A DNA stretch of 64,000 nt, from the IMG/VR virus record IMGVR_UViG_3300005337_000441, positions 62,001 to 126,000 of that record; one strand, written 5' to 3'. The notes below the pieces were generated by a model. The model did no database searches. It was not told the origin of the DNA and worked only from the letters and a program-made list of their open reading frames with translations. Positions 1 through 64,000 of this stretch are shown one piece after another (positions within the stretch are counted from its first letter, which is position 1; the number at the start of each line of letters is the position of its first letter). The position numbers were made by a program, and so were the translations under genes.

Positions 1-10
1 TCTGCGCGCC

Positions 11-577
11 ATGCGCATCCACAAGGCCTCACACCGCCTGTACAGCAGCCGCGACGGTGTCGTCGCCGATGACACTGGCTACCGTCCCACGCTCATCGAG
101 CGCGTTTGCGTGGACATGGGAATTCACGTCACGGCACGTCGCATCAAGCTGGGTTACCTGGCTTCGCAGTTCCATGAGCCTACCGGTCCCAACGAGACCA
201 AGGCCGACAAGCTCGCTGCTCTGGTGGAAACCTGGGCAGAGCTGCGTGCTGCACTGGTGCACCTGAACGGCGACAACTACATGAGCCGTGTCAACATGTC
301 GGCACAGACCATCTATCTGGAAGACATGGCGCGCGCCAAGCGCAAGATCAGCGGCAACTACCGCTTGATGATGAGTAAGGACGGTCACAAGGCGGTGCGC
401 ACCCTCGTCACCCACTTCAACGACCACCTGTTCATCTTGGCTCTGCGCCTGATCGGCCTGAGCCACACGGCGTTCATGAACCACTGGGTCAGCAGCAATG
501 GCACGCTGCTGTACACCAACATCTACCGCCCCCATCTGCACGAGGAAGAGAAGATCTCTCCCATCTTGCTGAGCTGA
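11..577 (+). CDS. hypothetical protein, probably 5'-truncated by the window edge
   Basis: Frame is open to the window start; phage-like codon usage; followed by a hairpin. Confidence 0.7.
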   Translation: MRIHKASHRLYSSRDGVVADDTGYRPTLIERVCVDMGIHVTARRIKLGYLASQFHEPTGPNETKADKLAALVETWAELRAALVHLNGDNYMSRVNMSAQTIYLEDMARAKRKISGNYRLMMSKDGHKAVRTLVTHFNDHLFILALRLIGLSHTAFMNHWVSSNGTLLYTNIYRPHLHEEEKISPILLS

Positions 578-633
578 CGGCATACGCCCCCAGGAGCTTC
601 ACGGCTCCTGGGGGCTCTATGCTGTCTCTTTTT
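576..633. terminator. probable bidirectional terminator between convergent genes
   Basis: Stem GCCCCCAGGAGC/GCTCCTGGGGGC with outer arms GACGGCATA/TATGCTGTC and a T-run. Confidence 0.8.
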
Positions 634-2820
634 TCAGTGGTACGTGTAGCCGTACGGATTGCGGTTCCCGAAACCCGAGAAGTTACGGGCTTGGTTGTTA
701 AGGCGTCGCTGAAGCTTACGGCCTTCGCGCAGGTTGTTGATGAGCTCATCCACCGAGAGGTGTTGGTTGTCACTCTCGTTCAGACGCATCACGGCGCCGC
801 GCAAGCGGTTCTCCAACATGTCGATGGCGAAGTCATCGCGTTCGTTACGAATCTGCTCAGTGAGGACTTCCACCTGTTGGCGGTAGTACTCCTGTTCCAT
901 CCGTTTGTATTTGGCAGTGGGGTCGTTTTCAACCTGGTGTTGTTTGTTGTTCACCAAGATGTCACGAGCCTGAATACCGTAGTAGTGCAGATTGCGACCA
1001 GACAGCAAGATCCAAGCGCTCAAAAGCCAGGCGATGACCATGTCGTCATGCTTGCCTGCGGCGTGGTCGATACGCCCGTTGCGCACTTCCAGTCCCAGGA
1101 TCTGTTCAATGACCTTCTTGTCTTTGACCAGCTTGCCTGTGAGCTTGGCAGAATTTTGCAGTGTAGTGCTGTAGAGCTCCGTACGGCTTGTCGCACCGGT
1201 TGCCGAGGTGGCAAAGCCAAAGTGCTTCTTGAAGCGCACGTAGACATCTTCGCGGCGCATGGCCAGCGACACTTGAATCTCTTTCCAAGCCTCCGGATAG
1301 AGTTCCGGTTCTTGGACGATCTTGTTGTAGATCCGCTTGAACGGATCGATGCCACGCTTGGGCAGCATCAGCAGGAGGTAGTCCAGGATCGTGGCGCCAG
1401 AGGAGCGACGCTCCACGACCAGGGTGACGCTGGGGTACTTCTCCAACCAGTCACACAGCCACTCGGCGAACGTGATCAGGTTGGTTTCGTTGTAGTTGCC
1501 TGCAGCGGCCACAGAGCCGTCCTTGACCGCACGCAGCACCAAACCGATGTCGTCCTTGCCCACGGCGTCTGATGTGTCCACAGCCAGCGTATGGGCCTCT
1601 TGCATCTTGATGGCGATCTCACGCTCAGCGTAGTACCAGCGCGTGGTGTAGGCGTGAGGACGAGAGATGACGGTCTGGTAGTCGTCCGCTTGAGAGTTGC
1701 GGATGTCGTTGTTGAGCTCGGTCGTCAGCGGCGAGCTGATGCTACCAGACGTCCAGTGGTTCAGGTAGTCACGCTCAGCGGCTTCACCGGCAGCGTTGGT
1801 TGTCTTGATCTGTTCACGCAGCCATTCGTCGGTGTAACCCAGTTGACGATGGTTGAACGTGCAGTTCACTACGAGCTTGTCACCCGAAGACGCCTTGCGC
1901 ACGATCTCGCAGAGCTCTTCTTCGTTCTGTGCGTCCATGAACATCTCGGACCAAATGGCGGCTTCCATGAGGAGCTTGTGGGCGTAGGCACCGTCACGGT
2001 CGTCTTTCTTGCCGGCCGTTGTCGTGTAGATGATGCCAAACGGATCACCGTTGCGGCGCGCAATGTCACGAGCAGCCGTACCCGCAGCCAGTGCAGCAGG
2101 CAACGAGATACCGATGTTGGGCAGGAATGCAATTTCGTCAATCTGAAAGATCGGAGAAGTCAGACCCCGTCCGACGTTCAGTGCCATCTTCTCAGACTTC
2201 TGCGGCAGCAGACCCGTGTAGATGTTGCCCAGTGACTTGACCGTGAGCTGCTCTTGGCTGCCGATGTCCATGCGACCGCGCTGCTTGAGATAGAAGGGTA
2301 GCTCCATCTCAATCTTCTTCAAGCGATCCAAGTTGGCAGAGCGCAGCGTCTCGTCCTTGGTCAGCAAGTTGATGCTCGTCTTCTTGCAGCGGATGTTCAA
2401 GAGGTACGTCATCAGGTTGTCGGTTGAGAACGACTTACCCGTTTGACGGATCTGGATGAGCATCGTGGTGATGTGGTTCCAGAAGAGCCAGAACAACGCC
2501 ATGTTGCCACGATTGGCAGCAAAGCGGATCGGATCTTCCGGAGAGCCTGCAGGCGAGCGGGCTACTTCACGGATGTAGTAGTAGAAGTTGCGCCGACACT
2601 CCAACGCTATCCGAAGCATGAGCTCCTGGGAGTTGTAGACGTTGTCGCTGAACGGATCGATGTTCATCAGCTCCTTGTCATGCAGTTGCAATGGGTGGAG
2701 GTGGTTCTTGACCCCCATGGACTGCAAGAGCTGTGAGTAGCGGACAAACGAGGTATTCTTGGTGTTGGACTGGATCACCGCTTCAGGGAAGCGCTCCCAG
2801 TCTTCATTGAAGAGAATCAT
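634..2820 (-). CDS. terL: terminase large subunit (phiKZ-like)
   Basis: 728 aa; Walker A IRQTGKS, Walker B IFQIDE, coupling motif TTTAG, nuclease motifs AVDTS / VERRSSG / HDD. Confidence 0.9.
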   Translation of the reverse strand: MILFNEDWERFPEAVIQSNTKNTSFVRYSQLLQSMGVKNHLHPLQLHDKELMNIDPFSDNVYNSQELMLRIALECRRNFYYYIREVARSPAGSPEDPIRFAANRGNMALFWLFWNHITTMLIQIRQTGKSFSTDNLMTYLLNIRCKKTSINLLTKDETLRSANLDRLKKIEMELPFYLKQRGRMDIGSQEQLTVKSLGNIYTGLLPQKSEKMALNVGRGLTSPIFQIDEIAFLPNIGISLPAALAAGTAARDIARRNGDPFGIIYTTTAGKKDDRDGAYAHKLLMEAAIWSEMFMDAQNEEELCEIVRKASSGDKLVVNCTFNHRQLGYTDEWLREQIKTTNAAGEAAERDYLNHWTSGSISSPLTTELNNDIRNSQADDYQTVISRPHAYTTRWYYAEREIAIKMQEAHTLAVDTSDAVGKDDIGLVLRAVKDGSVAAAGNYNETNLITFAEWLCDWLEKYPSVTLVVERRSSGATILDYLLLMLPKRGIDPFKRIYNKIVQEPELYPEAWKEIQVSLAMRREDVYVRFKKHFGFATSATGATSRTELYSTTLQNSAKLTGKLVKDKKVIEQILGLEVRNGRIDHAAGKHDDMVIAWLLSAWILLSGRNLHYYGIQARDILVNNKQHQVENDPTAKYKRMEQEYYRQQVEVLTEQIRNERDDFAIDMLENRLRGAVMRLNESDNQHLSVDELINNLREGRKLQRRLNNQARNFSGFGNRNPYGYTYH

Positions 2821-2840
2821 GGCTGTTACACTTCAGAGCA

Positions 2841-2885
2841 CGACATAGAGGCCCTCCATCCAGCCCTGTGGAGGCTGGATGGAGG
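2841..2885 (-). terminator. hairpin followed by TATGTCGT on the minus strand
   Basis: Stem CCTCCATCCAGCC/GGCTGGATGGAGG immediately after the 2887-3285 stop. Confidence 0.6.
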
Positions 2886-2886
2886 C

Positions 2887-3285
2887 TCACTGTTGTTGCA
2901 GTTCAGAGCGCAGGAAATCCAAATAGATCGCCAGCAGGTTCGAGGCGACTACATCTTCGTCTCGAATGAGGAAGTCCTTCGCGTTGAAGAAGAACTTCAG
3001 ATTGTTGAATTGCCGCAACTTCTCCGGCAGCCTGTCGTCGAACTCCGCCTGGATGACGTAGCCGATGAAAGTCTCACGCCGAATGCGGCCTCTTTTGAAG
3101 ATCAGGTCTTCACACTGTTCTCTGTAGAAGAAGAACTCGACCTGATGGTCTCCCACCGTTTCAAACTGTGCAGACTTGAAACGTGGAGACTTAGGGACCA
3201 TCGACGTTTGGTAAAAGCGAATTCCGCGATGGAACAGCGCCAACTTGAACATCAGGCCCTTGATGAATTTTGCTAAGTTGGGCAA
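2887..3285 (-). CDS. hypothetical protein
   Basis: 132 aa ORF within the minus-strand operon. Confidence 0.65.
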   Translation of the reverse strand: MPNLAKFIKGLMFKLALFHRGIRFYQTSMVPKSPRFKSAQFETVGDHQVEFFFYREQCEDLIFKRGRIRRETFIGYVIQAEFDDRLPEKLRQFNNLKFFFNAKDFLIRDEDVVASNLLAIYLDFLRSELQQQ

Positions 3286-3321
3286 GCTGAGACCTCCCGT
3301 GGTCTTTAGGGTTCCACAGGA

Positions 3322-4545
3322 TTAGGTGGCAGTTTGCCCGATGAGTGTGCGCAAAGCGATGTACAAGATGATGCTGGTCCGCGTGGACAGCGTCAAACTC
3401 TCGCTGATCTTGCCGTTGCTGGCCTTGATCAACTTGTAACCGATCTTGCGGATCGTCTCGATGTCCGGATCCACCGTGCGGGTGGACAGGTACAGGTTCT
3501 TGAGCTGGTGAAGGATGTACGGGTAGTCCCGCATGTTCTTCGGACTCATGTTGTTTTGGATCAAGTACATGCTCTGTACCACGACCAGTGCGATGAACTC
3601 CGAGATGTCCTTGTGGTACTTCTGATCGTTTTGGTGCTCATGGATCCACTTCAAAGTGGACCTGACCATGCGAAACGACGTGTTCGTGTTGATGCGTGCG
3701 ATGACGCCTACGAGATCGTCCTTGATGAACGTGTGTTCGTCCACGATCGCTTGTTGGATGTAGCCCACGTAGGCTTCAACCGACTTGGTCTTTTCCTTGA
3801 TGGTCTCTTCACCATCGGCGTCCAGGTAAGTGCCCGAGGTCACAGCGACGTTGACGCCCTCCTCGTGCACCTTGTAGAACTCCGCGGTGTAGTTCTTCAC
3901 CAGATCCTTCACACGCCCCTGGGAGTCGTTGATGGCGTAGACGATAGCCACGTCATCCGTGAAGCGAGCCAAAGCTTCCAGGTGGATGCTCTGACGATTG
4001 AGCAGGTTCGTGGCCCGGTACTCCATGACCTTGGCCCAGGAGCCCAGCTGCTTGATCAAGAACTTGTTCGACAGCCGCTGGTAGGCTGCCTGAGCGATCT
4101 TGGGATCGGTCGGGTACTTGAAGTAGTAGCTCATCAGCGCCGCAATGGAGCGGTAGAAGAACACGAGAGCCGTGTCCTTTGCAGCCTGCGTCTTGATGTT
4201 GCCAGGAAGCGTATCTGCCGTGATGAAGCGATGCATCACGTACATGAGCGTCAGGTTGAAGATGTCGCCGGAGATCTTGTACTCGTGGTCGATCGTGGGG
4301 ACCTTGCGGATCGCCTCCGACAACGCCTGGTAGTCGACGTCCAGCACATCGTTGAAGAAGCGCAGCACATCGCTGTCCTTGAACCGAATGACATGTGCTC
4401 CCAGGAGGTTCGAGCCGAAGAACTCGAAGTACTCCGGCGTGGAGTTCACATAGCCGATTTGATACCGATAGACAGCATGCGCCAGCTTCTTGTCGAAGTT
4501 CACGTGGACGAAGTGCTCGTCAAACGTTTGTTTCAAGCCGGCCAT
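3322..4545 (-). CDS. conserved phiKZ-like protein, probably virion-associated
   Basis: 407 aa; strong codon bias; position near terminase and PhuZ (synteny recalled, not searched). Confidence 0.6.
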   Translation of the reverse strand: MAGLKQTFDEHFVHVNFDKKLAHAVYRYQIGYVNSTPEYFEFFGSNLLGAHVIRFKDSDVLRFFNDVLDVDYQALSEAIRKVPTIDHEYKISGDIFNLTLMYVMHRFITADTLPGNIKTQAAKDTALVFFYRSIAALMSYYFKYPTDPKIAQAAYQRLSNKFLIKQLGSWAKVMEYRATNLLNRQSIHLEALARFTDDVAIVYAINDSQGRVKDLVKNYTAEFYKVHEEGVNVAVTSGTYLDADGEETIKEKTKSVEAYVGYIQQAIVDEHTFIKDDLVGVIARINTNTSFRMVRSTLKWIHEHQNDQKYHKDISEFIALVVVQSMYLIQNNMSPKNMRDYPYILHQLKNLYLSTRTVDPDIETIRKIGYKLIKASNGKISESLTLSTRTSIILYIALRTLIGQTAT

Positions 4546-4553
4546 GGGTTGTC

Positions 4554-5147
4554 CTAGCTCTTGAAGGACTTGCTGATGGCACGGAAGGCAGCGTCACGGG
4601 TGTAGACCACCTCGGCACCGACTTGCTTGGCGAGCTCTTCCACGAGGCCTGCTTTGCGGCTGACCTTGTTGTCTAGGCATTCCAGCGAGATGATGAGCTT
4701 CGGACGTGCCTCCAGTGGCTTGGCGCCTTCAGGCACCAGACCAAAGGTCTGCATCCAGTCCCAGGCAGGACCGAGCCCGTCGTTGTTCTCCAGCTCGCTC
4801 ATGTCCATCGCGTAGACGAACGTGCCCTTGGCCGGTTGATCAGCTTTGCGCTGCATGCCTTGAGCCACAGCCACCATCATGCCGGTGGATTCGTTGGCGT
4901 ACACGAGGTTCAGGGCCTGTGTGTACACACGACCCAGAGGACCATCGAGCACGACCATCGCTTCTTCTTGCTTTGCAGGATTCATCGGAGTGCCGTCCGG
5001 ATTGATCGTGGTCTGGTTGCCAGGCTGGAGCGCAGCGCTGGAAGTGTCTCCCTCGTTGACGTTCTGACCAGACGTCTTCGGGGGCACGATCTCCAACTGA
5101 GGACCGTGGTTGGTGGAGTCACCGGGGGTTACGTCGAAGACAGCCAT
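4554..5147 (-). CDS. hypothetical protein (start MAVFDV...)
   Basis: GGAG RBS upstream of the ATG at 5147, in frame with ORF 4554..5267. Confidence 0.7.
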   Translation of the reverse strand: MAVFDVTPGDSTNHGPQLEIVPPKTSGQNVNEGDTSSAALQPGNQTTINPDGTPMNPAKQEEAMVVLDGPLGRVYTQALNLVYANESTGMMVAVAQGMQRKADQPAKGTFVYAMDMSELENNDGLGPAWDWMQTFGLVPEGAKPLEARPKLIISLECLDNKVSRKAGLVEELAKQVGAEVVYTRDAAFRAISKSFKS

Positions 5148-5591
5148 GCTATCTCGCTCCTTGTACTCATGAGTAAGGGGCAGTGCACCACAAGGGGCGG
5201 TACACCACGTCATAGCATTGAGCTCGCGGAGCCCGCTAGAGCTACTAGGGCGTAGCTCTAGCTCCACCGTGCTGAAGGTGAAAAACTCTCCATGCTTTAT
5301 ATCTAGTGAGGAGCATGGCGACGAACTCTAGCGAGAGCGTAGCGACGTCGAAGTGAGGATACCGGAGGTAGCCGAACGAGACCACACGGAGGGCGGAGCC
5401 CTCCTTAGTTCCCCCTCAGGATACCGCCTGTTTCCAGTAGATCTAAATATTTACTAAAAAATTCCACAGCGCAATGATGCGTAGTGGGGCCAACCCTGCA
5501 CCTACACCAATGGCGACTTGCCGGGTGTGGGTCAGGATCCCGCTATGCCCTCTCGGTGTGGATTTGGGGGCTTTTCTAACGTGACCACGGT

Positions 5592-5608
5592 CACACATAC
5601 TTAACATG
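5592..5608 (+). promoter_or_regulatory. class-1 (putative early) promoter variant CACACATACT-N5-TG
   Basis: Matches the recurrent intergenic motif; lies upstream of the SLT and PhuZ genes. Confidence 0.65.
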
Positions 5609-5623
5609 AGGTAACCCTTAAGG

Positions 5624-6187
5624 ATGCGAATGTATCAACTCTTTACCCGAATATGTTGGCTCCTGGCTTTAACGCTGGGAGTACATACAACTGCTTTCGC
5701 CAAAGGGAGAGTCCTACTCCCGGTAAGAGCCCCTATCACGATGAGTGACTACATCGATCTCAACTGCAAGGCGAGTTGCGCCGAACAGGAGGAGCTGCTT
5801 GAGTCCACGAATGAGGCCGCACAAGCCAATGAAGTGGATCAGAGGTTGTTGTTAGCCATCGTGAGAGTCGAATCTTCGTTCAAGGTGAGAGCGAGAAACG
5901 GCAGTAACGCAGGTTTGATGCAGGTGCACACGCGCTGGCATCGAAAGAAGCTCGTGGGGCAAGATCCCTACGCTGTGAAACTGAACATTGCAGTTGGCGC
6001 CGCAATTTACCGCGGATGCCTTGATAAGCATGGAGGGAACACCACCAAGGCTCTGAAGTGTTACAACGGCGCAGCGGATCCTCGCTACGTCGACAAGATC
6101 AGGAAAGCTCAAAGAGAAATTGATGCTCTCCTGTTGTTCAACTCAAAATCCTTTATCGGATCCTCCCCTAGTGAAAGCGAGAAATAA
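5624..6187 (+). CDS. SLT-domain lytic transglycosylase with signal peptide
   Basis: LLAIVRVESSF (catalytic Glu), GLMQV, YNG motifs; N-terminal hydrophobic stretch ending in AFA. Confidence 0.85.
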   Translation: MRMYQLFTRICWLLALTLGVHTTAFAKGRVLLPVRAPITMSDYIDLNCKASCAEQEELLESTNEAAQANEVDQRLLLAIVRVESSFKVRARNGSNAGLMQVHTRWHRKKLVGQDPYAVKLNIAVGAAIYRGCLDKHGGNTTKALKCYNGAADPRYVDKIRKAQREIDALLLFNSKSFIGSSPSESEK

Positions 6188-6190
6188 CAA

Positions 6191-7159
6191 ATGCGAATGA
6201 AACTCTACGCCTGCGGCGGTGCTGGCATCAACACGGTCAAGCAGTTTGCCCCGTTCAACGGTCAAGCCAATCCGGGCTTTGCCACGATCGAAACCGTCTT
6301 CATCGACACGAGCCGCTCCAACCTGGACAGCAGCATCCCCGAGCAGATGACCTACCTGGTCCAAGAGCTCGACGGTTCGGGCAAGCGCCGTGCCACGAAC
6401 CATGCCGCTCTGTCCGAGAGCATCAACGAGATCCTGCTGGAACACCGTCCTGGCGACATCAACATCATCGTGCACTCTGCCGGCGGTGGCTCGGGCTCGG
6501 TGATCGGCCCGCTACTCACCAACGAACTGCTGGGTCGCGAGCAACTCGTCATCGTCCTGGCCATCGGTTCGACCTCTTCGAAGATCGAGACCGAGAACAC
6601 CAAGAAGACGCTGCAGTCGCTGGAATCGATCAGCCAGCGCCGCTCGATGCCGGTGTGCGTGTACTACCGCGAGAACACGCTGGAAAAGCCCCGTGGCGAC
6701 ATCGACCGCGATGTGTCCACTGCCATCTCGCTGATGACGGCCATCTTCTCGGGCCAGAACCGCGAGTTCGACACCGAAGACCTGCGCAACTTCCTGAACT
6801 ACCCGCGCGTCACGAGCTACCCGGCCAAGCTGTCCTACCTGGACCTGTTTGCCAAGGACATCGACCTGGACACCAAGAACGAGGCCATCGTCTCGCTCAT
6901 CACGCTGTCCAACGGTGAAGTCCCCACCGAAGTGCCTCAGCACGTCGAGTACCAGGCCACGGGTTACCTGCACGAGGCTGCGTTCAAGGTGGTCAAGCAA
7001 TCCATGCCGATCCACACGGCCGTGATCGCCGGTCACTTCAGCAAGCTCATCGGTCGCCTGGACAAGCGTCTGGCCGAGTTCGCTGAAATCCGCTCCACCG
7101 TGCACGAGAAGTCCATCCTCGGCTCCGCCTCCACGACCGACGACGGTATGGTGCTGTAA
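6191..7159 (+). CDS. phuZ: PhuZ phage tubulin
   Basis: 322 aa; CGGAG, IDTS, GSGK, GGGSGS tubulin signature, DTEDL, short acidic tail DDGMVL. Confidence 0.95.
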   Translation: MRMKLYACGGAGINTVKQFAPFNGQANPGFATIETVFIDTSRSNLDSSIPEQMTYLVQELDGSGKRRATNHAALSESINEILLEHRPGDINIIVHSAGGGSGSVIGPLLTNELLGREQLVIVLAIGSTSSKIETENTKKTLQSLESISQRRSMPVCVYYRENTLEKPRGDIDRDVSTAISLMTAIFSGQNREFDTEDLRNFLNYPRVTSYPAKLSYLDLFAKDIDLDTKNEAIVSLITLSNGEVPTEVPQHVEYQATGYLHEAAFKVVKQSMPIHTAVIAGHFSKLIGRLDKRLAEFAEIRSTVHEKSILGSASTTDDGMVL

Positions 7160-7169
7160 CCCAGAACAG

Positions 7170-7197
7170 GAGGCACGGGTCACACCGTGCCTCTTTT
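7170..7197 (+). terminator. intrinsic terminator after phuZ
   Basis: GAGGCACGG/CCGTGCCTC followed by TTTT. Confidence 0.75.
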
Positions 7198-7214
7198 ACC
7201 GTCTAGGAGACTGT

Positions 7215-7757
7215 ATGGTTACTCAAACCAAAACCTTCACGGGGTCAGATGAAGACTTTGCGGCGTTGTTGCAAACGCTGGGACGTCAAGATGCAGAAAT
7301 GAAGGATCCGGTATACGGCATGGGTTATGGTTCCAGTGACCCCAGAGACTACTGCAACCTCTGGACCGATGGCCATGGCGGCATGAGTCGCTTCGCCAAA
7401 TGGCATCTTGATCAAGGCATACCGTTTGCCAAGCTCTTTGGACCTGGTAGGCCGACCACGCTGGAGAAAATGCAGTACGCGATCAAGCAGTCGTATTACG
7501 AGCAGGGGTATCCGATCGATATGCTGAATCTACCGCGGCATTTCACTGGTGCCAAAACTGCACCTGGCGCCTTTCGGCGTTTGGCGGAGATCACGCTGCG
7601 CAACACCGTGCGTGGGGCTCATGCGCCGCCGTCCGCCCTGTACGGAACAGGTCCAGTCGATCCCATCGAGTACCGAAAACAGCTGGACCGAGAGATCAGC
7701 GACATCTTCGGCGTGGCAGCAGAGTTTCTGAGCCCACCCAAAAACAACAAGACTTGA
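7215..7757 (+). CDS. hypothetical protein
   Basis: AGGAG RBS; 180 aa. Confidence 0.7.
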   Translation: MVTQTKTFTGSDEDFAALLQTLGRQDAEMKDPVYGMGYGSSDPRDYCNLWTDGHGGMSRFAKWHLDQGIPFAKLFGPGRPTTLEKMQYAIKQSYYEQGYPIDMLNLPRHFTGAKTAPGAFRRLAEITLRNTVRGAHAPPSALYGTGPVDPIEYRKQLDREISDIFGVAAEFLSPPKNNKT

Positions 7758-7826
7758 GGCGATTCGGGGGGCATTCCGGATGCGCAGAATTCGTCTGTGA
7801 AATAGGGGTGCCTAAACAAATGCAGT

Positions 7827-7843
7827 CACATATACTCTATTTG
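7827..7843 (+). promoter_or_regulatory. class-1 promoter CACATATACT-N5-TG
   Basis: Exact motif, intergenic, A-rich patch upstream. Confidence 0.75.
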
Positions 7844-7902
7844 CTAGACCCCCCATCCTTAACCTTTTCTAACTAGATAGTTCCTGACGAAGGAGAAACA
7901 GC

Positions 7903-8379
7903 ATGACGACTGCTGAAACCTCTAGCGCTGAAACTCGCACAACTCGCCAAGACGCATGCCGTCAGCTCTTTGAAAGCGCATATGAACGCGCTCCGAAGAC
8001 GCTGGATTTCAACCCGGCATGGTCCAACGGTGTGGGTCTGTATGACCACGCCGTGTATGGCGAGCACGCACCAGCGCTGCCTTTCGGCACCATGGCTCGC
8101 TCCCAGACAGGGGCGGGCCGCAAACTCCTGATCATCAGCACCCGCCTCGGCAACGTGGTGGTGTTCGAGCGCTTTCTCTCCGGCTCCAAGAATGCTCAAC
8201 CAGTCTACTGCCTGCAGTCCACCTCTGCGATGGCTGAAGGCGGTTGGTTCAGCCGCATGGAGCTTGACGACTATGAGCTCGAACTCGCTGTGGGCACGGA
8301 CGTCTCTCACCACATCGGCGGGAGACTCGACGTGATCCATTCCGCCATGAAGAAAACGGCTGGCCAATCCAACGGCTGA
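7903..8379 (+). CDS. hypothetical protein, 'TRxGNV' paralog 1
   Basis: AAGGAG RBS; shares TRLGNVVVFER with the next two genes. Confidence 0.8.
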   Translation: MTTAETSSAETRTTRQDACRQLFESAYERAPKTLDFNPAWSNGVGLYDHAVYGEHAPALPFGTMARSQTGAGRKLLIISTRLGNVVVFERFLSGSKNAQPVYCLQSTSAMAEGGWFSRMELDDYELELAVGTDVSHHIGGRLDVIHSAMKKTAGQSNG

Positions 8380-8414
8380 CGTGATCTCCATTAGGACATG
8401 AAAGGAGCAAAATT

Positions 8415-8843
8415 GTGTCCTATGACAACCAGCGACCGAGGATGTACATGCTCTTTGAGTATGCGTTCTCGCGGGCTGAGCGGCAGATCCCGTATGACCC
8501 CAGGTGGGAAAAACCTCCTGGAAAGTACGAGGGCGCTGTCGCAGGCCCGTACGCACCTAGCGTGCAAGTCGGACGCACTCTGGCGTCCATAGACGAACGA
8601 GGTCTCAAATACCTCTTCGTCGGCACTCGCTTCGGGAACGTGCTCGTGTACGAGCCCTTTCCCAACAACGACACCGATGCTGTGGTCTACCGCATTCAAC
8701 TGCCCTCCCAAGTGCAGCGCATGCAGTGGTTCCATGGCTACCAGTTGAGCGAGGAGCTCATGCTCTTGGCAGTCGGTCATGACAGGACCCCCAACGTCGG
8801 CGTGAAGCTGGAGTTGACCCTGGGCACGGCAGACGGTCAGTGA
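8415..8843 (+). CDS. hypothetical protein, 'TRxGNV' paralog 2
   Basis: AAGGAG RBS, GTG start; GTRFGNVLVYE. Confidence 0.8.
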   Translation: MSYDNQRPRMYMLFEYAFSRAERQIPYDPRWEKPPGKYEGAVAGPYAPSVQVGRTLASIDERGLKYLFVGTRFGNVLVYEPFPNNDTDAVVYRIQLPSQVQRMQWFHGYQLSEELMLLAVGHDRTPNVGVKLELTLGTADGQ

Positions 8844-8895
8844 GCTGATTTATCGTTCCCCATAAACCTTATGTCACACTGAAGGAGAAAACGGC

Positions 8896-9312
8896 GTGAC
8901 AGCTCTTGAGTATTTCCTGAAAGCGTTCAACGAGATTCCCAACACGTTGGACTACGACCCCCTATGGCGCGGCGCCCGCTCCAAGGAGTTCGACTACGCG
9001 GTATTCAGCCGTCATTGCGCCAAGCTCCACAACGGGCAAATCGCAACGGCGGAGTCGGATCTCGGACAGAAGATGATTCTGATCGGGACCCGGTTTGGCA
9101 ACGTGGTGATCTTCGAGCGCTATTCTCCTGGCACAGGTGTACTGCCAGCGCTCGGTATCAACCACACCAAACATTTCCGCAAGGGCGGTTGGGTACGCGG
9201 GAGCGACCCCACTCTGCCTGAACTCGAAGTCCTGCTTGGAAACGAAGAAGAACCAAGCAACATCGGCGTGCGCATTGAGCAACTCTATGCGTTCATGCGG
9301 GGTCGGCGATAG
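8896..9312 (+). CDS. hypothetical protein, 'TRxGNV' paralog 3
   Basis: AAGGAG RBS, GTG start; GTRFGNVVIFER. Confidence 0.8.
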   Translation: MTALEYFLKAFNEIPNTLDYDPLWRGARSKEFDYAVFSRHCAKLHNGQIATAESDLGQKMILIGTRFGNVVIFERYSPGTGVLPALGINHTKHFRKGGWVRGSDPTLPELEVLLGNEEEPSNIGVRIEQLYAFMRGRR

Positions 9313-9321
9313 ACATAGCAC

Positions 9322-9372
9322 CACCACTCCGGCAGGCTGTAAGGCCCGCTGGAGTGGTGATGTTTTTTTTTT
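9322..9372 (+). terminator. intrinsic terminator
   Basis: CACCACTCC.../...GGAGTGGTG followed by T10. Confidence 0.8.
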
Positions 9373-9399
9373 CTTTGCCTTTCTGAGAGACACACTGAT

Positions 9400-9416
9400 C
9401 ACATATACTTTCCTTG
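9400..9416 (+). promoter_or_regulatory. class-1 promoter
   Basis: CACATATACT-TTCCT-TG. Confidence 0.75.
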
Positions 9417-9495
9417 AAACCCTCTAAGAGAAATCTCAGCGAGTGGACTTATCTAATGTAAACCCCTGGCTATGCCGTCGTGGAAAGAAACACCC

Positions 9496-9873
9496 ATGCT
9501 CAGCAGCACCTTCTACACGACCAAGATCGTGGACATTCAATCCTTGCAAAGGTTCTTCGATGAGCACATCGCAGCCATTGCTCGGGACTATTCACTGTCA
9601 ACAGCCGATGCGACTCACGCCTACGATTGGTGCGTAACCGAGGCACTTACCCGCACCTTTCAAGTTGTGATCCAGTCGCGCGTGGAAGGTCACTACCGAC
9701 ATGACGTCTATCGCTGTGTCTACGATACCTACGGCAGCTACTTCGAAAGCTACCTGAGGTACTTCATGCAGCAAAACGCCATCGGGTTTGCACCCAACCA
9801 ACCTGTCAAAGCAATGGTTGCCGGCGGCAATCTGTTTGTGGCTCAAGGAGTGCCAGCAAATGCAAGATTTTAA
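9496..9873 (+). CDS. hypothetical protein
   Basis: In-frame ATG; first gene of an overlapping operon. Confidence 0.7.
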   Translation: MLSSTFYTTKIVDIQSLQRFFDEHIAAIARDYSLSTADATHAYDWCVTEALTRTFQVVIQSRVEGHYRHDVYRCVYDTYGSYFESYLRYFMQQNAIGFAPNQPVKAMVAGGNLFVAQGVPANARF

Positions 9874-10609
9874 GAGCATGGAAGAAGTGTACGCCCACGT
9901 CGACGAGACGCTGGTCGTGGACTTGCTCAAACACGCGTTGTCTTTGGATGAGAAGTACAGCGCGATGCTCAAAGACGCCGACAAGGGTCTGTATCTGCCG
10001 GGCGATTTCGAGCCCACCTTCCGTCAAGACAAGCTCTATTTCCGCAAAGCGGGGATGGCCATGTCCACCACCGGCGTGCCCGAGATCATCGCGCACGAGG
10101 AAACGTCGCTGGCCAAGAAAGCGATCAAGGGTGGCGTGATGGACATGTCTACCAATCCCCCGATTGCGCTCGAAGGTCTGAGCAAGATCGTCGATGACAT
10201 CTACGACCAGGACTTCAACCTCATCATGTCCGCCAAGGACATGAGCAAGCTCGGTCGTCATCTCAAAGTCGATCCCACCATCCCTGCCAACGCCGTGCGC
10301 ATGGCCATGGGCATCATCCAGTCCACCGTGCACACCATGTGCCGGCACAGCACACCGGGCTTTCACTCGCACCGTCCTGACCGTTTGGTCAAACCGGAGC
10401 TGGACATCGATGTGTACGGGGAGTTCGAGAACGCGTTCGAGCGACTGCTCGTGCAAGTTCACAACTTCATTGACTGCAACCACTGGAACTTCTACACCTA
10501 CCGTCTTCGCGGAACAACGTTGATCATTCAACGTGGCTTGGACTGGCGGATCGCTGAGTACTACCGCATGAAGTTCGAAAAGGAAGAAGCACTACACCTG
10601 GAAGACTAG
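9860..10609 (+). CDS. hypothetical protein
   Basis: AAGGAG RBS before ATG 9860. Confidence 0.75.
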   Translation: MQDFKSMEEVYAHVDETLVVDLLKHALSLDEKYSAMLKDADKGLYLPGDFEPTFRQDKLYFRKAGMAMSTTGVPEIIAHEETSLAKKAIKGGVMDMSTNPPIALEGLSKIVDDIYDQDFNLIMSAKDMSKLGRHLKVDPTIPANAVRMAMGIIQSTVHTMCRHSTPGFHSHRPDRLVKPELDIDVYGEFENAFERLLVQVHNFIDCNHWNFYTYRLRGTTLIIQRGLDWRIAEYYRMKFEKEEALHLED

Positions 10610-10614
10610 CAGCC

Positions 10615-11091
10615 ATGCATCTTTCGTTAGGCCGAGGGCCACGGTATGTTGCCGTGGACATGCGTGACTATTTGACGACTTTCGGACCGCTGCCCAACAT
10701 GCAGTATCTGTACGTTCGTTTTCCAGTCCGCGACCTCATAGCAACCATCCTCTCCATCAACCAGTACATCGGCTACAACGAGTCGATGTGGTTTGAGATG
10801 GAGAGGCGTTTCAGTGACGCCCTTTTCAACGATCCTCGGTTTGACCCGAACACGCTTGAGTTGTTTTTCGAGACCATGGCATATGCCATGGATGCACACA
10901 TCCGTGAACGGGTCCCATCGTCGATCGATATGTCGGAATACATTTTCGACAAATGGGTTGATGCAACTTCCATCATGATGAAACGAGATGAAACCGTCGA
11001 AATCTATCGCGATCATGGGGCGAATGACTACATTCCACCCATGCACCAGTTTCATCCTCATGGTGCTGGAAAACTATGGTCTTTCCCATGA
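10615..11091 (+). CDS. hypothetical protein
   Basis: 158 aa ORF in tight operon. Confidence 0.7.
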   Translation: MHLSLGRGPRYVAVDMRDYLTTFGPLPNMQYLYVRFPVRDLIATILSINQYIGYNESMWFEMERRFSDALFNDPRFDPNTLELFFETMAYAMDAHIRERVPSSIDMSEYIFDKWVDATSIMMKRDETVEIYRDHGANDYIPPMHQFHPHGAGKLWSFP

Positions 11092-11389
11092 GGAACTCGG
11101 CCAGGAGTTGACACGGGTCTATCGCAACCCGATCCTCTCCAAACTCTACCTCCAAGCACTGATGATCGATCTGGTGTCTATGGTGGAGGAAGACCCGACA
11201 GGTCTGCTGCGCGAACAGCAGATTCTGGATCAGGCTCTGTCCTTCATCGACAGCATCGAACAAGAACTCATGTGTCTGCTCGATGAGATCGGCTGGCTCC
11301 TGGACAAAGTCAAAGGAGACGTGCGCAGAGTGTTGCGCGTCCACATCCAAAAACCCGACACCCTCACCATCGAGGTACTCCTAGCATGA
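10988..11389 (+). CDS. hypothetical protein (true start probably further downstream)
   Basis: Coding bias in the 3' part; stop lies next to the following start. Confidence 0.6.
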   Translation: MKPSKSIAIMGRMTTFHPCTSFILMVLENYGLSHEELGQELTRVYRNPILSKLYLQALMIDLVSMVEEDPTGLLREQQILDQALSFIDSIEQELMCLLDEIGWLLDKVKGDVRRVLRVHIQKPDTLTIEVLLA

Positions 11390-11817
11390 ACCTGCCCCAG
11401 AGATACATTGTGGATCTCGAAGGTCACGGCAAGGTGTTCTACAACACGATCCGCTCCCTGGGTATCGGGGTGATGCAACCTTTTGATGACCAGATCCTGA
11501 ATGCACGCCAGAAATATGTGTACGACGAGTGCGCATCCCAGATCGGCACGGCGCTCTCGCCGCTGCCGGTTGAGTTTCTGACCGTCTTGTCAACGTTGCC
11601 AAACCCGCAGTACTTCGAGCATTTCGACGACTTCATAAACAGCCCGCAGATCGTGGCGCCGTTCATGGATGCCTTCAAAGTGTTCGCACTGGGGATCTAT
11701 AGTCGCATTCACCAGAAAATCGGCTTCAACCTGGGTTGCGACTATCATTTGGAAGCTGTGACTGAGGACTTCATGGTTGTCTATGTGTCCGCAAAACCCC
11801 AAGGAATCGCACCGTGA
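11386..11817 (+). CDS. hypothetical protein
   Basis: GAGG RBS; overlaps the next gene (GTGA). Confidence 0.7.
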   Translation: MNLPQRYIVDLEGHGKVFYNTIRSLGIGVMQPFDDQILNARQKYVYDECASQIGTALSPLPVEFLTVLSTLPNPQYFEHFDDFINSPQIVAPFMDAFKVFALGIYSRIHQKIGFNLGCDYHLEAVTEDFMVVYVSAKPQGIAP

Positions 11818-12212
11818 GTTACCCTTTTGAGATTTCGAAGGTCTACACCTTCAACACCCTGGCTCCTGGCATCCTCCAAGCCACGGTCAAAAACGCCAAG
11901 TTCATGGCTGCCATGGACTACGAAACCGCCATCACGTACGAGAACGTCGACTTGATGTTCCGTCAGATCTACCCGGTGCTGCCTCCCGGCACGCCGGATG
12001 ACCCGGCCAGCTGCGTGTACTACCGCTTCGCCACCGAGTCGGGCGCGAAGATCATCCTCGCCGACATCTGGATCGACGAAGGCACGATCGACACCATCGA
12101 GCACATCAACTTCATCTGCACCGTGACCAACGCGTCGCTGCAGGACATGAACCGTGTGCGTGACGTGATGAATGCGCTAGGCTTCACCAACTACGAGATC
12201 AAGCAGGTTTGA
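11814..12212 (+). CDS. small protein resembling a conserved phiKZ-like family
   Basis: 132 aa, YTFNTLAPGIL...PDDP pattern (recalled resemblance, unverified). Confidence 0.65.
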   Translation: MSYPFEISKVYTFNTLAPGILQATVKNAKFMAAMDYETAITYENVDLMFRQIYPVLPPGTPDDPASCVYYRFATESGAKIILADIWIDEGTIDTIEHINFICTVTNASLQDMNRVRDVMNALGFTNYEIKQV

Positions 12213-12219
12213 GGCGGAC

Positions 12220-12498
12220 ATGCCCACTGTCTTCTATCACCATACCTCTTCGGAGGCATCGGCGGTATGCGTGGGGATCAATCGACACAAACCCACACAT
12301 GGTCCGGTGAAGTACTCGATCTACAAGCGTCACGCTGGATCGACCAAACTCGAACCCGTTGTCGAAGACGCGGAGTTCAAAGAAAACGACACCTCCCATC
12401 CGTCCGTGCATCTGCGCATGGAAAAGGGTGATATGCTTTACGGTATCACCGATGGAAAGGCGCTGTGGTTCACGGCGTCAGGTTTCCACATACCGTAA
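12220..12498 (+). CDS. hypothetical small beta-rich protein
   Basis: GAGG RBS; resembles the next ORF (FYHH...GD.L). Confidence 0.65.
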   Translation: MPTVFYHHTSSEASAVCVGINRHKPTHGPVKYSIYKRHAGSTKLEPVVEDAEFKENDTSHPSVHLRMEKGDMLYGITDGKALWFTASGFHIP

Positions 12499-12508
12499 CC
12501 TCTGACCG

Positions 12509-12844
12509 ATGGGAGAGGTCAATACAAGTAGCATAGGGACCCAGTTCTACCACCACAAGGAAAAGTCACCCACCGTGGTGCACATCCATGCAAAGAGAGT
12601 AGGACGGGTACTGTATCGCAACGTTGTCAACGTATATCGTCTCACTGAGGATCAGGATCCGAAAGATGCCAAGCTTGTCATGTTCGGCATCACGATCCGC
12701 TCCAGTCAGGCGTACTTCAACCTCGGAGATGTGAGGGTTAATCCCGGGGACCGACTTTTTGCTCAGGTGATCAAACCGGGGCTCGCACTTTCTGCAACGA
12801 TCCACGGAGTGCCTGTGGATAACTTTGCAGCCTTGTTTGACTGA
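12509..12844 (+). CDS. hypothetical small beta-rich protein
   Basis: FYHH...PGDRLF. Confidence 0.6.
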   Translation: MGEVNTSSIGTQFYHHKEKSPTVVHIHAKRVGRVLYRNVVNVYRLTEDQDPKDAKLVMFGITIRSSQAYFNLGDVRVNPGDRLFAQVIKPGLALSATIHGVPVDNFAALFD

Positions 12845-12851
12845 GGAACAC

Positions 12852-13742
12852 ATGTCCAAGACCTACATTCTCCATCATCGAGACAGCGATGGGTACTGCG
12901 CTGCGCTGGCAGCCTATGTCGCTGGCCTGACCGAGGCTTGGCAACCTGGCAATCTTGCCAACGCGATCTACATCGACGTGCAGTACGGGGAAGCTTTCCC
13001 GAACATCGAGTTGACCGACAAGGACCGGGTCTACATCCTGGACTTCTCTTACGACCGCGCCACCCTCGACGCCGTCAACGCAAAAGTCAAAGACCTTGTC
13101 GTGATCGATCATCACAAGACAGCGGCCAAGGCGCTTCAAGGTGCTTCGTACGCGATCTTTGACATGACCAAGTCCGGCTCGGACCTTGCCTGGGAATACT
13201 TCCATGGTCACGTCCCGATGAACTGGATGCTCCAGCTCGTCTCCGAGTACGACATGGGTGTGCGTGACCACAAGGAAGCCCAGTGGTTGGAGAACACCAT
13301 GGTCGCCCACCCTCGCAAGGGTGACCTCGTGTTCTGGAAAAAGATCATGGATGATCCCGTCGAACTCCAAGAAGTCCTGGAGATCGGCAGAGGCATCCAG
13401 TTCAACAACGACCAGATCCTTCGCAACATCGTTGACAAGAAGTACTACAGGGAGATCCAGTGGTCTGGATATCGTGGCGCCGTGGTGAACTCCGCCATCC
13501 TGCGCAACGAGATCGCGTACGCCGTGCTAGACGCCAGGCCTGACCTGGAGTTCGTGTGCACGACACGCATCTTCCCTTCTGGTCAGATGAAGCTGGCACT
13601 GCGTGCTCGCAAAGAAGACAAGCACATCGACATCTCCACGATCGCCGAGTACCTGGGCGGCGGTGGACATCGGGCCTCTGCCAGCGTGGTTGTTTCTCTC
13701 AGCCAATCGCTGGCATTGCAGCGTGAGTGGTACTCCGTTTAA
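12852..13742 (+). CDS. DHH/DHHA1 phosphoesterase (nanoRNase NrnB-like)
   Basis: HHRDSDG, ILDFS, IDHHKT, GGGGHRASA motifs; GAGGA RBS. Confidence 0.88.
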   Translation: MSKTYILHHRDSDGYCAALAAYVAGLTEAWQPGNLANAIYIDVQYGEAFPNIELTDKDRVYILDFSYDRATLDAVNAKVKDLVVIDHHKTAAKALQGASYAIFDMTKSGSDLAWEYFHGHVPMNWMLQLVSEYDMGVRDHKEAQWLENTMVAHPRKGDLVFWKKIMDDPVELQEVLEIGRGIQFNNDQILRNIVDKKYYREIQWSGYRGAVVNSAILRNEIAYAVLDARPDLEFVCTTRIFPSGQMKLALRARKEDKHIDISTIAEYLGGGGHRASASVVVSLSQSLALQREWYSV

Positions 13743-13751
13743 CCCACAGAC

Positions 13752-13799
13752 ATAGATGCAGGGGCTTCGCGCTCCTGCATCTATACTGCTTCCTTTTTT
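13752..13799 (+). terminator. intrinsic terminator
   Basis: ATAGATGCAGGGGC/GCTCCTGCATCTAT followed by a T-run. Confidence 0.75.
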
Positions 13800-13810
13800 G
13801 AAAGACCAAC

Positions 13811-14260
13811 ATGTGGAAACATGGATTCCTGATTGCGGAGAACAAACAGAAGCAGCGCCCCATGTTGGTGGAGTTCCGTGCGTTCTTCCGCTTTGAAACG
13901 CACCACCTCTACCGCAAGTGCGGCAGTGCGGCGCCGGTGTATGTCTACATCTTGAAAATCGACGGCTATCGTGAAGTCGTCTCGATGTTCTACGCTCAAA
14001 ACTACTTCTGGTTCGGTAATGATCAGATCTTCCTGGAGCCTGGTGAGAAACTTATCATCGCCACCTCCGGCATGAAGAAGAAAGAGGATGCTTTCCTCAT
14101 GGAGAGTATCTCTGGTATCCTTCACGGTGAAGATGACGAACTCAAGCGTTACGACAAGCAGTTCCGTATCGTCAGAAGCTCAGAGATCAAACCGATCGAA
14201 AGCTACCGGCACAAAGTCCATCAGCCGAGGAGGAAGAAAGATGTCGCCCTCATCACCTGA
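13811..14260 (+). CDS. hypothetical protein
   Basis: 149 aa ORF. Confidence 0.65.
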   Translation: MWKHGFLIAENKQKQRPMLVEFRAFFRFETHHLYRKCGSAAPVYVYILKIDGYREVVSMFYAQNYFWFGNDQIFLEPGEKLIIATSGMKKKEDAFLMESISGILHGEDDELKRYDKQFRIVRSSEIKPIESYRHKVHQPRRKKDVALIT

Positions 14261-14600
14261 GTTCGACCAACTCGATCTGCTCGTGCGTCGCATCGATGCA
14301 CTGCCTCCTTCAACGTTCGATGCGATCATGTACACCGACGACGATGATCGCAAGTGGATCCAAGCCCGCATGATCATGTCTGGCGGCTTGCAAGCCAGCG
14401 AGCAGGTCAAAGAGCTGATGACGGAGTTGGTGCGTCTTGTACAGCGCCTCTTCGTCACTGAGAAAAGCCGCTTTGAAAACTTCACGTGGTCACTCTACAT
14501 GAACGGCTACCGTGAACTCACAGCGGGACGGGACCTCAAGGACAAGCAGCACCATGCGCTGTATACACCGTACAACAAATGGTACGTCAGCTTCGGTTGA
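14241..14600 (+). CDS. hypothetical protein
   Basis: GAGGAGG RBS before ATG 14241. Confidence 0.7.
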   Translation: MSPSSPEFDQLDLLVRRIDALPPSTFDAIMYTDDDDRKWIQARMIMSGGLQASEQVKELMTELVRLVQRLFVTEKSRFENFTWSLYMNGYRELTAGRDLKDKQHHALYTPYNKWYVSFG

Positions 14601-14605
14601 TGTAG

Positions 14606-14644
14606 GATGTAAAAACTTGTGTCGTTTTGGTATATCTATTGGAG
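14606..14644 (+). promoter_or_regulatory. class-2 promoter-like motif GATGT-A5-CTT-N11-GTATATCTATTGGAG
   Basis: Near-identical copy with the same 11-nt spacer at 30816-30855, upstream of chimallin. Confidence 0.65.
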
Positions 14645-14649
14645 CGAAA

Positions 14650-15390
14650 TGAGCCACTACTCATGGAGCTTCAAAACAAATGCCCGGAAGCGATTTCGGG
14701 AAGTGGCTAGTCAAACGAGGAAGTCGGAAAGCCTCGTTCGAACAGCTGCGGCACATGACGTTCCGCATGGCTCATACCGGTATAGCAACCACTCGTTTCA
14801 CCCTTCTGGATGAAAACATCGTCCTCGGCGAGAACGCTACCCGAAAAGAGCTGCATCTGCCTGACGAGCCCGGGGAGCAATCCCCGGGCATGTGTTCCGT
14901 TCTTTAACAACTGGAAAAGAAGCCCATGAAAGCCAAGACTCGACTTGGCGCTGGATTCGATCGGTGATAAACCATCTACCAGCCAACGTTCATGGGAACT
15001 GACAGGTGCATTGCCCTCAGCGAGGGATGTGTGCAAAAAACCTGTCGGGGTGCCTAGCGGACTCGTTCGCGAGATGGTGAAAAAGCAGGGAGAAGTTGAG
15101 AAAACCGCTGCGGCGGCTGCTCCTTCTCCCTGCCTGGCATTTAGAGAATCGAATAAAGGACGTGCTTGGGGTGCCGAGACCAGACTCGGTGATGGGTTTT
15201 CGCGAATCACATTCAACCCCCCAAGAAGTAGCGCGTAGGGCGGACGAGAGTCGTTGCCTGATTATCGTGCTGCGGTACAAGCGCCGGGAGTTGCCCAACA
15301 TCCTCCGGCCATGCCCCCTGCCTCTGCATCATCTACCTCGACCGCGCTGGTCCAGGTTCGGTGCGGTTGGCAGGGGCGTGTGCTTTTTTT
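14650..15390 (+). ncRNA. candidate large structured RNA (segment A, possibly two RNAs)
   Basis: No convincing ORF; many helices (14868-14889 GCAA tetraloop, 14955-14961/15148-15154, 15085-15133, GAC-GAGA-GTC); ends in a helix plus T7; shares a module with 15796-16290. Confidence 0.55.
14899..14909 (+). promoter_or_regulatory. boxA (NusB/NusE-binding) consensus match GTTCTTTAACA
   Basis: Exact match to GYTCTTTAANA in a non-coding context. Confidence 0.45.
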
Positions 15391-15528
15391 GCCGTCTGCT
15401 ATTGGTATGGACACCCTGTTAGCTCGGAGAAAGAAAAATGCTCTACCCTTCTTCTTATCGGCAGCTGCTTGCTGCTCTTTCGTTCATATCGCTGCCGGCC
15501 GTGGGGCCGCCGATTGCAACGAAAGACC

Positions 15529-15795
15529 ATGCAGCAAACAACCAAGGAACATCGAGCGCTTCGGCGTCATGAACGTGCACGCCTTCTGAAAAAGCGTGCC
15601 AACTATTGGGGAGGTTGGGTTGCTTTACCTGACCGCGCAGGTAAACTCCTGCACACCCCTTGTAATTGCAGCTGCTTTATGTGTGGCAACCCGCGCAAAT
15701 ACTTCGGTAACGCGCGAGATGCTCTCACTGTAGCAGAGCAACGAGTCACCCAGCGCCAGCTTGGTGAGCACTTCACTCCCGACGAAAGGGAGTGA
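15529..15795 (+). CDS. 88-aa Arg-rich protein with CxCSCxxCGNPRK putative Zn-binding motif
   Basis: In-frame ATG at 15529; RALRRHERARLLKKR followed by HTPCNCSCFMCGNPRKY. Confidence 0.75.
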   Translation: MQQTTKEHRALRRHERARLLKKRANYWGGWVALPDRAGKLLHTPCNCSCFMCGNPRKYFGNARDALTVAEQRVTQRQLGEHFTPDERE

Positions 15796-16290
15796 GAGAT
15801 CCCCTAATTCTGAAACATGTCTCATCGGTGGTGGTTCATTCACCTTCTGGTAATATGACCGCCGTATAGCCGAGAATGTGGGAAGGAGCCAAACCCGTCT
15901 TCGGACGGGAGGTCGTTGAGCACACAAGGGATCTTCACCCATGTTCACGCCCCGGCGTGTCATAGGGTCACGGCTCAAGCGGAACCACATACCTAGGGGC
16001 CCCTGGGCGTGCAGTTGTTACGGGGCAACTGTCAATGGTGGACTGAAAGGTCATTCCGATATAGCTGCTGACAGCGACCTGGACATGAATACCGACAGGG
16101 TCAGCCCGTGTCGGACAAAAAGGCTTGGTGGTGGCTGAGATGCAGACTCAGTGCGGACTCACAGTAGGCCGCGGAAGACCCAAGAAGTGTCGCATGCGTT
16201 GTTAGCGCGCGAGGCGGCGCAAACCTTCATCGCTGGAAGATACTGGAGCAGTTGTCTCCATGACTTTCAGGATGAGGGAGTGCGCTTTTT
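15796..16290 (+). ncRNA. candidate large structured RNA (segment B)
   Basis: GAGATCCC/GGGATCTT closing helix, C(UUCG)G hairpin 15894-15909, CATGTTCA/TGGACATG helix, GAAA-loop hairpin, terminal helix plus T5. Confidence 0.55.
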
Positions 16291-16311
16291 GTTTTACCTC
16301 TTTTGGACCTC

Positions 16312-16821
16312 ATGAGTTTCGAACAAACCCTCGGCAGTAAAGACTGGCTGAATCAAAACGAAACCGCTCTTCGTGAGATGTTTCCTGAAACATGGACTCA
16401 CGTTGAGAACATGAAACTCCTTCCGATCATGTACAGGCTCAAGACCTTGGGCGTGGACTGGCGTGAAGAGAATGAAATCCCGGAGATTCTGACGTTCTTC
16501 AGGAACGCCGGCGTCTACGCCATGAATGCTTCCAAGCAGGTCATGCGAAACCACAAGCATCTCGAATTCGAGATGACCTACAAACCGCAGGATCGTCGCC
16601 TGAGCGAAGTGATCCCGGATGAAACCGAAGAGAAGGAAGACAAAGTCACGATCCCCAATCCGGTCGGAACCATCGCGTGGTTCTTGCTGCTGTTCGGTTG
16701 GATTGGTGGCTTTGTGCTCGCCAAGGGCTTTTGGTCCACGGTGTGTTGTCTGTGTCCTCTGTGGGCCTGGTACTTGGTTGTCGAGCGTCTCTTCCAACTC
16801 TGGGGCATGATTCCCCTGTGA
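16312..16821 (+). CDS. hypothetical protein with C-terminal TM segments
   Basis: Hydrophobic C-terminus; followed by a hairpin. Confidence 0.7.
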   Translation: MSFEQTLGSKDWLNQNETALREMFPETWTHVENMKLLPIMYRLKTLGVDWREENEIPEILTFFRNAGVYAMNASKQVMRNHKHLEFEMTYKPQDRRLSEVIPDETEEKEDKVTIPNPVGTIAWFLLLFGWIGGFVLAKGFWSTVCCLCPLWAWYLVVERLFQLWGMIPL

Positions 16822-16870
16822 CGGCATACTACAGCGGGGTCATGCGCCCCGCTGTAGCTGCTTATGCCGT
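16821..16870 (+). terminator. hairpin with ACGGCATA/TATGCCGT outer arms
   Basis: Inner stem CTACAGCGGGG/CCCCGCTGTAG. Confidence 0.7.
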
Positions 16871-16893
16871 GTCGGCTTAGAAAAGATTTCAGC

Positions 16894-16910
16894 AACACAT
16901 ACTTTATGTG
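16894..16910 (+). promoter_or_regulatory. class-1 promoter variant AACACATACT-N5-TG
   Basis: Motif variant directly after the terminator. Confidence 0.6.
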
Positions 16911-16943
16911 ACCCCTAACTCAAATCTTTCTCGGAGGGAGAAG

Positions 16944-17381
16944 ATGGATCAAGGTAAGGAAGCAATGAAGTTCTACGTGGTCACCGGTCACGTCATTGTG
17001 GCCGCTGCAAGACCAAAGGCACTGTCTCCTGTGCGGGAACTGGTGGTGGAGGTTGACGTCACGCACCGCCACGTCTTGGAACAGGACTTCAGACTGCATC
17101 GCTATTTGATGGCCTACGTCACGGAGCACGCAACCGAGTCGTTCATCCGTCACCTCAAGGCCGACAAGACGACGGCCAAGTCGATCGGGGGCACCCAGTG
17201 GCGTGTGTCCATTCGCGATCAAGAGTTCAAGCTTTTCCTCACCAGAGCGATGGCCGAGGAATACCTGAACAACCCTGAGCGGCCCAGTGGCCCTCATGAC
17301 CGTTTCACTTTCATGCGGGAGATGATCCTGGAAAACTATGACGACAGCACGAACAGCGTTATGCCTGCGAATCACGTCTAG
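16944..17381 (+). CDS. hypothetical protein
   Basis: GGAGGGAG RBS before ATG 16944. Confidence 0.7.
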   Translation: MDQGKEAMKFYVVTGHVIVAAARPKALSPVRELVVEVDVTHRHVLEQDFRLHRYLMAYVTEHATESFIRHLKADKTTAKSIGGTQWRVSIRDQEFKLFLTRAMAEEYLNNPERPSGPHDRFTFMREMILENYDDSTNSVMPANHV

Positions 17382-17631
17382 CGAACGTGAGACCTTGGAA
17401 AAGGTCAAGCCTTGGAAGGTGTCGGGCAACGCAGATCAAATCCAACAACAGCTGCCTCAACTGCTCAGCCAATTTTTGGTGGAGCCGCTGGAGAGCAGCA
17501 AACGACTGGGCCAAGACATCTACGTTGACAACAAAGTCACGGCCCGTTTCGAGCACCAAGAACACGCCAGAGAGCTGTACCATCTGCTCTCGGGCAATAA
17601 GATGGTTGCATTCCGCAACTGGCTCGATTGA
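17338..17631 (+). CDS. hypothetical protein (start uncertain)
   Basis: Fills the gap between neighbours; coding-like. Confidence 0.5.
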   Translation: MTTARTALCLRITSSERETLEKVKPWKVSGNADQIQQQLPQLLSQFLVEPLESSKRLGQDIYVDNKVTARFEHQEHARELYHLLSGNKMVAFRNWLD

Positions 17632-17649
17632 AAACCTAGGGAGTTTGTC

Positions 17650-17904
17650 ATGTTCTTTGATTGGCTGATGAATCTGTTGCCTGAATTTCACGGAGACATC
17701 CGGATCTTTCTGGCGATGGTCTATTTCGCCATGGGGGCGTTTGTGCTGCTGCATGCATACGGCGCCTCCAAGTACTACACCCGCCAATGGCATCAAGGTC
17801 AAGAACCGACCGTGATGTTGTTTGCACTCATCCTCTGCATCCTGCTCTGGCCGATTCTCATGACCAGGAAGGATGTCTCACTACCGAGGCCCAAACTCAA
17901 ATGA
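17650..17904 (+). CDS. small 2-TM membrane protein
   Basis: GGGAG RBS; two hydrophobic segments. Confidence 0.7.
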   Translation: MFFDWLMNLLPEFHGDIRIFLAMVYFAMGAFVLLHAYGASKYYTRQWHQGQEPTVMLFALILCILLWPILMTRKDVSLPRPKLK

Positions 17905-18248
17905 CGCGAGCACTGATCCAAGCGGAGGTCGAGCTGGAGTACTTCCTCGCCCTCAACAGCATGATAGCCAACACGGAGCAGCTCACTCCGTTTGGTCCTT
18001 TCCCGTCCAGGGAAGACGCTCTGGCGTTTTACGACGCCGAGAAGGTCGAGCCGTATACCGAACCCGGTGAGAACGGCTTCACAGGTCTACCAACGACCTG
18101 GGGTAAGACCTTCCGTAAAGGTGGTCCGTTGGAGTGGATGAACCCACTCACGGATACAGAGCGTGAAGCTGCGGAACCACCTTTTGGCCGCGGTGTGCAT
18201 GAACGCTTGGGTCGGACTTACAACGTTCAGATTCTGAATCGCTTCTAA
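17901..18248 (+). CDS. hypothetical protein
   Basis: ATGA overlap with the upstream stop; GAGG RBS. Confidence 0.7.
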   Translation: MTRALIQAEVELEYFLALNSMIANTEQLTPFGPFPSREDALAFYDAEKVEPYTEPGENGFTGLPTTWGKTFRKGGPLEWMNPLTDTEREAAEPPFGRGVHERLGRTYNVQILNRF

Positions 18249-18303
18249 ACCAGAGAGGGTGTTACCCCTCTCGCCACTAACCTTGTTCTTAGGAAGAACA
18301 TCA

Positions 18304-18861
18304 ATGTCTTCGCAATACGACCGTGGTACCGTCGAACATGTTCTTCAGCACCTCCGGGAATGGGGAGTGCCAGACCGTGTCGTCGAGACAGTGACCATCG
18401 AAGTGGGAAAGAGACACCCGCCTGGCAGTGTCGGTGTGATTCGCTACTACGGTAATCTCTTCGCAGAGTACAAGTACTTTGAAGGGATCGAACAACCTCT
18501 GTTCCGCTTTCGGCAATCCGCCAAAGTGCACGCAGTTCAGAGAATCGAAGCGCAAGAAGACGGAACGCTTCGGGCAAAGTTTCGCTTGATGCTCAGCCCG
18601 CATCATACCCCCGCCTTGATGGTTGAGGGTCCAGAAGCTACTCCCGAGCTCCATGACTTCCTGGTCAAGGAATGTCTGAGTGGTCTGTCAGACAAACCCG
18701 GACACCGAGTGATGAAGGCAGCAGGCGCCTTCTTCCAAGGTGGTAGACATCAGCCCAGAGGTGGCTGGTTCTATGTGGAGTTCGCACATTCACGACATGC
18801 TCAGGCATTTGTGGACTTTGTGAACGCCAACTACCACCCCAAGCAAACAGAGCCTGCATGA
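18304..18861 (+). CDS. hypothetical protein, paralog of 20710-21264
   Basis: Shared Y.RG.V.HVL..LREWG.P and LFAEY.YF.GIEQPLF. Confidence 0.8.
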   Translation: MSSQYDRGTVEHVLQHLREWGVPDRVVETVTIEVGKRHPPGSVGVIRYYGNLFAEYKYFEGIEQPLFRFRQSAKVHAVQRIEAQEDGTLRAKFRLMLSPHHTPALMVEGPEATPELHDFLVKECLSGLSDKPGHRVMKAAGAFFQGGRHQPRGGWFYVEFAHSRHAQAFVDFVNANYHPKQTEPA

Positions 18862-18870
18862 GGAACATCC

Positions 18871-19308
18871 TTGCTTTACAAAGAAACCGCATTGCTCTTG
18901 AGTGACTGGAACCAGTTTACTCTGAGCGATTTCCTTGAGCCGCTCAGCCCCTCCAAGCTGCGCGGCTTTTCCTTCAACCCCAAAGACAAGATCGTCGAGT
19001 TCTGCGAGCTGCTCATGCCGCGCCGAACCGAGATCGTCAAGAAGGTGCTGAAGGTCACGCTCATCGATGGCTCGACCATTTACTGTGCGGAGAACCTGAG
19101 GTTCCTCAAAGAAGAAGATCATACCTACGTCGAAGCCCGCCATCTTGTGGTAGGGACCAAGCTGCTCGGCGTCAAATCACTTCCCCGTACGAGGGAATAC
19201 ATCGTCGCGCAAGTGGAGATGCGAGACCGTGAAATGAGACCCGCCATGGTCTCCTCTATCCGGTTCAACAACTTCGCGCTTGGATGTGGAGTGTTTGTCC
19301 ATTCCTAG
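18871..19308 (+). CDS. stand-alone Hint/intein-like domain protein, catalytically degenerate
   Basis: GAGGA RBS, TTG start; block A-like MLYKETALLLSD, block B-like VTLIDGSTIYCAENLRF..YVEARHLVVGTKL, C-terminal NNFALGCGVFVHS-stop. Confidence 0.7.
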   Translation: MLYKETALLLSDWNQFTLSDFLEPLSPSKLRGFSFNPKDKIVEFCELLMPRRTEIVKKVLKVTLIDGSTIYCAENLRFLKEEDHTYVEARHLVVGTKLLGVKSLPRTREYIVAQVEMRDREMRPAMVSSIRFNNFALGCGVFVHS

Positions 19309-19422
19309 GACAACGACATCAGCGGAGGAGACGTGTCGTGAAATAATGAGCAGCAATAAGTAAGAAATGCGTGGTGAGGCATCGTTCTCACTAAACCTTC
19401 CCGATCAATAATTTACCCCCAA

Positions 19423-19743
19423 ATGGCAACCAAAACTTTTGAACTGCCGGTCCTGGTCTCTCTGATCAACGGCGTCATGTTCCGCGGCACCATCCAAGAG
19501 CAAATCGATGAGCTGGTGCAGCATGTCCTCGGCGAGGACGCTTCCGTCACGGATGCGGACAACGTCGATCGTGCGATCGACTTCGTGGTTCAAAACAATC
19601 CCAAGGCCAAGCAGGCTGCGGGCGCTGTTGCAATGGCTGGTGGTCACGTCGACCAAGGCCGTTGGAACAAGATGATCGACATGTTCCGCCTCAAGCACGA
19701 GGTGGGCAGTCTGGTTCAAGAAGAAATGGCTCTGGAAGCCTAA
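19423..19743 (+). CDS. hypothetical protein
   Basis: 106 aa; strong codon bias; terminator follows. Confidence 0.75.
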   Translation: MATKTFELPVLVSLINGVMFRGTIQEQIDELVQHVLGEDASVTDADNVDRAIDFVVQNNPKAKQAAGAVAMAGGHVDQGRWNKMIDMFRLKHEVGSLVQEEMALEA

Positions 19744-19753
19744 CCCCCCGTTT

Positions 19754-19786
19754 GAGGAGTGGCATTGGCCGCTCCTCTTATGCCGT
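19754..19786 (+). terminator. hairpin plus TATGCCGT
   Basis: GAGGAGTGGC/GCCGCTCCTC then TTATGCCGT. Confidence 0.65.
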
Positions 19787-19808
19787 CAACTCATCGAAGG
19801 AGAAAACC

Positions 19809-20150
19809 GTGAGTATTCAAGAAGTCAATGATGTTGTCCAAAAGACCGAGCGCGGCTTTGAGCTGATCCGGTTCGAGGACAAGTACAAGCTGGTGTGCAG
19901 TCTGCAGCAGTCTAGCGCTGCCAGCGAAGAATGCATCTGGTTGGGTATCGATGACGCCAAGCCTCAGATTCTGGCCACGGACGCCCTGCGTCTGGGCCTG
20001 TATGACGGCCCTGTTCCCAACGGCTGGATTCCGTACAAGATCCCCGACGAAGTGATGCTGCACACTCGCATGCATCTCAACCGCGACCAAGTTCAGACGC
20101 TGATCCGTCGCCTCACTCACTGGGTGAAGACGGGTCAGCTGCAAGCCTAG
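19809..20150 (+). CDS. conserved hypothetical phage protein (TERGF...CSLQ.SS..CIWLG..RMHL type)
   Basis: AAGGAG RBS, GTG start; familiar small phage/prophage family pattern. Confidence 0.75.
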   Translation: MSIQEVNDVVQKTERGFELIRFEDKYKLVCSLQQSSAASEECIWLGIDDAKPQILATDALRLGLYDGPVPNGWIPYKIPDEVMLHTRMHLNRDQVQTLIRRLTHWVKTGQLQA

Positions 20151-20158
20151 GAAACAAC

Positions 20159-20680
20159 ATGCCCGAAAAACGTTTGTTCGTATCCATCCGTGATCTCACG
20201 GGTAAAGATCCTGCCGTGCTCAGCGGCGTGATCATCTTCAATACCGACTTGGTCGAACAGGTCAACTTTGAAGACCTCATCCGCAAGGATGTAAACACCG
20301 CCTTCGCCAACTGGTCCAGCCCTCGGATCCAGTGGACGCAGCTGTCGCCCCGCGATGGTGAGACGCTGTACAACCAGCACAACAAGCCGTTGCACCTGGA
20401 CGGCTACCCGGTCGGCGTGATTGTCGTTCGCAAGCTCGGCGAGGCCTTCAAGCCTGTCGTGCACTGTTACCAATCCATCGATTCGTCGATGTATCCGGAA
20501 GGCGACATACCTGGCTTGACGCGCCGCATCAGTCGCATTGCGCCGGAGATCCTGGTGGAAAACATCACTCGCCGGCTGTGGAAAGACATCAACTCGTTCA
20601 AAGAACAGTTCGTCGAGTTCAAGAACGCCGACTGGCAGATTCACTTCATCTATCCCAACCAGGTCCTCGGCCTGAACTAA
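20159..20680 (+). CDS. hypothetical protein
   Basis: AGGA RBS; 173 aa. Confidence 0.7.
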   Translation: MPEKRLFVSIRDLTGKDPAVLSGVIIFNTDLVEQVNFEDLIRKDVNTAFANWSSPRIQWTQLSPRDGETLYNQHNKPLHLDGYPVGVIVVRKLGEAFKPVVHCYQSIDSSMYPEGDIPGLTRRISRIAPEILVENITRRLWKDINSFKEQFVEFKNADWQIHFIYPNQVLGLN

Positions 20681-20709
20681 ATCAACCCGTCATCGAAAGG
20701 AGAAAACTC

Positions 20710-21264
20710 ATGGCGACCGAATATCCGCGTGGCTCTGTTGGTCACGTTCTTCACTATCTGCGTGAATGGGGTATCCCCGAGACGATCGCAGGCAGTGTCA
20801 GGCTGTTGCTTGGCAGGGTCGTCGATGGACCTCACCAAGGCAAGAACTGCGTGTTCTACGGCAACGAGCTCTTTGCGGAGTACGAGTACTTCGACGGCAT
20901 CGAGCAGCCGTTGTTCTTCTGGCGCATGCATCCGTTGTCATACGGCGCACAGCGCATGGTCCGTCAAGACGACAACTCCCTGAAACCGGAGTTCCGTCTG
21001 TCCTTGGATGAGACGACCTACATGGGCGGCATCCGCTACCCTGTGCTTCTCTTCCGTGGACATGACGCCACGCCGGAACTGCGTCAGTTTCTCTACGACA
21101 CGCTGGGCGCATACACCGCGACTACCAAAGACGTCACCCGGGCATCCTCGGCTTTCTTCAAGAACTGCGACGACGGCAACGGCTTCTACGTGGAGCTGAA
21201 TGACCCCAAAGGCGCACAAGCCTTCACGGACTACATCAACGCTACCTACCGACCCACCGTCTGA
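20710..21264 (+). CDS. hypothetical protein, paralog of 18304-18861
   Basis: AAGGAG RBS; shared motifs including FYVE...AQAF.D..NA.Y.P. Confidence 0.8.
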   Translation: MATEYPRGSVGHVLHYLREWGIPETIAGSVRLLLGRVVDGPHQGKNCVFYGNELFAEYEYFDGIEQPLFFWRMHPLSYGAQRMVRQDDNSLKPEFRLSLDETTYMGGIRYPVLLFRGHDATPELRQFLYDTLGAYTATTKDVTRASSAFFKNCDDGNGFYVELNDPKGAQAFTDYINATYRPTV

Positions 21265-21357
21265 AAGACAGCCCAAAAGAGACCTCCTTCACAGGGGGTC
21301 TCCTAGGGTTTTCTTTTTTCTTTCGAGCCGAGCCATCCTTTGAATAAAGGAACGGCG

Positions 21358-23493
21358 ATGAACAGCAATGCATTTCTGCGAGACGCAGATTTCTATCAAC
21401 GCAACATCAACCCCATAGCGCAGTACGCCGAACAGTCGGCATTCTATCTCTCCAAGATGACCGGCAAACCCCTGGAGGATTGCAAGAAGTGGGTCATCGA
21501 CGGTATTCGTAACCGCAAGTTCGCTGGCGTGACCGATCCGCAAGTGGACTTCTACGAACGTGGCGACAATGGTGATCGCCAGGAGACCTCCATGAAGCTC
21601 TCGGGCTTCATCTCCACGGTGGTGCGGGACGATCTGATCCTGGCACCCACCTTCACCTGCTATGTCAAGCCCAAGGTCTACAAGTCCTTGTTGGCGGGCT
21701 TCACGGTGAACAACACCAAGGTGCGCTCCATTGCCAAGAAAGCAGCAGCAAAGGCCAAGGCTGCTGGCGACATGGAGCTTGCCATCATCAAGAACAACGA
21801 ACAGGACAACCGCAAGCGTTCGAACAACTCCCTCTCAGGGGCGTTCGTGGCCGGTGGCTCTGTCGTGAACAACCCGACCGCACACAGCACGTTGACCTCC
21901 ATCACGCGCACGGTGGGATCGCTGGGCAATGCGTCCAACGAGAAGATCATCATGGGCAACCGGCATTACCGCAATGCCGACATCACTCTGGACAACCTGG
22001 TCTGCATCACGTCCCTCATGGACCGTGAAGAGCTGCGACATGCGGTCGAGAAGTTCGGTCTGGTCTACCCGACGATCGAGCAGACGCTGGAGTGCATCAA
22101 GTACTCCTCGCAGCTGTATTGGAGTGATCCGATCTCGTTTGCCAAGATCTACAAGTTCGTGGAGAAGCTCGATCCGATCGAGCGAGCCGGTGTGGTCTAC
22201 ATCGGTGACTTCTACCACGTGCGCAAGTACAACGAAGCGTTTGCCCGACGCTTCATCGGCGAGCTGTCCAAGAAGGTCAAGGGCGTGCCCGTGGAGGAAC
22301 CCAAAGAGGTCCTCAAGAAGGCTGACGAAATGGTCATGAACTATGTGCACCAGATCTGCATCAGCGAAGTCAAGGGCATCGGTAAGGACTACGACAAGAT
22401 CAGCCTGGAAGACCAGCAGACGGTCGCTGCCACGGCGCTCAATGTTGACGCAGTGGTCGAGAAGTATCGTGAGTTCATCAATGCGATCTTCCTGACCAAG
22501 ATCGTGCCGGCCTCCACCGCCTACATCCCTGGGATGATCCGCCGATCGGTGGTGCTCTCGGACACGGACTCCACGATGTTCTCCATCGACAACTGGGTCG
22601 AGTGGTACTTCGGTGAGCTGCGTTTCGATGACGAAGGCTTTGCGGCCTCGGGTGCGGTGATGTTCATTGCCACGCAGTGCATCGCTCACAGCCTGGCGGT
22701 CTTTTCGGCCAACATGAACGTGGAGCGTGAGCATCTCTTCACGCTAGCCATGAAGCCCGAGTTCGTCTTCCCGGTGTTCGCCCAGAGCGCGGTGGCCAAG
22801 CACTACTACACCATCCAGTACGTGAAGGAAGGCAACGTCCACAAGGTGCCTGAAATGGAGATCAAGGGTGTGCACCTGAAGAACTCCGCTGCACCGCGTG
22901 AGATCGTGCTGGCTGCTGCTGAGAAGATGAAGGAGATCCTGATGCGGGTGATGAATGGGGAGAAGCTCTCCATCATCGACAACATCAACGAGGTCGTGGC
23001 TTTGGAGACCAAGATCACGGACTCCTTGAATTCGGGTAACGTCACCTACCTCAAGACCTCCAAGATCAAGCAGAAGGAAGCCTACGCGCTGTCCGAGACC
23101 GAGTCACCGTTCCAGCATCACACGCTCTGGGTCGAAGTCTTCGGCCCGAAGTACGGAGTGCCGGAACAGCCACCGTACGGGGTCTTCAAGATCCCTACCA
23201 CCTTGGACAACAAGACCCGGGTGAAGCAGTGGCTCGACACGATGGAGGACCGCGACGTTGCTCAACGCATGGGTAACTGGCTTGCCAAGATGGGTAAAAC
23301 CACTCTGGGAACGATGTACGTTTCGATCTCTTATGCCAAGTCCTACGGGATTCCAAAGGAGATCGTGCCCATCATCGACATGAAGAAGATCGTACTCGAT
23401 CTGACAAATGCCAATCGGATGATCCTCGGTACCCTCGGGTACTGTCCGAAAACCAATTGGCTGCTTCGTGACCAGGTGCATCACGCCTGCTAA
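21358..23493 (+). CDS. family B DNA polymerase, polymerase subunit (phiKZ gp50-like)
   Basis: K..NNSLSG (motif B-like), VLSDTDS (motif C), KHY and EIKGV motifs; no exonuclease domain evident. Confidence 0.85.
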   Translation: MNSNAFLRDADFYQRNINPIAQYAEQSAFYLSKMTGKPLEDCKKWVIDGIRNRKFAGVTDPQVDFYERGDNGDRQETSMKLSGFISTVVRDDLILAPTFTCYVKPKVYKSLLAGFTVNNTKVRSIAKKAAAKAKAAGDMELAIIKNNEQDNRKRSNNSLSGAFVAGGSVVNNPTAHSTLTSITRTVGSLGNASNEKIIMGNRHYRNADITLDNLVCITSLMDREELRHAVEKFGLVYPTIEQTLECIKYSSQLYWSDPISFAKIYKFVEKLDPIERAGVVYIGDFYHVRKYNEAFARRFIGELSKKVKGVPVEEPKEVLKKADEMVMNYVHQICISEVKGIGKDYDKISLEDQQTVAATALNVDAVVEKYREFINAIFLTKIVPASTAYIPGMIRRSVVLSDTDSTMFSIDNWVEWYFGELRFDDEGFAASGAVMFIATQCIAHSLAVFSANMNVEREHLFTLAMKPEFVFPVFAQSAVAKHYYTIQYVKEGNVHKVPEMEIKGVHLKNSAAPREIVLAAAEKMKEILMRVMNGEKLSIIDNINEVVALETKITDSLNSGNVTYLKTSKIKQKEAYALSETESPFQHHTLWVEVFGPKYGVPEQPPYGVFKIPTTLDNKTRVKQWLDTMEDRDVAQRMGNWLAKMGKTTLGTMYVSISYAKSYGIPKEIVPIIDMKKIVLDLTNANRMILGTLGYCPKTNWLLRDQVHHAC

Positions 23494-23562
23494 AGAAGTA
23501 ACCGAGAGATCCCTGGAGCACTCGTCTCCAGGGTCTCTTCCTTTGCCATCAACTCAATCGCT

Positions 23563-24162
23563 ATGGATCTCACCCTGTTGGATGAAGTGAAGACCCAGTA
23601 CCCGATCTCGCTGATCGAGCATGCGTCTTCCTCTTACGCTCCCCGGACCTACGAGAACGCCCACAAGTCCGATCTCACGATCGCCTTCGCGTTTGACTTC
23701 CAGACGGCGGGTGAGCGCTGCACGCTCAAAGCTGCGGGCAACAAGTACGTGGCGGTTCCCCTCACCTGGGGTGTCGAGCGTGCGGCTCAATACATCGGCA
23801 AGCACATCTTCGAAAGCGGTGCTCGCCGTCTGAACATCGCTGGCAACGGTATTTACACCTTGAGTCGCAGCTACGGCTACACTCAACACATCGTCAACCA
23901 AAAGGTCTACGATGTCCTCAAGCGTGTCGTGCAGAAGTACGACGTTTCCGAGATCCGCTCCGGTGGGCAGACCGGGGTGGATGTGGCAGGTCTGGTGGCA
24001 GGCATGAAGCTCAACATCCAGACTGTGGGGCTCTTTCCCAAAGGCTGGCGTCAGCGCTTTGACGACGGCGTGGATCAGATCCGTGAACGCGAGATGATCC
24101 TCACTGAACTCATGCACTACGTGGAAGACCTCAGTGAAGAAGAAAGGACCACGCAATGCTGA
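23563..24162 (+). CDS. SLOG-superfamily (YpsA/cpYpsA-like) nucleotide-binding protein
   Basis: Y.PRT..NA..SD.T, LNIAGN, SGGQTGVD.AGL and PKG motifs. Confidence 0.75.
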   Translation: MDLTLLDEVKTQYPISLIEHASSSYAPRTYENAHKSDLTIAFAFDFQTAGERCTLKAAGNKYVAVPLTWGVERAAQYIGKHIFESGARRLNIAGNGIYTLSRSYGYTQHIVNQKVYDVLKRVVQKYDVSEIRSGGQTGVDVAGLVAGMKLNIQTVGLFPKGWRQRFDDGVDQIREREMILTELMHYVEDLSEEERTTQC

Positions 24163-24395
24163 AGTTCATCCTGGAGAAGCTGGTCGGGTACTTCTCGATC
24201 TTCTCCATTCTCCTGTGTGTCGTCATGGCCACGCTCACCTACACAGTGATCTACGCCTACACCGGCCCCTACGACGACGACAAGATGCTCTTGATGGGGC
24301 TCTCGATCACGATCGTGGCCTACCTGATCGTCACTGCCTGCGTCATCGAGTTCAAAAAGTACTGGAGGGAAAGACATGAATCTCAGAAGGTATAA
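24156..24395 (+). CDS. small 2-TM membrane protein
   Basis: Two hydrophobic segments; AAGGA RBS. Confidence 0.7.
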   Translation: MLKFILEKLVGYFSIFSILLCVVMATLTYTVIYAYTGPYDDDKMLLMGLSITIVAYLIVTACVIEFKKYWRERHESQKV

Positions 24396-25125
24396 CAGCG
24401 TCCTGCTGTTCAGCTTGATCGTGGCGGTGTTCCTCACCGCGTGCACGGCACCTCGTGTGGTGACATCACCTGGTCCCGAGATCACGATGCCTCCGGCAGC
24501 GCCGCCGCCTGCGCCTCCCGTGGTTGCCGCTGCACCGCCTCCGCCGGTCTACGCGCCCGCTCCAGCCCCTGCGCCGTCCGTTTCAAAGGCCACGCTAACC
24601 GTGCGGGACTTCCTCTACCCTGAGGACAAGCTGGATCAGGACGTTGCCAACCTGATCCTCTTCGCGAGGAAGCCGGCGAACAAAGCCGAACGCGATGTCT
24701 ACGTGAACATCTGTGAGACCTGGAAGGCCACTTTCCCGGACTCCAAGGAAGTGAACATGAAGGAGCTCCCTCAGGAGTTCTTGATTGTTCGTTTCTACTG
24801 GATGCTCAAGTCCAAGAAGACCGACGTCGAGTCCTGCGACAAACTGGTGGGCGACTATGACTACGGGCGCGCCAAGGTCTACCTCACGAAGATGAAGCTC
24901 AAGGCCACCAAGAACCAGATGGTCTGTCAGCTTCCCAACGGCTTCGTGGTGATGGACATCAACGCACTCAAGAAGACGACCGACATTACCCTGGCGGTAA
25001 CGGCCTGGCAAAACCGCATGACGATCATCCCCACCAAAGGCGGGGTCGTGCATGTCTACACCCTCTTTCAATCCGCCAAAGTAGTACTCGGCGCGCTCGG
25101 CTCCCTCATCACCCTCAAGATCTAG
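24376..25125 (+). CDS. lipoprotein with Pro/Ala-rich linker
   Basis: Signal peptide with lipobox LTAC, then PPAAPPPAPP...; GGAGG RBS. Confidence 0.8.
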   Translation: MNLRRYNSVLLFSLIVAVFLTACTAPRVVTSPGPEITMPPAAPPPAPPVVAAAPPPPVYAPAPAPAPSVSKATLTVRDFLYPEDKLDQDVANLILFARKPANKAERDVYVNICETWKATFPDSKEVNMKELPQEFLIVRFYWMLKSKKTDVESCDKLVGDYDYGRAKVYLTKMKLKATKNQMVCQLPNGFVVMDINALKKTTDITLAVTAWQNRMTIIPTKGGVVHVYTLFQSAKVVLGALGSLITLKI

Positions 25126-25152
25126 CTACGTCCATAACCCTCGGAGGAGACC

Positions 25153-25542
25153 ATGTCTGGACGCAACAAAGAGATCAGCGTATACGCTAAAGAACTCCTG
25201 GACACTTCGTTCTTGTTGACGTTCTTCTGTTACTGCGTTAACAACCACTTCTACCACACCGGCAGACTTGATCAAGGCGCCTACGACAATATCGTGGCGA
25301 TGTTGATTGTGATCAGTGTGGTGAGTCTCATCATCCGCTGGACCGTGGTGAAGGTCTGGGGATTCCGAAAACTGCCCTTAAAGCAGTACATCGGGCTCCT
25401 AGAGATGATGCTGGGACTCGGGGTCATCTACGGCATGTACAACATGAACCTCATGGGTGAGGAACTCTACCGACTGATCTCTCAGTCAGGGTACTGCATC
25501 ATCATGTTTTGCCTGACCAGCGCCAAGATTCGAAACGCTTGA
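25153..25542 (+). CDS. multi-TM membrane protein
   Basis: GGAGGAG RBS; about four hydrophobic segments. Confidence 0.7.
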   Translation: MSGRNKEISVYAKELLDTSFLLTFFCYCVNNHFYHTGRLDQGAYDNIVAMLIVISVVSLIIRWTVVKVWGFRKLPLKQYIGLLEMMLGLGVIYGMYNMNLMGEELYRLISQSGYCIIMFCLTSAKIRNA

Positions 25543-25569
25543 TCTTCTGGTGATAACTCCTCCCTCCAG

Positions 25570-25992
25570 ATGGATCCAATGAAATCGATCTTTCAGAAAA
25601 TCGGCGGTCGCAAGTTCATCCTCGTGTTGATCGTTGCCATCGTTTCCTACCTGTTCCTGCTTCAGGGTAGCGTGGCCAAAGGCGACTTCGTGTCGCTGGC
25701 CAAGATGCTGTTGGTGGCGTATCCGGCCAGTGCGGTCGGCCAGACGCTGCTCACTCAAGCGGTCGCTCCTGAAGTTGAGGAAGAGTCCATCAAAACGGAC
25801 TACCGCAAATTCTTCTTCACGCTGCTGATCTTTGCATTGACCTGTGACCTGCTGATGCGCTCTCGCATCGACAGCGCGCAGTTCATGGATCTTTGCCAGT
25901 GGCTCGTGGGGTTGTACCTCTCCGGCAACGTTCTGACCAAGTTCACGGACTCCTTGCCCGCCATTGCTGCCGCTTTCGGCAAAAAAACATGA
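25570..25992 (+). CDS. 4-TM membrane protein with internal duplication (holin-like?)
   Basis: Two halves, each RKF+TM...F..L...LV..Y....V. Confidence 0.7.
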   Translation: MDPMKSIFQKIGGRKFILVLIVAIVSYLFLLQGSVAKGDFVSLAKMLLVAYPASAVGQTLLTQAVAPEVEEESIKTDYRKFFFTLLIFALTCDLLMRSRIDSAQFMDLCQWLVGLYLSGNVLTKFTDSLPAIAAAFGKKT

Positions 25993-26044
25993 CGCCATAG
26001 AGCCCCGGGGTTTCCCGGGGCTCTATGCTGTCTGCTTTCTTTTT
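25991..26044 (+). terminator. terminator with GACGCCATA/TATGCTGTC arms
   Basis: CATAGAGCCCCGGG/CCCGGGGCTCTATG followed by T-rich sequence. Confidence 0.75.
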
Positions 26045-26129
26045 GGAGTGACCACATCGTGTGAAGAGCTGGTCGGCTTAGTAGGCGACAGCACAATAGG
26101 AGGAGCCGCGGCTCCTCCTAGAGTCAGGC

Positions 26130-26510
26130 TTAAGTCAGCCAGGGCGGGAGCTTGTTGCTTTGGAGCGCGTTGAAGACGGTGGGCAGCACGCCGAGGAAGC
26201 GTGCGACCTCGATCGCGATCACGGCCACCAGAGGGGCCAACGTGCTGAAGAACGCGTCCAGGGCCGAGACCTCGTGAGGAGGTGCCTCGCCGCGGGCCTT
26301 GGCGTTCTTGTTGTCGAACCACTGGGTGCCTTCGACCGAGATGGCCGCGAGCAGGCCGCCTTCCAGCAGCATGATCGACACCGGGTGCAGACCGACTTGG
26401 TAACCGACGAACAGGATCGCGATGCTCAGGAGCAGCACGCCAATGCTGCCCTTGCCATGCAAGACCTTGTCCGGAGCGGTCAGAGTTGCAAGAATGGTTT
26501 TGAAGCTCAT
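26130..26510 (-). CDS. membrane protein (about 3 TM), lone minus-strand gene
   Basis: AAGG RBS; own hairpin at 26097-26120; GAATCCTATG motif upstream. Confidence 0.75.
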   Translation of the reverse strand: MSFKTILATLTAPDKVLHGKGSIGVLLLSIAILFVGYQVGLHPVSIMLLEGGLLAAISVEGTQWFDNKNAKARGEAPPHEVSALDAFFSTLAPLVAVIAIEVARFLGVLPTVFNALQSNKLPPWLT

Positions 26511-26585
26511 AAACCTTAGGGTGTAGCATGATCAACTCGATCACATAGGATTCGTTTATTTGTAACACTTCAAAACTATTTGAAT

Positions 26586-26602
26586 CACATATACTTCACT
26601 CG
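26586..26602 (+). promoter_or_regulatory. class-1 promoter
   Basis: CACATATACT-TCACT-CG. Confidence 0.7.
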
Positions 26603-26637
26603 TTAGAACAGAACTGCTCGTTTCAAAGGAGAACGTA

Positions 26638-27171
26638 ATGAGCACTGAGAGTTTGGATAGACAACAAGTCCGTCACCCTTACCGTGGCCGTGCGCCGCGG
26701 GGTCCTGACCTCTCCACCTTCGCAGCCATGGTGCGCAACCATGACTTCCTCTTCGAGAAGGCACGCATGGCGTCTGACGCCCCGCACGACTTCCTCGGGA
26801 GCTACGTGCCTCTCATGGCGCGCGAAATGGAGATCCTCCAGATGGCCTGGGAAGGCGGCGATGATTTCGTGCGGGTGCTTTCTTCGCACCTCGAACGCCG
26901 GCGCTCTGCGCTCGTCCCTCAGAAGACCCGTGACGACGATGCCGCCGAGGCCATCATCGCCACCGTGAGCGATGCCGAAAGAGAATACGCCGTGCAACTG
27001 GCGCACTTCGACTGGTGGCATTACATGGCCGACGATGGCGGTACGCTGCGTAAAGGCGGCGACCGCGAAGATGCGCTCAAGAAGATCGCCACAGAAAAAG
27101 GCGGCATGTTCCAAAGACTCTTCGACTTCTTCATCGAAAAGCGAAACGCGGCTCTTCGGAGCCACAAGTAA
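26638..27171 (+). CDS. hypothetical protein
   Basis: AAGGAG RBS; 177 aa. Confidence 0.75.
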   Translation: MSTESLDRQQVRHPYRGRAPRGPDLSTFAAMVRNHDFLFEKARMASDAPHDFLGSYVPLMAREMEILQMAWEGGDDFVRVLSSHLERRRSALVPQKTRDDDAAEAIIATVSDAEREYAVQLAHFDWWHYMADDGGTLRKGGDREDALKKIATEKGGMFQRLFDFFIEKRNAALRSHK

Positions 27172-27253
27172 ATCTGCGACCCAGTACGCCCGATTTCGCA
27201 TCGTTCAAGGAGAGATCCGATGCACCACGCCCAGCGTGATCAAGAGGTGAGCC

Positions 27254-27505
27254 ATGCCCGTTGAGGTTCACTACCGAGTTGTCGTCGACTTCGAAGGGGT
27301 TCAACACAGCGCGATCCTGGAGAAAGTCAAACCTCTCATGGAAGCCTTTGGTATTGAGGACACATGGATAGCACTCCATAAGACCTCGTACATGCCAGAC
27401 AGCTTATCTTTGATCGTCACCGACCACAAGGTGGCCTTGGCCCTTGATGAAGTTGCCGTAGAAGCAGTAAGAGAATTGGGCGGCACGTTACTCATGCCCC
27501 GATAA
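27254..27505 (+). CDS. hypothetical protein
   Basis: GAGGT RBS; hairpin follows. Confidence 0.65.
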   Translation: MPVEVHYRVVVDFEGVQHSAILEKVKPLMEAFGIEDTWIALHKTSYMPDSLSLIVTDHKVALALDEVAVEAVRELGGTLLMPR

Positions 27506-27573
27506 ACCCGTGAGGAGCCTGCGGGCTCCTCTTTTACCCTCATCCTTAAAACCCTAACGCTAAAGGAGAAACC

Positions 27574-28194
27574 ATGCGTTACCAAGTCGGACAGAAGTAT
27601 CTGTTCATCGATGTTCAATTCAAACCCGCCCAACCCAGGTTTGGTCACATGTACTGCCCCTGGGAGGACACCCTCGAAAGCGTCACGATTGTGGAACTCA
27701 CCTGTGCTGAGCACCACCGTGTGCCCGGCGAGTGGGACGACGAAGTCAAGTACGACGGCTTCATTTTCACCGACGCCCAAGGCAACAAGTGGGACAACCA
27801 GTACCCCCGCGCCGCCTACGGCCAACTCGACACCAGCAACGACCAGCGCGTTCTGCGCTATACCACGGGGTTCGACGGAAAACCTCAACAGCTCAACATG
27901 ACGGACTTCTCGTCCTACATGGAAACGCTGCTGCGGGGTGTGCGTGACCTGAAGAAACGGGCCACTGAACCGAAGGACCGCGACACCCCTGAGTGGCTCA
28001 ACAATGCCGCAGAGTCTCTGAACAAGTTCTACAAGGACCTCGACGAGAAACTGCGCGCTGAGTTCGGTCGCAAGGCCGTCAACGTGGGCTGGACGGCCAA
28101 CTACACCGACGGCCGCCCGCCTGAGCACGTGCCGGAAATTCCGGACGTGCAGATCGTGCCGGTGGATCAAGAACTCGCACACATCGAGTACTGA
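27574..28194 (+). CDS. hypothetical protein
   Basis: AAGGAG RBS; 206 aa. Confidence 0.8.
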   Translation: MRYQVGQKYLFIDVQFKPAQPRFGHMYCPWEDTLESVTIVELTCAEHHRVPGEWDDEVKYDGFIFTDAQGNKWDNQYPRAAYGQLDTSNDQRVLRYTTGFDGKPQQLNMTDFSSYMETLLRGVRDLKKRATEPKDRDTPEWLNNAAESLNKFYKDLDEKLRAEFGRKAVNVGWTANYTDGRPPEHVPEIPDVQIVPVDQELAHIEY

Positions 28195-28195
28195 C

Positions 28196-28459
28196 ATGCC
28201 GGGACAATTCTCGCAGCTCATTCAGGCATTGACGATCTTGGACCGGTACGAAGTCATGGACCTCAGTGCCGGCATGGTCGAAGGTGAGATCGAGGTCGAA
28301 CTGATGGAAGACATCAAGCACAGCGATGCGCTGGTGTTGAAAGAACTCGGCTGGAAGAACTGGGGTCGTCGGTGGCGGCAAACTGAACGCGAGTTCGGTT
28401 TGATCGAAGGGATGTTTGATACACGTCCGAATCAACCCACGGGCATCTTGCCGCCGTGA
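28196..28459 (+). CDS. hypothetical protein
   Basis: Abuts the upstream stop; terminator follows. Confidence 0.65.
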   Translation: MPGQFSQLIQALTILDRYEVMDLSAGMVEGEIEVELMEDIKHSDALVLKELGWKNWGRRWRQTEREFGLIEGMFDTRPNQPTGILPP

Positions 28460-28463
28460 CAGC

Positions 28464-28498
28464 AAAAAGAGGAGCCCACCGGCCCCTCTTTTTTTTTT
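28464..28498. terminator. bidirectional terminator
   Basis: A5-GAGGAGC..GCCCCTC-T-run between convergent genes. Confidence 0.7.
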
Positions 28499-28501
28499 GC
28501 C

Positions 28502-29326
28502 TCAAAGGCCAGGATTGATCTGAACCTTGATGAACCGCTGGTGCGAGTTCACATCGTTCATGATGGCGATGCGCGACCACTTCTCCTTCAAGAAGGTGAT
28601 GTACATGTCCTCAGCGTCCACGCAGTTGTCCACGTACTGCTTGACCATGCCGAGGTCTTGACCACCGCTCAGGTAGGCCTTGTCCAGCTTCACGATCAGT
28701 TCGTTGTAGATGTGGCTCTTCACTGCGAGTTTGCACAGCTCCGCAAAGTCGAAGTAGGACTTGGGGTTGATGTTCCGCAGGTTCTCTTCGTTGGCCACCA
28801 AGCAACGCAGGTGGTACGCGGCTGTGATGCGACGGAAGTTGCGGATCACGACCGTGTTGTAGCCCACGAGGTCACAGGTGGCCTCAGACACCGGCGGGAT
28901 GTTGGATGCTGCGTCACCCACACGCTGGCCAGCGCCAGTCAAGTCAGTGATGCCGCTCGGGCCCACGGTCCCGACACCTGCTCCGAACGCGGAAAAACTC
29001 ACCGCGTAGGGTAAATATCCTATGGACTTCACTGCAACGATCTGACGGTTATTCACCATCTCAGGAGGAATCTCGATCATGACCGTGAAGTCGTCGATGT
29101 ACTCCTCACGTAAGCCTTCGATGGGGACGATGACTTCGTTGCTGGAGTAGATGTTTGCATCCACCAATACTCGGGGTCGAATGACCTTGACCAGGAGTTG
29201 CTCATCCAGACTGATCGGAGCGGAAACGCTCCTCCAATTGGGACGATGATCCAGGAAGGCAATCTTCAGGATCTCGCGCGGGATCGTCCGCTTGATGGTG
29301 TCAAGCGCCTTGGCGATGGCGTCCAT
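28502..29326 (-). CDS. conserved phiKZ-like protein (putative structural)
   Basis: 274 aa; GAGG RBS; minus-strand gene between DNA polymerase and chimallin, as recalled for phiKZ-like phages. Confidence 0.65.
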   Translation of the reverse strand: MDAIAKALDTIKRTIPREILKIAFLDHRPNWRSVSAPISLDEQLLVKVIRPRVLVDANIYSSNEVIVPIEGLREEYIDDFTVMIEIPPEMVNNRQIVAVKSIGYLPYAVSFSAFGAGVGTVGPSGITDLTGAGQRVGDAASNIPPVSEATCDLVGYNTVVIRNFRRITAAYHLRCLVANEENLRNINPKSYFDFAELCKLAVKSHIYNELIVKLDKAYLSGGQDLGMVKQYVDNCVDAEDMYITFLKEKWSRIAIMNDVNSHQRFIKVQINPGL

Positions 29327-29341
29327 AGGGAAGGTACCTCA

Positions 29342-29611
29342 ATGTTTGTTTCTGCACAAGAATTCCTCGACAAGACTCAACAACTTGGCTTTGACGTTCG
29401 GGAATTCCAATCGACTATGTGGAACCTGACGGAGAATCCACACTCATTGGATCAGGCAAAGATCCAGGGCCGTTCGCCCTTCATCGTGCTTTATGCCGAT
29501 ACTGATTGCATCTCGGTGACGTTCATCGAGAAAAAGCATCTTCCGATCGCTGAGGATGACGACAACACGGTCGTCGACGCGTTCGAGCTCCTCAAACACG
29601 TAGCCCACTAA
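29342..29611 (+). CDS. hypothetical protein
   Basis: AAGG RBS; ATG 29342. Confidence 0.55.
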   Translation: MFVSAQEFLDKTQQLGFDVREFQSTMWNLTENPHSLDQAKIQGRSPFIVLYADTDCISVTFIEKKHLPIAEDDDNTVVDAFELLKHVAH

Positions 29612-29669
29612 ACCACACAGCACACGACCCCCCGGAGCTCCAACGGCTCCGGGGGGTCCCTATGCAGTT

Positions 29670-30764
29670 CTATAGCGCCATCACTTCACCGATGAAGGCA
29701 TCCACCTCCAGCCCAAGGGTTGAAGGCAGAATGGTTTTGAGCATGTTCTCGCGATCCAGGTACTGACAGGTGCGTTGCAGCTGATGGATGAGCGTCGTGT
29801 TGGAATTCACGCCGCCCTCACCGCCGAGCTGGATCAAGAAGGCCATGATCTCAAAGCGCGTGATGTTCAACGCCCACCAGGCTTGACGAGTTCTCGCCAT
29901 GTCCGGCATGATCAGGCTCACCTGCATGTCCTTCTCGAAGATGCTCGGGATGTTTTGCAGGTATGCGTAGTAGCTACCCTTGTAGTCTTCGAGCCGCTTC
30001 AGGATCTCCCTGAGCACATTGTCCATCTTGTCGCCATAGTCGACCACCAAGAAAGCGTGCTTCCTCGTGGCGCGACTCATGTCGATGTCGTGGTACAAGT
30101 TGTACATGCGGTTCATGATCACGTAGTCGATGTGACTGTAGAGCATGGACGGCAGCACGTACATGTGTACGAAATGTGTCACACCCAGCAGTCCCTGAGA
30201 CTCACCCTTGGAATCCAGTCGAGCTGACTGATCCATCAGGAACCCTCGGTACATGCACAGGAGCATGGGCACATTGATCGAGATGGCGCAGAACCCTTGA
30301 CCTGTGCTGGCGTTCTTACCGTCCGGTAAAAGAAGCCCAAAGTCACTGATTTGATGCGACAACACTTTGATAGGTTGCAACGCCTTCCAATTCTGGACGG
30401 CGTCAAACGGGTTGAAGTAGTCTTCGTTGTAGAAGATCAGTTCTTTGTTTCCAGGACCGTAGAACACTCCGTCATGAAAGACACCGTAGTCGATGTCGCT
30501 CGTGAAGCGGAAGTGCTTGGCCACATAGGGCGACCTCGCAGAGATCACCTCCATGAAACGTTCGATGTCGTATTCAACGGGCACACTGGCTGTCATCAGC
30601 AGACGACACAGCAAGTGATTGCCCTGCACAGCGAACACCCGATTGTTGTAGTAGTTCACAATCGTGGTGATTTCTCGCTGGTAAGTTCGCTGGATCAACT
30701 CGAACCCGGGGGGTCTGACCACGGGCAAGTTGCCTGCGAACTCGCTGGCAAAGAGGTTATACAT
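29670..30764 (-). CDS. conserved phiKZ-like protein divergent from chimallin (gp52-like position)
   Basis: 364 aa; GAGGAG RBS; CTGATCCTATG motif upstream. Confidence 0.7.
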   Translation of the reverse strand: MYNLFASEFAGNLPVVRPPGFELIQRTYQREITTIVNYYNNRVFAVQGNHLLCRLLMTASVPVEYDIERFMEVISARSPYVAKHFRFTSDIDYGVFHDGVFYGPGNKELIFYNEDYFNPFDAVQNWKALQPIKVLSHQISDFGLLLPDGKNASTGQGFCAISINVPMLLCMYRGFLMDQSARLDSKGESQGLLGVTHFVHMYVLPSMLYSHIDYVIMNRMYNLYHDIDMSRATRKHAFLVVDYGDKMDNVLREILKRLEDYKGSYYAYLQNIPSIFEKDMQVSLIMPDMARTRQAWWALNITRFEIMAFLIQLGGEGGVNSNTTLIHQLQRTCQYLDRENMLKTILPSTLGLEVDAFIGEVMAL

Positions 30765-30815
30765 GAGCTCCTCAGCATGTCTATCATAGGATCAGGAGGA
30801 GTCCATCGAAGTGGT

Positions 30816-30855
30816 GATGTAAAAAACTTCCTCCCTTTCCGTATATCTATTGGAG
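30816..30855 (+). promoter_or_regulatory. class-2 promoter-like motif upstream of chimallin
   Basis: GATGT-A6-CTT-N11-GTATATCTATTGGAG, twin of 14606-14644. Confidence 0.65.
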
Positions 30856-30954
30856 ACAAGTGCTCCTTACATCCACCTGGAGGCAACTCCAGGTGGAGAT
30901 ATAAGGTTCACTACGTTGTCTCGGGATCAAATCCCGTTTCTAACGTTGTTCAGC

Positions 30955-30971
30955 CCCTTATACTTTAACTG
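30955..30971 (+). promoter_or_regulatory. class-1 promoter variant CCCTTATACT-N5-TG
   Basis: TATACT-N5-TG with TCTAA upstream at the usual spacing. Confidence 0.5.
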
Positions 30972-31077
30972 GAAAAAGGTAGCTGATGACTTGCTTCCCC
31001 CTTGTACACGGTGGGGTGTACCGTGTAGTGTGTTTTAGCTAAAACGTTCTTAGAAAACCTCTTTGGAGAAAATTGCA

Positions 31078-32937
31078 ATGGCAATCCACGACGACCAAAA
31101 CGACGGCAACCGTACCTCCGCTGCAAGCGCGCAGGGCGGTTTCAACGCCTTCGACAGCTTCCACACCGGCGGCCTGTTCGCTGCCCCCATCAGCCAGGGC
31201 ATGGGCTCCGAGTTCTACACCAAGGTGAAGCAGGGCCTGCTGGACCTGTACAAGGACGTCAACCCCAACGTCAAGATCGCCCTGATCGACCTGGACAACG
31301 TCAACAACCCCGCTTTTGACTTCTCCAACATCATCGTCGCCGCGCAGCTGAAGAACGCTCCGGAACTCGGCGTCGCCTACCACATCCTGGCCCTGGAAGC
31401 CACCGGCGAGAAGCTGGGCCCGGTCATGGACACCATCAACAACCAGACCATCGAGATCCAGCGCGTCACCTCCGACACCATCGACACCGCCCTGGTCAAG
31501 GCCGCCGCCGCCAAGGTCGAAGCTGCCTTCCCCGGCGTCGCCAGCCACTGGGTCGATGCGACCGTGGTGCCCGACACCTTCAACCCCGATGACAAGACCG
31601 CCATGCACAAGCTGGCGCTGTTCACCGGCCTGGCCTGCTCCACCGAGCTGCAGATCCACTCGCCTGACTTCCGTGACCTGAACCTGGCTCACATCAAGAA
31701 CGAAGGCCAGCTGACCGTGCGCCTGGACTTCGGCCGCCAGCAAGTCGAGAACATCGTCGGCCAGCCGCAGCGCTCCGACGTCAGCGGCTCCCTGACCAGC
31801 CGCAAGAACGTCCCGGGCCGTCAGGCTCAGGTCAACACCGGTGACAAGGAAGCTCACGTCGCCCGCGTCGGCGGCTTCATCGATCTGGTCTGGGCGCCGC
31901 GCGGCGGTGACACGGGCTTCAACCCGTGGCTCGCCCAGCAGCAGCAACAGCAAATGGCCATGAACCCGATGCTCACGCAGAAGTACGCTGCGCGTCTGGT
32001 CCTGACCGACATCCAATCCCGCTTCGCCTACACGCCTTCGCTGGTGCTGCTGGCCGTGGCCACCTCGCTGACCGCGAGCGACAACAACAACTGGTTCCAA
32101 GCCTACCGTCCCACTCCGTCGGCCGGCAAGGGTTCCATCGACCTCAACGACATCGGCGCTCTGAACATCGAGGCCAACATCTCCAACGAACCCGGCGGCT
32201 TCGGCTCGCGCATCAACACGAAGGGCGAGGAATTCCAGCTGTCGCAGCTGGGCACGCTGATCGGCATGATGGTGCAACCGGGCATGATGCTGGCCATCGA
32301 CGTGCCGGAAGCTGGTCCGCAGTCGTGGTACCTGTCCATGTTCGCCAACGCGGCGAACGGCAGCCAGGCCGCCTACGACGCCATCTACAACGCCGCCAAC
32401 GAGCTGACCAACGGCGCCTTCAGCCGCCACTTCGCTGCTGGCACGCAGATGTTCGTCGACACGAACAACCGCGTCCACCTCGGCAACTGGACGGACCGTC
32501 TGGGCAACAAGCGCGACATCCGCGACATCGACTACCTGGCCGTCGCCAACCTGCTGGGCGACTCCAACCCGTCGGCGATCCGCGACTGGAGCGACACGTT
32601 CCTGCGCACCGAGTACCCGCTGCCCCAGCGTCTGGCCGCTCGCAAGCGCATGATCAGCAGCCTCACCGGCGAGACCGCGGTCTTCACCGGCTTCGCTCAG
32701 CGCGTCACCTTCAGCGGCAAGTTCCTGGCCGCCTTCGGTGCTGCTCTGCGTGAAGTCAGCCCGCCGATGCGCGTCACCACCCCGCTGTCGGCTTCCGAGC
32801 TGAGCAACCAGCGCGGCTACGCCGGCTTCGCCGAGCAGGCCATGCTGGCTCCGGGCCAGACGTTCGCCCAGGTCGGCGGCTTCGGCAACGCCAACGCCTA
32901 CGCCGGTTACTTCGGTCCGGCGCAGCGCTGGATGTAA
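31078..32937 (+). CDS. chmA: chimallin, phage nucleus shell protein
   Basis: 619 aa; extreme high-expression codon bias; motifs such as GFIDLVW, DIGALNIE, RVHLG.WTD..G.KRDIRDIDYLA and G.AQRVTF; co-occurs with PhuZ and nvRNAP genes. Confidence 0.88.
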   Translation: MAIHDDQNDGNRTSAASAQGGFNAFDSFHTGGLFAAPISQGMGSEFYTKVKQGLLDLYKDVNPNVKIALIDLDNVNNPAFDFSNIIVAAQLKNAPELGVAYHILALEATGEKLGPVMDTINNQTIEIQRVTSDTIDTALVKAAAAKVEAAFPGVASHWVDATVVPDTFNPDDKTAMHKLALFTGLACSTELQIHSPDFRDLNLAHIKNEGQLTVRLDFGRQQVENIVGQPQRSDVSGSLTSRKNVPGRQAQVNTGDKEAHVARVGGFIDLVWAPRGGDTGFNPWLAQQQQQQMAMNPMLTQKYAARLVLTDIQSRFAYTPSLVLLAVATSLTASDNNNWFQAYRPTPSAGKGSIDLNDIGALNIEANISNEPGGFGSRINTKGEEFQLSQLGTLIGMMVQPGMMLAIDVPEAGPQSWYLSMFANAANGSQAAYDAIYNAANELTNGAFSRHFAAGTQMFVDTNNRVHLGNWTDRLGNKRDIRDIDYLAVANLLGDSNPSAIRDWSDTFLRTEYPLPQRLAARKRMISSLTGETAVFTGFAQRVTFSGKFLAAFGAALREVSPPMRVTTPLSASELSNQRGYAGFAEQAMLAPGQTFAQVGGFGNANAYAGYFGPAQRWM

Positions 32938-32979
32938 AACCAGCACAGGCCAGGTTCGCCTGGCTTGTCATTGCAACTT

Positions 32980-33023
32980 GAGATCTCCAGGGCTTTGCGG
33001 CTCTGGAGATCTTTTTCTTTTTT
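32980..33023 (+). terminator. terminator after chmA
   Basis: AGATCTCCAGGGC/GCTCTGGAGATCT followed by T-runs. Confidence 0.8.
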
Positions 33024-33050
33024 GTCCGTCAACTTCGGAGAATTACTACC

Positions 33051-33353
33051 GTGTCCAACAAGATTGATCCTGCTGTCGAACGTGAGCAGATGTTCCAGCT
33101 CACCAAGCTTCAGCCGTTGAAAACGACGCCTTTCTCGCTCGAAGATACGGTGATGTACTCGTACAACATCATGCAACTGCTGCGCGGTAAGGCGGTGATG
33201 CACCGCACGACCGTCACGCACTTCGAGATCGCTGTCGAGGATCGCACGCTCGCCGTGTTCGACGAGTTCTACCCCAATCAGTGGACGATCTCCGTCTGCC
33301 CCGCTCTGACCCTCGTGATGCTCGAAGGCTTCCAGCTTTTCAAGAACAACTGA
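33051..33353 (+). CDS. hypothetical protein
   Basis: GGAG RBS, GTG start. Confidence 0.7.
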   Translation: MSNKIDPAVEREQMFQLTKLQPLKTTPFSLEDTVMYSYNIMQLLRGKAVMHRTTVTHFEIAVEDRTLAVFDEFYPNQWTISVCPALTLVMLEGFQLFKNN

Positions 33354-33384
33354 ATTTCAACTGCTCATCGAAAGGAGAAAGATC

Positions 33385-33708
33385 ATGAGCGAACAACCTG
33401 AAGTCATCACGCCGGCGACACCCACTGAACTGGTGTTGTCTCCTTTCAAGGCGGTGCGTGAAGGCGAATCCATCAAGCTGTACTACCGCGACAAGTACGT
33501 GGGTACGGCGCAAGATGGTGATCTCCAGTCGTTTCTGGAAGTCATCGATGTCGTCACCGACCGCGTCCTGGAGCGAGCCCGGGACAGCATGCTCAAGGGC
33601 GTCGAAGCACTGGTCCCTGAGCTCAACCGACAGGTCGCGCAGCACATGCAGGCTGCAGTCGTTTATGACCGCAAGAAACGCGGTCTTCTGAGCCGTATCT
33701 TCGGCTAA
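33385..33708 (+). CDS. hypothetical protein
   Basis: AAGGAG RBS. Confidence 0.75.
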   Translation: MSEQPEVITPATPTELVLSPFKAVREGESIKLYYRDKYVGTAQDGDLQSFLEVIDVVTDRVLERARDSMLKGVEALVPELNRQVAQHMQAAVVYDRKKRGLLSRIFG

Positions 33709-33728
33709 CAGCAACACCAAGAGGACCT

Positions 33729-34181
33729 ATGGCATTCGCCCTTGACTTCGGTGACCACCAGGTCGCCGACACCGCGCGCGTCATCAGTGCGCTGGATCCC
33801 AACGTTCCCAACCACGATCAACAAATCCCCGTGGTCGTGCCGCATGATGGCGGCATCCAGCTGACGTTCCGTGACGTCGGCCGTACTGAAGAGCAGCAAA
33901 AGGAATGGGACCGGCATACAGTGCGCGCCAATCAAGAGGTCATGATCTATGGCTTTGTGGTGCGCATCGTCGCTGAACTCAATCTGCTGGACTTCTTCGA
34001 GCGCTTCAAGCATTACGTCGAAGAGACGGGCATGGCCGTGTATGACAGCTTTGCATTCACCAAGTGGTTGATGCAAGACGAACGCCTGGCCGTGCAGGAT
34101 CAGGGGGTCGCCGTCGACCTCGACAATCTCCAGAAGTTCTGGGGGTTCCAAGACAAGTGGCTCGAAGAACAACGAGCTTGA
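33729..34181 (+). CDS. hypothetical protein
   Basis: GAGGA RBS. Confidence 0.75.
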   Translation: MAFALDFGDHQVADTARVISALDPNVPNHDQQIPVVVPHDGGIQLTFRDVGRTEEQQKEWDRHTVRANQEVMIYGFVVRIVAELNLLDFFERFKHYVEETGMAVYDSFAFTKWLMQDERLAVQDQGVAVDLDNLQKFWGFQDKWLEEQRA

Positions 34182-34206
34182 TCAATACAACTGAGAAAGG
34201 GCAACC

Positions 34207-35028
34207 ATGCCTGCATTGAAACTTCACAAGACGGGTTCGGACACCTTCCGTGTGTTGGTTGACGGCAACGTCAGTCCGTACCTCGTGGGCTTTCGTGAAC
34301 CCAACGAAGCTGTCGTCTGTGCCAAAGAACGATTTCTTGCGGAGCATCCCACCGCCAGCATCGACATCGATGGCGCTTCGGTGTACCTGATGGATGCCGT
34401 CGACTGCCTGAGGCTCCTGAGCCAAAAGCACGACGAGCAGCTGTCTTGGTCCGGCGCTGAGTACATCAGCCAGGCTGAGGAAACGGTGATGGAGCTCTAC
34501 GGTGGCGCTCATCACACGCCGCCTGCCTTCAAGAACGCCATCCGCTTCAGCGTCCGCGCTTTCATGCTCAAGACCCTGGGGGAATACCCGGAACGTCTGA
34601 ACAAGTGGCTGCTCGCAGCCGAGCGCTATGGCGTCGGGGAGGATCCCGAGGTCCTTCGTGGCGAACTGGGCATCGGTTTGCTGTTTCCGCTCATGGAGGA
34701 CAAACATTTCGGTCGACTGTTCCCGATCACGTGCGTTGCGTACTTCGTCTCCAACGAGTGGGCCCGCAATCCTGTCAACAGCGAACTGCGTGAATTGGCT
34801 TCCTACGCACTGGGGCGCGCCTTCACGGAAAACGACGATCTGCGAGAAGTGCAGCAATGTCTGGACAGTGGGGTTTTCCGTTCCAAGGAGATCGGCCATA
34901 TCTGGGACGGATACTCGAACCGCAACAGCATCGAGGACGATGAGACGCGCCTGCAAGTCAGCGACGATTGGCACCAGTTGCGCGATGAACTCGGCCCTGA
35001 CATCTTCGTCTTGCCTGCGGTGAGGTGA
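34207..35028 (+). CDS. hypothetical protein
   Basis: 273 aa; AAGGG RBS. Confidence 0.75.
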   Translation: MPALKLHKTGSDTFRVLVDGNVSPYLVGFREPNEAVVCAKERFLAEHPTASIDIDGASVYLMDAVDCLRLLSQKHDEQLSWSGAEYISQAEETVMELYGGAHHTPPAFKNAIRFSVRAFMLKTLGEYPERLNKWLLAAERYGVGEDPEVLRGELGIGLLFPLMEDKHFGRLFPITCVAYFVSNEWARNPVNSELRELASYALGRAFTENDDLREVQQCLDSGVFRSKEIGHIWDGYSNRNSIEDDETRLQVSDDWHQLRDELGPDIFVLPAVR

Positions 35029-35447
35029 TGGTGAGCTCCGTCGTGAAACCAGCGCGAGTTCAGCTGGAGGCGCGCGAGAAGGCGGGGATTAACCACCGGG
35101 TGAAACAAGCACTGGACACGGTCACCAAGATCGTGAGTGACGCGAAACTCATGCGCATGCACGCTCGTGAGATGAAGTGTCACAACACCGCTCATCTGCG
35201 CATCCGCGTGGACGTCTTACTCACCCGACCCGAGATCAATCAGCTGCGAGAGCAACTTGCTGACGCCGTCCAACACTACCCGCGTGTCATCATTGACAAC
35301 GCGGAGTGGAGTAACCGGTGGTTCAGCAAGAGACAAGGACTCGAAGTCAAGCTGTTCTTCGAACCTTATTCCAAAGAGCTGGCTCGCGGTGTCTGGCGAG
35401 CACCGGAATGGTGGATGCGTGCCAACCCCAGACCACCCAAAACCTAA
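35025..35447 (+). CDS. hypothetical basic protein
   Basis: Overlaps the upstream stop; GAGGT RBS. Confidence 0.65.
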   Translation: MMVSSVVKPARVQLEAREKAGINHRVKQALDTVTKIVSDAKLMRMHAREMKCHNTAHLRIRVDVLLTRPEINQLREQLADAVQHYPRVIIDNAEWSNRWFSKRQGLEVKLFFEPYSKELARGVWRAPEWWMRANPRPPKT

Positions 35448-35459
35448 AGGAAACGCCAA

Positions 35460-35948
35460 GTGGCAATCAACAACAAGCTCGACCTGATCTCCGTGGCCAT
35501 CCGTGGTGAAGGGGACATGAAGGCGCGGCTGGACAAGTGCCTGAGAGAACTTCAGACCACAGCCATCACCCACGCTCAACAGGTGGTGAAGATCGGCGGC
35601 ATCTCGGCATGCTTTCGCAGCGCCAATGGGCTGTGGAAGTCGTTTGCCAAGCATCTGAAGGACAATGCCAAGGACTTCGCGGACCAGGGTTTCAAGCTCG
35701 AAGCCTTCCCGCAGCTGGACGACATGTACGTGCAGATGCTCGCACAGCTGGAGCCCGAGATGTTCTACCTGTGTCTGGAACAGAAAGCGTTCCTCGGCTA
35801 CACGTTGACTCCGGGCGATCAAGAGCGCATCAACCGGGCCAAGAAGACGTTGCAGACCGACAAGCAGCCACGCTTGGCGCTGCGCATGTACCAGAACTTC
35901 AATGATTCGGCCAATAAAGCCTCGGTGAAAAATCAACATAAACGTTGA
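35460..35948 (+). CDS. hypothetical protein
   Basis: AAGGA RBS, GTG start. Confidence 0.7.
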   Translation: MAINNKLDLISVAIRGEGDMKARLDKCLRELQTTAITHAQQVVKIGGISACFRSANGLWKSFAKHLKDNAKDFADQGFKLEAFPQLDDMYVQMLAQLEPEMFYLCLEQKAFLGYTLTPGDQERINRAKKTLQTDKQPRLALRMYQNFNDSANKASVKNQHKR

Positions 35949-35986
35949 TCCAATGATGACACATTGTGTCTCTAAGATCGAAGAAT

Positions 35987-36175
35987 ATGAATGAGTCGTT
36001 CGCCGTTGTTTTGTACTGGCTAATGACGGCGAGTCCTGTGCTCATCGTCGTTGCCTACGGTTGGTGGTTTCACTGGCGTCCTTACAAGGCCCAGCGTCAA
36101 TTCAACCAAAGCCACCTCGATCAGATCAACGCTTTGATCGAGGCTGCCAAGCGAGAAGAGAAAGCAGGCAAGTGA
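35987..36175 (+). CDS. small single-TM protein
   Basis: Hydrophobic N-terminus; terminator follows. Confidence 0.55.
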   Translation: MNESFAVVLYWLMTASPVLIVVAYGWWFHWRPYKAQRQFNQSHLDQINALIEAAKREEKAGK

Positions 36176-36235
36176 GACAGCGCGGGGCTTCGGCTCCGTG
36201 CTGCACTCGGTTTCTTTTTTGTTGGGGAGATCAAG

Positions 36236-36703
36236 TTGGACAGCTTCATTCAAAGGGCCACCTCTGGCCGTCCCGAGCCGGTGAGTACGCTCACGCACCT
36301 CTACCATGGCCGCGCCAAGATGGTCATGAACTTGGTTCCCGAGACCCAGATCACTCTGGCACGGTGCGACATCGAACGCGCCAAGCTTGACGCATTCCTC
36401 GCTGTCTTCAACGAAGAATACCAGATCAAAGAGTACCGCGCTGAAGGCAACAACATCTCCATCGCTCTGTGCAAGTCCAAGGCACCTACCAAGAGCTTCA
36501 TGGACCGGCTGCGCAGACGTGAGTTCTTTGTCTACCATCTCCGGTTCGAACAAAAGGACTGGCAGAAAACGCCCCAGTTCCTGGACACATACTCCACCTC
36601 CAAGGTGCTGTCCGCTGAGATCGACCGCTACGAGGCCATCAAGGTGGCGCAGTGGATGTCCACCAAAACTTTCATCTTCGGGGAATTGCCCCCACGGAGT
36701 TAA
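36236..36703 (+). CDS. hypothetical protein
   Basis: GGGGAG RBS, TTG start. Confidence 0.7.
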   Translation: MDSFIQRATSGRPEPVSTLTHLYHGRAKMVMNLVPETQITLARCDIERAKLDAFLAVFNEEYQIKEYRAEGNNISIALCKSKAPTKSFMDRLRRREFFVYHLRFEQKDWQKTPQFLDTYSTSKVLSAEIDRYEAIKVAQWMSTKTFIFGELPPRS

Positions 36704-36706
36704 ACC

Positions 36707-37195
36707 ATGGCCAGCTACAATGGCTTGTCTGAAGCTGAAGAGGAACGCGCTGCGCTCTTCATCGAGGAAAACGGCGAAGGCCTGCAAGCCATTGGCAAGG
36801 TCATCCGTCACGGGTACGAGTCGTTCAATCCGTTCGACCCTGACAAGATCACCAACCGCACCACCTTAACCAAGGAAGTCGGTGACATGTTGATCGCCAT
36901 CGAGCTCATGCTCAGCGCTGGCGACATTGACCCCTACATCCTGATGCACCACATCCGGCAGAAGGTCAACAAGATGCGCCCGTACATCCATTGCGAAGAG
37001 AATCTCGACGCACTGCCGCATTTCACGGGCAACGAATTCCCCTTTGTCTCACTCAGGCGTCACTTGAGTGAGGGTTTCGAGTACCTGGGTCAACTGGGCT
37101 ACGTCAACAAGAACGAGGCACCTATCCCATGTCCCGACGCGAACGCTTCGCTGCCACCCTTGCCCGAGGAATTGCCACAGGCAGCCTTTACCTGA
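36707..37195 (+). CDS. MazG-like NTP pyrophosphohydrolase
   Basis: EENGE.LQAIGK..RHG and KEVGD (ExxE/ExxD) motifs. Confidence 0.75.
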   Translation: MASYNGLSEAEEERAALFIEENGEGLQAIGKVIRHGYESFNPFDPDKITNRTTLTKEVGDMLIAIELMLSAGDIDPYILMHHIRQKVNKMRPYIHCEENLDALPHFTGNEFPFVSLRRHLSEGFEYLGQLGYVNKNEAPIPCPDANASLPPLPEELPQAAFT

Positions 37196-37294
37196 GTGTG
37201 ATCATCTACGCTTTTGCTGAGACCATTCGGCAGAGTCGCAAAAAAGAAGACAATCCTGTGGAGTAAGCTCCATTCTTCCACAGGAGGCCAAAGT

Positions 37295-37504
37295 GTGAAT
37301 GTCTTCGCCTACACTCCTTCCGACGGTGCATCGCATCCGCCGTACATCTCGCTCAACGAGGATGACGCGGGCAAGATCACTTTGTCCGCACGTGAAGGTC
37401 CTGCTGACAACTTCAGGCTCGTGAACATCAACCTTCCTTTCGAGGAAGTCGTCGCGATGCACAGAGAACTCGGCATCTTCATCGAACGTCGTCAAGCTCG
37501 TTGA
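37295..37504 (+). CDS. small hypothetical protein
   Basis: AGGAGG RBS, GTG start. Confidence 0.65.
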   Translation: MNVFAYTPSDGASHPPYISLNEDDAGKITLSAREGPADNFRLVNINLPFEEVVAMHRELGIFIERRQAR

Positions 37505-37614
37505 GCCCATAGGTCCAGGCGCGGTTCATTCCGCCCTGGACTTATGCTGTGTTTTTCTTTTTGATCAGGCCCATCCGTATGGATATCCAGATCTGACATT
37601 TGAAGGGAGAAGTC

Positions 37615-38364
37615 ATGATCCGCACTCCTGATACCGTCTCTTTCTCCGGCGCGGACAACAAGACGGATCTCAACGAGCTGTTGCGCATCTCGCGCGAATG
37701 GCCCCAGGTGGAATGGGGCATCCTGCTCATGCCCGAAAAGATGCATGAGTCACGCTACCCCAGCTGGCTCTTCATCGAACGGCTGGGACCCATGGGGATG
37801 AACACCGCCGTACATCTGTGCGGTCAGTACATCTTCAACGACTTGCTGGCTGAACACACCCGCAATGTGGCGTTGTACCACATCAAGATGTTCGGCAAGA
37901 TCCAGGTCAACATCAATGCCCGCACGGAGCACTTCACGCCCGAGCAGGTGATGAAGATCTACGACGTCCTCTACAGTACAGGCCGCAAGCTGATCCTGCA
38001 GTACCACTCGCAGTCCGCCGAGACGATCAAAACCTGGATCAAGAACCGTCCAAACCTGGATCACTCCAAGCTGATCTTGCTGTACGACAGCTCCAAGGGC
38101 AAAGGTGTGACGCCTGACAGCTGGCCTGAACCTCAGAATGAGTTCGAACTCACCTTGAAGCGCCGCTTTGCCGGTGGTATCAAGCCTGACAATGTGCTGC
38201 CGCAGATCGCCAAGATCTGTGAAGTGCCGATGGTGATCGAGACCGGCTACGACATCGACCTGGAGTCGGGCGCTCGCAACGAAGACAACCTCTTCGATCC
38301 GGGTATCTGTGAGTCGATGCTCAAGGCGATCTACCAACCTCCCGTCGTGGAGAGTCGCGAATGA
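37615..38364 (+). CDS. TIM-barrel protein, PRAI/TrpF-like phage family
   Basis: LLYDSSKGKG, FAGGIKPDNV and DIDLESG phosphate-binding barrel motifs. Confidence 0.7.
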   Translation: MIRTPDTVSFSGADNKTDLNELLRISREWPQVEWGILLMPEKMHESRYPSWLFIERLGPMGMNTAVHLCGQYIFNDLLAEHTRNVALYHIKMFGKIQVNINARTEHFTPEQVMKIYDVLYSTGRKLILQYHSQSAETIKTWIKNRPNLDHSKLILLYDSSKGKGVTPDSWPEPQNEFELTLKRRFAGGIKPDNVLPQIAKICEVPMVIETGYDIDLESGARNEDNLFDPGICESMLKAIYQPPVVESRE

Positions 38365-38825
38365 ATCCGATTCAACTCAAAGCAGCTCTTGACAAGCTGC
38401 CTGAGCAGAAAACCATCCTCTGCCAGATGGTGGATCGGTCCGGGCACGCCTTCAACGCACATTTCGACCTCATCGATGTCCAAGACAGCTGGATGATCCA
38501 GTTGCGCGTGTCGCATCCTGAGTTGGTCGATCTCTACGACATCCTCACGATCGATGAAGAAGAAGCCAAGCCGTTCTACCACGTGCAGGCGGTGGCCATG
38601 ATCGTCAAGCGGGTCGTCCTCATCGCAGGCGGCGGCATCACGGTTCAGCACGGTCTGGCGTCGGAGCTCTTTCCAGCCACAGCCATCATGGTGCGTGAGC
38701 GCAGCAGCGTGATGTTGAGCATGGGACCGGCGGGAAACATCACCGTCACTCGAAACGGCGTCGTGATGCCGCACGAGAGTGAACGCAGTCTGCCCAAGTA
38801 CATCGCAAACCTATTGCGAGTTTGA
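38361..38825 (+). CDS. hypothetical protein
   Basis: ATGA overlap with the upstream stop; GGAG RBS. Confidence 0.7.
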   Translation: MNPIQLKAALDKLPEQKTILCQMVDRSGHAFNAHFDLIDVQDSWMIQLRVSHPELVDLYDILTIDEEEAKPFYHVQAVAMIVKRVVLIAGGGITVQHGLASELFPATAIMVRERSSVMLSMGPAGNITVTRNGVVMPHESERSLPKYIANLLRV

Positions 38826-38925
38826 TGAACCCACTGCTTCAAATCCTCAAAGAAACTGACCTTTGGCTGCTGGGTCTGGCGGCCTTGGTCGCAATTGGAC
38901 TGTTCATCAACAGCAGAAAGAAATA

Positions 38926-39228
38926 ATGACCGTCCAACAATTCATCGTGAAGTACCTCCCGTGGCTCTTGAGCTGCATCACGATCTACATGACGTTGCTG
39001 GCGGGCAACAAGCATCCCAAGGCTTGGGCTTTTGGTCTGGGAAACCAGATCCTCTGGGCAGTTTGGATTTGCCTGTCGGAGAACTGGGGTTTGGCACCGA
39101 TGTGTGCTGCACTCACGTTTCTCTACCTTCGCAATCACTTCAAGTGGAACGAGATCAAACTACCATGGGTGCAGAAATTGCTTTCCTTGCGATCGCGGCT
39201 TCGGTTCCGGTGGCCGTGGTCTGCGTAG
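38926..39228 (+). CDS. 3-TM PnuC-like half transporter
   Basis: W..S..T....L.GNK..AW..GL.NQ.LW..W pattern. Confidence 0.6.
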   Translation: MTVQQFIVKYLPWLLSCITIYMTLLAGNKHPKAWAFGLGNQILWAVWICLSENWGLAPMCAALTFLYLRNHFKWNEIKLPWVQKLLSLRSRLRFRWPWSA

Positions 39229-39288
39229 TGATGTTCCTTGAAGACGTCGTCAATTGCTACGAGTACTGGAAACAAAGGATGTCTTCCC

Positions 39289-40002
39289 GTGAAAAATGAA
39301 AAGGCCCTCGGGCTGGCGGAGATCCTCAACGGAACTCTGGACATCGTGAGGAAACACTTCACGAAGGGATCAACCCGAACCCTGTCTGAACTCACGCACG
39401 ATGAGTTCGATGAGATGAGAGCAAAGCTCAAAAGCAATTTCCATGCTTGGGTGGTGTATAGCAATTTGCACCAGATGCCCGGCATGAAGCAAATCGATCT
39501 GGAACCGGAGATCGTCATCGACGTCCCTGGTTCTGTCTTGAGCTACAAGACGTCTGAGCGCATGACGGCTTATCTCAAGGGTGAGATCCCGGAAACCACG
39601 TTGATGATGGACTACCCGGTGGAGAAGTTGCGCTGGCGCACCGAGCCCTACCGACACATCAACTTCGCTCTGGACTACGACGACACAGCCAGTGAAGACC
39701 TGGAGCTGTGGGTCTACTTCTGCAAGATGGCGCGCTCACGAGGACACAGCGTCTACATCGTGACAATGCGCTATCCGAGCGAGTGCTACGACATCCCCAA
39801 AGTGCTGGCGGACAACACGTGCGGCGTGTATCCGACTTCACGCCGGGCGAAGAACCCGTTCATGCTCGCGCAGGGTATCGTCATCCACAACTGGATCGAC
39901 GACAACCCCCGAGCCATCTACATGAACGCAGGCGAAGCGTTCGGTCGTACCGCTCAAGAAGGAGACGTTCAAAGTGCTGCCCTCGTCAGTGCCGCTGGAT
40001 AA
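39289..40002 (+). CDS. HAD-superfamily phosphatase (C-terminal domain)
   Basis: ALDYDDT, VTMR, K, WIDD motifs. Confidence 0.75.
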   Translation: MKNEKALGLAEILNGTLDIVRKHFTKGSTRTLSELTHDEFDEMRAKLKSNFHAWVVYSNLHQMPGMKQIDLEPEIVIDVPGSVLSYKTSERMTAYLKGEIPETTLMMDYPVEKLRWRTEPYRHINFALDYDDTASEDLELWVYFCKMARSRGHSVYIVTMRYPSECYDIPKVLADNTCGVYPTSRRAKNPFMLAQGIVIHNWIDDNPRAIYMNAGEAFGRTAQEGDVQSAALVSAAG

Positions 40003-40495
40003 CTGGTTCCTCTTCAAGGAACTGCACCTGGATCTGGATGGTCTTTACGCTGACTTTGTTGGCGGTGTGAGACGTCTGACAGGGAAGCATCCCGACGCCA
40101 TGAAAACCGAAGACATGTGGGCCAAGATCGACGCCGATCCCTACTTCTTCGAACAACTTCAATTGCTCCCGGGTTCCGAGAAACTCTGGGCTGCAATTCG
40201 TGACCTTCCGGTACCCAAGAAGTTCTTGACCGGCAAGCTCCAAACCGAACGATTCAACAGTCAAAAGCGTATCTGGGTCGGCAAGACTTTCGGCAACGCT
40301 TTTGAAGTCAACATTGTCCCGAGCGAGGAAAAGCAAAAGTTCTCTCGCGAAGGGATGGTTCTCATCGATGACGATGCCGAGAACATCGCACGGTGGAATG
40401 CCAAGGGTGGCCACGGTATCCAGCATACCGGCAGCTACAGCGACACCATCGAGAAACTCTTCGACTACGTCAAGGGTTTGTCCGAAAAAGAATAG
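39974..40495 (+). CDS. 5'(3')-deoxyribonucleotidase (HAD, NT5C-like)
   Basis: LDLDG..ADF, FLTG, K..W and LIDD...N...W...GG.GI.H motifs. Confidence 0.8.
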   Translation: MLPSSVPLDNWFLFKELHLDLDGLYADFVGGVRRLTGKHPDAMKTEDMWAKIDADPYFFEQLQLLPGSEKLWAAIRDLPVPKKFLTGKLQTERFNSQKRIWVGKTFGNAFEVNIVPSEEKQKFSREGMVLIDDDAENIARWNAKGGHGIQHTGSYSDTIEKLFDYVKGLSEKE

Positions 40496-40515
40496 ATACC
40501 GTTTGGGGGCGCCAA

Positions 40516-40698
40516 ATGACCTTCGAAAAACTGATGTGGTTCTTCGAAAACACCCGACTGGGGAAGTGGTCCTTTGTGTTGTTGATCATCATCGTGGTGT
40601 TCACAATGCTCATGATCGCTTCCGTTGTCTTTATCTGGGACCATCTCGTGAAAGAGCTCCTCAAGGATTGCCTCACGGACGAAGTCCCTTTGCCATAA
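40516..40698 (+). CDS. small TM protein
   Basis: One long hydrophobic segment. Confidence 0.55.
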   Translation: MTFEKLMWFFENTRLGKWSFVLLIIIVVFTMLMIASVVFIWDHLVKELLKDCLTDEVPLP

Positions 40699-40722
40699 CT
40701 CCAATAACCTCTGAGTTAGAAC

Positions 40723-41346
40723 ATGAGTATCCTTTCCGACCAAGAACTCATCGAACTGGTCCACAAGCAGGCCGACAAGGGTGAGACACCCATGATCGCG
40801 CCGTTCATGACCTCCTCGGTTCGCAAGATCCAGGACACGCACGGCAAGTCCGAGCGCCGTCTGATCAGCTACGGCGTGACGAGCTACGGCTACGACGTCA
40901 CGCTGGGCAAGGACGTCAAGATCTTCACGAACGCCAATGGCGGCATCGTGGATCCCAAGAAGTTCGACGCTGATGCCGTGCTGATCGATGCCCGCGTCCA
41001 CAAGGACGAAGATGACAGCGAGTACGTCATCCTGCCGCCGAACAGCTACTTGCTGGGTACGACCAACGAGTACTTCAACATCCCGCGCGACATCATGGTG
41101 CTGTGCGTGGGCAAATCGACGTACGCACGCGTGTGTGCGATCGTCAACGTCACTCCGATCGAGCCCGGTTTCCAAGGCAACGTCGTGATCGAAATCGCCA
41201 ACGGTTCGGGCCTGCCGGTGAAGATCTACCTGGGCGAAGGCATTGCCCAGTTCATGTTCTTCCGCGGCAAGCCCTGCAAGACCAGCTACGCTGATCGCGG
41301 CGGCAAGTACCAAGGACAAACTGGCGTCACGATGGCGCGAGTCTGA
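40723..41346 (+). CDS. dcd: dCTP deaminase
   Basis: ILSD, ISYG.TSYGYD, GKSTYAR, VTPIEPGF.G, EGIAQ, Y.DRGGKYQ.Q. Confidence 0.93.
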   Translation: MSILSDQELIELVHKQADKGETPMIAPFMTSSVRKIQDTHGKSERRLISYGVTSYGYDVTLGKDVKIFTNANGGIVDPKKFDADAVLIDARVHKDEDDSEYVILPPNSYLLGTTNEYFNIPRDIMVLCVGKSTYARVCAIVNVTPIEPGFQGNVVIEIANGSGLPVKIYLGEGIAQFMFFRGKPCKTSYADRGGKYQGQTGVTMARV

Positions 41347-41407
41347 CCCATGGAGTCCCGGGGGAAACCCTGGGGCTTTATGCCGTCTTCTTGTAAACCA
41401 ACTCAGT

Positions 41408-41424
41408 CACATATACTTTCAGTG
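41408..41424 (+). promoter_or_regulatory. class-1 promoter
   Basis: CACATATACT-TTCAG-TG after a hairpin plus TATGCCGT. Confidence 0.75.
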
Positions 41425-41480
41425 TAATACCCGCGCACTTACACCTTCAACCCCGCCTACGACTAAAGGAGAAACTGGTC

Positions 41481-41756
41481 ATGGCACTGAAAGTAAACGT
41501 CATTCAAGTCCGTGCACAATTGGAGCACGATCGCATTGTGTTGGATGCTGCGATCCAACGTGAAAAGATCAGAATGGTCAGATCCCTCGTGGTGATGGCC
41601 AAACTGGCTCGCGACTATCTGGCGCCGGAATTCCTGCGCTTTTATGAACAACTGGAAAAATTGCTGGTCGACCAACCATATGAGGTTGAACTCATCGGGG
41701 AGCGTCTCGATGAGGTTATTGATTTCTTCGGCCAGAAGAATCCTACCTTCCACTAG
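41481..41756 (+). CDS. hypothetical protein
   Basis: AAGGAG RBS. Confidence 0.7.
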   Translation: MALKVNVIQVRAQLEHDRIVLDAAIQREKIRMVRSLVVMAKLARDYLAPEFLRFYEQLEKLLVDQPYEVELIGERLDEVIDFFGQKNPTFH

Positions 41757-41767
41757 GAAACAAAACC

Positions 41768-42415
41768 ATGCCTCCTCCAAGCCTTGATTACAAGCTGCTC
41801 ATCAACATGACAGCCGGCGATCTCCATGTGGACGACATGCTCACCATGTCAGGCACCGTCCTCACGGACTCCGTCGACCAGGCGCTTGAAACGCTGGAGC
41901 GACGTGGTGTCCCGACGGTGATCACCATGGTCGGCGTGCTGAGTAACAACACGCGTGACCGCCGCGACGTCTCGATCTGGAAATTCGTGAACAGTCTCAA
42001 AGCGTATCTCGAACGCAGAGAGACCGAAAAGGGCTACGGTCTGGATGCGCCCATCCATCTCCTCACCCCCATGCCCATGAAGGACCTGCGTGAGGGTGAC
42101 CCGGAAAAGCTGAGACAGCATCAGTCTTCCGAAGCCATCCTGAACGTCGAGATCAACAAAGTCAACGAGTACTACGCGCTCAAGCAAGTTCTCCTTCGCC
42201 GCCATCAAAAGGTGATGAAGGAGATGTCCGGTGCTTTCGAGACGTTCATGCGTCTGGGCAAGTTCGGCTGCTGTGTGCAGTGTCCTCGCATCATGATGTC
42301 CGGTGGTGCTTACCTCGTACTGCCGGAGCAGTGTGAGAACAAAAACAAGTACGACCACAACTTCCAATCCAGCGACCTCTTTGCGTCCTACAGCGAACGC
42401 ATGTCGCGCCCCTAG
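41768..42415 (+). CDS. hypothetical protein
   Basis: 215 aa; AGGA RBS. Confidence 0.7.
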   Translation: MPPPSLDYKLLINMTAGDLHVDDMLTMSGTVLTDSVDQALETLERRGVPTVITMVGVLSNNTRDRRDVSIWKFVNSLKAYLERRETEKGYGLDAPIHLLTPMPMKDLREGDPEKLRQHQSSEAILNVEINKVNEYYALKQVLLRRHQKVMKEMSGAFETFMRLGKFGCCVQCPRIMMSGGAYLVLPEQCENKNKYDHNFQSSDLFASYSERMSRP

Positions 42416-42434
42416 TCTCACCTGAAAGAACAAC

Positions 42435-42833
42435 ATGCACGTCGATGCACTTGAAGAACAGAGGGTTCACGAACAAGCCCTCGCCAAGGTCACATTGACC
42501 GTGGAGAAGAAGACCGGCTATCTGGTCTTTGGCTGTACCGGCTGCAGCTGTTGCGAAAGCGAAAACTTCATCAACGGCATCTACGAGAGCTGTGATGACG
42601 CAGAGGAGTCCGCCAAGCAGTCCCACTGTCGCAAGTCGGTGGCCTCCCAGTACGCAGCCAGCGGCATCTACACGGTGCGTGAGGTCAAGTACGAGGAGCT
42701 TTCCGACGGTCGAATCATCCTGGGTAACCGGGTGTTCGATGACGTCAACATCTACGAAAGCGGCGCCGTGGCCAACGAACTGCGCCACGAAGGCCAAGAG
42801 CTCGCTGTTGTCGGCGAGTACGACAAACACTAA
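42435..42833 (+). CDS. hypothetical protein with CxxCxCC motif
   Basis: GCTGCSCCESE. Confidence 0.7.
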   Translation: MHVDALEEQRVHEQALAKVTLTVEKKTGYLVFGCTGCSCCESENFINGIYESCDDAEESAKQSHCRKSVASQYAASGIYTVREVKYEELSDGRIILGNRVFDDVNIYESGAVANELRHEGQELAVVGEYDKH

Positions 42834-42907
42834 AAGCTGTACCTAACAACGACATTGTAGTGGAGGGGATAGGACCTTCATGAAGTGTAAAAAATAGGGA
42901 GCAACCT

Positions 42908-43852
42908 ATGTCTCAATGCGCTTACCCTATAGTGCGCTTGTATCAAGACAAGCCATGGGGAAAATCAGAAAGCAAGGCCGTCGAGAGCGTGGCACCGGAA
43001 CAGGTCACGGTCGAATTGGTCAAAGCTCTACTGGACACAGCAGGACCGGATTCTGGAATAGAGTACTATTTCGAAAACCGGGACATGCTGTCTCTCATGA
43101 CGAGCCACACTGATCACTACCGGCTAAGCAGCTTCAAACACTTGACGCTCTGTTACGGTGAACATATGGAGGGCGTCTTTGACGACGAGGACTCTTGGAC
43201 GGCGATCGGAAATCAGTACTTCCATCCGTCGTACCGGGATCACGCCATCGAAGCGTTTGTGGCGCGTCTAAAGTCGATACAGGCCTACGTGTACTACCAG
43301 TCCAACTACGCTGAAAAGTTGGACGTCATCTGGATCCGTCAGATGCTCCGGTTGCGTTACGAGAGTCACTACGACTACTTGGACGCCATGCTGGAGCCGT
43401 TTTGGATGTTGGTGTTTGCGGCCTCTCCTGCAGCCACCAATTGCGCCGGAATTGTGACTGCCCATGGAGACAAGGGCTACAGCTACCGCGACGACTGGCA
43501 AGACGTTGGCATCCCGTTTGAACATGGCATGCTGCTGTACCTGCTCACTTACACGACTGAGCGAGGAGAAGTCCTCAAACAACAGTCGCACAAGTGGGTG
43601 ATCGACAACTACGCAAGATATCTTCTGCGCATCACACTGGCCGAACAGACCGTACTCAGAAACAAGTACGGCTTGAACGCTCCACGTGACTTGCAGTTGG
43701 TCAATGTGACCCCGACGATCGACAGCGAACGTCAGGGTTTGAAGCACTGGGCCTATCTGGAGCGGGGTGTCCAGAAAGGCACGATCATCGCGGCGACGGA
43801 ACTCGACGCGGTGAAGATGTACCTACACAAACACCCAAAGAAGTTCGTCTAA
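42908..43852 (+). CDS. hypothetical protein
   Basis: 314 aa; GGGAG RBS. Confidence 0.75.
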   Translation: MSQCAYPIVRLYQDKPWGKSESKAVESVAPEQVTVELVKALLDTAGPDSGIEYYFENRDMLSLMTSHTDHYRLSSFKHLTLCYGEHMEGVFDDEDSWTAIGNQYFHPSYRDHAIEAFVARLKSIQAYVYYQSNYAEKLDVIWIRQMLRLRYESHYDYLDAMLEPFWMLVFAASPAATNCAGIVTAHGDKGYSYRDDWQDVGIPFEHGMLLYLLTYTTERGEVLKQQSHKWVIDNYARYLLRITLAEQTVLRNKYGLNAPRDLQLVNVTPTIDSERQGLKHWAYLERGVQKGTIIAATELDAVKMYLHKHPKKFV

Positions 43853-43925
43853 TTCTGGACGAATAAAAAAGCAGGCGGTTGAACAATCGTCTGCTAGATA
43901 TTATCAACCCGTTCAAGAGGACTCA

Positions 43926-44579
43926 ATGCCCCAAGTTTCTCCTCGTACCGAGCGGACTTCCGCTCCTGGCCATATCGCGCATCCGGTTGTCCGCTCCGCG
44001 AATCTGTTGTCCAAGCCCGTTACCGCGGGTGTGAAGGCGATCGTTCCCGGTGACCGCATTTCGACTGTGCGACACGAGACCTTCACGTTTGACGACGTGG
44101 CCACGGCGCTTGCCAAGCGCTATCGTGGTGAAAAGAACCAGCTCGCTGCACGTGCGGCGCGCCAGATCGAAGCCGCCGTCGACAAGTTCGACACGATCGC
44201 TGAAGCGGTCGAAGCGGTGAAGGCTGAACTCGTCATCCAAGACGGCAGCGACCGCAACGTCATCCTGACGCCGGCCGAACTCAAGGACCGCGAAGTCACG
44301 CAAGAAGCCGTCGGCATCATGAATGCGCTCATGGGTTGCCTGGCCAAGGGCAACGCCGGCGAGAAGCAGATCAAGGCCATCATGCGCCCGCAGTTCTCGA
44401 TGCGCAAGGTTCGTCGCGACTGCGATACCGTGTGTGATACGCTGCTGCGCACGCTGAAGTACGAGGGCTACATCTTCCTGACGGGCGGTGGCACGTGCTT
44501 TGGCCTGCGGGCTGACAACCCGCTCAAGCCCGAGCAGTACGCCGCGTACTACAAGCGCGTGATCTATAACGTCGAGTGA
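43926..44579 (+). CDS. hypothetical basic protein, probably highly expressed
   Basis: GAGGA RBS; strong codon bias; flanked by hairpins. Confidence 0.75.
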   Translation: MPQVSPRTERTSAPGHIAHPVVRSANLLSKPVTAGVKAIVPGDRISTVRHETFTFDDVATALAKRYRGEKNQLAARAARQIEAAVDKFDTIAEAVEAVKAELVIQDGSDRNVILTPAELKDREVTQEAVGIMNALMGCLAKGNAGEKQIKAIMRPQFSMRKVRRDCDTVCDTLLRTLKYEGYIFLTGGGTCFGLRADNPLKPEQYAAYYKRVIYNVE

Positions 44580-44641
44580 CGGACAGCGATGACGAGGAGC
44601 TTTCGGGCCCCTCGTCATCTTGTTTGTTCTCTTTTGAGATC

Positions 44642-45010
44642 ATGACCAGCCTGCTTAACCTGATCATCGAGAAAGACAATTGCGACGAGTTCCCTCAGCA
44701 AGGGGACCCGAAGATGTTCTATCTCGATCGATCCGACCGACACCTGTACCGTTGGTGTGGTGACAAATACGTCGCCATCAGCTACGAAGTGCAGGAAGAG
44801 ATTTCGGACGAAGACCTGAAAAAGATCGCTGACCTCTTCGGTTATCCGATCGAAAACATCGACCGCTTGCGCCGTGCATTCGGCAATCGCGAAGTCATCA
44901 ACGCCTACACGAACCTCAGGACTCTTCTGGGGATGTTTGTCCTTCAAGAAAACCCTGACATATGGTCAAACCGCTTAAGACCCGACTTAACATCGTCCAG
45001 CGACGAATAG
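44642..45010 (+). CDS. hypothetical protein
   Basis: In-frame ATG after a terminator. Confidence 0.6.
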   Translation: MTSLLNLIIEKDNCDEFPQQGDPKMFYLDRSDRHLYRWCGDKYVAISYEVQEEISDEDLKKIADLFGYPIENIDRLRRAFGNREVINAYTNLRTLLGMFVLQENPDIWSNRLRPDLTSSSDE

Positions 45011-45564
45011 CTGCGCGCAACCCCGGCAAGGGCAACCGCGCTGAGTCCAAGCCGCTGCCGGACAAGGGCCTCAACAAGGGCTACTACCTCGGCGCTTGTA
45101 ACCGCAGCGCTTGCCTTGCGCCTGGCGCGGACTGGTACAACCACGGTTCGCTGGCGTATTATTGCGGCAACTGTGCGCATGATCTGAGCAACGATGCGTT
45201 CAACAAGCGTGAAACCCTCTTCGACTGGGGTCATGATCTGTGCACGCCGGGCAAGTACGACCGTGAAGCCACCTACGAGCAACACGCACAGCACCGCATC
45301 CGCCTGGGCAACATGCTCGCACGTCAGCCCGGCCTCCAGCTGCGCGAGATCCCGACTGGTACTTTCGAACTCCTGCTGCGTCAGGAAGTCGCAGCCGACG
45401 AGATCAAAGCAGCCAAGGAAGAAACCGTGCTCGACTATGACACCTGGCACACCCTGATGTGCGAGAAGGTGCCGGCCATCACACGACACAACAGTGAACG
45501 CGCTCAAGAGGTCAGGAAGCTGATCTATCAAGAGTACGTTCGTCACGAAACAACCACAACCTAG
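44962..45564 (+). CDS. protein with Cys-rich putative Zn module
   Basis: GACNRSAC...WYNH...YYCGNCA. Confidence 0.7.
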   Translation: MVKPLKTRLNIVQRRIAARNPGKGNRAESKPLPDKGLNKGYYLGACNRSACLAPGADWYNHGSLAYYCGNCAHDLSNDAFNKRETLFDWGHDLCTPGKYDREATYEQHAQHRIRLGNMLARQPGLQLREIPTGTFELLLRQEVAADEIKAAKEETVLDYDTWHTLMCEKVPAITRHNSERAQEVRKLIYQEYVRHETTTT

Positions 45565-45571
45565 GAACAAC

Positions 45572-46255
45572 ATGTACTCACGTGGCAAGTTCCCCATGCC
45601 GCCGACTTACGAAGGTAAGTTCGAGGAATATCAGAGCGCACTGAACGAGGCCACGCAGCCGGTTCTGGAAGCTTGGCAGACCCGCATGCACGGCTCAGCG
45701 GTGTCAGGTCTGATCAAGCAAGCTGTGGACGATACCCTGTATCGCTTCATCGCCCGAGACCGCGTGCTCATGGTGGCCAACGGCCTGCGTCTGGCGCGGG
45801 TCGAAACCAGGTTCGAAGAATACGTACCACCGGAAGATCGACTGGAGCGGTTACGGCTGGAACGAGAAGATCTGGCCCGTGATCTCCATGTCACGGAACT
45901 GATCTTGGAGTTCTTCCCGGGACCCTCGCACGGCTTTGACCAAGCGGGCAGTCACGGCGGCATTCCTCTCGGCCGTTTCCTCACGGGTCTCGACCAACCG
46001 GAAGCGTACCGTCGCTTCTATGACCTGTACTTTCAACCTCAGCACGGGCTGCCGCCAACCCTGGTGGCTCGCTACGGTGAAGTTGGTGAGGACTACCATA
46101 GTCTGAACCCGTCGCTGGCTCAAATCAGCGTGGAAGGCGACACCCATGCACCGTTCCGAGCAGCGTATCAGCGCGCCGTGAAGTTCGGTCTGATGGAACA
46201 GCAACCTTTGCAATACAACATCAAGTTGCTGGGTGCGGAAAGCACCTGGCTCTAG
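45572..46255 (+). CDS. hypothetical protein
   Basis: AGGA RBS; 227 aa. Confidence 0.7.
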   Translation: MYSRGKFPMPPTYEGKFEEYQSALNEATQPVLEAWQTRMHGSAVSGLIKQAVDDTLYRFIARDRVLMVANGLRLARVETRFEEYVPPEDRLERLRLEREDLARDLHVTELILEFFPGPSHGFDQAGSHGGIPLGRFLTGLDQPEAYRRFYDLYFQPQHGLPPTLVARYGEVGEDYHSLNPSLAQISVEGDTHAPFRAAYQRAVKFGLMEQQPLQYNIKLLGAESTWL

Positions 46256-46286
46256 TACAACCGTCCCAATCGGAAGGAGAAAAACC

Positions 46287-46655
46287 ATGGGTAAATGGAG
46301 TTTCACGAGCGTGAAATTCTCTGATGAGTATCGTGACAAATCTGCGGTCGTCGAAAAGATGACCAAGGAAGAAGTCCAGGCTGAATGGGAGCGCCTCGGC
46401 TCTCCTGAACTCGGTGAATACGGACTCAACCTGTGGTCCGGTATCTCGGGTGACGGTTGGGCCACGATCGACAACAGCGCTGCCAAGTCCTACGACTACA
46501 AGAGTCATCCCTTGCAGTTGTTCTGTGACCGTCAGGAGTTCTTGCAGCACTACTACGGCAAACCCGAACCGTTCAAGCACTGGTTCCAGCGTGCTTGCAT
46601 CTTGGCCGACCGTGTGGGTGTCCCCCGCAGCAAGCCGGAGGTGTCTCATGCATGA
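46287..46655 (+). CDS. hypothetical protein
   Basis: AAGGAG RBS. Confidence 0.75.
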   Translation: MGKWSFTSVKFSDEYRDKSAVVEKMTKEEVQAEWERLGSPELGEYGLNLWSGISGDGWATIDNSAAKSYDYKSHPLQLFCDRQEFLQHYYGKPEPFKHWFQRACILADRVGVPRSKPEVSHA

Positions 46656-47127
46656 TCACATGAGGCTCAAGATCAAGGCTCGCAAGCGTGAACACCGGCG
46701 CGCCCACCCGGCACCGACCCTGCGCCGGGTCCCTGAGCACAAGCAGCTTAGCGAACTCGAACATGCACGCCACATCCGTGGCCCGCACGAGTCGCTGCTG
46801 CGGTTCCAAGAAGGCAAGCAAACGGCTGCGGACTGGTACTTGCTGAATTTCCGAATTCGGTTTGGCCTGTACGCAGCGGTGGAGCGTTTCCACGGTGAGA
46901 CAGAGGAACTGATGAGCAGTGCCCATCAACTCATGCAAACGCTACTCGCAAGGTATCGCAAGCTGAGCACTCACCTGAACACCGGCTGGACCGTCAGCAC
47001 TGAAGAACTCGAAATCTTTACCAGGGCCGTCAAGGCCACCGATTGGATGCAGATCCAGCTGGAGCGTAAGGCCATCGAACGCTTCACGCACAAGGTCCAC
47101 AAGGAGATGATTCGCCATGTCCAGTAA
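46648..47127 (+). CDS. hypothetical basic protein
   Basis: GGAGGT RBS. Confidence 0.7.
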   Translation: MHDHMRLKIKARKREHRRAHPAPTLRRVPEHKQLSELEHARHIRGPHESLLRFQEGKQTAADWYLLNFRIRFGLYAAVERFHGETEELMSSAHQLMQTLLARYRKLSTHLNTGWTVSTEELEIFTRAVKATDWMQIQLERKAIERFTHKVHKEMIRHVQ

Positions 47128-47665
47128 CCGTAATGGGGCCGGAGCGCCGGTCCCTTTGCAGATGTTGCTCAGCTGGGATCAGGTCTACGGCCAGATGCCC
47201 AGAAAGGACAATCAGGTCTGGGACTCCTTTTGTCAAAAGTTCCGACCCCGTGTGGAACAGCAGCTCGTCAAAGAAAATGACGGGCTTGCTCCGACGGAAG
47301 AGCAGATCGAAACCGCGCTCATCAAAGCGTTGGTCCAGGTCGATCATCCGTCACACACGTACATGCATGTGTATCGTTGTGCGTCGTGCCCGGAAATTCA
47401 CCGAGCCGAATCTCCGTGTTTTCTCATCGCCGCTCAAACGTTTGATGACTCTGAAAACCCGGGTGAACGCATGACGATGCACAACGTGACCCTTGCGTTC
47501 CCGGTGGCCACGGAAAGCAACGACACTCCGGGGGTGCTTTTCAGCGTGCATCGCAACATCCCCGAACTCAAGGTCTACTTGGGGGGCATTTTCGGCAACA
47601 TGGTTCTCGTTGATCCGACGATGACCGAGTACGTGAATGTCTCTCAAGACGCCCTTGTCCATTAA
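47117..47665 (+). CDS. hypothetical protein
   Basis: AAGGAG RBS. Confidence 0.7.
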   Translation: MSSNRNGAGAPVPLQMLLSWDQVYGQMPRKDNQVWDSFCQKFRPRVEQQLVKENDGLAPTEEQIETALIKALVQVDHPSHTYMHVYRCASCPEIHRAESPCFLIAAQTFDDSENPGERMTMHNVTLAFPVATESNDTPGVLFSVHRNIPELKVYLGGIFGNMVLVDPTMTEYVNVSQDALVH

Positions 47666-47685
47666 CCACTATCAACACTACCACC

Positions 47686-48057
47686 ATGATCACCTCTGCT
47701 CAACTTGACGCGACCACGCAACGCTGGCCCGCTAGGGCTGGCGGCTTGCGCCAGCTCTACGTCGGTGTTCTCACTCTGGCCGAGGCGCAGCAGTGTGTCA
47801 CCGATTTCCACCGCCTCACGGTCGTCAAAGACCAAGAGGTGTACTTCTTCACGGCGGACCATCAATACGGCTACACGGTCTTGCCCCGTGCCTTTGTGCC
47901 GGTGTCCTACAGCTTCCCCATGTTCAACATGAACCGCTTCCGCGGTCCGAGCACCCTGAACACCACGGCTGAACTGATCGACGCTCACTACAGCGACCAC
48001 CGTCTGCTGGAGACGGTCGATGGCGTGGTCGCCTACATCAACGAAAGGTACCCATGA
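47686..48057 (+). CDS. hypothetical protein
   Basis: 123 aa; ATGA overlap with the next gene. Confidence 0.65.
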   Translation: MITSAQLDATTQRWPARAGGLRQLYVGVLTLAEAQQCVTDFHRLTVVKDQEVYFFTADHQYGYTVLPRAFVPVSYSFPMFNMNRFRGPSTLNTTAELIDAHYSDHRLLETVDGVVAYINERYP

Positions 48058-48458
48058 CCGGCAATGACTACAAGTCCGTGCGCCTGACACGCTGGATCGT
48101 GATGCTGTCTTGCACTGTCACCTTCTTGTACGTGCTCGGCAGTGCGTTCCTGATTTACGTCTGGAGCCCGTACGAGGCCTGTCGAGCAGGCCGCTGCTAC
48201 ATGGCACACAACTGGAGTTACGTCATCGAGACGTTCGGCCTGTGGCACGTCGTCTGGCTCACCGTCAGCGGCACGCTCTTCTACTTCCTCAAGCAGTGGA
48301 AGATCCCCAAACCCTACGAGAAGCCCAACCACTACGAAAAGTGGCTGATGCATGAAGAGGACCCCGCTTGGGACGTCATCGGTCAACAGGCACACGTGCC
48401 GGAGTGGACCGCCACCGACATCCAAGTGCGTCGACACCTTCCCAATCAGAAGGACTGA
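48054..48458 (+). CDS. 2-TM membrane protein
   Basis: Two hydrophobic segments; terminator at 48462-48489. Confidence 0.7.
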   Translation: MTGNDYKSVRLTRWIVMLSCTVTFLYVLGSAFLIYVWSPYEACRAGRCYMAHNWSYVIETFGLWHVVWLTVSGTLFYFLKQWKIPKPYEKPNHYEKWLMHEEDPAWDVIGQQAHVPEWTATDIQVRRHLPNQKD

Positions 48459-48514
48459 CAAGAAGGGACCCTCCGGGGTCTCTTTTTTTGTCCCTTTCTG
48501 AATCCTCCGTGAGC

Positions 48515-48531
48515 CACATATACTTTGACTG
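48515..48531 (+). promoter_or_regulatory. class-1 promoter
   Basis: CACATATACT-TTGAC-TG. Confidence 0.75.
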
Positions 48532-48560
48532 TAGAACCAACCACCTCACCAGGAGTCTTC

Positions 48561-48842
48561 ATGCAAACTCTGCCCGCTTCCGCTATCGAGAAACTCAACC
48601 GCGACGACAAGGGTCTGTTCGCGAAGATCACTGGCGTGACCAAGAACAGCGTCACGATCGACTTGAAGGATGGTTTCTCCTTCACTGTGCAGACCGAGGG
48701 CGACGGCGTCAAGTACTACATCGACGACACCCTGCGCTTCAACGACCTGGGCGATGTGATCGAAAAAGAAGAAGCGCCGCAGAGCCACGTCAAGGCCGGC
48801 TCGACCCGCACGAGTTCGTCCTACGTGAAGTCACCCCTCTGA
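48561..48842 (+). CDS. small monocistronic putative early protein
   Basis: AGGAG RBS; bounded by a promoter motif and a hairpin. Confidence 0.75.
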   Translation: MQTLPASAIEKLNRDDKGLFAKITGVTKNSVTIDLKDGFSFTVQTEGDGVKYYIDDTLRFNDLGDVIEKEEAPQSHVKAGSTRTSSSYVKSPL

Positions 48843-48881
48843 CCACAAGACGCGGACGGGTAACCGTCCGCCTATGCCGTC

Positions 48882-49490
48882 ATGACCATCATTGCCTACC
48901 ATAACGGGGCACTCCATGCGGACGACTGCATGATCTGTCCGCTGCCCAACGAGTACGTGAAAACGTCCGGCATGAAGATTCACGTCTCCAAGTGCAAGCG
49001 CTTTGCGATGGCGTTCACTGGCTTCATTCCCGACGCCAACCAGATCAACTATCTGGACGGTTTCTTTGTGATGAAGTTGCACGACTTCTACCAAAGCTGT
49101 AACGAGCAAGTCCCCATCAAGCGAGACGACCACAAGCACATCCCTATGCTCATCGATTCGATGTTCCTCATGACCGCCGAGCATTGCTGGCAGTTTGGTG
49201 GCACTCGAAGCGAGAACTCCATCTTCAGCCCTTGTGACAACGGCGTGCCCGTGGTCAATGGCTCGGGAGGAGATGTACTGCTGTCGTACTGGGCGCTCGG
49301 CTTTGATGTCGAGGAGTCAATGAAGAAGGTCAACTTCTTCGACTCGCGCTGCTCCAAGAACATCCAGACGGTCCGCAAGACGGATCTTCTACCCTTCAAA
49401 TACCTCAAGGTCGACAAAGAAGATGCCAAGTCACCTCCTGCTAATAAAAGACGGAAGGCTGTTCGCGCCAAAGGTGTACCAGCGTCCTAA
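48882..49490 (+). CDS. Ntn-hydrolase (proteasome beta/HslV-like) family protein
   Basis: N-terminal MT(II)A...ADD, KIH, AFTG, GSGG. Confidence 0.6.
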   Translation: MTIIAYHNGALHADDCMICPLPNEYVKTSGMKIHVSKCKRFAMAFTGFIPDANQINYLDGFFVMKLHDFYQSCNEQVPIKRDDHKHIPMLIDSMFLMTAEHCWQFGGTRSENSIFSPCDNGVPVVNGSGGDVLLSYWALGFDVEESMKKVNFFDSRCSKNIQTVRKTDLLPFKYLKVDKEDAKSPPANKRRKAVRAKGVPAS

Positions 49491-49980
49491 CGCTTCGCCG
49501 GTGTTCGCTACACCGATGAGCTTCCTCACGAACTACGGGATCATGATCCCCGTGGAGTATCACGCGTTTGAACTAGTGGAGATGCTCAACTCCAACTACC
49601 GCACACCCATGTACAACTTGGGCCTTCTCAAGGGAGTGCTGCTGGGGTGCGACCGGATGATCTACGAGATCAGCGCCGGAAAGATCGAAGGCGGTGAGGA
49701 CGCATTCATCGTGACGCCGTTTACCTATGAGAAGGGTTTCTCCTACGGTCGCTCCAACAACCAGCGCATTGACATGTTGCTGAGCGTGGGGATTCACGAG
49801 AAATGTGACCCTGCAGACATGATCATTGCCGCAGGCAAGCTCGCGGAGTTGCAACCTGCGCACTACATGGAGCGCAACGTCTCCGCGATCTTCACCAGTC
49901 TCAACAAGCCCGAAGCTGAAATCCAACCCTTCTCCGTCTTCATGGACAGGAGTGCCCCCAAGAAGGCTGAGAAGAGGTAA
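49423..49980 (+). CDS. hypothetical protein (start uncertain)
   Basis: Coding bias; fills the gap before the nvRNAP gene. Confidence 0.6.
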   Translation: MPSHLLLIKDGRLFAPKVYQRPNASPVFATPMSFLTNYGIMIPVEYHAFELVEMLNSNYRTPMYNLGLLKGVLLGCDRMIYEISAGKIEGGEDAFIVTPFTYEKGFSYGRSNNQRIDMLLSVGIHEKCDPADMIIAAGKLAELQPAHYMERNVSAIFTSLNKPEAEIQPFSVFMDRSAPKKAEKR

Positions 49981-50083
49981 GGCTTTTGAAATTCTTCATG
50001 GGCACACATATCTTACGTATAGGCAGGTGGGTCCCCGCCTGTTTCTACGTACTCCTAAATCCGACCTCTGAGGAGCAAGAGCC

Positions 50084-51490
50084 TTGCCAGTTTACCAGAA
50101 ACTGCTGAACCTGTCCGAGATGTTCCAGCAGCTCTCCGAGCCGCCCATCATCATCAACGATCTGTTCAGTGGCACGCAAGATGATCGTGCCAACATCATG
50201 GAGCTGATCACCACCCGCTACACGTCCGACATGGTGAGCCTGCTCCCCTCGTGTCGATGTGGACTGACGAAGGGGGAATTCTCCAAGAACACGATCTGCG
50301 ACACCTGCAAGACGCCGGTGAAGTCGATGATCGACTCCGACATCGAACCGATCGTCTGGTTCCGCAAACCCAACGGCGTGCAAAAGCTCATCAATCCGAT
50401 CGTCTGGATGATGCTGAGCCACCGGTTCAAGAAGGGCAGCTACAGCGTCCTGAACTGGATCATCGACACGAAGTACAACCCCAACACGAAGCCGCCCACC
50501 GCCATCTTGAACAAGATGATGCAAGCCGGCATTCAGCAGGGCTACAACTACTTTGTGGAGAACTTCGACGACATCATGGAGTTCATGTTCTCCCTGAAGG
50601 AGTTCAAGAAAAAGCCTGACGACCGGCTGCAAGAGCTGATCCGTCGTGACCGGCATCTGGTGTTCTCGGACTACATCCCGATTCCCAACAAGTCGATCCT
50701 GGTGGTGGAGAAGACCAACTTCTCGACCTATGTGGACGAGATCATCACGAACGCGGTCAACGCGATCCAGATGCTCGTCTCCATCGACCGGGACTACCAC
50801 GACCAGTCGGTGCGCGGCAAGGAGAACCGAACCGCGAAGGCGATGACGCTGCTGTGGGACTTCTACCTGAAGTACTTCAGCGACAACGTCTCCTCCAAGC
50901 AAGGCCAGTTCCGCCGCCACATCTTTGGCTCTCGAACCAACTTCTCGTTCCGTGCCGTGATCACCTCGATCACGGGGCCGCACAACTACAACGAGATCGA
51001 GATCCCGTGGGGTGTGGGTCTGACGGTCTTCCGTGAGCACTTGCTCAACAAGCTCGCTCGCATGGGTCTATCCATGAACCAAGCGGTCGGCTTGCTGCAC
51101 AAGCACATCGAGAAGTACAACCCGATGCTCGACGGGATCTTGAACGAGATCATCGCTGAGTTCCCGGGTGGTGCAGTTCCGCTGTTGCTCAACCGCAATC
51201 CGTCGCTGCTGCAAGGCTCGATCCTGGCGCTGCAATGCCGCACCATCAAGAAGGATCCGAAGGATCGCACGATTGGCCTGTCCATCCTCGTCGTCAAGCA
51301 ACTCAATGCTGACTTCGACGGTGACGAAGTCAACTGCTCGCTCCTGCTGGACAACAAGATGGCCGCGGCCTGCTATCCCTTGGAGCCGAAGTTCTCGATC
51401 TACGGTATGGGCAAACCCCTGGCCGTCTCGGGCAACGTCTCCATCCCGCGTCCCAACATCAGCAGCATCAGCCGCTGGCTCTCTGCGTAA
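50084..51490 (+). CDS. non-virion RNA polymerase beta' N-terminal/catalytic subunit (phiKZ gp55-like)
   Basis: Zn ribbon C.C...C..C, KQGQFRRHIFGSR, RAVIT, NRNPSL, NADFDGD; GAGGAG RBS, TTG start. Confidence 0.93.
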   Translation: MPVYQKLLNLSEMFQQLSEPPIIINDLFSGTQDDRANIMELITTRYTSDMVSLLPSCRCGLTKGEFSKNTICDTCKTPVKSMIDSDIEPIVWFRKPNGVQKLINPIVWMMLSHRFKKGSYSVLNWIIDTKYNPNTKPPTAILNKMMQAGIQQGYNYFVENFDDIMEFMFSLKEFKKKPDDRLQELIRRDRHLVFSDYIPIPNKSILVVEKTNFSTYVDEIITNAVNAIQMLVSIDRDYHDQSVRGKENRTAKAMTLLWDFYLKYFSDNVSSKQGQFRRHIFGSRTNFSFRAVITSITGPHNYNEIEIPWGVGLTVFREHLLNKLARMGLSMNQAVGLLHKHIEKYNPMLDGILNEIIAEFPGGAVPLLLNRNPSLLQGSILALQCRTIKKDPKDRTIGLSILVVKQLNADFDGDEVNCSLLLDNKMAAACYPLEPKFSIYGMGKPLAVSGNVSIPRPNISSISRWLSA

Positions 51491-51499
51491 GGAGTCCCC

Positions 51500-51862
51500 A
51501 TGGACGTTACGTCCGATCCCGACGATGGGATCAGTTCTCTCACGAGTGTCGAGGCCTGCAACGAGGTCGTCAAGGTCTCGGAGATCGTTGAGAAGTTCCT
51601 CTCGCGAAAGCTCGTTCAAGTGCAAAACACCATGGCCTTCGATCAGGAGCTTTTTCACGACATCCTTCTGAGCATCGAGATGGCCAAGGTCTGCGTGGGT
51701 TTCCCCGTCAGCAACGCCGTCACCATCGAGAAGCTCGCCCAGGACTTCGAATCCTGGAAGGTCATCCTGACCGAAGACATCGTGAACTTCCGACGCCACA
51801 TCGAGCTCGCCATGCAAAAGGGGCTCAAGCGTCACAAAGAGCTGCTCAACCAGCCGTCGTAA
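51500..51862 (+). CDS. hypothetical protein
   Basis: TAAGGAG RBS. Confidence 0.7.
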   Translation: MDVTSDPDDGISSLTSVEACNEVVKVSEIVEKFLSRKLVQVQNTMAFDQELFHDILLSIEMAKVCVGFPVSNAVTIEKLAQDFESWKVILTEDIVNFRRHIELAMQKGLKRHKELLNQPS

Positions 51863-51925
51863 CAGCATAGGCAGGAGGGGCTCGCGCTCCTCCTGCTCTT
51901 GCGTCTGCTAATTTTTTCACCCTGA

Positions 51926-51936
51926 CTGATTCTATG
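51926..51936 (+). promoter_or_regulatory. class-3 (TATG-type) promoter CTGATTCTATG
   Basis: Identical 11-mer at 54018-54028. Confidence 0.55.
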
Positions 51937-51953
51937 TCATATCGGAGTGAACC

Positions 51954-52967
51954 ATGGAACTGCTGAACAAGCACAAACACGGCACGCCGAGAGGATCGAT
52001 CTACATCGGAAGAGGATCGCCATTTGGTAATCCCTACCGCATCGGTGAGCACGGGACTCGTGAAGAAGTCATCGAAAAGTACAAGGGCTGGCTCACACGC
52101 AAACTCATCGACCATGATCCTGAAGTGACTCATGCGATGAAGAGCCTGAATGCTGACTCCAAGCTTCTGTGCTTTTGCCATCCCGCTCCCTGCCATGGTT
52201 CTGTGATCGACGCCACGTGGCAAGAGATCATGGACAACGGCAACGGAGACTTTGCCACCGGTCTGCGCAACTTCCGTAACAAACGGATTCAGTCGACAGA
52301 AGAAGAGTATCGACGCTACCTCGTTGAGAAACTCGTCTGTCGCGATGCCGATGTCACGGTTGATTTCCGTGAACAGATCCTCTCGCAACACACCATCCCT
52401 GAACGGTTTCGCTGCTGCAACGTCACACCCATCATGGTGAAGCTGCACACCGAGATCATGGCGCAGCAAGACTACGATCAAGCGATCGCGGATCTGGCCA
52501 AGCGCGAAGGCATGGTGCATCTGCCCAACCTCGACGGGATCACGCACATCAACGTCTACAGCAAAGGTCAAACCAAGCTCGGACGAGGACTCTCTAACTT
52601 CGCCCATACACCCTTTGATCATCCCAAAGATGGTCACTGCGAGAGTGTGGAAGGGTATTGGTATTACCTGAAGTCAGGACGTGAATTCCCGTACCTCAAA
52701 ACCCTCTGGGGTAATGAAGCCAAACAAGAAGGCAAACGTTATCCCCGCGTGGAGTCTTCGGACTTCCTGGAAAACATCAAAGAAGCGATCACTTGCAAAA
52801 TCCTGCAAACTCCGGAACTCCTCAAAGACTTCCGTGAAAGCACCTTGCCGTTTTCGCACTACTACTGGTACGGCTCCATCTTCAATCCCCGTGTCCTGGC
52901 CAAGGACGCAGACAAGTGGATGGTCGACCATCTTGAGGAACTGCGCAGCAGACTCAAACAGGAGTAG
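51954..52967 (+). CDS. DUF4326-like / NADAR-like fusion protein
   Basis: N-terminal YIGRGSPFGNPY...L.CFCHP.PCHG; C-terminal HINVYSKG.T.LGR.LSNF...SVEGYWY. Confidence 0.65.
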   Translation: MELLNKHKHGTPRGSIYIGRGSPFGNPYRIGEHGTREEVIEKYKGWLTRKLIDHDPEVTHAMKSLNADSKLLCFCHPAPCHGSVIDATWQEIMDNGNGDFATGLRNFRNKRIQSTEEEYRRYLVEKLVCRDADVTVDFREQILSQHTIPERFRCCNVTPIMVKLHTEIMAQQDYDQAIADLAKREGMVHLPNLDGITHINVYSKGQTKLGRGLSNFAHTPFDHPKDGHCESVEGYWYYLKSGREFPYLKTLWGNEAKQEGKRYPRVESSDFLENIKEAITCKILQTPELLKDFRESTLPFSHYYWYGSIFNPRVLAKDADKWMVDHLEELRSRLKQE

Positions 52968-52988
52968 ACCTTTTAAAACAAGCTTGGT

Positions 52989-53005
52989 CACATATACTCA
53001 ACTTG
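52989..53005 (+). promoter_or_regulatory. class-1 promoter
   Basis: CACATATACT-CAACT-TG. Confidence 0.75.
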
Positions 53006-53056
53006 AAGCAGTGTAGTGATCACTAGCTAACAAATTTTAAAGCAGAGGAAACTCTC

Positions 53057-53680
53057 ATGATTCAAGTCATTCAGGCGGATGACCCGCGGGTGTTCGACTA
53101 TTCGATCTTCCCGCAGCAGTCGCCGATGAACATGGTGTACATCCAGCAGAACTTGTCGCAGTTCTCGGATGCTCTGAGTGAAAGCGGGCGCGCTTTCATG
53201 GAGCACCATCGCGCCATCTACGAAGCCATCGACCACAGCGAGATTGCCCGCAAGGCACGTCGCGTCATGCGCTCAGTCAAAGGTCTCTTCACGCCTGACA
53301 GCATTGTTGCGCTGGAGACACTGGAAGACCTGCAAAACGCACAACTGCAAATGCAGCGGTACATGATGGCGATGCCGGACATCCGCAAGCTGTACTTCCG
53401 CAACAAGTGTGACGGCTTCCGTGACACGTACGTGGACATGGAACCCAACCGCATCGGTGACGATCACTACGACTACCGCAAGGTCATGAGCGGTCACGTT
53501 GAAGTCATGGACGACGGCAGCTGGTGCGCTCGCCAGTACTTTGACGAACTGCACGAAGGCGATCGAGCGCTCGACGCAGATGAGCGCATGCTCATCCGTA
53601 AGACTTGGGATGCCATGCGCCTGGCAATCCAACAAGGGCAAGATCCGACGAACATGTTCGGCGGAGATCTCGGCGTTTAA
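53057..53680 (+). CDS. conserved phiKZ-like protein (gp59/Imp3-like position, tentative)
   Basis: 207 aa; GAGGA RBS; synteny only. Confidence 0.55.
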   Translation: MIQVIQADDPRVFDYSIFPQQSPMNMVYIQQNLSQFSDALSESGRAFMEHHRAIYEAIDHSEIARKARRVMRSVKGLFTPDSIVALETLEDLQNAQLQMQRYMMAMPDIRKLYFRNKCDGFRDTYVDMEPNRIGDDHYDYRKVMSGHVEVMDDGSWCARQYFDELHEGDRALDADERMLIRKTWDAMRLAIQQGQDPTNMFGGDLGV

Positions 53681-53713
53681 CACCACTACCACCACCAAGA
53701 GGAATCCCTAACC

Positions 53714-53938
53714 ATGAGTAATCCGGAACAAGCAGCCAAGATTACAGTGAAGTACACCTGCGCTTGTGACAAGTGCAGCACAGTGAATATCACGGATGAC
53801 CGTGAGATGACGCTGGAATACTTCAACGCGCAATCGCTGTCGACCCCCGGTGAATTCTGGCGGGAGGACAAAGGCGGTGCGACGGTCTATCGGCAGCACG
53901 AGGAATCTCGTGAAGGCCGCTGTAATCGAGGTTGCTGA
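53714..53938 (+). CDS. small Cys-rich protein
   Basis: CACDKC...CNRGC; GAGGA RBS. Confidence 0.6.
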   Translation: MSNPEQAAKITVKYTCACDKCSTVNITDDREMTLEYFNAQSLSTPGEFWREDKGGATVYRQHEESREGRCNRGC

Positions 53939-54017
53939 ACGCATTGAGAGCAGACAGGGGTAACCTGTCTGCTCTCATGTCGTTCTTTTTCTCTTTTGCA
54001 GATTTTGTACAGGGGGT

Positions 54018-54028
54018 CTGATTCTATG
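54018..54028 (+). promoter_or_regulatory. class-3 (TATG-type) promoter CTGATTCTATG
   Basis: Follows terminator 53946-53997; TTTTGTAC ends 18 nt upstream of the final G. Confidence 0.55.
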
Positions 54029-54053
54029 AGAACGCCATTCAAGAGGACCCTAC

Positions 54054-54461
54054 ATGGCCGGAACTGTTGCTTTTCCCTGCCTGAGTGAAGACGCTTGGGT
54101 GACGAACACCGTGAAGGTGGCCGATCAGATGATGGCTCACTTCTTCACCTCCAACTACAGCCAAAGTTACATCTACGCTGGGTACGTGAGTTCTTTCCCG
54201 TACATCCTGGCGATCAACCATGGCAGCATCAGCTCGATCTGTTCGGAAACGAAGAACGCGCTGGTGAGCTACTTCAGCCGCTTCTTTCAGAACGTGGTCG
54301 TTGAAGTGCAAGAAGTTCCGAACGAAGATGAACCGAGCAAAGCGCAAATCTCGATTCTCGTGCAGTTCGTGGACTACGAAAACAAGCCGTACTCCGTGGG
54401 ACAAATCCTGCGGGTGACGGGTTCCACGTTCGAGAAGGTCGCCGCCATCAACAACGGCTAG
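54054..54461 (+). CDS. conserved phiKZ-like protein
   Basis: GAGGA RBS; 135 aa in core block. Confidence 0.7.
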   Translation: MAGTVAFPCLSEDAWVTNTVKVADQMMAHFFTSNYSQSYIYAGYVSSFPYILAINHGSISSICSETKNALVSYFSRFFQNVVVEVQEVPNEDEPSKAQISILVQFVDYENKPYSVGQILRVTGSTFEKVAAINNG

Positions 54462-54473
54462 TAGGAGATAGAC

Positions 54474-55061
54474 ATGTCGCAAAACAACGCAGCGAATCCG
54501 GCGGCCGCAGCTCAACAGACTGTGGTGAACGCCCAACTCAAAGGCATCATGGAAGTCGTCGACGGTTCGTTCGACGCCCTGGTCGCCAACCAACCGCGTG
54601 CTCGCATTCCCGAGCCCGTGTTCGTGCACCACTTCCTGCCGTACTTCACCGGCAACGGCACGGGCAATCCCGAACGCAACCCGATGGCCGAATGGATCGG
54701 CGTCGCAGGTTCGGCCACTGCTCAGGTGGACGTGATCAACGAAGGCGGTGAAGTGCTCTTCACGGTACCTCCGATGATGGATTCGAACATCATCAACCTG
54801 AACCAAGTCGGCGGTCGTCGTCTGAACGACCTCATCGTCGACTACCAGCTCCACGGCGAAGGCCTGCCGGGCTCGGCTGCGCGTTTCTACGCCACTGAGA
54901 TCCAGAAGAAGCTCCAGCAGATCGCCCCGGGTCATGCCGACGAGACGCAAGCCACCAAGCAATGGCGTCAGATCTTCACGCGCTACGACGTGAAGGCTCC
55001 GGGCGCTGAAGCTGAAGCCGCCGCCAAAGTCGAGGCCGAACCTGACGATCTGGTGTACTGA
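54474..55061 (+). CDS. conserved phiKZ-like protein
   Basis: AGGAG RBS; strong codon bias. Confidence 0.7.
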   Translation: MSQNNAANPAAAAQQTVVNAQLKGIMEVVDGSFDALVANQPRARIPEPVFVHHFLPYFTGNGTGNPERNPMAEWIGVAGSATAQVDVINEGGEVLFTVPPMMDSNIINLNQVGGRRLNDLIVDYQLHGEGLPGSAARFYATEIQKKLQQIAPGHADETQATKQWRQIFTRYDVKAPGAEAEAAAKVEAEPDDLVY

Positions 55062-56230
55062 TGCTGAACCGGCGCCACAAGCGCAAGTTGAAGAAAGTTC
55101 TAAAGTATCTCGTGCTCGGGGATGTACACCTCGGGCACGAGAGAAATAGAACTGTTGACGTCATCCGAAATCTTGACCATTATTTCGGCTGGTATACGGA
55201 CAAGTCACCGTTCTGTCAACTTGACGCGATTTTCATCGCTGGTGACCTCTTTGACCACCTCTTGAACTTCTCCAGCACCGATGTGCACGAGATCCAGTTG
55301 TGGCTTTCCCGTCTGATGCGTTTTTGTTCACGACACAACATCGTGCTGCGTATCCTGGAAGGCACACCGAGTCACGACCGCAAGCAATCCAAGGTTGCTG
55401 ACGTGGTCTACGACTTGCTCAAGTGTGAGCTGGACTTCCGCTACATCGACACGCTGCACGTGGAGCACATCGAGAGTCTGGATCTGAACGTGCTGTATGT
55501 CCCTGATGAATGGACCGCAGACACGGAGCTCACGCTCACCCAGGCCAAAGAGCTCATCAAAGAAGCGGGGCTGGAACAAGTGGACATTGCCATCATGCAT
55601 GGTGCGTTCGCCTACCAGCTTCCCATGGCGCCCAACACGGTGCCCAAACACAACGAAGCCGAGTATCTGGGTCTCGTGGAGCGATTCATCCACATCGGAC
55701 ACGTGCACAACTTCTCCACCTTTGACCGCATCATCGCCGAAGGGTCGTTCGATCGACTCGCTCACGGTGAAGAAGAAGCCAAGGGTGCAGTGGTGGCCAC
55801 GTTGTCTCCCGATGGGGATAGTTTTGACTTCATCGAGAACAAAGAAGCTCGTATCTTCAAAACCATTGAGCTGAAGAGCAAAGATCTGGAAAAGAGCATG
55901 GCGGAGATCAAGAAGATCCTCGCCAAGATCCCGGAGAACTCTTTTGTGCGCATCAAGAGCACGAAGGATCATCCGGTTTACCAGGCTTTCGACGAACTCA
56001 AGAGCTTTTGGCCGATGTACACGTTCTCCAAGTCAACGACCGAGGACGATCAGGACAGCTACCAGCTCATCAACAACGCCGTGGAACTGGACAGGGAATT
56101 CACTCCCATTCATATCCACCGCGACAACATCGTGAGCTTGCTCACCCAAGCCGTCCTCTCCAAACACAGCCTCAATCCGAGGCAGCGTGAGATACTGAAT
56201 AACACATTGGAGTCCACCAATGCCGCCTGA
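55061..56230 (+). CDS. sbcD: SbcD/Mre11-like metallophosphoesterase nuclease
   Basis: GDVHLG, AGDLFD, GTPSHD, MHG, IGHVH motifs. Confidence 0.85.
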   Translation: MLNRRHKRKLKKVLKYLVLGDVHLGHERNRTVDVIRNLDHYFGWYTDKSPFCQLDAIFIAGDLFDHLLNFSSTDVHEIQLWLSRLMRFCSRHNIVLRILEGTPSHDRKQSKVADVVYDLLKCELDFRYIDTLHVEHIESLDLNVLYVPDEWTADTELTLTQAKELIKEAGLEQVDIAIMHGAFAYQLPMAPNTVPKHNEAEYLGLVERFIHIGHVHNFSTFDRIIAEGSFDRLAHGEEEAKGAVVATLSPDGDSFDFIENKEARIFKTIELKSKDLEKSMAEIKKILAKIPENSFVRIKSTKDHPVYQAFDELKSFWPMYTFSKSTTEDDQDSYQLINNAVELDREFTPIHIHRDNIVSLLTQAVLSKHSLNPRQREILNNTLESTNAA

Positions 56231-57095
56231 GAGAATGCCCACCGGGGACAGTCTGGCCACCCGGACTATCTCCGGTTTCCCTTTGAGCATTGGTACTGGC
56301 CTGGCGATGGAGACGCTCTTTGCTCCTCGCCAGCAGCCTTACGATCCGTCGCGCAAAGTGCCGGATCAGGTCAACTTGACCGAGTACCAGGAATGCTGGA
56401 TCAACCTCACGACGCTGTTCCGCAACATGATCGGCGCCGTCAACAAGGAGGTCTTCCTCACTTCCAGCGAGGGCGAGTTCAAGGACACGCTGCTCATGGA
56501 GATGGAAGTCATCGACAGCCTCTTCCAAAACGAAGGGGGTGCGCAATGCAAACCGCGTTACTACTTCTGCACGTACGACACGCTGACCAAGCGTACGCCG
56601 CAGGAGATCAAGTTCCGCGAAGACAAGACCGACGCCCAAAAGGCCGTGACGTTCAAGATGATGCGAGTCCTTGAACGCCTCATGAAGGAGACCGAAGCCG
56701 CCCAACGCCTGGACAGCGGCATCAAGCCCCCCCGCCGGGAGAACGCCCTGATTGTCACGCACATCGCGTACGACCTGGTGAGTTACCCTGCTTTCAACAA
56801 GTTGACCCTGCTGGAATCCCACACCGGCCGGATCAAGAACCGCAACCAATGGTACACCAAGTACCACACCGTGGGGACTGAAGACCTCTCGCACATGCCG
56901 TTCCTGCGCAAACTCCTCCTCGTCTTTGGTGATCGTGTTTTGATCGCCCCGAGTGAGTTCAAGTTGCGCTCGCAACTGCTGGAGATCGCCCACAAGCGCC
57001 AGTGGACCAACCTCACCAGTGAGGACAAGGTCATGCTAGACCTGAGCCTGGAGATCAAAGAACCCTTTGTTCTCAAGCTTCTCAAGTCGTTGTGA
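56220..57095 (+). CDS. conserved phiKZ gp66-like protein
   Basis: 291 aa; SIGT.LA.E, TH...DL, LLESHTG; synteny. Confidence 0.65.
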   Translation: MPPERMPTGDSLATRTISGFPLSIGTGLAMETLFAPRQQPYDPSRKVPDQVNLTEYQECWINLTTLFRNMIGAVNKEVFLTSSEGEFKDTLLMEMEVIDSLFQNEGGAQCKPRYYFCTYDTLTKRTPQEIKFREDKTDAQKAVTFKMMRVLERLMKETEAAQRLDSGIKPPRRENALIVTHIAYDLVSYPAFNKLTLLESHTGRIKNRNQWYTKYHTVGTEDLSHMPFLRKLLLVFGDRVLIAPSEFKLRSQLLEIAHKRQWTNLTSEDKVMLDLSLEIKEPFVLKLLKSL

Positions 57096-57188
57096 ATAAG
57101 ATATAGGAAATAAATTTTTAGAGCCACTGCAATTCCTATAGATACAGGTATGATCGCCTGTTAGTAGTGGCTAATAAGGAGAACTCCC

Positions 57189-57881
57189 GTGAGTACCGAG
57201 ACCGAACAAACCTTCCAGTTCAAAGAGCTGGACAAATTCGCCATGTTCACCGACGCCCCCGGCGTCCAGAACCGTCGCAGCCGTCTGCAATGGAGCAGCT
57301 ACCGCGGCAATCCGCGCATTGCCGTCTTCACCGGCGTGCCCGACGACACGAACAAGGGCGTCATCACGGCCCCGATGAATCCCGAAACGGCCATGATCCT
57401 GTTCGATCTGCTGGACGATTTGCGCCTCGGTGCTCCCGATCGCAAGTACAAGGTCGAGAACTACACGCTGCCCAAGGCCGAAGAGGGCGAGAAGCGCAGC
57501 AGCGAGAAGATCCACCTGTCCGACACCTGGATCGGCAAGGACAAGGAAGGCGTGCTGTGGATCTCGGTGCGTGCACCGAACCGTCCGACCATCGTCTTCA
57601 AGTTCACGGTCAGCGACTTCCACAAGCTGTTCAAGGGCAACGGCGAGCAGCTCACCGAAGCCGAAGCCAGCTGCCTGCAAGCCAAGGCCGTCGTCGAAAA
57701 CCTGCGCGCCATCTTCCAGGTGCACTCGGCCGAACTGCGTCCGCCCTTCGATGCCGAAGCGGCCAAGGCACGTCGTGCCGGTGGCGGCGGTGGCTACGGT
57801 AACCGTGGCGGTGGTCAGCAGCGTTCCGGTGGTGGTAGCACCAACGCCTTCTCCGATCTGACGGACGACATTCCGTACTGA
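57189..57881 (+). CDS. chmC: ChmC-like nucleus-associated nucleic-acid-binding protein (phiKZ gp67 position)
   Basis: 230 aa; beta-rich core with Gly/Arg-rich tail ending TDDIPY; directly upstream of the gp68-like gene. Confidence 0.6.
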   Translation: MSTETEQTFQFKELDKFAMFTDAPGVQNRRSRLQWSSYRGNPRIAVFTGVPDDTNKGVITAPMNPETAMILFDLLDDLRLGAPDRKYKVENYTLPKAEEGEKRSSEKIHLSDTWIGKDKEGVLWISVRAPNRPTIVFKFTVSDFHKLFKGNGEQLTEAEASCLQAKAVVENLRAIFQVHSAELRPPFDAEAAKARRAGGGGGYGNRGGGQQRSGGGSTNAFSDLTDDIPY

Positions 57882-57956
57882 TCCAGCGACAAAACACGAC
57901 ACCATCATGGCACGGGACTGACGAGGAGTCAGTCCCGTGCTTAACCGGTTCACGGC

Positions 57957-57973
57957 CACATATACTCTATGTG
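57957..57973 (+). promoter_or_regulatory. class-1 promoter
   Basis: CACATATACT-CTATG-TG after hairpin 57910-57940. Confidence 0.75.
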
Positions 57974-58024
57974 TAGAAGCGCTACGGAAGTGGCCTTCAA
58001 AGTCCGCGTTGACACCGAGGGGAT

Positions 58025-59587
58025 ATGCAAGCAACTGCGCACGTTCATGTTCCGAGTGCGACACCATACGTCAAGCTCGAACACGGAGAAGATAGCGTCA
58101 CCTTCTCCATCTCTGTTTTCAGTCGAAAGAACTTCCAAGGAGAGTCTGAGGGAACTTTCGATCACATCAACCAGTACTGGGCACAACTCCCCGCAGCCCG
58201 CCAAAACAAGATCTTCGAAATCTACAAGGCCATCGAGCATGGCATGGACAACATCTACAAGCAACAAGACCTGACGGAATACCTGACGGATCGTGTTGCT
58301 GAGCTGATCGCGGCGCATGACCTGGACGCCGTGCAGTACTGGGTCCAAAACAAGTCCACCATCGTGATCCCTGGTGTTTTCGATGTGGACTACCAGCATT
58401 CCTTTGACAACAACACAAGCCGCGAGAAGACCTACACCCGTGGGGACTACGTCAAGCTGGTGTCGTTGTCGGTGTTGCTGCGCTGCATGATCCCGGTGTG
58501 GGGTACGTACATCTCCCACGTCCGTTCACTCACCGGCACGCTCTTCAAGGAAACGGCTGCGTTCAAGCTGCTCAACAAGTCCCCGATCGTTCACAGCGAA
58601 GCCATGCAAAAGCTGCGGACCTACGTCGAGAACATCGTCGGCGAGGACAAGTACAACCCGAACGTCGTTCACCAGGGCATCTCCTCCGAGGACTTCTGCT
58701 ACTGGCTCACCGCCATGATCTGCATTCGCAGGTTGTGCGTGGGTAACGTCTACGGAGCCGAGCCGCGTGCTCACCTCGTGGCGTTCATCTACAAGTTCAT
58801 CATGCGGCACATCCAGGGTGCGGAGACTTCCTCCGAAACCGCGGTGCGCGACAAGAAGAACGACGAGCAAGAAGCCAGCAGCTTCGGTGACAAGATCTCG
58901 GTGCTGGAGCGGTACAAGATCAAGTTCAATCTCTCGCCTGGCGAGATGGTCGAGCTTGAGATGACCATGCGCGACATGTGGGAAGCCGCGAACAAGATCA
59001 CGAGTCGTATCGACCCGGACGTCTTTAGGCGGGCGATGGTCACGTCGCTGGAACTGGCCAACAAACGCTTGACGGACCCGCAGATCAACATCCTGCGCTG
59101 GGTTTTCAAGAGCGTCATCTCGCCGCGCGGCATGATGTACCTACCCAATCCCACGGTCGTGGCAGCGCTCGGTGCCTGCGAAGCGATCCTCTGGTCGCTC
59201 GGCTACAAGTACCCGGCCATCCTCGTGACGTGCTATCCCGAGGTGAGTGAGCGTCCGTCCGAGTTGCGTGTCTCGCACACCGACTCCAAGATGCAGATCC
59301 CGGCCGATCTCCAGGCGAAGCTCGCCTATCTCTATCCCTTCAGCCGTCAAGTGAAGGGCAAGAAGTCCGACAACAATGGTCAAGACGTCAAGGTGGTGAA
59401 CCCCACTGCCAAGACCATCTCTGACCTCGCTGACAACCTGCGTATGTTCGCTTGGCGCCCCACGTGCCATGAAGACATGCTCATGGAAGTCTTTGGTGTG
59501 ACCAACCGCCGTGCGCCCGTGCGTCCTGACATCAAGATCGAGATCACTCGTCTGGTGGTGGACATCGGTGAACGCCGCTGGACTTAA
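58025..59587 (+). CDS. nvRNAP promoter-specificity (sigma-like) subunit, phiKZ gp68-like
   Basis: 520 aa; TY.R.DY..LV..S..LR...PVWG pattern; synteny. Confidence 0.7.
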   Translation: MQATAHVHVPSATPYVKLEHGEDSVTFSISVFSRKNFQGESEGTFDHINQYWAQLPAARQNKIFEIYKAIEHGMDNIYKQQDLTEYLTDRVAELIAAHDLDAVQYWVQNKSTIVIPGVFDVDYQHSFDNNTSREKTYTRGDYVKLVSLSVLLRCMIPVWGTYISHVRSLTGTLFKETAAFKLLNKSPIVHSEAMQKLRTYVENIVGEDKYNPNVVHQGISSEDFCYWLTAMICIRRLCVGNVYGAEPRAHLVAFIYKFIMRHIQGAETSSETAVRDKKNDEQEASSFGDKISVLERYKIKFNLSPGEMVELEMTMRDMWEAANKITSRIDPDVFRRAMVTSLELANKRLTDPQINILRWVFKSVISPRGMMYLPNPTVVAALGACEAILWSLGYKYPAILVTCYPEVSERPSELRVSHTDSKMQIPADLQAKLAYLYPFSRQVKGKKSDNNGQDVKVVNPTAKTISDLADNLRMFAWRPTCHEDMLMEVFGVTNRRAPVRPDIKIEITRLVVDIGERRWT

Positions 59588-59628
59588 ACCACATCTCCCC
59601 CCGTATTTACAGCACAAGGAATACCACA

Positions 59629-61089
59629 GTGTTTGAACAAGTCCTGCCGACTCAGGCTCAGCTTCAGATCACTCAACTGGACATCTTGGAAACTGGGACT
59701 TACAACCCCATGTATGCCAGGCCGTTTCAGATGAACGTCTCCGGCGATCGGTTGCAAGACATCACGGCGCGCGTCGAGAACTCGGGCGGTCAAGGTGTCA
59801 GTGCTTCGCTGCTTGGCGGTATTGCAGGTTCTATCCTGCGTCCGACCGAAGCCGCGCAGCATCAAGTGCCCATCCACATGGGTTGGGCTGAAAGGCGTTT
59901 GCGTTTCGTGATGTGGGTCGAGGCTCGCTCGCCCGCAGGCACGGTCTCCAACTACATCTTCCAAGGCTTCACGTCCTACGCGGGTGTCAGCCATGGTGGC
60001 GCCATCGACGAGAAGGAGATGGAGTTCTTCATCAACTCCTACATCCGCACCAATGGCGTCATGGTGCAGACCGATTACGGTACCGAGATGCGATACCAGG
60101 TGACCGAGTCCGCTCAGGTCATCAACGGCCAGATCGTGCGCAACTTGGAAAACCCCGAAGCCGACGTGTACGGTATGCGGCCGGGTGACATCTACACCGG
60201 CATCCAAAGCGGCTACCTGCAAAACGCCTACAGCGGTTACGGTCAAGGTTCGTTGTTGGACACGCGTGTGCAGCTGGGCGGCGACTCCGTCAACTCCAAG
60301 CGTGGCAACTGCCTGCCGAGCAACTACCTGGCCGGCATCGTCACCAACTACCGCACTGCGTCGGACCTCATCAGTTTCGGCCAAGGAACCGAGGACATCT
60401 ACGGTCGTGCGCGTGAGCTCAGCTACGAGCCCTCGCCCAACGAGAACCCGTTCATCCGTCAGCTCTCGCATGTGCGGAGCATGCCCAACCAAACGCGCTT
60501 CACCTATTCCAACCTGCGCACCATCTCTCCCCACATCGACAGCGTGACCACGTTCCGCGTGCTCGGTCCGACGGCGCGTGCCACCATGCACCAAGCCGGT
60601 CAGACCGCGTACTGGCACGGTCGTGACCACGACACGATCTGGGCGAGCCTGCTGAGCAATGCGGTTCCTGCACTCATGACTGAGCTCATGATCGGCCGCA
60701 TCGACTTCAGCTCCACCAACGACGCCATCGGCGGGGTCATCAACACCGCCATCGGCGACATCAGCGGCTTGTCCAACGTGGACATGTCCAGCAACATGAG
60801 GATGTTCATCCACCGTCTGCAGTCCGAGATCCTCTCTGATCTCGCCTACGACGGCCACATCTTCCATCTGCGCATGAGCTGCAACATCTACGGGGAGTCG
60901 ACGATCGATCTGAAGCTGGACGCCAGTCCGCCGTCACGCTTCACCACGCCGTCCTTCAGCGATGGTCTTTTCGCGCCTGTGTTCACTTCGGAGGTCAACT
61001 CCTACAGTAGCATGGTCAACAACTTCGAAGTGCTCATGAACCAGCTGCCGGGTAACGCCGGCAACAAGGGCTTGAACACGGCCATCTGA
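59629..61089 (+). CDS. picA: PicA/Imp1-like nuclear import factor (phiKZ gp69 position)
   Basis: 486 aa; ETGTY....RP, GW.E.RLRF, RP.DI; position between gp68-like and gp70-like genes. Confidence 0.65.
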   Translation: MFEQVLPTQAQLQITQLDILETGTYNPMYARPFQMNVSGDRLQDITARVENSGGQGVSASLLGGIAGSILRPTEAAQHQVPIHMGWAERRLRFVMWVEARSPAGTVSNYIFQGFTSYAGVSHGGAIDEKEMEFFINSYIRTNGVMVQTDYGTEMRYQVTESAQVINGQIVRNLENPEADVYGMRPGDIYTGIQSGYLQNAYSGYGQGSLLDTRVQLGGDSVNSKRGNCLPSNYLAGIVTNYRTASDLISFGQGTEDIYGRARELSYEPSPNENPFIRQLSHVRSMPNQTRFTYSNLRTISPHIDSVTTFRVLGPTARATMHQAGQTAYWHGRDHDTIWASLLSNAVPALMTELMIGRIDFSSTNDAIGGVINTAIGDISGLSNVDMSSNMRMFIHRLQSEILSDLAYDGHIFHLRMSCNIYGESTIDLKLDASPPSRFTTPSFSDGLFAPVFTSEVNSYSSMVNNFEVLMNQLPGNAGNKGLNTAI

Positions 61090-61099
61090 AAGCAACAAC

Positions 61100-62491
61100 A
61101 TGAATTTGATCCAAGTCTACGAGCCCCTGTTGCAGTTCGCCGGCATGACCGCCGACGAGAAAGGGTACGTCTCGACCTTCGCGAAGGAACCGGTGATCAT
61201 CGGCGGCAACCGCCTGGTGCTGCCCACGGTGTTCCAGCTGCGTGAGTGCATGGAGCGTGAGCGCATCGTCTTTCACCCGATGGCCGAGGACATTGTCCAA
61301 AGCGAATCGCCGGTTGTGAAGAAGCTGCGGCACAACATCGCCGTGCGCGTGAACCAAGCCATCGGCGTGCTGGGTCAAGCCCTCTTGAGCCTTGCGGCCT
61401 CGCCCGCGCTGCACAAGAAGCTCGACCCTCAGCAGTTGAAGCTGCTCACCTCCATCCGCGAAGTCGACCACAAGTCGGCGGAGAACTTCGGCATGGCGGC
61501 AGTGGCCAACATGAAGGAAGCGGCCGATCGGGCATTCGTGCACCTCTACCTCTGCCGGGGTGGCACGCACGAAGGCAAGAAGTACTCGCGCCTGGGCGTG
61601 GTGAGCTTCCCTTGCATCGCCAAGATCAAGGAAGGTGACTTCTACGCCAAGGCCCGGGTCAAGGACAAGGACACGTTCCTGGAGTTGCTGAACTACATGT
61701 TCCCCAACTGCGAGAACGACGACGCCTACAACGTCGGCTCCGATTCCCTGAAGGCGCCGTTCCTGCATGCGCTCATGCTCACCGCCGGTCAACTGGCTGC
61801 CCGCATCAACGAGCTGGTCGAGCTCTTCGAGGAGTACATCCCCTTCTCCGAAGACTTCACCAAGGAAGCGGTGATGTTCAACATGGACTGGTCGCCTGTG
61901 ATCATGAACATGGAAGAACACACGCAGCTCATCAACAGCGTGCCGCCTCAGAGCAGCGCGGTGGTGCCGCCTGAACCCGAAGCGCCTGTGGTGACTGCCG
62001 CTGCGCCGATGGTGCCGGTGATGCATGATCGTCGTGCGCCAGCTCCCGTGGCCGCTCCTGCTCCTGTGATGGCGCCTGAAGTCGTGAAGACCAACGGCGG
62101 CCTGGACTTCAACTCGGTCCTGCGCAAGGCTCAAGCCACAGCCGTGGCCTCAGCCTATCCGGGCGGTGTTGTCGTGCCGCAAGGCATGATGATGGTTCCC
62201 GTGGGCGGCTTGCCTCCGGGTCTGATGCCGGCTGGTGTGCCGATGGGTTATCCGCAGCAAGGCATGATGCCTCAGGGCATGATGCCTCAAGTGCGTGTTC
62301 CGACCTGGGCTCAGCCCTCGCCGGACCAGGTGATGGTGCAGACGCCGCAAGGTCCCATGACGCAAGCCGTGGCCATGCAGTACGGTCTGCAAATCCTGGG
62401 CATCATCGGTCCCGTGAATCAAGGCGCTCCGCAAATGACGCCGAGTGGTTACGGCATGCATCCCGTGCCGGGTTGGGCACAAGGCCGTTGA
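61100..62491 (+). CDS. phiKZ gp70-like protein with P/Q/G/M low-complexity C-terminus
   Basis: LVLPT, FHP..E N-terminal motifs; synteny. Confidence 0.65.
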   Translation: MNLIQVYEPLLQFAGMTADEKGYVSTFAKEPVIIGGNRLVLPTVFQLRECMERERIVFHPMAEDIVQSESPVVKKLRHNIAVRVNQAIGVLGQALLSLAASPALHKKLDPQQLKLLTSIREVDHKSAENFGMAAVANMKEAADRAFVHLYLCRGGTHEGKKYSRLGVVSFPCIAKIKEGDFYAKARVKDKDTFLELLNYMFPNCENDDAYNVGSDSLKAPFLHALMLTAGQLAARINELVELFEEYIPFSEDFTKEAVMFNMDWSPVIMNMEEHTQLINSVPPQSSAVVPPEPEAPVVTAAAPMVPVMHDRRAPAPVAAPAPVMAPEVVKTNGGLDFNSVLRKAQATAVASAYPGGVVVPQGMMMVPVGGLPPGLMPAGVPMGYPQQGMMPQGMMPQVRVPTWAQPSPDQVMVQTPQGPMTQAVAMQYGLQILGIIGPVNQGAPQMTPSGYGMHPVPGWAQGR

Positions 62492-62492
62492 T

Positions 62493-62552
62493 GACGGCAT
62501 AGACGGCATAGAGCCTGGGCCCCAAAGCCCAGGCTCTAGCCATCTCTTTTTT
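62493..62552. terminator. terminator between convergent genes with tandem GACGGCATA
   Basis: GACGGCATA x2; TAGAGCCTGGGC/GCCCAGGCTCTA stem; T-run. Confidence 0.75.
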
Positions 62553-62558
62553 GAGGTG

Positions 62559-62885
62559 TCAGGGTTTGGTTTGGTAGATGTTTTTCAGCAGATCGATCTC
62601 GTCGAGCTTGGGCACCACCACCTGGCTGATGTCGCCGGTGAAGTCCGCGGGACTGAAGAGGTCGTTGACACGCATCACGGCGTAGTGGTAGCGCTTGTCA
62701 ATCTTCAGGTCCAAAAGCAAACCGAAGAAGTCGCCCTGGTATTTCACGCATTGCGTGTTGGTGAGTTGGTTCACGACCACGCCATCCAGCGTGCGCAGGT
62801 AGGTCAAGTGGTCTTCGATGACCTGCATGAATCCCGCCGAGTAGTAGTCGTCCTCGACAGTGGGGGAAAGTGTATCGATGTCCAT
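62559..62885 (-). CDS. small conserved phiKZ-like protein
   Basis: AGGA RBS; Y.GDF.GLL...HY..MR.N pattern. Confidence 0.6.
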   Translation of the reverse strand: MDIDTLSPTVEDDYYSAGFMQVIEDHLTYLRTLDGVVVNQLTNTQCVKYQGDFFGLLLDLKIDKRYHYAVMRVNDLFSPADFTGDISQVVVPKLDEIDLLKNIYQTKP

Positions 62886-62911
62886 GGAACGGTTCCTAAA
62901 TTGTTGCTGGC

Positions 62912-62928
62912 CACATATACTTTCTATG
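62912..62928 (+). promoter_or_regulatory. class-1 promoter
   Basis: CACATATACT-TTCTA-TG upstream of the nvRNAP beta gene. Confidence 0.75.
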
Positions 62929-63000
62929 TAGACCCTGATCATCCGATTAGCCGGATGGTTGTAAAAGCCAATCTGAATTGAAGTAAAGAGAGATCCTTCA

Positions 63001-64000
63001 ATGTCGCAAGTTAATGAACTTCGTCCGGAGTTTTGCGGTATTCATTCCGTGAACTTCTTCCCCGCAGGGGACTCCGGTAGCCGTGCCGTCATGTTCGGCG
63101 GCCATTTCTCTCAACGTCTGATCCTGGAGCACTCCACCCCGCAGCGCATTCAAACCGGTGTTGCCCAAGAGCTGGGCAAGTTCACGTTCGGCATCAAGAT
63201 GCCCGAGAACGGCCGCATCATCAAGATCCTGCAACGCTATCCGGCGGGCGTGTCCATCGATTCGCTGGACTACAACCCCGAAACCCTGGTCATCTACGAG
63301 ATCGACGAGACGCACGTCATCGACTGCTTCACGATCCCCAACTTCCAGAGCTTCCACCAGACTTTCGGCTACCGGCTCGTCTTCAAGGACGCGATGAGCC
63401 TGTTGCGACCCAATGCCTTCATCGGCAAGGGCACGGTCTTTGCTGACAGCCCTGGCGTCGGTGACAACCAGAACTACATGTTCGGTGTCGAGCTGGAAAC
63501 TGCCTTCATGTCGCTGCCTGCGACCGCTGAGGACGGCATCATCATCTCGGAAGACGCGCTGCCGAAGCTGAAGTTCCACACCTTCGAAACCCGCAAGGTC
63601 AACTTCGGGGCCAACCAGTTCCCGCTGAACCTGTACGGGACGCTGGAACACTACAAGCCCTTCCCCGATATCGGTGAGCAAATCCGTGAAGACGGCCTGC
63701 TCATGATGTTCCGCTCCTACGACAGCGACCTGGCTCCTGTCGAGATGAGCATCTACGACACGATGGAGCCGGACTTCTACTTCGACACCGCCCTGTACAC
63801 CAAGCCGGGCAAGGGTCGCATCGTGGACATCCAGGTCATCTCCAACAACAACCCCAACCGTCAGCTCCCCGAGCTCATGGCCACTCAGCTGCGCAAGTAC
63901 GAGCGGGCCAAGGTGCGGTTCCACCAGGAGATTGTCGACACCGAGAAGGCGCTGCGTGCCGCGCACAAGAAGAAGTTCGGCACCAACAAGCTCTCGATCA
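63001..64000 (+). CDS. nvRNAP beta C-terminal subunit (phiKZ gp71-73-like), runs off the window
   Basis: Manual translation MSQVNELRPEF...DSGSRAVM...SQ and later GVELETAFMS..ATAEDGIIISE (RpoB-like). Not in the ORF track because it has no stop within the window. Confidence 0.85.
   Translation, partial: MSQVNELRPEFCGIHSVNFFPAGDSGSRAVMFGGHFSQRLILEHSTPQRIQTGVAQELGKFTFGIKMPENGRIIKILQRYPAGVSIDSLDYNPETLVIYEIDETHVIDCFTIPNFQSFHQTFGYRLVFKDAMSLLRPNAFIGKGTVFADSPGVGDNQNYMFGVELETAFMSLPATAEDGIIISEDALPKLKFHTFETRKVNFGANQFPLNLYGTLEHYKPFPDIGEQIREDGLLMMFRSYDSDLAPVEMSIYDTMEPDFYFDTALYTKPGKGRIVDIQVISNNNPNRQLPELMATQLRKYERAKVRFHQEIVDTEKALRAAHKKKFGTNKLSI

What the first reader, a model, noticed from the sequence alone, without database searches (positions are those of the whole stretch)
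14606..16290. Candidate phage RNP system: two paralogous large structured RNAs flanking an Arg/Cys-rich microprotein
Seen: in an otherwise gene-dense genome, ~1.65 kb holds only one credible ORF (15529-15795), and both flanks are packed with helices and stable tetraloops (GCAA 14868-14889, UUCG 15894-15909, GAGA, GAAA). The flanks share a module. Copy A: GCTTGG(15164)..CCGAG-ACCAGA-CTCGG-TG-hairpin..CCAAGAAGT(15229). Copy B: GCTTGG(16123)..CTGAG-ATGCAGA-CTCAG-TG-hairpin..CCAAGAAGT(16188). CTTGG/CCAAG closes a junction in both, and the C-G to T-A swap is compensatory. Both copies also have AACCA..TACC (14970, 15983) followed by ATGGTG (15074, 16035) inside a long-range helix (ATTCGAT/ATCGAAT; CATGTTCA/TGGACATG), and both end in a helix plus U-tract (15390, 16290). 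Inference: a duplicated ncRNA family of roughly 350-470 nt per copy, possibly bound by the intervening protein. I could not match it to tRNA, tmRNA, RNase P or intron hallmarks.
Basis: partly seen in the sequence, partly recalled or inferred. Interest (0 to 1): 0.9.

Follow-up and report, generated by a model that had tools for sequence, protein, structure and literature searches.

The report
Conserved structured RNAs in jumbo phage
A 1.7-kb gap in a nucleus-forming jumbo phage genome holds structured non-coding RNAs that match no catalogued RNA family; two of them share a small three-helix core that recurs in two other jumbo phages, and their function is unknown.

Summary
Window 14611-16300 is non-coding apart from the 88-aa gene (15529-15795). 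It contains three RNA units on the + strand, each ending in a very stable hairpin plus a U-rich tail: A0 (~14611-14910), A (~14925-15390) and B (~15796-16295).

- **Structure is conserved.** A 93%-identical relative (L125) keeps the predicted helices of A0 and A: 10 two-sided and 10 one-sided changes, no broken pairs in 237.
- **B is strongly constrained.** It diverges 1.2% in L125, against 3.9% for the next gene. It is also recognisable in a phage (L096) whose neighbouring protein is only 47% identical.
- **A and B share a core.** A covariance model of the ~90-nt three-way junction, built without copy A, finds copy A as its only other hit in the window. It also finds one hit in a third jumbo phage (L013).
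- **No known family.** Rfam, tRNA and intron searches find nothing.

Only the junction core and the terminator tail are shared, not 350-470 nt. The RNA-protein partnership has no support: the core is absent beside about 50 other members of the protein family, and L013 has the core without the protein.

Most likely these are terminator-bounded leader RNAs of unknown effector.

The parts
14601..14610 (.). Junction where relatives carry an extra methyl-accepting chemotaxis protein (MCP) gene
   Evidence: L011 matches the window up to 14600 and then runs into an MCP ORF. L125, from the same sample, matches from 14611 onward.
14611..14910 (+). Unit A0: structured non-coding RNA ending in the GCAA hairpin (14868-14889) plus a U-rich tail. 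The strand is not settled.
   Evidence: Window/L125 consensus fold has z -4.25, with 86 pairs: 4 two-sided changes, 2 one-sided, 0 broken. Substitutions in ORF 14680-14907 fall 8/8/6 by codon position. The terminal hairpin folds at -24 kcal/mol, z -4.5. The minus strand folds equally well.
14925..15158 (+). RNA A, 5' domain: several hairpins that diverge fast in sequence but keep their helices
   Evidence: 14.5% diverged from L125. Consensus fold z -6.1, with 70 pairs: 5 two-sided changes, 5 one-sided, 0 broken. Plus strand -83.7 against minus strand -62.8 kcal/mol. No match to the model of B's 5' domain.
15159..15237 (+). RNA A, three-way-junction core: P1 CUUGG/CCAAG, P2 CCGAG-ACCAGA-CUCGG, and a variable P3
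   Evidence: It is the only other hit in the window for model R2, which was built from B and L096 only (16.5 bits, E 0.07). There are 2 substitutions against L125; one turns a P1 pair from U-A to U-G.
15238..15390 (+). RNA A, 3' part: a long terminal hairpin (about 15307-15382) followed by a U7 run, read as an intrinsic terminator
   Evidence: The hairpin folds at -47.7 kcal/mol, z -5.4. The tail GGGCGTGTGCTTTTT has one counterpart in the window, in copy B.
15391..15528 (+). Unconstrained spacer or leader ahead of the 88-aa gene
   Evidence: 23% diverged from L125. No conserved fold, z -0.6.
15529..15795 (+). 88-aa Arg- and Cys-rich protein of family phrog_4499 (T5.055-like), function unknown
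   Evidence: PHROG E 3e-19. There are 720 representative relatives, with conserved R..RRH, CSCxMCGNPR. No Pfam, NCBIfam, PDB sequence or PDB fold match. Codon usage is atypical for this phage, score 0.00. Against L125, all but one amino-acid change fall in the first 8 codons.
15796..16109 (+). RNA B, 5' part: includes the UUCG hairpin (15894-15909) and a multi-helix domain (15969-16121) shared with L096
   Evidence: Within unit B, which has 6 substitutions in 500 nt against L125. B/L096 consensus fold -50.9 against -32.9 +/- 4.7 for column shuffles, with 13 two-sided changes against 6.8 +/- 2.1; the reverse strand gives -34.4.
16110..16200 (+). RNA B, three-way-junction core: GGAC, P1 CUUGG/CCAAG, P2 CUGAG-AUGCAGA-CUCAG, variable P3, then AGAAGUG
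   Evidence: Identical in L125. Conserved in L096 and L013 with compensatory changes in P1 and P2: all 15 pairs are standard pairs in every sequence and 5 pairs carry two-sided changes, a value reached by 1 of 500 shuffles.
16201..16295 (+). RNA B, 3' part: terminal hairpin (16216-16286) followed by UUUUUGUUUU, read as an intrinsic terminator 13-22 nt before the next start codon
   Evidence: The hairpin folds at -37.4 kcal/mol, z -5.3. Its single changed pair against L125 goes from U-A to U-G.
16312..16821 (+). Downstream 169-aa gene with a C-terminal membrane domain (phrog_16613); its start leaves no room for a promoter after B
   Evidence: PHROG hit. Substitutions against L125 fall 3/0/17 by codon position. 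Its 47%-identical homologue in L096 is also preceded by RNA B.

Best explanation
Window 14611-16300 of this nucleus-forming jumbo phage is an island of structured non-coding RNAs transcribed with the surrounding genes on the + strand. The phage carries chimallin, PhuZ tubulin and a split RNA polymerase.

The island has three units, A0, A and B. Each ends in a very stable hairpin followed by a short spacer and a U-rich run, like the intrinsic terminators described for phiKZ.

A and B share a ~90-nt three-way junction: GGAC, P1, P2 with a 6-7-nt loop, a variable P3, the return strand of P1, then AGAAGUR. The same junction occurs in two other jumbo-phage lineages. In every case it lies 40-140 nt upstream of the terminal hairpin and of an ORF on the same strand.

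The mechanism I commit to is that these are leader RNAs.
- Transcription from an upstream promoter makes the folded RNA.
- Some transcripts stop at the terminator, releasing a stable small RNA.
- Read-through transcripts carry the downstream small gene: the 88-aa gene after A and the 169-aa membrane-protein gene after B.
- The conserved junction is the site where an unknown factor, a protein or a small ligand, acts to set the balance between termination and read-through.

Shown here: the region is non-coding; the structure is conserved with compensatory changes; the + strand is preferred for A and B; terminator-like ends exist; and the arrangement recurs in relatives.

Inferred: the transcripts themselves, termination and read-through, and any effector.
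For: **Non-coding.**

**Structure kept across a 93%-identical relative.** No broken pairs among the 237 predicted for A0 and A, with 10 two-sided and 10 one-sided changes; z is -4.25, -6.1 and -2.4 against column shuffles.

**Constraint on B.** B diverges 1.2% against 3.9% for the neighbouring gene and 23% for the spacer. B is also conserved in L096, where the neighbouring protein is only 47% identical: consensus-fold z -3.8, 13 two-sided changes, and the plus strand is preferred.

**Junction core.** The model built without copy A finds copy A as the only other hit in the window. It also hits L013 in the non-coding gap after the same DHH gene. In the four-sequence alignment all pairs are standard, and 5 carry two-sided changes.

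**L013 gap.** It is GC-enriched, 42% against 35%, and folds far better on the plus strand.

**Terminal hairpins.** z -4.5 to -6.4.

**No room for a promoter.** Only 13-30 nt separate the end of B from the start codon, both in the window and in L096.

**Precedent.** phiKZ has a conserved hairpin-type terminator motif and 17 ncRNA candidates derived from 5' UTRs by premature termination (PMC10914365).
Against: - There are no transcript data.
- By eye I found no conserved antiterminator pairing between the junction and the terminator arms.
- The downstream genes differ: an 88-aa Arg/Cys protein, a 169-aa membrane protein, and an 85-aa membrane protein in L013.
- In A and L013 the terminator lies 105-139 nt from the start codon, room enough for a promoter.
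- B has about 300 nt of conserved structure upstream of the junction, more than a simple attenuator needs.
- The junction cores alone are not unusually stable (z -1.7 to +1.1).
- Only four instances in three lineages are known, so covariation statistics are thin, and the alignment used was fitted to the model.
- B's low divergence from L125 could partly reflect recent recombination, because divergence along this pair is very patchy.
Confidence: 0.45

Rival explanations
1. These are free-standing, trans-acting structured RNAs. A0, A and B would be independent genes whose products act away from their own locus, for example as a protein sponge, a scaffold, or an RNA involved in defence or in the phage nucleus. 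The terminators would simply mark the gene ends.
For: B is large, about 500 nt. Its many helices carry conserved GNRA and UUCG loops, and it is better conserved than the flanking proteins. The downstream genes are unrelated to one another. Each unit has its own strong terminator. The P2 loop is self-complementary in B and L096 (UGCA) and in L013 (UAUA), as expected for a kissing-loop contact; this is read and is an inference. Phage tRNA regions such as that of T5 carry stable RNAs of unknown function.
Against: No promoter has been identified for any unit. B ends 13-22 nt before the next start codon, so it is physically part of that gene's upstream transcript unless the gene has an internal promoter. 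No target or partner is known.
Confidence: 0.3
2. One reading: the 88-aa Arg/Cys-rich protein binds the shared junction of A and B, forming a dedicated RNA-protein system or regulating itself through A.
For: The protein lies between the two copies. It has an Arg-rich N-terminal helix and an invariant CSCxxC cluster. Its family is enriched in phage tRNA arrays: 17 of 50 loci against 2 of 27 control loci, Fisher p 0.012. That pattern suggests an RNA-related role.
Against: The junction model finds nothing in the ~50 other phrog_4499 loci searched. L013 has the junction but no CxCxxC[GST][NS]xR motif in 20 kb. The gene's codon usage is foreign to this phage, and the spacer before it is unconstrained, which suggests an independently acquired small gene. 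There is no structural or family evidence of RNA binding.
Confidence: 0.1
3. The junction is the aptamer of a new riboswitch class that senses a small molecule and controls the terminator that follows it.
For: The layout is typical of an aptamer: a closing helix P1, conserved junction and loop nucleotides, a variable-length P3, and a terminator followed by an ORF downstream. Riboswitches encoded by phages are known (my own knowledge).
Against: There is no consistent gene function downstream. I found no conserved alternative pairing. The distribution is very narrow. No Rfam riboswitch class matches.
Confidence: 0.1
4. There is no RNA function. The region would be decayed genes, a DNA-level element such as recombination or protein-binding palindromes, or a chance pattern.
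For: Fold z-scores are no better than those of some coding controls. A-to-B sequence similarity is marginal. The locus between the DHH gene and the DNA polymerase gene is a variable hot spot: MCP is inserted in some relatives and the stretch is compact in L119.
Against: Helices are kept through two-sided and G-U-type changes with no broken pairs. The plus strand is clearly preferred for A and B, which a DNA palindrome would not show. B is more conserved than the neighbouring proteins in two independent comparisons.
Confidence: 0.05

Closest known systems
phiKZ 5'UTR-derived ncRNA candidates and the phiKZ conserved intrinsic-terminator motif (PMC10914365, read)
   Same: Both occur in nucleus-forming jumbo phages. 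In both, RNAs sit upstream of ORFs and end at a stable hairpin followed by a short T-rich element. Such units are numerous in each genome.
   Different: No sequence or structural relationship has been shown. The phiKZ candidates are mostly shorter, with 89 and 196 nt quoted. No shared three-way-junction core has been reported there. Here nothing has been tested at the transcript level.
Large phage-associated structured RNAs GOLLD and ROOL, and the raiA motif (Rfam)
   Same: All are large, multi-helix, non-coding RNAs of unknown function, often carried on phage DNA and rich in stable tetraloops.
   Different: No Rfam model matches, even at E up to 10. The units here are smaller, 300-500 nt. No tRNA genes are adjacent.
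Stable RNAs of unknown function in the tRNA region of T5-like phages (rnaI, rnaIII, rna2H, as annotated in DT57C)
   Same: The T5.055 homologue of the 88-aa protein lies at the edge of that tRNA and stable-RNA block. Both are phage RNAs with no known role.
   Different: The T5 RNAs are about 105-170 nt and embedded among tRNAs. The junction model does not hit the DT57C locus.
Three-way-junction riboswitch aptamers with terminator expression platforms, such as the purine and TPP classes (my own knowledge of the families)
   Same: A closing helix, conserved junction nucleotides, a variable peripheral stem, and a terminator followed by an ORF downstream.
   Different: No match to any known class. 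No ligand, no antiterminator, and no coherent regulon.

Membership tests
Any Rfam 15 family (tRNA, tmRNA, RNase P, group I/II introns, GOLLD, ROOL, raiA, OLE, riboswitches, small ribozymes) | A score at or near the family's covariance-model threshold | tested here: not met
   No hits at gathering score in the 64-kb window. At E up to 10 in 14300-16600 only two spurious eukaryotic hits appeared. ARAGORN found no tRNA or tmRNA.
Conserved structured RNA (general criterion) | Helices maintained by compensatory substitutions in homologues, more often than in controls | tested here: met
   The caveats are the small number of sequences and one alignment that was fitted to the model.
Conserved structured RNA (general criterion) | Folding energy clearly better than shuffled sequence and better than the local coding background | tested here: inconclusive
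   14601-15400 gives z -5.2 and 15796-16302 gives z -2.3. In 300-nt windows, coding controls reach -4 to -4.8 and B lies near 0 to -1.8.
   R2, built from B and L096, finds copy A as the only other hit in the window, at E 0.07.
   The 5'-domain model R3 finds nothing in A or L013, even with filters off. A chained alignment gives z 2.2.
Transcription-attenuating leader or riboswitch | A structured element followed by an intrinsic terminator and then an ORF on the same strand | tested here: met
   All four instances, by reading the sequence and by the hairpin energies.
Transcription-attenuating leader or riboswitch | A conserved, mutually exclusive antiterminator pairing | tested here: inconclusive
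   Inspection by eye of the four instances found no shared alternative helix. No dedicated computation was run.
Transcription-attenuating leader or riboswitch | Effector-dependent read-through | not testable with these tools
   This needs transcription or reporter assays.
RNA-protein system with the phrog_4499 protein | The RNA and the protein co-occur across genomes | tested here: not met
   No junction hits in the ~50 other phrog_4499 loci searched. The L013 junction has no such protein within 20 kb.
phrog_4499 (T5.055-like small proteins) | A significant profile match and the conserved motif | tested here: met
   E 3e-19. R..RRH, CSCxMCGNPR are conserved in the 40-sequence alignment.

The most novel reading that the evidence does not exclude
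These are founding members of a new class of large, tertiary-folded RNAs specific to nucleus-forming (chimallin-encoding) jumbo phages. Their conserved three-way junction would be either a new ligand- or protein-sensing switch, or, through its self-complementary P2 loop, a contact for RNA self-assembly. They would be held under stronger selection than the neighbouring proteins.
Probability: 0.3. Interest if true: 0.8.

Novelty: new variant of a known kind. Interest (0 to 1): 0.62.

Why it matters
RNA biology in nucleus-forming jumbo phages is largely unexplored. Transcription takes place inside a protein shell and translation outside it, so leader RNAs, exported RNAs and stable non-coding RNAs could carry regulatory roles with no counterpart in other phages.

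Here about 1.3 kb of RNA sequence matches no catalogued family. One unit is more conserved than the adjacent genes, and a compact junction motif is shared by three phage lineages.

That gives a concrete, clonable object of about 90 nt for structure probing, searches for a binding partner, and reporter assays.

It also shows that gene callers mis-annotate this locus. They called a non-coding ORF and an antisense ORF, and they missed the real 88-aa gene.

Tried and rejected
- **Stop-codon recoding.** Rejected: all three stop codons occur in all frames.
- **Degenerate tRNA array.** Suggested by the T5 context of the protein. Rejected: no ARAGORN or Rfam tRNA signal.
- **Cassette replacing an MCP gene.** My own interim reading from L011 and L012. 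It was wrong. L125, from the same sample, carries the whole cassette at 93% identity, so MCP is an extra insertion at 14600/14611.
- **Decayed MCP pseudogene.** No tblastx signal.
- **Model R1.** Built with a structure line shifted by one column, so it was discarded.
- **Exact-pattern scans.**
  - IMG/VR and JGI metagenomes returned only the source contig plus chance matches in coding DNA.
  - GTDB genomes returned only a chance match in coding DNA.
  - One further IMG/VR scan was wasted on a wrong loop length.
- **Known jumbo phages.** RP12 and AgentSmith are gene-dense around their DHH genes and give no junction hit.
- **More distant DHH neighbourhoods.** L118-L124 give no hit.
- **The 88-aa protein.** A word-based homologue search found nothing. 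Pfam, NCBIfam, PDB sequence and PDB fold searches were all negative.
- **Flanking-gap script.** My script for ORF-free gaps around the protein's homologues was flawed, so I did not use it.
- **Fold z-scores alone.** They do not separate the region from coding controls.
Full report
**Source and setting**

The window is part of IMG/VR contig UViG_3300005337_000441, 215,768 bp. The same phage appears as a 257,852-bp ENA contig that is 100% identical over window 6312-26821.

It is a distant nucleus-forming jumbo phage. The evidence:
- chimallin at 31063-32937 and PhuZ-type tubulin at 6191-7159;
- a split RNA polymerase beta subunit and a phiKZ-type DNA polymerase;
- a best DNA polymerase identity to any catalogued phage of 41%.

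The region itself has no nucleotide match among 50,697 phage records.

**Check of the observation**

The gap is non-coding apart from 15529-15795:
- All three stop codons interrupt every frame.
- A codon-usage log-odds score trained on 22 genes of the window gives 0.23-0.98 for real genes. It gives -0.59 to +0.03 for the candidate ORFs, except 14680-14907 at 0.23.

A Logan contig from a 93%-identical relative (L125) settles the question. Both ORFs stay open in it, but their substitutions show no codon-position bias. In 14680-14907 they fall 8/8/6, and in 14945-15238 they fall 10/12/13. The real downstream gene shows 3/0/17.

The 88-aa ORF is a real gene:
- It matches phrog_4499 at E 3e-19.
- It has 720 relatives among 50%-identity cluster representatives.
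- The conserved signature is R..RRH, CSCxMCGNPR.

**Is the structure more than chance?**

Energy alone does not decide.
- Long folds give z -5.2 for 14601-15400 and -2.3 for 15796-16302.
- A 300-nt sliding scan shows coding neighbours reaching -4 to -4.8, while B sits between 0 and -1.8.
- Plain A-to-B sequence similarity is marginal.

The comparative data are what count.

*First comparison: window against L125, with the consensus fold scored against column shuffles.*

| Segment | z | Pairs | Two-sided changes | One-sided changes | Broken |
|---|---|---|---|---|---|
| A0, 14611-14925 | -4.25 | 86 | 4 | 2 | 0 |
| A 5' domain, 14925-15160 | -6.1 | 70 | 5 | 5 | 0 |
| A 3' part, 15155-15395 | -2.4 | 81 | 1 | 3 | 0 |
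| Spacer, 15395-15530 | -0.6 | 28 | 1 | 2 | 0 |

Clear examples of compensatory change are 14686/14697 G-C to A-U, 14717/14735 G-C to A-U, 15016/15024 C-G to U-A and 15005/15042 G-C to A-U.

*Second comparison: divergence from L125.*

| Segment | Divergence |
|---|---|
| RNA B (500 nt) | 1.2% |
| B junction core | 0% |
| A junction core | 2.5% |
| 169-aa gene | 3.9% |
| 88-aa gene | 8.2% |
| A 5' domain | 14.5% |
| Spacer | 23% |

*Third comparison: a much more distant relative, L096.* Its homologue of the 169-aa protein is only 47% identical. It still carries a recognisable RNA B in its 342-nt upstream leader.
- The B/L096 consensus fold scores -50.9 kcal/mol, against -32.9 +/- 4.7 for column shuffles.
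- There are 13 two-sided changes, against 6.8 +/- 2.1 in shuffles.
- The reverse strand scores only -34.4.

**The shared core**

I built a covariance model (R2) of the ~100-nt junction from B and L096 only.
- In the 64-kb window its only other hit is copy A, at 15159-15237 on the + strand (16.5 bits, E 0.07).
- Among 61 other loci it hits only L013 and L014 (the same phage) at 11710-11798 (23.7 bits, E 4e-4 to 7e-3).

L013 is an AT-rich phage that encodes PhuZ. Its DHH protein is 40% identical to the window's, and the hit lies in a 616-nt non-coding gap just after that gene.

In the four-sequence alignment all 15 pairs are standard pairs. Five pairs carry two-sided changes, a value reached by 1 of 500 shuffles. 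With the partners slid by one to three columns, only 15-48% of cells pair.
- P1 changes from CUUGG/CCAAG to CUAUG/CAUAG in L013.
- P2 changes from CUGAG/CUCAG to CAGGG/CCCUG in L096 and to CCGAG/CUCGG in copy A.
- P3 differs in length and sequence in every instance.
- GGAC before P1, the P2 loop and AGAAGUR after P1 are conserved.

That alignment was fitted to the model, so it leans towards the structure. However, the P1 and P2 columns are anchored by flanking sequence identity. In isolation L013's minimum-energy fold prefers a different closing helix.

The L013 gap is GC-enriched, 42% against 35% for the genome. It folds at -154 kcal/mol (z -3.6) on the plus strand and at -116 on the minus strand.

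**Limits of the paralogy**

A model of B's 5' domain (R3) finds only its two training sequences, even with filters off.

What A and B demonstrably share is the junction core and the 3' tail, GGGNGTGNGCTTTTT. That tail has only these two exact matches in the window.

**Ends of the units**

Each unit ends in a very stable hairpin, followed by about 7 nt and a U-rich run.

| Unit | Hairpin energy (kcal/mol) | z |
|---|---|---|
| A0 | -24 | -4.5 |
| A | -47.7 | -5.4 |
| B | -37.4 | -5.3 |
| L013 | -33.7 | -6.4 |
| L096 | -32.2 | -6.0 |

Similar tails occur at other intergenic sites of the window, for example 31027 and 37546. This therefore looks like the phage's ordinary terminator type.

For phiKZ, a conserved C/G-rich hairpin terminator motif followed by TTAT has been reported. 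So have 17 ncRNA candidates that arise from premature termination in 5' UTRs (PMC10914365).

B ends 13-22 nt before the start of the 169-aa gene, and in L096 the gap is 30 nt. The gene must therefore be transcribed through B.

**Mechanism**

The best-supported reading is that A, B and probably A0 are structured leader RNAs bounded by terminators.
- Terminated transcripts give stable small RNAs.
- Read-through transcripts carry the downstream small genes.
- The conserved junction is where an unknown effector acts.

This mechanism is inferred from the layout and from the phiKZ precedent. It has not been shown, and I put it at 0.45.

The main rival, at 0.3, is free-standing trans-acting RNAs. It is favoured by the size and strong conservation of B and by the unrelated downstream genes.

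One untested detail points to a possible kissing-loop contact. The central four bases of the P2 loop are self-complementary in B and L096 (UGCA) and in L013 (UAUA), though not in copy A.

**The RNA-protein idea**

It is not supported.
- The junction is absent from the ~50 other phrog_4499 loci searched.
- L013 has the junction but no protein with the family's Cys motif in 20 kb.
- The 88-aa gene has codon usage foreign to this phage and sits behind an unconstrained spacer.

The family does have a notable habit. In IMG/VR, 17 of 50 non-redundant loci have tRNA genes within 2.5 kb, and the gene often lies inside a tRNA array. In 27 control loci the figure is 2 (Fisher p 0.012). In T5-like phages the gene borders the tRNA and stable-RNA block.

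That pattern fits either an RNA-related function or a small mobile gene that settles in RNA-gene islands. The AlphaFold model is helical, of moderate confidence (pLDDT 72), and has no PDB neighbour.

**Locus dynamics**

The stretch between the DHH gene and the DNA polymerase gene is a variable hot spot.
- L011 and L012 carry a methyl-accepting chemotaxis protein gene right after window position 14600.
- L125, from the same sample as L011, resumes at 14611.
- L119 has only one small gene between DHH and the polymerase.

**Novelty and caveats**

No Rfam family matches, and I found no paper describing this RNA.

The distribution is narrow: three lineages, all from metagenomes. Exact-pattern scans of IMG/VR, JGI metagenomes and GTDB genomes found no further members. 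Those scans need exact matches to the pattern, so diverged members would have been missed.

Covariation rests on few sequences, and no transcript evidence exists.

Noticed in passing
L011:2191-3453 and L012:2398-3522; insertion point at window 14600/14611: Two relatives of this nucleus-forming jumbo phage carry a full methyl-accepting chemotaxis protein gene (4HB_MCP, HAMP and MCPsignal domains) that the window phage lacks. This is an unusual auxiliary gene for a phage.
   Followed up: partly
IMG/VR loci L016-L094 (for example L074, L080, L083, L093) and DT57C locus L001: The phrog_4499 small protein family sits inside or next to phage tRNA gene arrays far more often than control loci do: 17 of 50 against 2 of 27, p 0.012. 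Its function is unknown.
   Followed up: partly
window 15529-15795, equivalent to L095 about 9218-9484: The public gene call on the ENA contig misses the real 88-aa gene and calls a 66-aa antisense ORF instead. It also calls the non-coding ORF 14680-14907 as a gene.
   Followed up: yes
window 14901-15100, 15401-15600 and 17001-17059, compared with L125: Divergence between the two 93%-identical phages is very patchy, from 0-1% to 17-25% per 100 nt. This suggests mosaic recombination. It includes near-complete replacement of a hairpin interior at 14955-14976 while the closing stem is kept.
   Followed up: partly
L013:10865-11231 and L013:12507-13110: Two further ORF-poor gaps of 370 and 600 nt flank the small membrane-protein genes next to the L013 junction RNA. 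They have no match to either RNA model, and their content is unknown.
   Followed up: no
window 14626-14642, 15399-15410 and 15846-15858: Short related words (CTATTGG, TGGTAT, CTGGTAATATGAC) occur near the start of unit A0, in the spacer after A, and about 50 nt inside B. They may be promoter elements; CTATTGG occurs only 4 times in the window.
   Followed up: no
window 31039-32946: The chimallin gene is markedly GC-rich, 63-66% against about 55%. It carries a complete 635-codon antisense ORF with no family match, probably a by-product of its composition.
   Followed up: partly
window 15466-15536: A 26-nt imperfect inverted repeat would bury the start codon of the 88-aa gene. The region is unconstrained in L125 (23% diverged, no conserved fold), so this is probably not functional.
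   Followed up: yes

What the first reader, a model, noticed from the sequence alone, without database searches (positions are those of the whole stretch)
14606..14644. The ncRNA locus shares a distinctive promoter motif with chimallin
GATGT-A5/6-CTT-N11-GTATATCTATTGGAG occurs at 14606-14644 and 30816-30855, with an identical 15-mer and the same spacer length. A looser copy (AAAAACTC..TATATCTAGTGAG) sits at 5281-5310. Chimallin is an abundant early product, so the inference is that the structured RNA is co-regulated with the nuclear shell and may be abundant.
Basis: partly seen in the sequence, partly recalled or inferred. Interest (0 to 1): 0.7.

Follow-up and report, generated by a model that had tools for sequence, protein, structure and literature searches.

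The report
Chimallin-type promoter shared with structured RNA
A two-part DNA signal in front of the nuclear-shell gene of an uncultivated giant phage also sits in front of a long, highly folded non-coding RNA, and a distant relative has the same arrangement, so it is probably a special phage promoter, though likely not the phage's main early one.

Summary
Sites 14606-14644 and 30816-30855 share GATGTA5-6CTT, an unrelated 11-nt spacer and an identical 15-mer (about 2e-4 extra copies expected). The window is part of a 216-kb metagenomic chimallivirus.

The motif is best read as a promoter:
- It is an A/T tract, 15-19 nt, then TATCTATTGGAG. It has 6-7 copies in the genome, all intergenic.
- It is kept upstream of chimallin in relatives down to about 48-57% chimallin identity.
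- It is followed there by covarying hairpins that begin at UUGGAG.
- In one relative it marks the same three loci: chimallin, the locus after the DHH gene, and the terminase-side cluster.

The RNA after site A (about 14638-15396) has no coding signal and folds strongly (z -6.7). A 92%-identical piece occurs in a rhizosphere metatranscriptome, with compensatory changes in three helices.

The "early, co-regulated" inference is only partly supported. A different motif, CACATATACTT-N4-TG (25 intergenic copies), fits the phiKZ/AR9 early class. Chimallin carries it too, closer to the gene; the RNA locus does not. The shared motif is therefore more likely a second, middle-like class, as at phiKZ gp54. 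No transcription start was mapped.

The parts
14606..14618 (+). Site A upstream block GATGTAAAAACTT (A-tract element)
   Evidence: Read directly. The same block with one extra A is at site B. An A or T tract at this position is kept in all relatives.
14630..14644 (+). Site A core GTATATCTATTGGAG; predicted transcription start in or near TTGGAG
   Evidence: Exact 15-mer, two copies in the genome. It lies 30 nt after the stop codon of the upstream gene, just inside the segment where close relative L100 diverges.
14638..15396 (+). Predicted primary transcript: about 760-nt structured non-coding RNA
   Evidence: No gene called and no GC3 periodicity. MFE z-score -6.7 on the + strand. No Rfam family and no tRNA. 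The ORF at 14680-14907 would be frame-shifted in the relative's RNA.
14675..14883 (.). Part matched by a 212-nt contig of a rhizosphere metatranscriptome (about 92% identical relative)
   Evidence: The differences cluster in three helices and keep the pairing. Nothing else was laid on 12600-18500 or 28400-34300.
14868..14889 (+). G+C-rich hairpin, a possible early stop giving a form of about 250 nt
   Evidence: Seen in the sequence and in the folds. The RNA-run contig ends inside it.
15310..15396 (+). Long hairpin, then T7, then GCCGTC: likely terminator of the RNA
   Evidence: Fold. The tail TTTGCCGTC matches 8 of 9 positions of the genome's recurrent hairpin+TATGCCGTC element.
15529..15795 (+). 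Small gene (88 aa, phrog_4499, function unknown) inside the variable segment
   Evidence: PHROG hit E 3.1e-19. 720 representatives at E <= 1e-3, none close.
14601..16311 (+). Variable segment, the largest gene-poor gap of the genome, carrying site A, the RNA and the small gene
   Evidence: Largest gap in the crude gene call. L100 is 92% identical up to 14600 and then carries a chemoreceptor-like gene instead.
30816..30829 (+). Site B upstream block GATGTAAAAAACTT
   Evidence: The A or T tract is conserved in 8 relatives.
30841..30855 (+). Site B core GTATATCTATTGGAG, distal chimallin promoter
   Evidence: TGGAG is invariant in the first five chimallin loci aligned; in the eight-locus alignment the core is kept in seven and degenerates in the most distant, L108. 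The core is exact in L107.
30852..30896 (+). Two leader hairpins (30852-30866 and 30873-30896) starting at the end of the motif
   Evidence: RNAalifold on 5 relatives: 17 pairs, 10 of them with compensatory double changes. Leader z-score -4.5.
30945..30971 (+). Proximal chimallin promoter of the genome's main (early-type) class: TTTCTAAC..CTTATACTT-N4-TG
   Evidence: Conserved in relatives.
31078..32937 (+). Chimallin gene
   Evidence: Pfam PF25677, E 3.6e-35. 198 relatives at E <= 1e-20; the 120 listed are 44-63% identical.
5281..5311 (+). Site C, loose copy (AAAAACTC-N9-TATATCTAGTGAGG) facing the SLT-PhuZ operon; status uncertain
   Evidence: Spacing is 3 nt shorter and there is no 5' hairpin.
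5430..5466 (-). Site F, T-tract version (TTTTTT-N13-GATCTACTGGAA) pointing to the minus-strand cluster 4554-5147 ... terminase
   Evidence: Relative G001 has a near-perfect copy in the same place and orientation, before the homologous genes.

Best explanation
The repeated sequence is a phage-specific promoter of a minor class, distinct from the genome's main early-type promoter. It consists of an A or T tract, 15-19 variable bases, then T(A/T)ATCTA(T/G)TGGAG. Transcription probably starts in or next to TTGGAG, so the RNA begins with a stem-loop whose 5' arm is UUGGAG. At 30816-30855 it is the distal of two promoters for chimallin. At 14606-14644 it drives a non-coding RNA of about 250 to 760 nt that ends at hairpin terminators. 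Weaker copies precede the terminase-side cluster and at least three other genes. By analogy with phiKZ gp54, which has an early plus a middle promoter, this class is probably read after the first wave of virion-RNAP transcription. Shown here: the motif, its copy number, its positions, its conservation, the covarying hairpins, the non-coding and structured nature of the RNA, and the presence of a relative's RNA in an RNA library. Inferred: that it is a promoter, where the TSS lies, which polymerase reads it, and when.
For: 1. Two identical blocks with an unrelated spacer, far beyond chance.
2. 6 of 6 genome hits are intergenic; 5 point the same way as the next gene and one (C) faces another copy (F). 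About 1.4 hits are expected and only about 12% of the genome is intergenic.
3. The core is kept upstream of chimallin in seven of eight relatives' loci (degenerate in L108), while the A tract is swapped for a T tract in some. That argues for a DNA-level signal.
4. Two hairpins start exactly at the motif's end, and 10 of 17 pairs covary, so the DNA just downstream is transcribed and selected as RNA. A 5' hairpin starting at UUGGAG is also predicted at sites A and G and at the chimallin orthologs.
5. Relative G001 (chimallin 57% identical, DHH 32%) has the motif at chimallin, before the homologs of window genes 4554-5147 and 3322-4545, and after its DHH and 118-aa genes. At the last site it is followed by a 367-nt non-coding stretch (z -5.3) and a strong terminator.
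6. A different motif with 25 intergenic + strand copies has the early-promoter geometry. It lies between site B and the chimallin start, and it is absent after site A.
7. In phiKZ, chimallin has an early-motif TSS and a middle-motif TSS. The middle motif is an A-rich repeat plus TACT about 22 nt upstream of the start (PMC8244752).
Against: No TSS, strand-specific or time-resolved RNA data exist for this phage or its relatives. The RNA-run evidence is one low-depth 212-nt contig without strand, and it starts about 30 nt downstream of the motif. Only two copies are exact. Copies C, D, E, F and G differ at 3-4 core positions, and their tract-to-core spacing varies from 13 to 19 nt. C, D, E and F lack a clear 5' hairpin. 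The AT-rich hexamer ending in C, about 8 nt before a G, resembles the main motif, so this could be a subclass of the same promoter rather than a separate temporal class. phiKZ middle promoters are weakly conserved around the start, unlike this core.
Confidence: 0.6

Rival explanations
1. It is an early promoter read by the injected virion RNA polymerase, either a strong subclass or the true early class. The RNA would then be made together with the first chimallin mRNA.
For: The core is AT-rich (TATATC), and a G lies about 8 nt after its C, as in the main motif. It precedes chimallin, an early product in phiKZ (PMC8244752). Some relatives have a T tract upstream, and phiKZ early promoters have a T-rich element upstream of -19 (PMC8244752).
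Against: Early promoters of these phages are the motif that stands out bioinformatically in dozens of copies (PMC7598289). In this genome that motif is CACATATACTT-N4-TG, with 25 copies, not this one. Chimallin already has that motif proximally, conserved in relatives. vRNAP is reported to be very sensitive to deviations from its consensus (PMC5312081).
Confidence: 0.2
2. The conserved element acts mainly at the RNA level or as a protein-binding operator. One example would be a 5' stem-loop and flanking bases recognised for stability, export from the phage nucleus or translation, with transcription starting elsewhere.
For: TTGGAG forms the 5' arm of a hairpin that is conserved at chimallin and predicted at A and G. 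The chimallin leader is conserved and structured along its whole length.
Against: The A-to-T tract swaps and the unconserved spacer fit DNA recognition, not RNA. At site B there are only about 50 nt between the motif and the start of the divergent gene, and no other conserved element lies there. Site A begins 6 nt after a stop codon and just inside the boundary of a segment absent from a close relative, so the segment needs its own start signal.
Confidence: 0.1
3. It is a host promoter for an extracytoplasmic-function sigma factor of the RpoE/AlgU type (GAACTT-N16-TCTGA, recalled from memory).
For: Sites A and B read AAACTT-N16-TCTATT, with an A-rich stretch upstream. AlgU-type motifs were frequent at infection-specific host TSSs in phiKZ-infected cells (PMC8244752).
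Against: AACTT is not kept in any relative or in the other copies (AAAAAATAA, T7 and others). phiKZ-type infection does not depend on host RNAP (PMC7598289). No sigma-70-like site overlaps A, B or C.
Confidence: 0.04
4. It is a copy-and-paste remnant. The variable segment at 14601-16311 captured the chimallin promoter region by recombination, and the similarity has no function at site A.
For: Site A lies at the edge of a segment that a 92%-identical relative lacks. The two strong copies are more alike within this genome than orthologous chimallin copies are between genomes.
Against: A recent copy would keep the spacer and flanks, but only 4 of 11 spacer bases match and the flanks differ. G001 has its own motif version at the syntenic RNA locus. 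The downstream RNA shows structure-preserving changes.
Confidence: 0.03

Closest known systems
phiKZ middle-class promoters and the dual early/middle promoters of the shell gene PHIKZ054 (Wicke et al. 2021, PMC8244752; review PMC7598289)
   Same: An A-rich or AT-rich element lies some 20-25 nt upstream of the presumed start. The shell gene carries one promoter of the main early type and one of a second type. The arrangement belongs to a nucleus-forming jumbo phage with its own RNA polymerases.
   Different: Here a 12-15-nt core around the presumed start (TATCTATTGGAG) is strongly conserved, even across genomes, whereas phiKZ middle promoters show little conservation there. The tract can be A or T. 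There are only about 6-7 copies, against 28-33 in phiKZ. Timing and polymerase are untested.
Virion-RNAP early promoters of phiKZ-like phages (phiKZ; AR9 AAATATATATTAT-N6-G, PMC5312081)
   Same: An AT-rich hexamer lies a few bases upstream of a G. The signal is phage-specific and not sigma-70-like.
   Different: The defining property, a nearly invariant motif in dozens of copies before early operons, belongs here to another motif (CACATATACTT-N4-TG, 25 copies). The finding's motif has a different sequence and different spacing.
Non-coding RNA candidates of phiKZ and other virulent phages (ONT-cappable-seq, PMC10914365; Grad-seq candidates cited there)
   Same: Abundant short structured transcripts with their own start and a terminator, lying in intergenic or 5'UTR positions of a jumbo phage.
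   Different: The RNA here is much longer (about 250 to 760 nt, against 71-196 nt). It sits at a syntenically conserved locus in two divergent phages. It shares its promoter with the shell gene. It matches no Rfam family.
Phage morons (autonomous modules with their own promoter and terminator; described in PMC10914365)
   Same: The 1.7-kb segment starts with its own promoter-like element, ends its RNA at a terminator, and is replaced by another gene in a 92%-identical relative.
   Different: Its main product appears to be an RNA, not a protein. A counterpart exists at the same place in a distant relative, so it is not simply a recent add-on.

Membership tests
phiKZ-like virion-RNAP early promoters | Nearly invariant AT-rich element of about 10-13 nt, over-represented (tens of copies) upstream of early operons (PMC7598289, PMC5312081) | tested here: not met
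   Only 2 exact and about 5 loose copies. A different motif has 25 intergenic, co-oriented copies.
phiKZ-like virion-RNAP early promoters | Primary 5' end about 6 nt downstream of the element, present within minutes and without protein synthesis | not testable with these tools
   No infection RNA-seq exists. The only RNA evidence is an unstranded metatranscriptome contig.
phiKZ middle-class promoters | A-rich or AT-rich element centred about 22-24 nt upstream of the TSS (PMC8244752, PMC7598289) | tested here: inconclusive
   An A or T tract lies 13-19 nt upstream of the ATCTA core in all copies and relatives. That would put it near -22 to -30 if the start is at TTGGAG, but the TSS is not mapped.
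phiKZ middle-class promoters | Occurs together with an early-type promoter in front of the shell gene | tested here: met
   Both motifs lie upstream of chimallin. The proximal early-type element is recognisable in seven of the eight relatives' loci aligned and the distal core in seven.
Sigma-70 promoters | TTGACA-N16-18-TATAAT with A at position 2 and T at position 6 of the -10 hexamer | tested here: not met
   Consensus scans find no such site overlapping A, B or C.
ECF sigma (RpoE/AlgU-type) promoters | GAACTT-N16/17-TCTGA-like boxes (recalled from memory), expected to be kept where function is kept | tested here: not met
   A and B fit loosely (AAACTT-N16-TCTATT), but the -35-like box is absent from copies C-G and from all relatives.
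Any Rfam RNA family (for the RNA downstream of site A) | Covariance-model match at or near the gathering score | tested here: not met
   No hit in the window at gathering thresholds. The only hit at E <= 1 is a chance snoRNA match at 15358-15543. Nothing meaningful was found in the G001 counterpart.
Moron-like autonomous module | Own promoter and terminator; present or absent between close relatives | tested here: inconclusive
   A promoter-like start and a terminator-like end are predicted. L100 lacks the segment. A distant relative has an analogous RNA locus.

The most novel reading that the evidence does not exclude
Chimalliviruses of this uncultivated clade may carry a dedicated gene for a large (about 370-760 nt), highly structured non-coding RNA of no known family. 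It would be kept at a fixed locus after the DHH gene cluster and transcribed from the same special promoter as the nuclear-shell gene and the terminase-side cluster. That would make it part of a small conserved regulon, with the RNA possibly working in or at the phage nucleus, for example as a scaffold, a decoy or an export or translation regulator.
Probability: 0.3. Interest if true: 0.75.

Novelty: new member of a known kind. Interest (0 to 1): 0.5.

Why it matters
Promoter classes of nucleus-forming jumbo phages are known experimentally for very few cultured phages, and middle-class signals are poorly defined. This clade offers three things:
- a sharply defined second promoter class;
- a conserved dual-promoter design for the shell gene;
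- a small set of co-marked loci that includes a large structured RNA with no known family.

If the RNA is functional, it would be one of the few conserved non-coding genes in Chimalliviridae and a handle on RNA biology around the phage nucleus. If the motif is only a routine promoter, the result still gives usable promoter and terminator models for annotating these metagenomic phages.

Tried and rejected
- Rfam (gathering thresholds on the window; E <= 1 on 14300-16600 and on the G001 counterpart): nothing meaningful. ARAGORN found no tRNA or tmRNA.
- DNA similarity of 14000-16500 and 14550-16350 to 50,697 phage records, near and distant modes: no match.
- Exact 15-mer scan of IMG/VR: 94 single hits on unrelated contigs, in my rough estimate about what chance would give, so not informative.
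- Exact 21-24-mers from the RNA: only the source contig in JGI metagenome contigs, none in GTDB genomes, none in IMG/VR.
- The single-protein chimallin search in IMG/VR found nothing. The alignment-based search worked.
- Homolog search with the 88-aa ORF: no close relative to use as an anchor.
- Reading the motif on the minus strand, as a relative of the abundant motif's reverse complement, was rejected. Sites A, D and G are flanked by + genes, and the abundant motif is consistently + oriented 17-130 nt before + genes.
- The second large 'gap' of my crude gene call (genome 209485-210845) holds a 343-aa ORF and is not non-coding.
- No primary-sequence similarity between the window RNA and the G001 RNA beyond ATTGGAG, so homology of the two RNAs is not shown.
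- Direct and inverted repeats in 14500-16400: nothing notable.

Full report
**What the window is.** The window is bases 62001-126000 of a single 215,768-bp contig with 57% G+C. The contig is a JGI rhizosphere metagenome record. ORF 31078-32937 is chimallin (Pfam PF25677, E 3.6e-35). PhuZ tubulin (6197-7159), a divergent DNA polymerase, an RNAP beta-like subunit and a large terminase are also present. The nearest chimallin among deposited phages is 38% identical (Burkholderia phage FLC9). Metagenomes hold 198 relatives at E <= 1e-20, and the 120 listed are 44-63% identical. This is an uncultivated chimallivirus lineage.

**The observation.**
- Site A: GATGTAAAAACTT (14606-14618), 11 nt, GTATATCTATTGGAG (14630-14644).
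- Site B: GATGTAAAAAACTT (30816-30829), 11 nt, the same 15-mer (30841-30855).
- The spacers agree at 4 of 11 positions and the flanks are unrelated.
- The 15-mer has two copies in the whole genome, against 1.7e-4 further copies expected from composition.

Two conserved blocks around an unconserved spacer of fixed length point to a bipartite recognition site under selection, not a recent duplication.

**Gene context.** A crude codon-bias gene call (GC3 of real genes is about 0.8) shows that 14601-16311 is the largest gene-poor stretch of the genome. It lacks third-position G+C periodicity. Its only convincing gene is an 88-aa ORF at 15529-15795 (phrog_4499, E 3e-19). Site A's upstream block starts 6 nt after the stop codon of a 119-aa gene. 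Sites B and C both lie in divergent intergenic regions. To the left are minus-strand genes: a virion-protein-like gene next to B and the terminase cluster next to C. To the right are plus-strand genes: chimallin after B and SLT-PhuZ after C.

**A second, much more abundant motif.** K-mer enrichment in intergenic DNA found CACATATACTT.
- It has 25 intergenic copies on the + strand, each 17-130 nt before a + gene.
- Its consensus is ttt.aAa-N10-G.CACATATACTT-N4-TG.
- Its AT-rich core would be centred near -10/-11 of the conserved G.
- That geometry matches virion-RNAP early promoters of phiKZ-like phages, for example AR9 AAATATATATTAT-N6-G. These are described as the motif that stands out bioinformatically in every such phage (PMC7598289, PMC5312081).
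- Short distances to some start codons (23-27 nt) force the start to lie right after the motif.

Chimallin has such an element at 30945-30971, between site B and its ATG. SLT-PhuZ has one at 5585-5608. The RNA locus has none.

**The finding's motif is a small family.** A scan for TATCTATTGGAG (up to 3 mismatches) with an A5 or T5 tract 8-32 nt upstream gives six hits, all intergenic, against about 1.4 expected.
- A: 14606-14644, before the non-coding RNA.
- B: 30816-30855, before chimallin.
- C: 5281-5311, + strand.
- F: 5466-5430, minus strand, with a T tract, pointing at the 4554-5147/terminase cluster.
- D: genome 199258-199294, before a Lys/Ala/Pro-rich 350-aa protein.
- G: genome about 44960-45000, before a 174-aa gene.
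- E: a 4-mismatch copy at genome about 51080-51115, before a 163-aa gene (phrog_9746) with one of the highest per-codon codon-bias scores among the genes I inspected.

Tract-to-core spacing varies from 13 to 19 nt.

**Conservation at chimallin.** Loci from relatives keep the synteny DUF7484(-) / 362-aa(-) / 300-400 nt / chimallin(+). In alignments of five and then eight relatives, the intergenic region keeps these elements in order:
- an A or T tract;
- the core, with TGGAG invariant among the first five loci, kept in seven of the eight, and exact in L107;
- a GGAG...CTCC hairpin with a variable loop;
- a second hairpin;
- the block CCCnTTTCTAA;
- the early-type TATACTTTAnnTGAGA;
- a further hairpin, TTAGCTAA and the ribosome-binding site.

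RNAalifold on five sequences predicts 17 pairs, and 10 of them show double compensatory changes. The DNA immediately downstream of the motif is therefore selected as RNA, which places a start at or before TTGGAG. The tract is A-rich in some genomes and T-rich in others, which fits a DNA-level element.

**Conservation of the set of loci.** IMG/VR record G001 (34 kb; chimallin 57% identical) carries the motif three times.
- Before chimallin.
- In the same orientation, 440 nt before the homologs of window genes 4554-5147 and 3322-4545. That copy shares GGTA, a 7-nt tract, ATAGACAGA, N4 and TATATCTATTGGA with the chimallin copy, but with A7 in place of T7.
- After its DHH homolog (E 8e-37) and the homolog of the window's 119-aa gene (E 3e-6), which is syntenic with site A.

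That third copy is followed by 367 nt without an ORF, a z-score of -5.3 and a strong hairpin-plus-T8 terminator. It has no Rfam match. G001 also uses the identical early-type motif (TCACATATACTTTAAGTGG) before SLT-PhuZ. Two phages that have diverged to 32-57% protein identity thus mark the same three loci with their own version of the motif.

**The RNA.**
- Bases 14638-15396 fold with z -6.7 on the + strand, against -5.2 for the reverse complement.
- The stretch ends in a long hairpin, T7 and GCCGTC. A G+C-rich hairpin at 14868-14889 could give a shorter form of about 250 nt.
- A rhizosphere metatranscriptome (30 Mb of contigs) holds a 212-nt contig about 92% identical to roughly 14675-14883.
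- Nothing from that run lies on the other 11.6 kb tested, including chimallin. DNA carry-over is therefore unlikely, and the RNA of that relative is far more abundant or stable than its shell mRNA in that sample.
- I rebuilt the relative's sequence from the reported differences. The substitutions and four indels cluster in three helices and preserve pairing. The changes are CCCGGAA/TTTCGGG to CCAGAA/TTTTGG, GUGGCU/AGCUGC to GUGGUCA/UGACUGC, and GGAUGA/UCGUCC to GGGGCG/UGCCCU.
- The indels would break the only ATG ORF (14680-14907).
- A 92%-identical genomic relative (L100) matches the window up to base 14600 and then carries a chemoreceptor-like gene instead. A 54% relative (L101) does the same. 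The segment is therefore exchangeable, like a moron.
- The window and G001 RNAs share no detectable primary sequence beyond ATTGGAG, so their homology is open.

**Mechanism and class.**
- No sigma-70-like site overlaps A, B or C.
- A and B resemble an ECF-type AAACTT-N16-TCTATT (my recall), but that box is absent from every other copy and every relative.
- phiKZ-type infection is independent of host RNAP (PMC7598289).
- In phiKZ, the shell gene has an early-motif primary TSS and a middle-motif secondary TSS. The middle motif is an A-rich repeat plus TACT about 22 nt upstream of the start (PMC8244752).

The simplest reading is that the 25-copy motif is the virion-RNAP early promoter. The finding's motif would then be a second, middle-like class with an unusually conserved start region that encodes a 5' stem-loop. 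A subclass of early promoters cannot be excluded.

**Verdict.** The promoter reading is well supported by comparative evidence but has no TSS data. "Abundant" has weak direct support. "Co-regulated with early shell synthesis" is only partly supported, because chimallin has an additional early-type promoter that the RNA lacks.

Noticed in passing
window 5594, 7829, 9402, 16896, 26588, 30957, 41410, 48517, 52991, 57959, 62914 (and 14 more in the genome): Abundant intergenic motif ttt.aAa-N10-G.CACATATACTT-N4-TG. It has 25 copies, all + oriented, 17-130 nt before + genes. It is probably the virion-RNAP early promoter of this phage. An identical consensus is used by relative G001 (L140 about 1925-1946).
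   Followed up: partly
window 584(-), 16828(-)/16863(+), 19779, 41379, 48873, 62501/62510(-); more than 20 in the genome: A G+C-rich hairpin immediately followed by the conserved 9-mer TATGCCGTC instead of a U tract. It lies at 3' ends of genes in sense orientation, sometimes on both sides of one hairpin. It could be a non-canonical terminator or processing signal for the phage polymerases. Alternatively it could be a late TATG-type promoter placed after terminators.
   Followed up: partly
L100:2191-3453 and L101:2398-3522: Two relatives (DHH protein 96% and 54% identical) carry a chemoreceptor (MCP)-like gene, with a transmembrane N-terminus, exactly where the window has the RNA segment. No homolog exists in this genome.
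   Followed up: partly
window 5281-5311 (+) and 5466-5430 (-): Two copies of the finding's motif face each other about 130 nt apart in the divergent region between the terminase-side cluster and SLT-PhuZ. If both fire, their transcripts overlap in antisense.
   Followed up: no
window 30784-30789 (minus strand CTATGA): A TATGA element about 20-25 nt before the start of the minus-strand virion-protein-like gene 29670-30764 is conserved in all five relatives aligned. It resembles the phiKZ late promoter T-3ATG+1.
   Followed up: no
window 31005-31045: The chimallin leader downstream of the proximal promoter holds a 9-bp hairpin with a T-rich tail (terminator-like) and a conserved TTAGCTAA block. 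This may be an attenuator or a translational element.
   Followed up: no
window 15796-16311: About 515 nt after the small phrog_4499 gene remain unexplained. There is no ORF with a family hit, only moderate structure (z -2.2), and a GGAG..CTCC hairpin at about 16245-16260.
   Followed up: partly
genome 199329-200381 (L106:629-1681): The gene after motif copy D encodes a 350-aa protein with a Lys/Ala-rich, histone-H1-like N-terminal part and a proline-rich linker. It has no family hit apart from a sub-threshold PhiKZ_MCP match.
   Followed up: partly
whole contig: The protein database lists this exact chimallin on a 257,852-bp contig, longer than the 215,768-bp record held here. The genome used for the copy counts may therefore be incomplete.
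   Followed up: no

What the first reader, a model, noticed from the sequence alone, without database searches (positions are those of the whole stretch)
18871..19308. Free-standing, extein-less, catalytically degenerate intein/Hint-fold gene
The whole 145-aa ORF aligns by eye to a mini-intein. The start Met occupies the Cys1 position (M-LYKETALLLSD vs C-LxxdTxVxlxDG). Block B reads GSTIYCAENLRF (TxxH lost), followed by the typical YVEARHLVVGTKL. The end is NNFALGCGVFVHS-stop (HN changed to HS, no +1 residue). It has its own RBS. All splicing residues are lost while the structural pattern is kept, which suggests a Hint fold domesticated for a non-splicing role such as a decoy or interaction module.
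Basis: partly seen in the sequence, partly recalled or inferred. Interest (0 to 1): 0.7.

Follow-up and report, generated by a model that had tools for sequence, protein, structure and literature searches.

The report
Stand-alone dead intein kept by phages
A 145-residue gene of an uncultured giant (phiKZ-like) phage is a former self-splicing intein that has lost its host protein and all its catalytic residues, yet is kept intact under purifying selection in a small clade of related phages, so it appears to have been put to a new, non-splicing use.

Summary
Window 18871-19308 (+) is a 145-codon ORF with a TTG start and a GAGGAA ribosome-binding site 5 nt upstream.

- **Homology and fold:** An exhaustive HMMER search links it to true phage mini-inteins (E down to 7e-13) and to eight stand-alone proteins of 143-156 aa. 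A profile of the nine stand-alone proteins hits solved inteins. AlphaFold2 with this alignment gives pLDDT 90, and Foldseek matches mini-inteins (TM 0.80, probability 1.0).
- **Lost catalysis:** Position 1 is Met instead of Cys. Block B reads A-E-N-L instead of T-x-x-H. The end reads H-S-stop instead of H-N-Ser/Cys/Thr. There are no exteins.
- **One family:** The nine proteins form a single clan (support 100/100). They sit at the same genomic place, upstream of a ~106-aa gene and the divergent family B DNA polymerase.
- **Selection:** All copies are intact. A 92-95% identical relative shows 12 synonymous and 4 conservative changes. The codon-model omega is about 0.06.

The gene is therefore an intein-derived Hint-fold protein that cannot splice and is selectively maintained. 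What it binds or does is not known. It evolves fast and is absent from some related phages, so it is an accessory gene. I call it a new variant of a known kind, of moderate to high interest.

The parts
18860..18865 (+). Shine-Dalgarno-like GAGGAA, 5 nt before the TTG start
   Evidence: Read directly. It is one of the better SD matches among neighbouring gene starts.
18871..19308 (+). Stand-alone Hint-fold (intein-derived) gene: 145 codons, TTG start, TAG stop
   Evidence: ORF list and translation. phmmer hits to inteins and to 8 stand-alone homologues. AF2 pLDDT 90.3. Foldseek to mini-inteins, TM 0.80.
18871..18909 (+). Block A equivalent (M-L-Y-K-E-T-A-L-L-L-S-D-W). The initiator Met sits on the Cys1 column. 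T6, L9 and S11 are invariant in the family.
   Evidence: Alignments.
19069..19104 (+). Block B equivalent (G-S-T-I-Y-C-A-E-N-L-R-F). Ala73 (19087-19089) replaces the Thr and Leu76 (19096-19098) replaces the His of T-x-x-H.
   Evidence: Alignment. Relatives have Gln at the His column in 8 of 9.
19267..19308 (+). Block F/G equivalent (N-N-F-A-L-G-C-G-V-F-V-H-S-stop). The penultimate His is kept, the terminal Asn is missing and there is no C-extein.
   Evidence: The close relative L014 ends in the same way.
18259..18861 (+). Upstream 200-aa ORFan gene. It is in the same frame as the Hint-like gene, separated by TGA plus three codons. It is a paralogue of 20578-21264 and ends where the paralogue ends, so it is not an N-extein.
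   Evidence: The frames of upstream genes in relatives differ.
19423..19743 (+). Conserved ~106-aa downstream neighbour (weak phrog_2278 match). It follows the Hint-like gene in every contig that extends far enough.
   Evidence: The family also occurs without the Hint-like gene.
21340..23493 (+). Divergent family B DNA polymerase (PF20286), the anchor of the conserved neighbourhood
   Evidence: (E = 1e-214).

Best explanation
The gene encodes an exapted mini-intein: a stand-alone Hint-fold protein descended from a phage mini-intein that can no longer splice or cleave and is kept because the folded protein is useful.

Shown:
- It is homologous to true inteins and has the Hint fold.
- It has no exteins.
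- The position-1 nucleophile, the block B Thr and His, the terminal Asn and the +1 nucleophile are all lost.
- Nine stand-alone copies have a single origin and sit at one genomic position, upstream of a ~106-aa gene and the polymerase of a clade of phiKZ-like (PhuZ-encoding) jumbo phages.
- The coding sequence is under purifying selection.

Inferred:
- With no chemistry left, it most likely works by binding, as a small rigid beta-scaffold.
- It evolves several times faster than its neighbours and is present in some related phages but absent from others. I therefore lean towards an accessory role against a variable partner, such as a host or competitor factor (about 0.35). A core role in the adjacent replication module seems less likely (about 0.2).
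- The partner is unknown.
For: - **Homology:** phmmer gives E = 7e-13 to 5e-11 to inteins inside phage PolA, portal and terminase-like proteins that carry PF14890. The family profile hits the NrdJ-1, Npu DnaE and RadA inteins in the PDB.
- **Fold:** AF2 pLDDT 90.3 and pTM 0.85. Foldseek gives TM 0.80 and probability 1.0 to mini-inteins, and TM 0.84-0.88 to intein clusters of the ESM Atlas.
- **Dead catalysis:** every embedded homologue has Cys1 and H-N-[S/C/T], and none of the nine stand-alone ones does.
- **Single origin:** the nine form one clan with support 100/100.
- **Synteny:** the order Hint-like gene, ~106-aa gene, PolB holds in L002-L008.
- **Selection:** a 92-95% identical relative has 12 synonymous and 4 nonsynonymous changes, all I/V/L swaps. 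pN/pS is about 0.10, and the binomial P is 2e-5 against the neutral site ratio. GY94 omega is 0.055, against 0.040 for the 106-aa gene and 0.017 for PolB. All nine frames are open despite 25-37% identity.
- **Family-specific conserved residues:** S11, F44, a P-R pair, D-Q-x-F and L-L-G-x-K-S-L are not shared with inteins.
- **Fast evolution and patchy presence:**
Against: - No partner or activity has been identified. The one complex prediction gave no answer.
- There are no expression data. The only 'RNA' runs that hold a relative are probably DNA.
- The gene is dispensable: related phages with the same polymerase, and with the 106-aa gene, lack it.
- It evolves very fast. L004 against L008 shows PolB at 87% identity and the Hint-like protein at 27%. 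The constraint may therefore be little more than 'stay folded'.
- The window's copy lacks even the family's usual Ser2 and its block B Gln.
- Synonymous sites are saturated across the family, so omega from the tree is rough.
- The close-relative count rests on 16 listed differences taken from short contigs.
Confidence: 0.6

Rival explanations
1. It is an intein relic with no function. An intein was cut off from its host gene by rearrangement and is decaying slowly, like the Arthrobacter Arth_1007 intein pseudogene.
For: All catalytic residues are gone and there are no exteins. The gene is absent from some related phages. Amino-acid divergence is very fast relative to PolB. There is a precedent of an inactive intein with tiny exteins (PMC3196547).
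Against: Nine lineages at 25-37% identity all keep an open frame of 143-156 codons with the same start and end. A random 145-codon frame is open with a probability of roughly 1e-3. Changes in a close relative are 12 synonymous against 4 conservative. Omega is about 0.06. There are family-specific conserved residues. The gene keeps one genomic position.
Confidence: 0.12
2. It is a still-active autoprocessing element with unusual chemistry. Either a Ser at position 1 acts after the initiator Met, or it works as a Hedgehog/BIL-style C-terminal domain after read-through of the in-frame TGA that separates it from the upstream 200-aa ORF.
For: Six of the nine stand-alone proteins have Ser on the Cys1 column. 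In the window the upstream ORF is in the same frame, separated only by TGA and three codons.
Against: The window copy has Met/Leu at position 1 and Ala and Leu in place of the block B Thr and His. The His is absent in all nine. No terminal Asn is conserved. In relatives the upstream gene is a different gene, in another frame, overlapping or 280 nt away. The upstream ORF ends where its paralogue ends. A one-residue N-extein would give no product.
Confidence: 0.04
3. It is a conserved subunit or adaptor of the replication module, bound to the ~106-aa protein or to the divergent PolB, rather than an accessory conflict protein.
For: It is always immediately upstream of the 106-aa gene and within 0.4-2 kb of PolB. 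Its omega is similar to that of the 106-aa gene.
Against: The 106-aa gene and PolB occur together without it in L015-L020, and PolB occurs without it in L011-L013. It diverges much faster than both. The complex prediction gave no answer, which is neither for nor against.
Confidence: 0.2

Closest known systems
Phage mini-inteins (class 1) in T4-like portal, terminase-like, PolA and GyrB proteins; solved examples are Npu DnaE (4kl5), Ssp DnaB (6frh, 1mi8), NrdJ-1 (8ubs) and Mtu RecA (2in0)
   Same: They share the Hint fold over the whole length (TM about 0.8) and 28-32% sequence identity. The structural motifs are the same: D-T-x-i-x-L, C-x-x-x-x-R-F, N-F-A-L-x-x-G-V-F-V-H.
   Different: This protein has no exteins, no Cys1, no T-x-x-H, and no terminal Asn or +1 nucleophile. 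It is a separate gene with its own start, stop and RBS, and it forms its own clan on a long branch.
Arsp-FB24 Arth_1007 intein pseudogene (Tori and Perler 2011, PMC3196547)
   Same: It is an intein-like ORF that is practically without a host protein. It lacks the block B His and does not splice.
   Different: It is a single case, it still has 66 aa of flanks, and it is interpreted as a pseudogene. Here there is a nine-member syntenic family with purifying selection.
HO endonuclease / WHO elements of yeasts (domesticated intein; bioRxiv 10.1101/2020.01.20.913210)
   Same: It is a free-standing gene derived from an intein that no longer splices and was recruited by its carrier (abstract).
   Different: HO keeps an active LAGLIDADG endonuclease, which is its function. 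The phage protein is a bare 145-aa splicing domain with no endonuclease and no catalytic residue.
Bacterial intein-like (BIL) and Hedgehog Hog-Hint domains
   Same: They are Hint-superfamily domains used for something other than protein splicing. BIL2 (6y75) and Hedgehog (1at0) are among the structural hits.
   Different: Those domains are fused to cargo and keep Cys1 and T-x-x-H for autoprocessing (review PMC7765530). This protein is unfused and has neither.
Small stand-alone Hint-fold proteins of other phages in BFVD (A0A2Z3EFP0, 172 aa; A0A1S5RCV4 of Lactobacillus phage P1, 143 aa; A0A1C3NFC5, 153 aa)
   Same: They are of similar size and predicted fold (TM 0.85, 0.75 and 0.67 by the query) and are uncharacterised.
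   Different: Identity is only 11-20% and there was no sequence-level hit. Whether they are fragments, active or dead was not examined.

Membership tests
Intein (class 1 protein-splicing element) | Hint (horseshoe beta) fold of the splicing domain | tested here: met
   AF2 pLDDT 90.3. Foldseek TM 0.80 and probability 1.0 to mini-inteins.
Intein (class 1 protein-splicing element) | Sequence homology to intein splicing domains | tested here: met
   phmmer E = 7e-13 to 5e-11 to embedded inteins that carry PF14890. The family profile hits PDB inteins at E = 2e-6.
Intein (class 1 protein-splicing element) | In-frame insertion between N- and C-exteins of a host protein | tested here: not met
   It has its own TTG start after an in-frame TGA, and its own TAG followed by several stops. 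All nine family members are 143-156 aa stand-alone ORFs.
Intein (class 1 protein-splicing element) | Nucleophile (Cys/Ser/Thr) at intein position 1 | tested here: not met
   The window has the initiator Met (TTG) on the Cys1 column. Six relatives have Ser there, preceded only by Met.
Intein (class 1 protein-splicing element) | Block B Thr-x-x-His | tested here: not met
   The window reads A-E-N-L. Relatives have Gln at the His column.
Intein (class 1 protein-splicing element) | Block G His-Asn followed by a +1 Cys/Ser/Thr of the C-extein | tested here: not met
   It ends H-S-stop. None of the nine has H-N, whereas all embedded homologues do.
Intein (class 1 protein-splicing element) | Protein-splicing or cleavage activity | not testable with these tools
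   This needs expression of tagged constructs.
Pfam Hint families (Intein_splicing PF14890, PT-HINT PF07591, Hint_2 PF13403, Hint PF01079) | Score above the curated gathering threshold | tested here: not met
   There was no hit at E <= 1 for the window protein. There was no hit in the six-frame search of the genome. Only one of the nine members gives marginal E-values of 0.006 and 0.02.
Split intein | N- and C-intein fragments on separate genes, each fused to an extein half | tested here: not met
   The complete Hint domain is in one ORF with no extein sequence.
Hedgehog/BIL-type C-terminal autoprocessing Hint domain | Fusion to an N-terminal cargo, plus Cys1 and T-x-x-H | tested here: not met
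   It is separated from the upstream ORF by TGA. Relatives have other upstream genes in other frames. Cys1 and T-x-x-H are absent.
Endonuclease-bearing or HO-like domesticated intein | Homing endonuclease domain (LAGLIDADG/HNH) between blocks B and F | tested here: not met
   At 145 aa it is of mini-intein size. There was no endonuclease family hit.

The most novel reading that the evidence does not exclude
A mini-intein has been exapted into a stand-alone, non-catalytic protein family that selection maintains in a clade of nucleus-forming-type (PhuZ-encoding) jumbo phages. The bare Hint scaffold would serve as a fast-evolving binding module in phage-host or phage-phage conflict. As far as my searches of the literature and databases show, this would be the first case in which the splicing domain itself was domesticated, rather than an associated endonuclease or an autoprocessing activity.
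Probability: 0.45. Interest if true: 0.75.

Novelty: new variant of a known kind. Interest (0 to 1): 0.6.

Why it matters
Inteins are usually treated as purely selfish elements. Their only selected property is clean self-removal, and once that is lost they are expected to decay. The known domestications keep an enzymatic activity: the HO endonuclease, Hedgehog cholesterol transfer, and BIL or pretoxin cleavage.

Here the splicing domain alone has persisted as an independent gene under purifying selection, without any catalytic residue and without a host protein. That would show that the Hint fold can be recruited as a plain structural or binding module. It would add a new end-point to the intein life cycle. 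It would also define an unannotated protein family: there is no Pfam, PHROG or PADLOC model for it and no hit in 50,697 deposited phage genomes. It is a small, well-folding target for finding out what such a scaffold binds in jumbo-phage infection.

Tried and rejected
- **Direct family and sequence searches found nothing.** Pfam, PHROGs, PADLOC and phmmer against the PDB gave no significant hit with the single protein. tblastn of three family members against 50,697 phage records gave no match. megablast of the region gave no match. The word-indexed search of 5.8 billion proteins found only the protein itself.
- **Single-sequence AF2 failed.** pLDDT was 36. The fold was obtained only with the nine-row alignment.
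- **No active intein in the genome.** None was found with three Pfam Hint models or with the family HMM over all six frames. The record is about 80% complete.
- **Pattern scans could not be used.** The Hint alignment is too divergent for the search for related loci. Scans with the single protein and with PolB alone found nothing.
- **Upstream gene as N-extein or read-through fusion: rejected.** The shared frame is not conserved in relatives, and the upstream gene ends where its paralogue ends.
- **Origin from an intein in the adjacent polymerase: not supported.** The nearest true inteins sit in T4-like portal, PolA, GyrB and terminase-like proteins, and none sits in the divergent PolB.
- **Obligate two-gene module with the 106-aa neighbour: rejected.** That gene family occurs with PolB but without the Hint-like gene.
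- **Complex prediction of the Hint-like protein with the 106-aa protein:** no answer (score 0.00). This is not evidence either way.
- **RNA evidence: none.** The two 'RNA-Seq' wastewater runs that hold a relative are probably DNA and give only short contigs.
- **Promoter and terminator scan:** nothing above the shuffled expectation.
- **Class 3 intein reading:** the block F position that carries the class 3 Cys is not conserved, and the block B His and terminal Asn are also missing.

Full report
**What is there.** The window is bases 62001-126000 of a 215,768-bp IMG/VR virus record, estimated about 80% complete. It was assembled from a rhizosphere metagenome. It carries a divergent family B DNA polymerase (PF20286, E = 1e-214) at 21340-23493 and a PhuZ tubulin at 6191-7159. 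The polymerase is at most 41% identical to those of deposited jumbo phages such as AgentSmith, FLC9, RP12 and PhiPA3. It is therefore a distant, uncultured phiKZ-like jumbo phage. The flagged ORF is real: 18871-19308 (+), 145 codons, with a TTG start that is the first start after an in-frame TGA, GAGGAA 5 nt upstream, and a TAG stop followed by several more stops.

**Homology and fold.** Pfam, PHROGs, PADLOC, PDB phmmer, tblastn against 50,697 phage records and a word-indexed search of 5.8 billion proteins found nothing significant with the single sequence.

The exhaustive HMMER search of 1.84 billion representatives found 55 proteins at E <= 1e-3, in two classes:
- Eight are stand-alone proteins of 143-156 aa with 25-37% identity to the query.
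- The rest are large phage proteins (PolA, T4-like portal, GyrB, terminase-like) in which the match covers a complete embedded mini-intein scored by Pfam Intein_splicing.

A profile of the nine stand-alone proteins hits solved inteins: NrdJ-1 at 2e-6, and Npu DnaE at 2e-4 over the full length. AlphaFold2 with this nine-row alignment gives pLDDT 90.3 and pTM 0.85, against 36 without the alignment. Foldseek places the model on the Ssp DnaB, Npu DnaE, Mtu RecA and NrdJ-1 mini-inteins at TM 0.80 and probability 1.0. BIL2 and Hedgehog rank lower. ESM Atlas intein clusters match at TM 0.84-0.88. The fold and the ancestry are therefore settled.

**Catalytic state.** A clean alignment with true inteins cut exactly at Cys1 and at the +1 residue shows the following in the window protein:
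- The initiator Met lies on the Cys1 column.
- Ala73 and Leu76 replace the block B Thr and His.
- The end is H-S-stop where the inteins read H-N-Ser.

Every embedded homologue has Cys1 and H-N-[S/C/T]. None of the nine stand-alone proteins has them. Six relatives have Ser on the Cys1 column, but it is preceded only by Met. All nine lack the block B His, which is Gln in eight and Leu here. None has a conserved terminal Asn. There are no exteins. The upstream 200-aa ORF happens to share the frame, but it ends where its paralogue (20578-21264) ends. In relatives the upstream gene is a different gene, in other frames, overlapping or distant. Splicing, and N- or C-terminal cleavage by the known mechanisms, can therefore be excluded on sequence grounds. 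Biochemical confirmation is still needed.

**A family with one origin and one address.** On a maximum-likelihood tree of 56 Hint domains, the nine stand-alone proteins form one clan with 100/100 support on a long branch. In all seven contigs for which DNA was available (L002-L008), the gene sits in the same neighbourhood as in the window. A homologue of the 200-aa gene lies upstream where the contig reaches that far. The Hint-like gene comes next, followed by a ~106-aa gene and then PolB.

The family is rare and is confined to metagenomes. It is absent from three IMG/VR phages whose PolB is 47-56% identical (L011-L013). It is also absent from L015-L020, which keep the 106-aa gene next to PolB. 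It is therefore an accessory gene of a subclade and not part of an obligate pair. The genome has no other Hint domain or intein.

**Selection.** Short contigs of a 92-95% identical relative in wastewater runs differ from the window at 16 listed positions inside the ORF. Twelve differences are synonymous and four are I/V/L exchanges. With about 83 synonymous and 265 nonsynonymous sites, pN/pS is about 0.10, and the excess of synonymous changes has a binomial P of 2e-5. Another close relative (L014) keeps the same C-terminus, including H-S-stop.

Across the family, a GY94 codon model gives these omega values:

| Gene | omega |
|---|---|
| Hint-like gene | 0.055 |
| 106-aa gene | 0.040 |
| PolB N-terminus | 0.017 |

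Synonymous sites are saturated, so these values are rough. All nine frames are open at 25-37% identity, which neutral decay would not allow.

The protein nevertheless evolves fast. Between L004 and L008, PolB is 87% identical, the 106-aa protein 52% and the Hint-like protein 27%. What is conserved is mostly the fold-determining pattern, plus a few family-specific residues: S11, F44, a P-R pair, D-Q-x-F and L-L-G-x-K-S-L.

**How it most likely works.** Three things are shown: it is a folded Hint domain, it lacks any known catalytic apparatus, and it is under purifying selection. From this I infer that it acts by binding rather than by chemistry.

Its fast divergence, its patchy presence and its location in a variable block of ORFans are typical of accessory proteins that face a variable partner, such as a host or competitor factor. 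One relative also has a GIY-YIG endonuclease gene in that block. I rate this reading about 0.35. A core replication-adaptor role, suggested by the constant position upstream of the 106-aa gene and PolB, I rate about 0.2. A complex prediction with the 106-aa protein gave no answer and is not evidence either way. The remaining rivals are a functionless relic (0.12) and cryptic autoprocessing (0.04).

**Comparison with what is known.** The protein is a relative of class 1 phage mini-inteins but fails every functional criterion of an intein, so it should not be filed as one. It also fails the Pfam thresholds of all Hint families.
- The nearest precedent in state is the Arthrobacter Arth_1007 intein, an inactive single-copy pseudogene with tiny flanks (PMC3196547).
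- The nearest precedent in fate is the yeast HO/WHO family, in which the endonuclease is what was domesticated.
- BIL and Hog-Hint domains are non-splicing Hint domains, but they are fused to cargo and are catalytically active (PMC7765530).
- The top 30 AFDB cluster hits are all embedded domains.
- BFVD holds a few small stand-alone Hint-fold phage proteins at 11-20% identity, which I did not examine further.
- My literature searches found no description of a stand-alone, catalytically dead, conserved Hint protein in phages.

**Verdict.** The function is open. It is a new variant of a known kind, with an interest score of 0.6.

Noticed in passing
window 18259-18861 and 20578-21264 (+): Two paralogous ORFan genes (about 200 aa, with shared motifs at both ends) flank the block that holds the Hint-like gene. 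Homologues lie upstream of the Hint-like gene in L002 and L008. No Pfam hit, and only a weak phrog_18830 hit.
   Followed up: partly
window 6191-7159 (+), 12825-13742 (+), 23563-24162 (+): PhuZ tubulin (phrog_4733, 4e-82), a DHH phosphoesterase (phrog_4771) and a circularly permuted YpsA/SLOG protein (PF12694). These mark the genome as a phiKZ-like, probably nucleus-forming, jumbo phage.
   Followed up: partly
L002 279-872: A GIY-YIG (NUMOD3) homing-endonuclease gene sits between the 200-aa-gene homologue and the Hint-like gene in one relative. This shows that the block is a landing site for mobile genes.
   Followed up: no
window 19374-19391 (+): A short hairpin (GTGAG, 8-nt loop, CTCAC) lies in the 114-nt spacer after the Hint-like gene. 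The stem is kept and the loop changed in the close relative L014. It has no T-tract, so it is not a classical terminator.
   Followed up: no
window 19423-19743 (+); protein P0059: The identical 106-aa protein is on record on a contig of 257,852 bases. A more complete assembly of this or a near-identical phage therefore exists than the 215,768-bp record.
   Followed up: no
window 18600-19366: Relatives at about 86-95% nucleotide identity occur in a wastewater sample (runs X2 and X3), and there are low-depth variants in the source rhizosphere sample. The first ~90 nt of the Hint-like gene and the end of the upstream gene are clearly more divergent than the rest of the Hint-like gene.
   Followed up: partly
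window 19662-20150 (+): This ORF matches phrog_3849 (5e-20, unknown function). Together with 20159-20680 and the second paralogue, it is inserted between the 106-aa gene and PolB in this phage, but not in L003, L004, L006 or L007.
   Followed up: no
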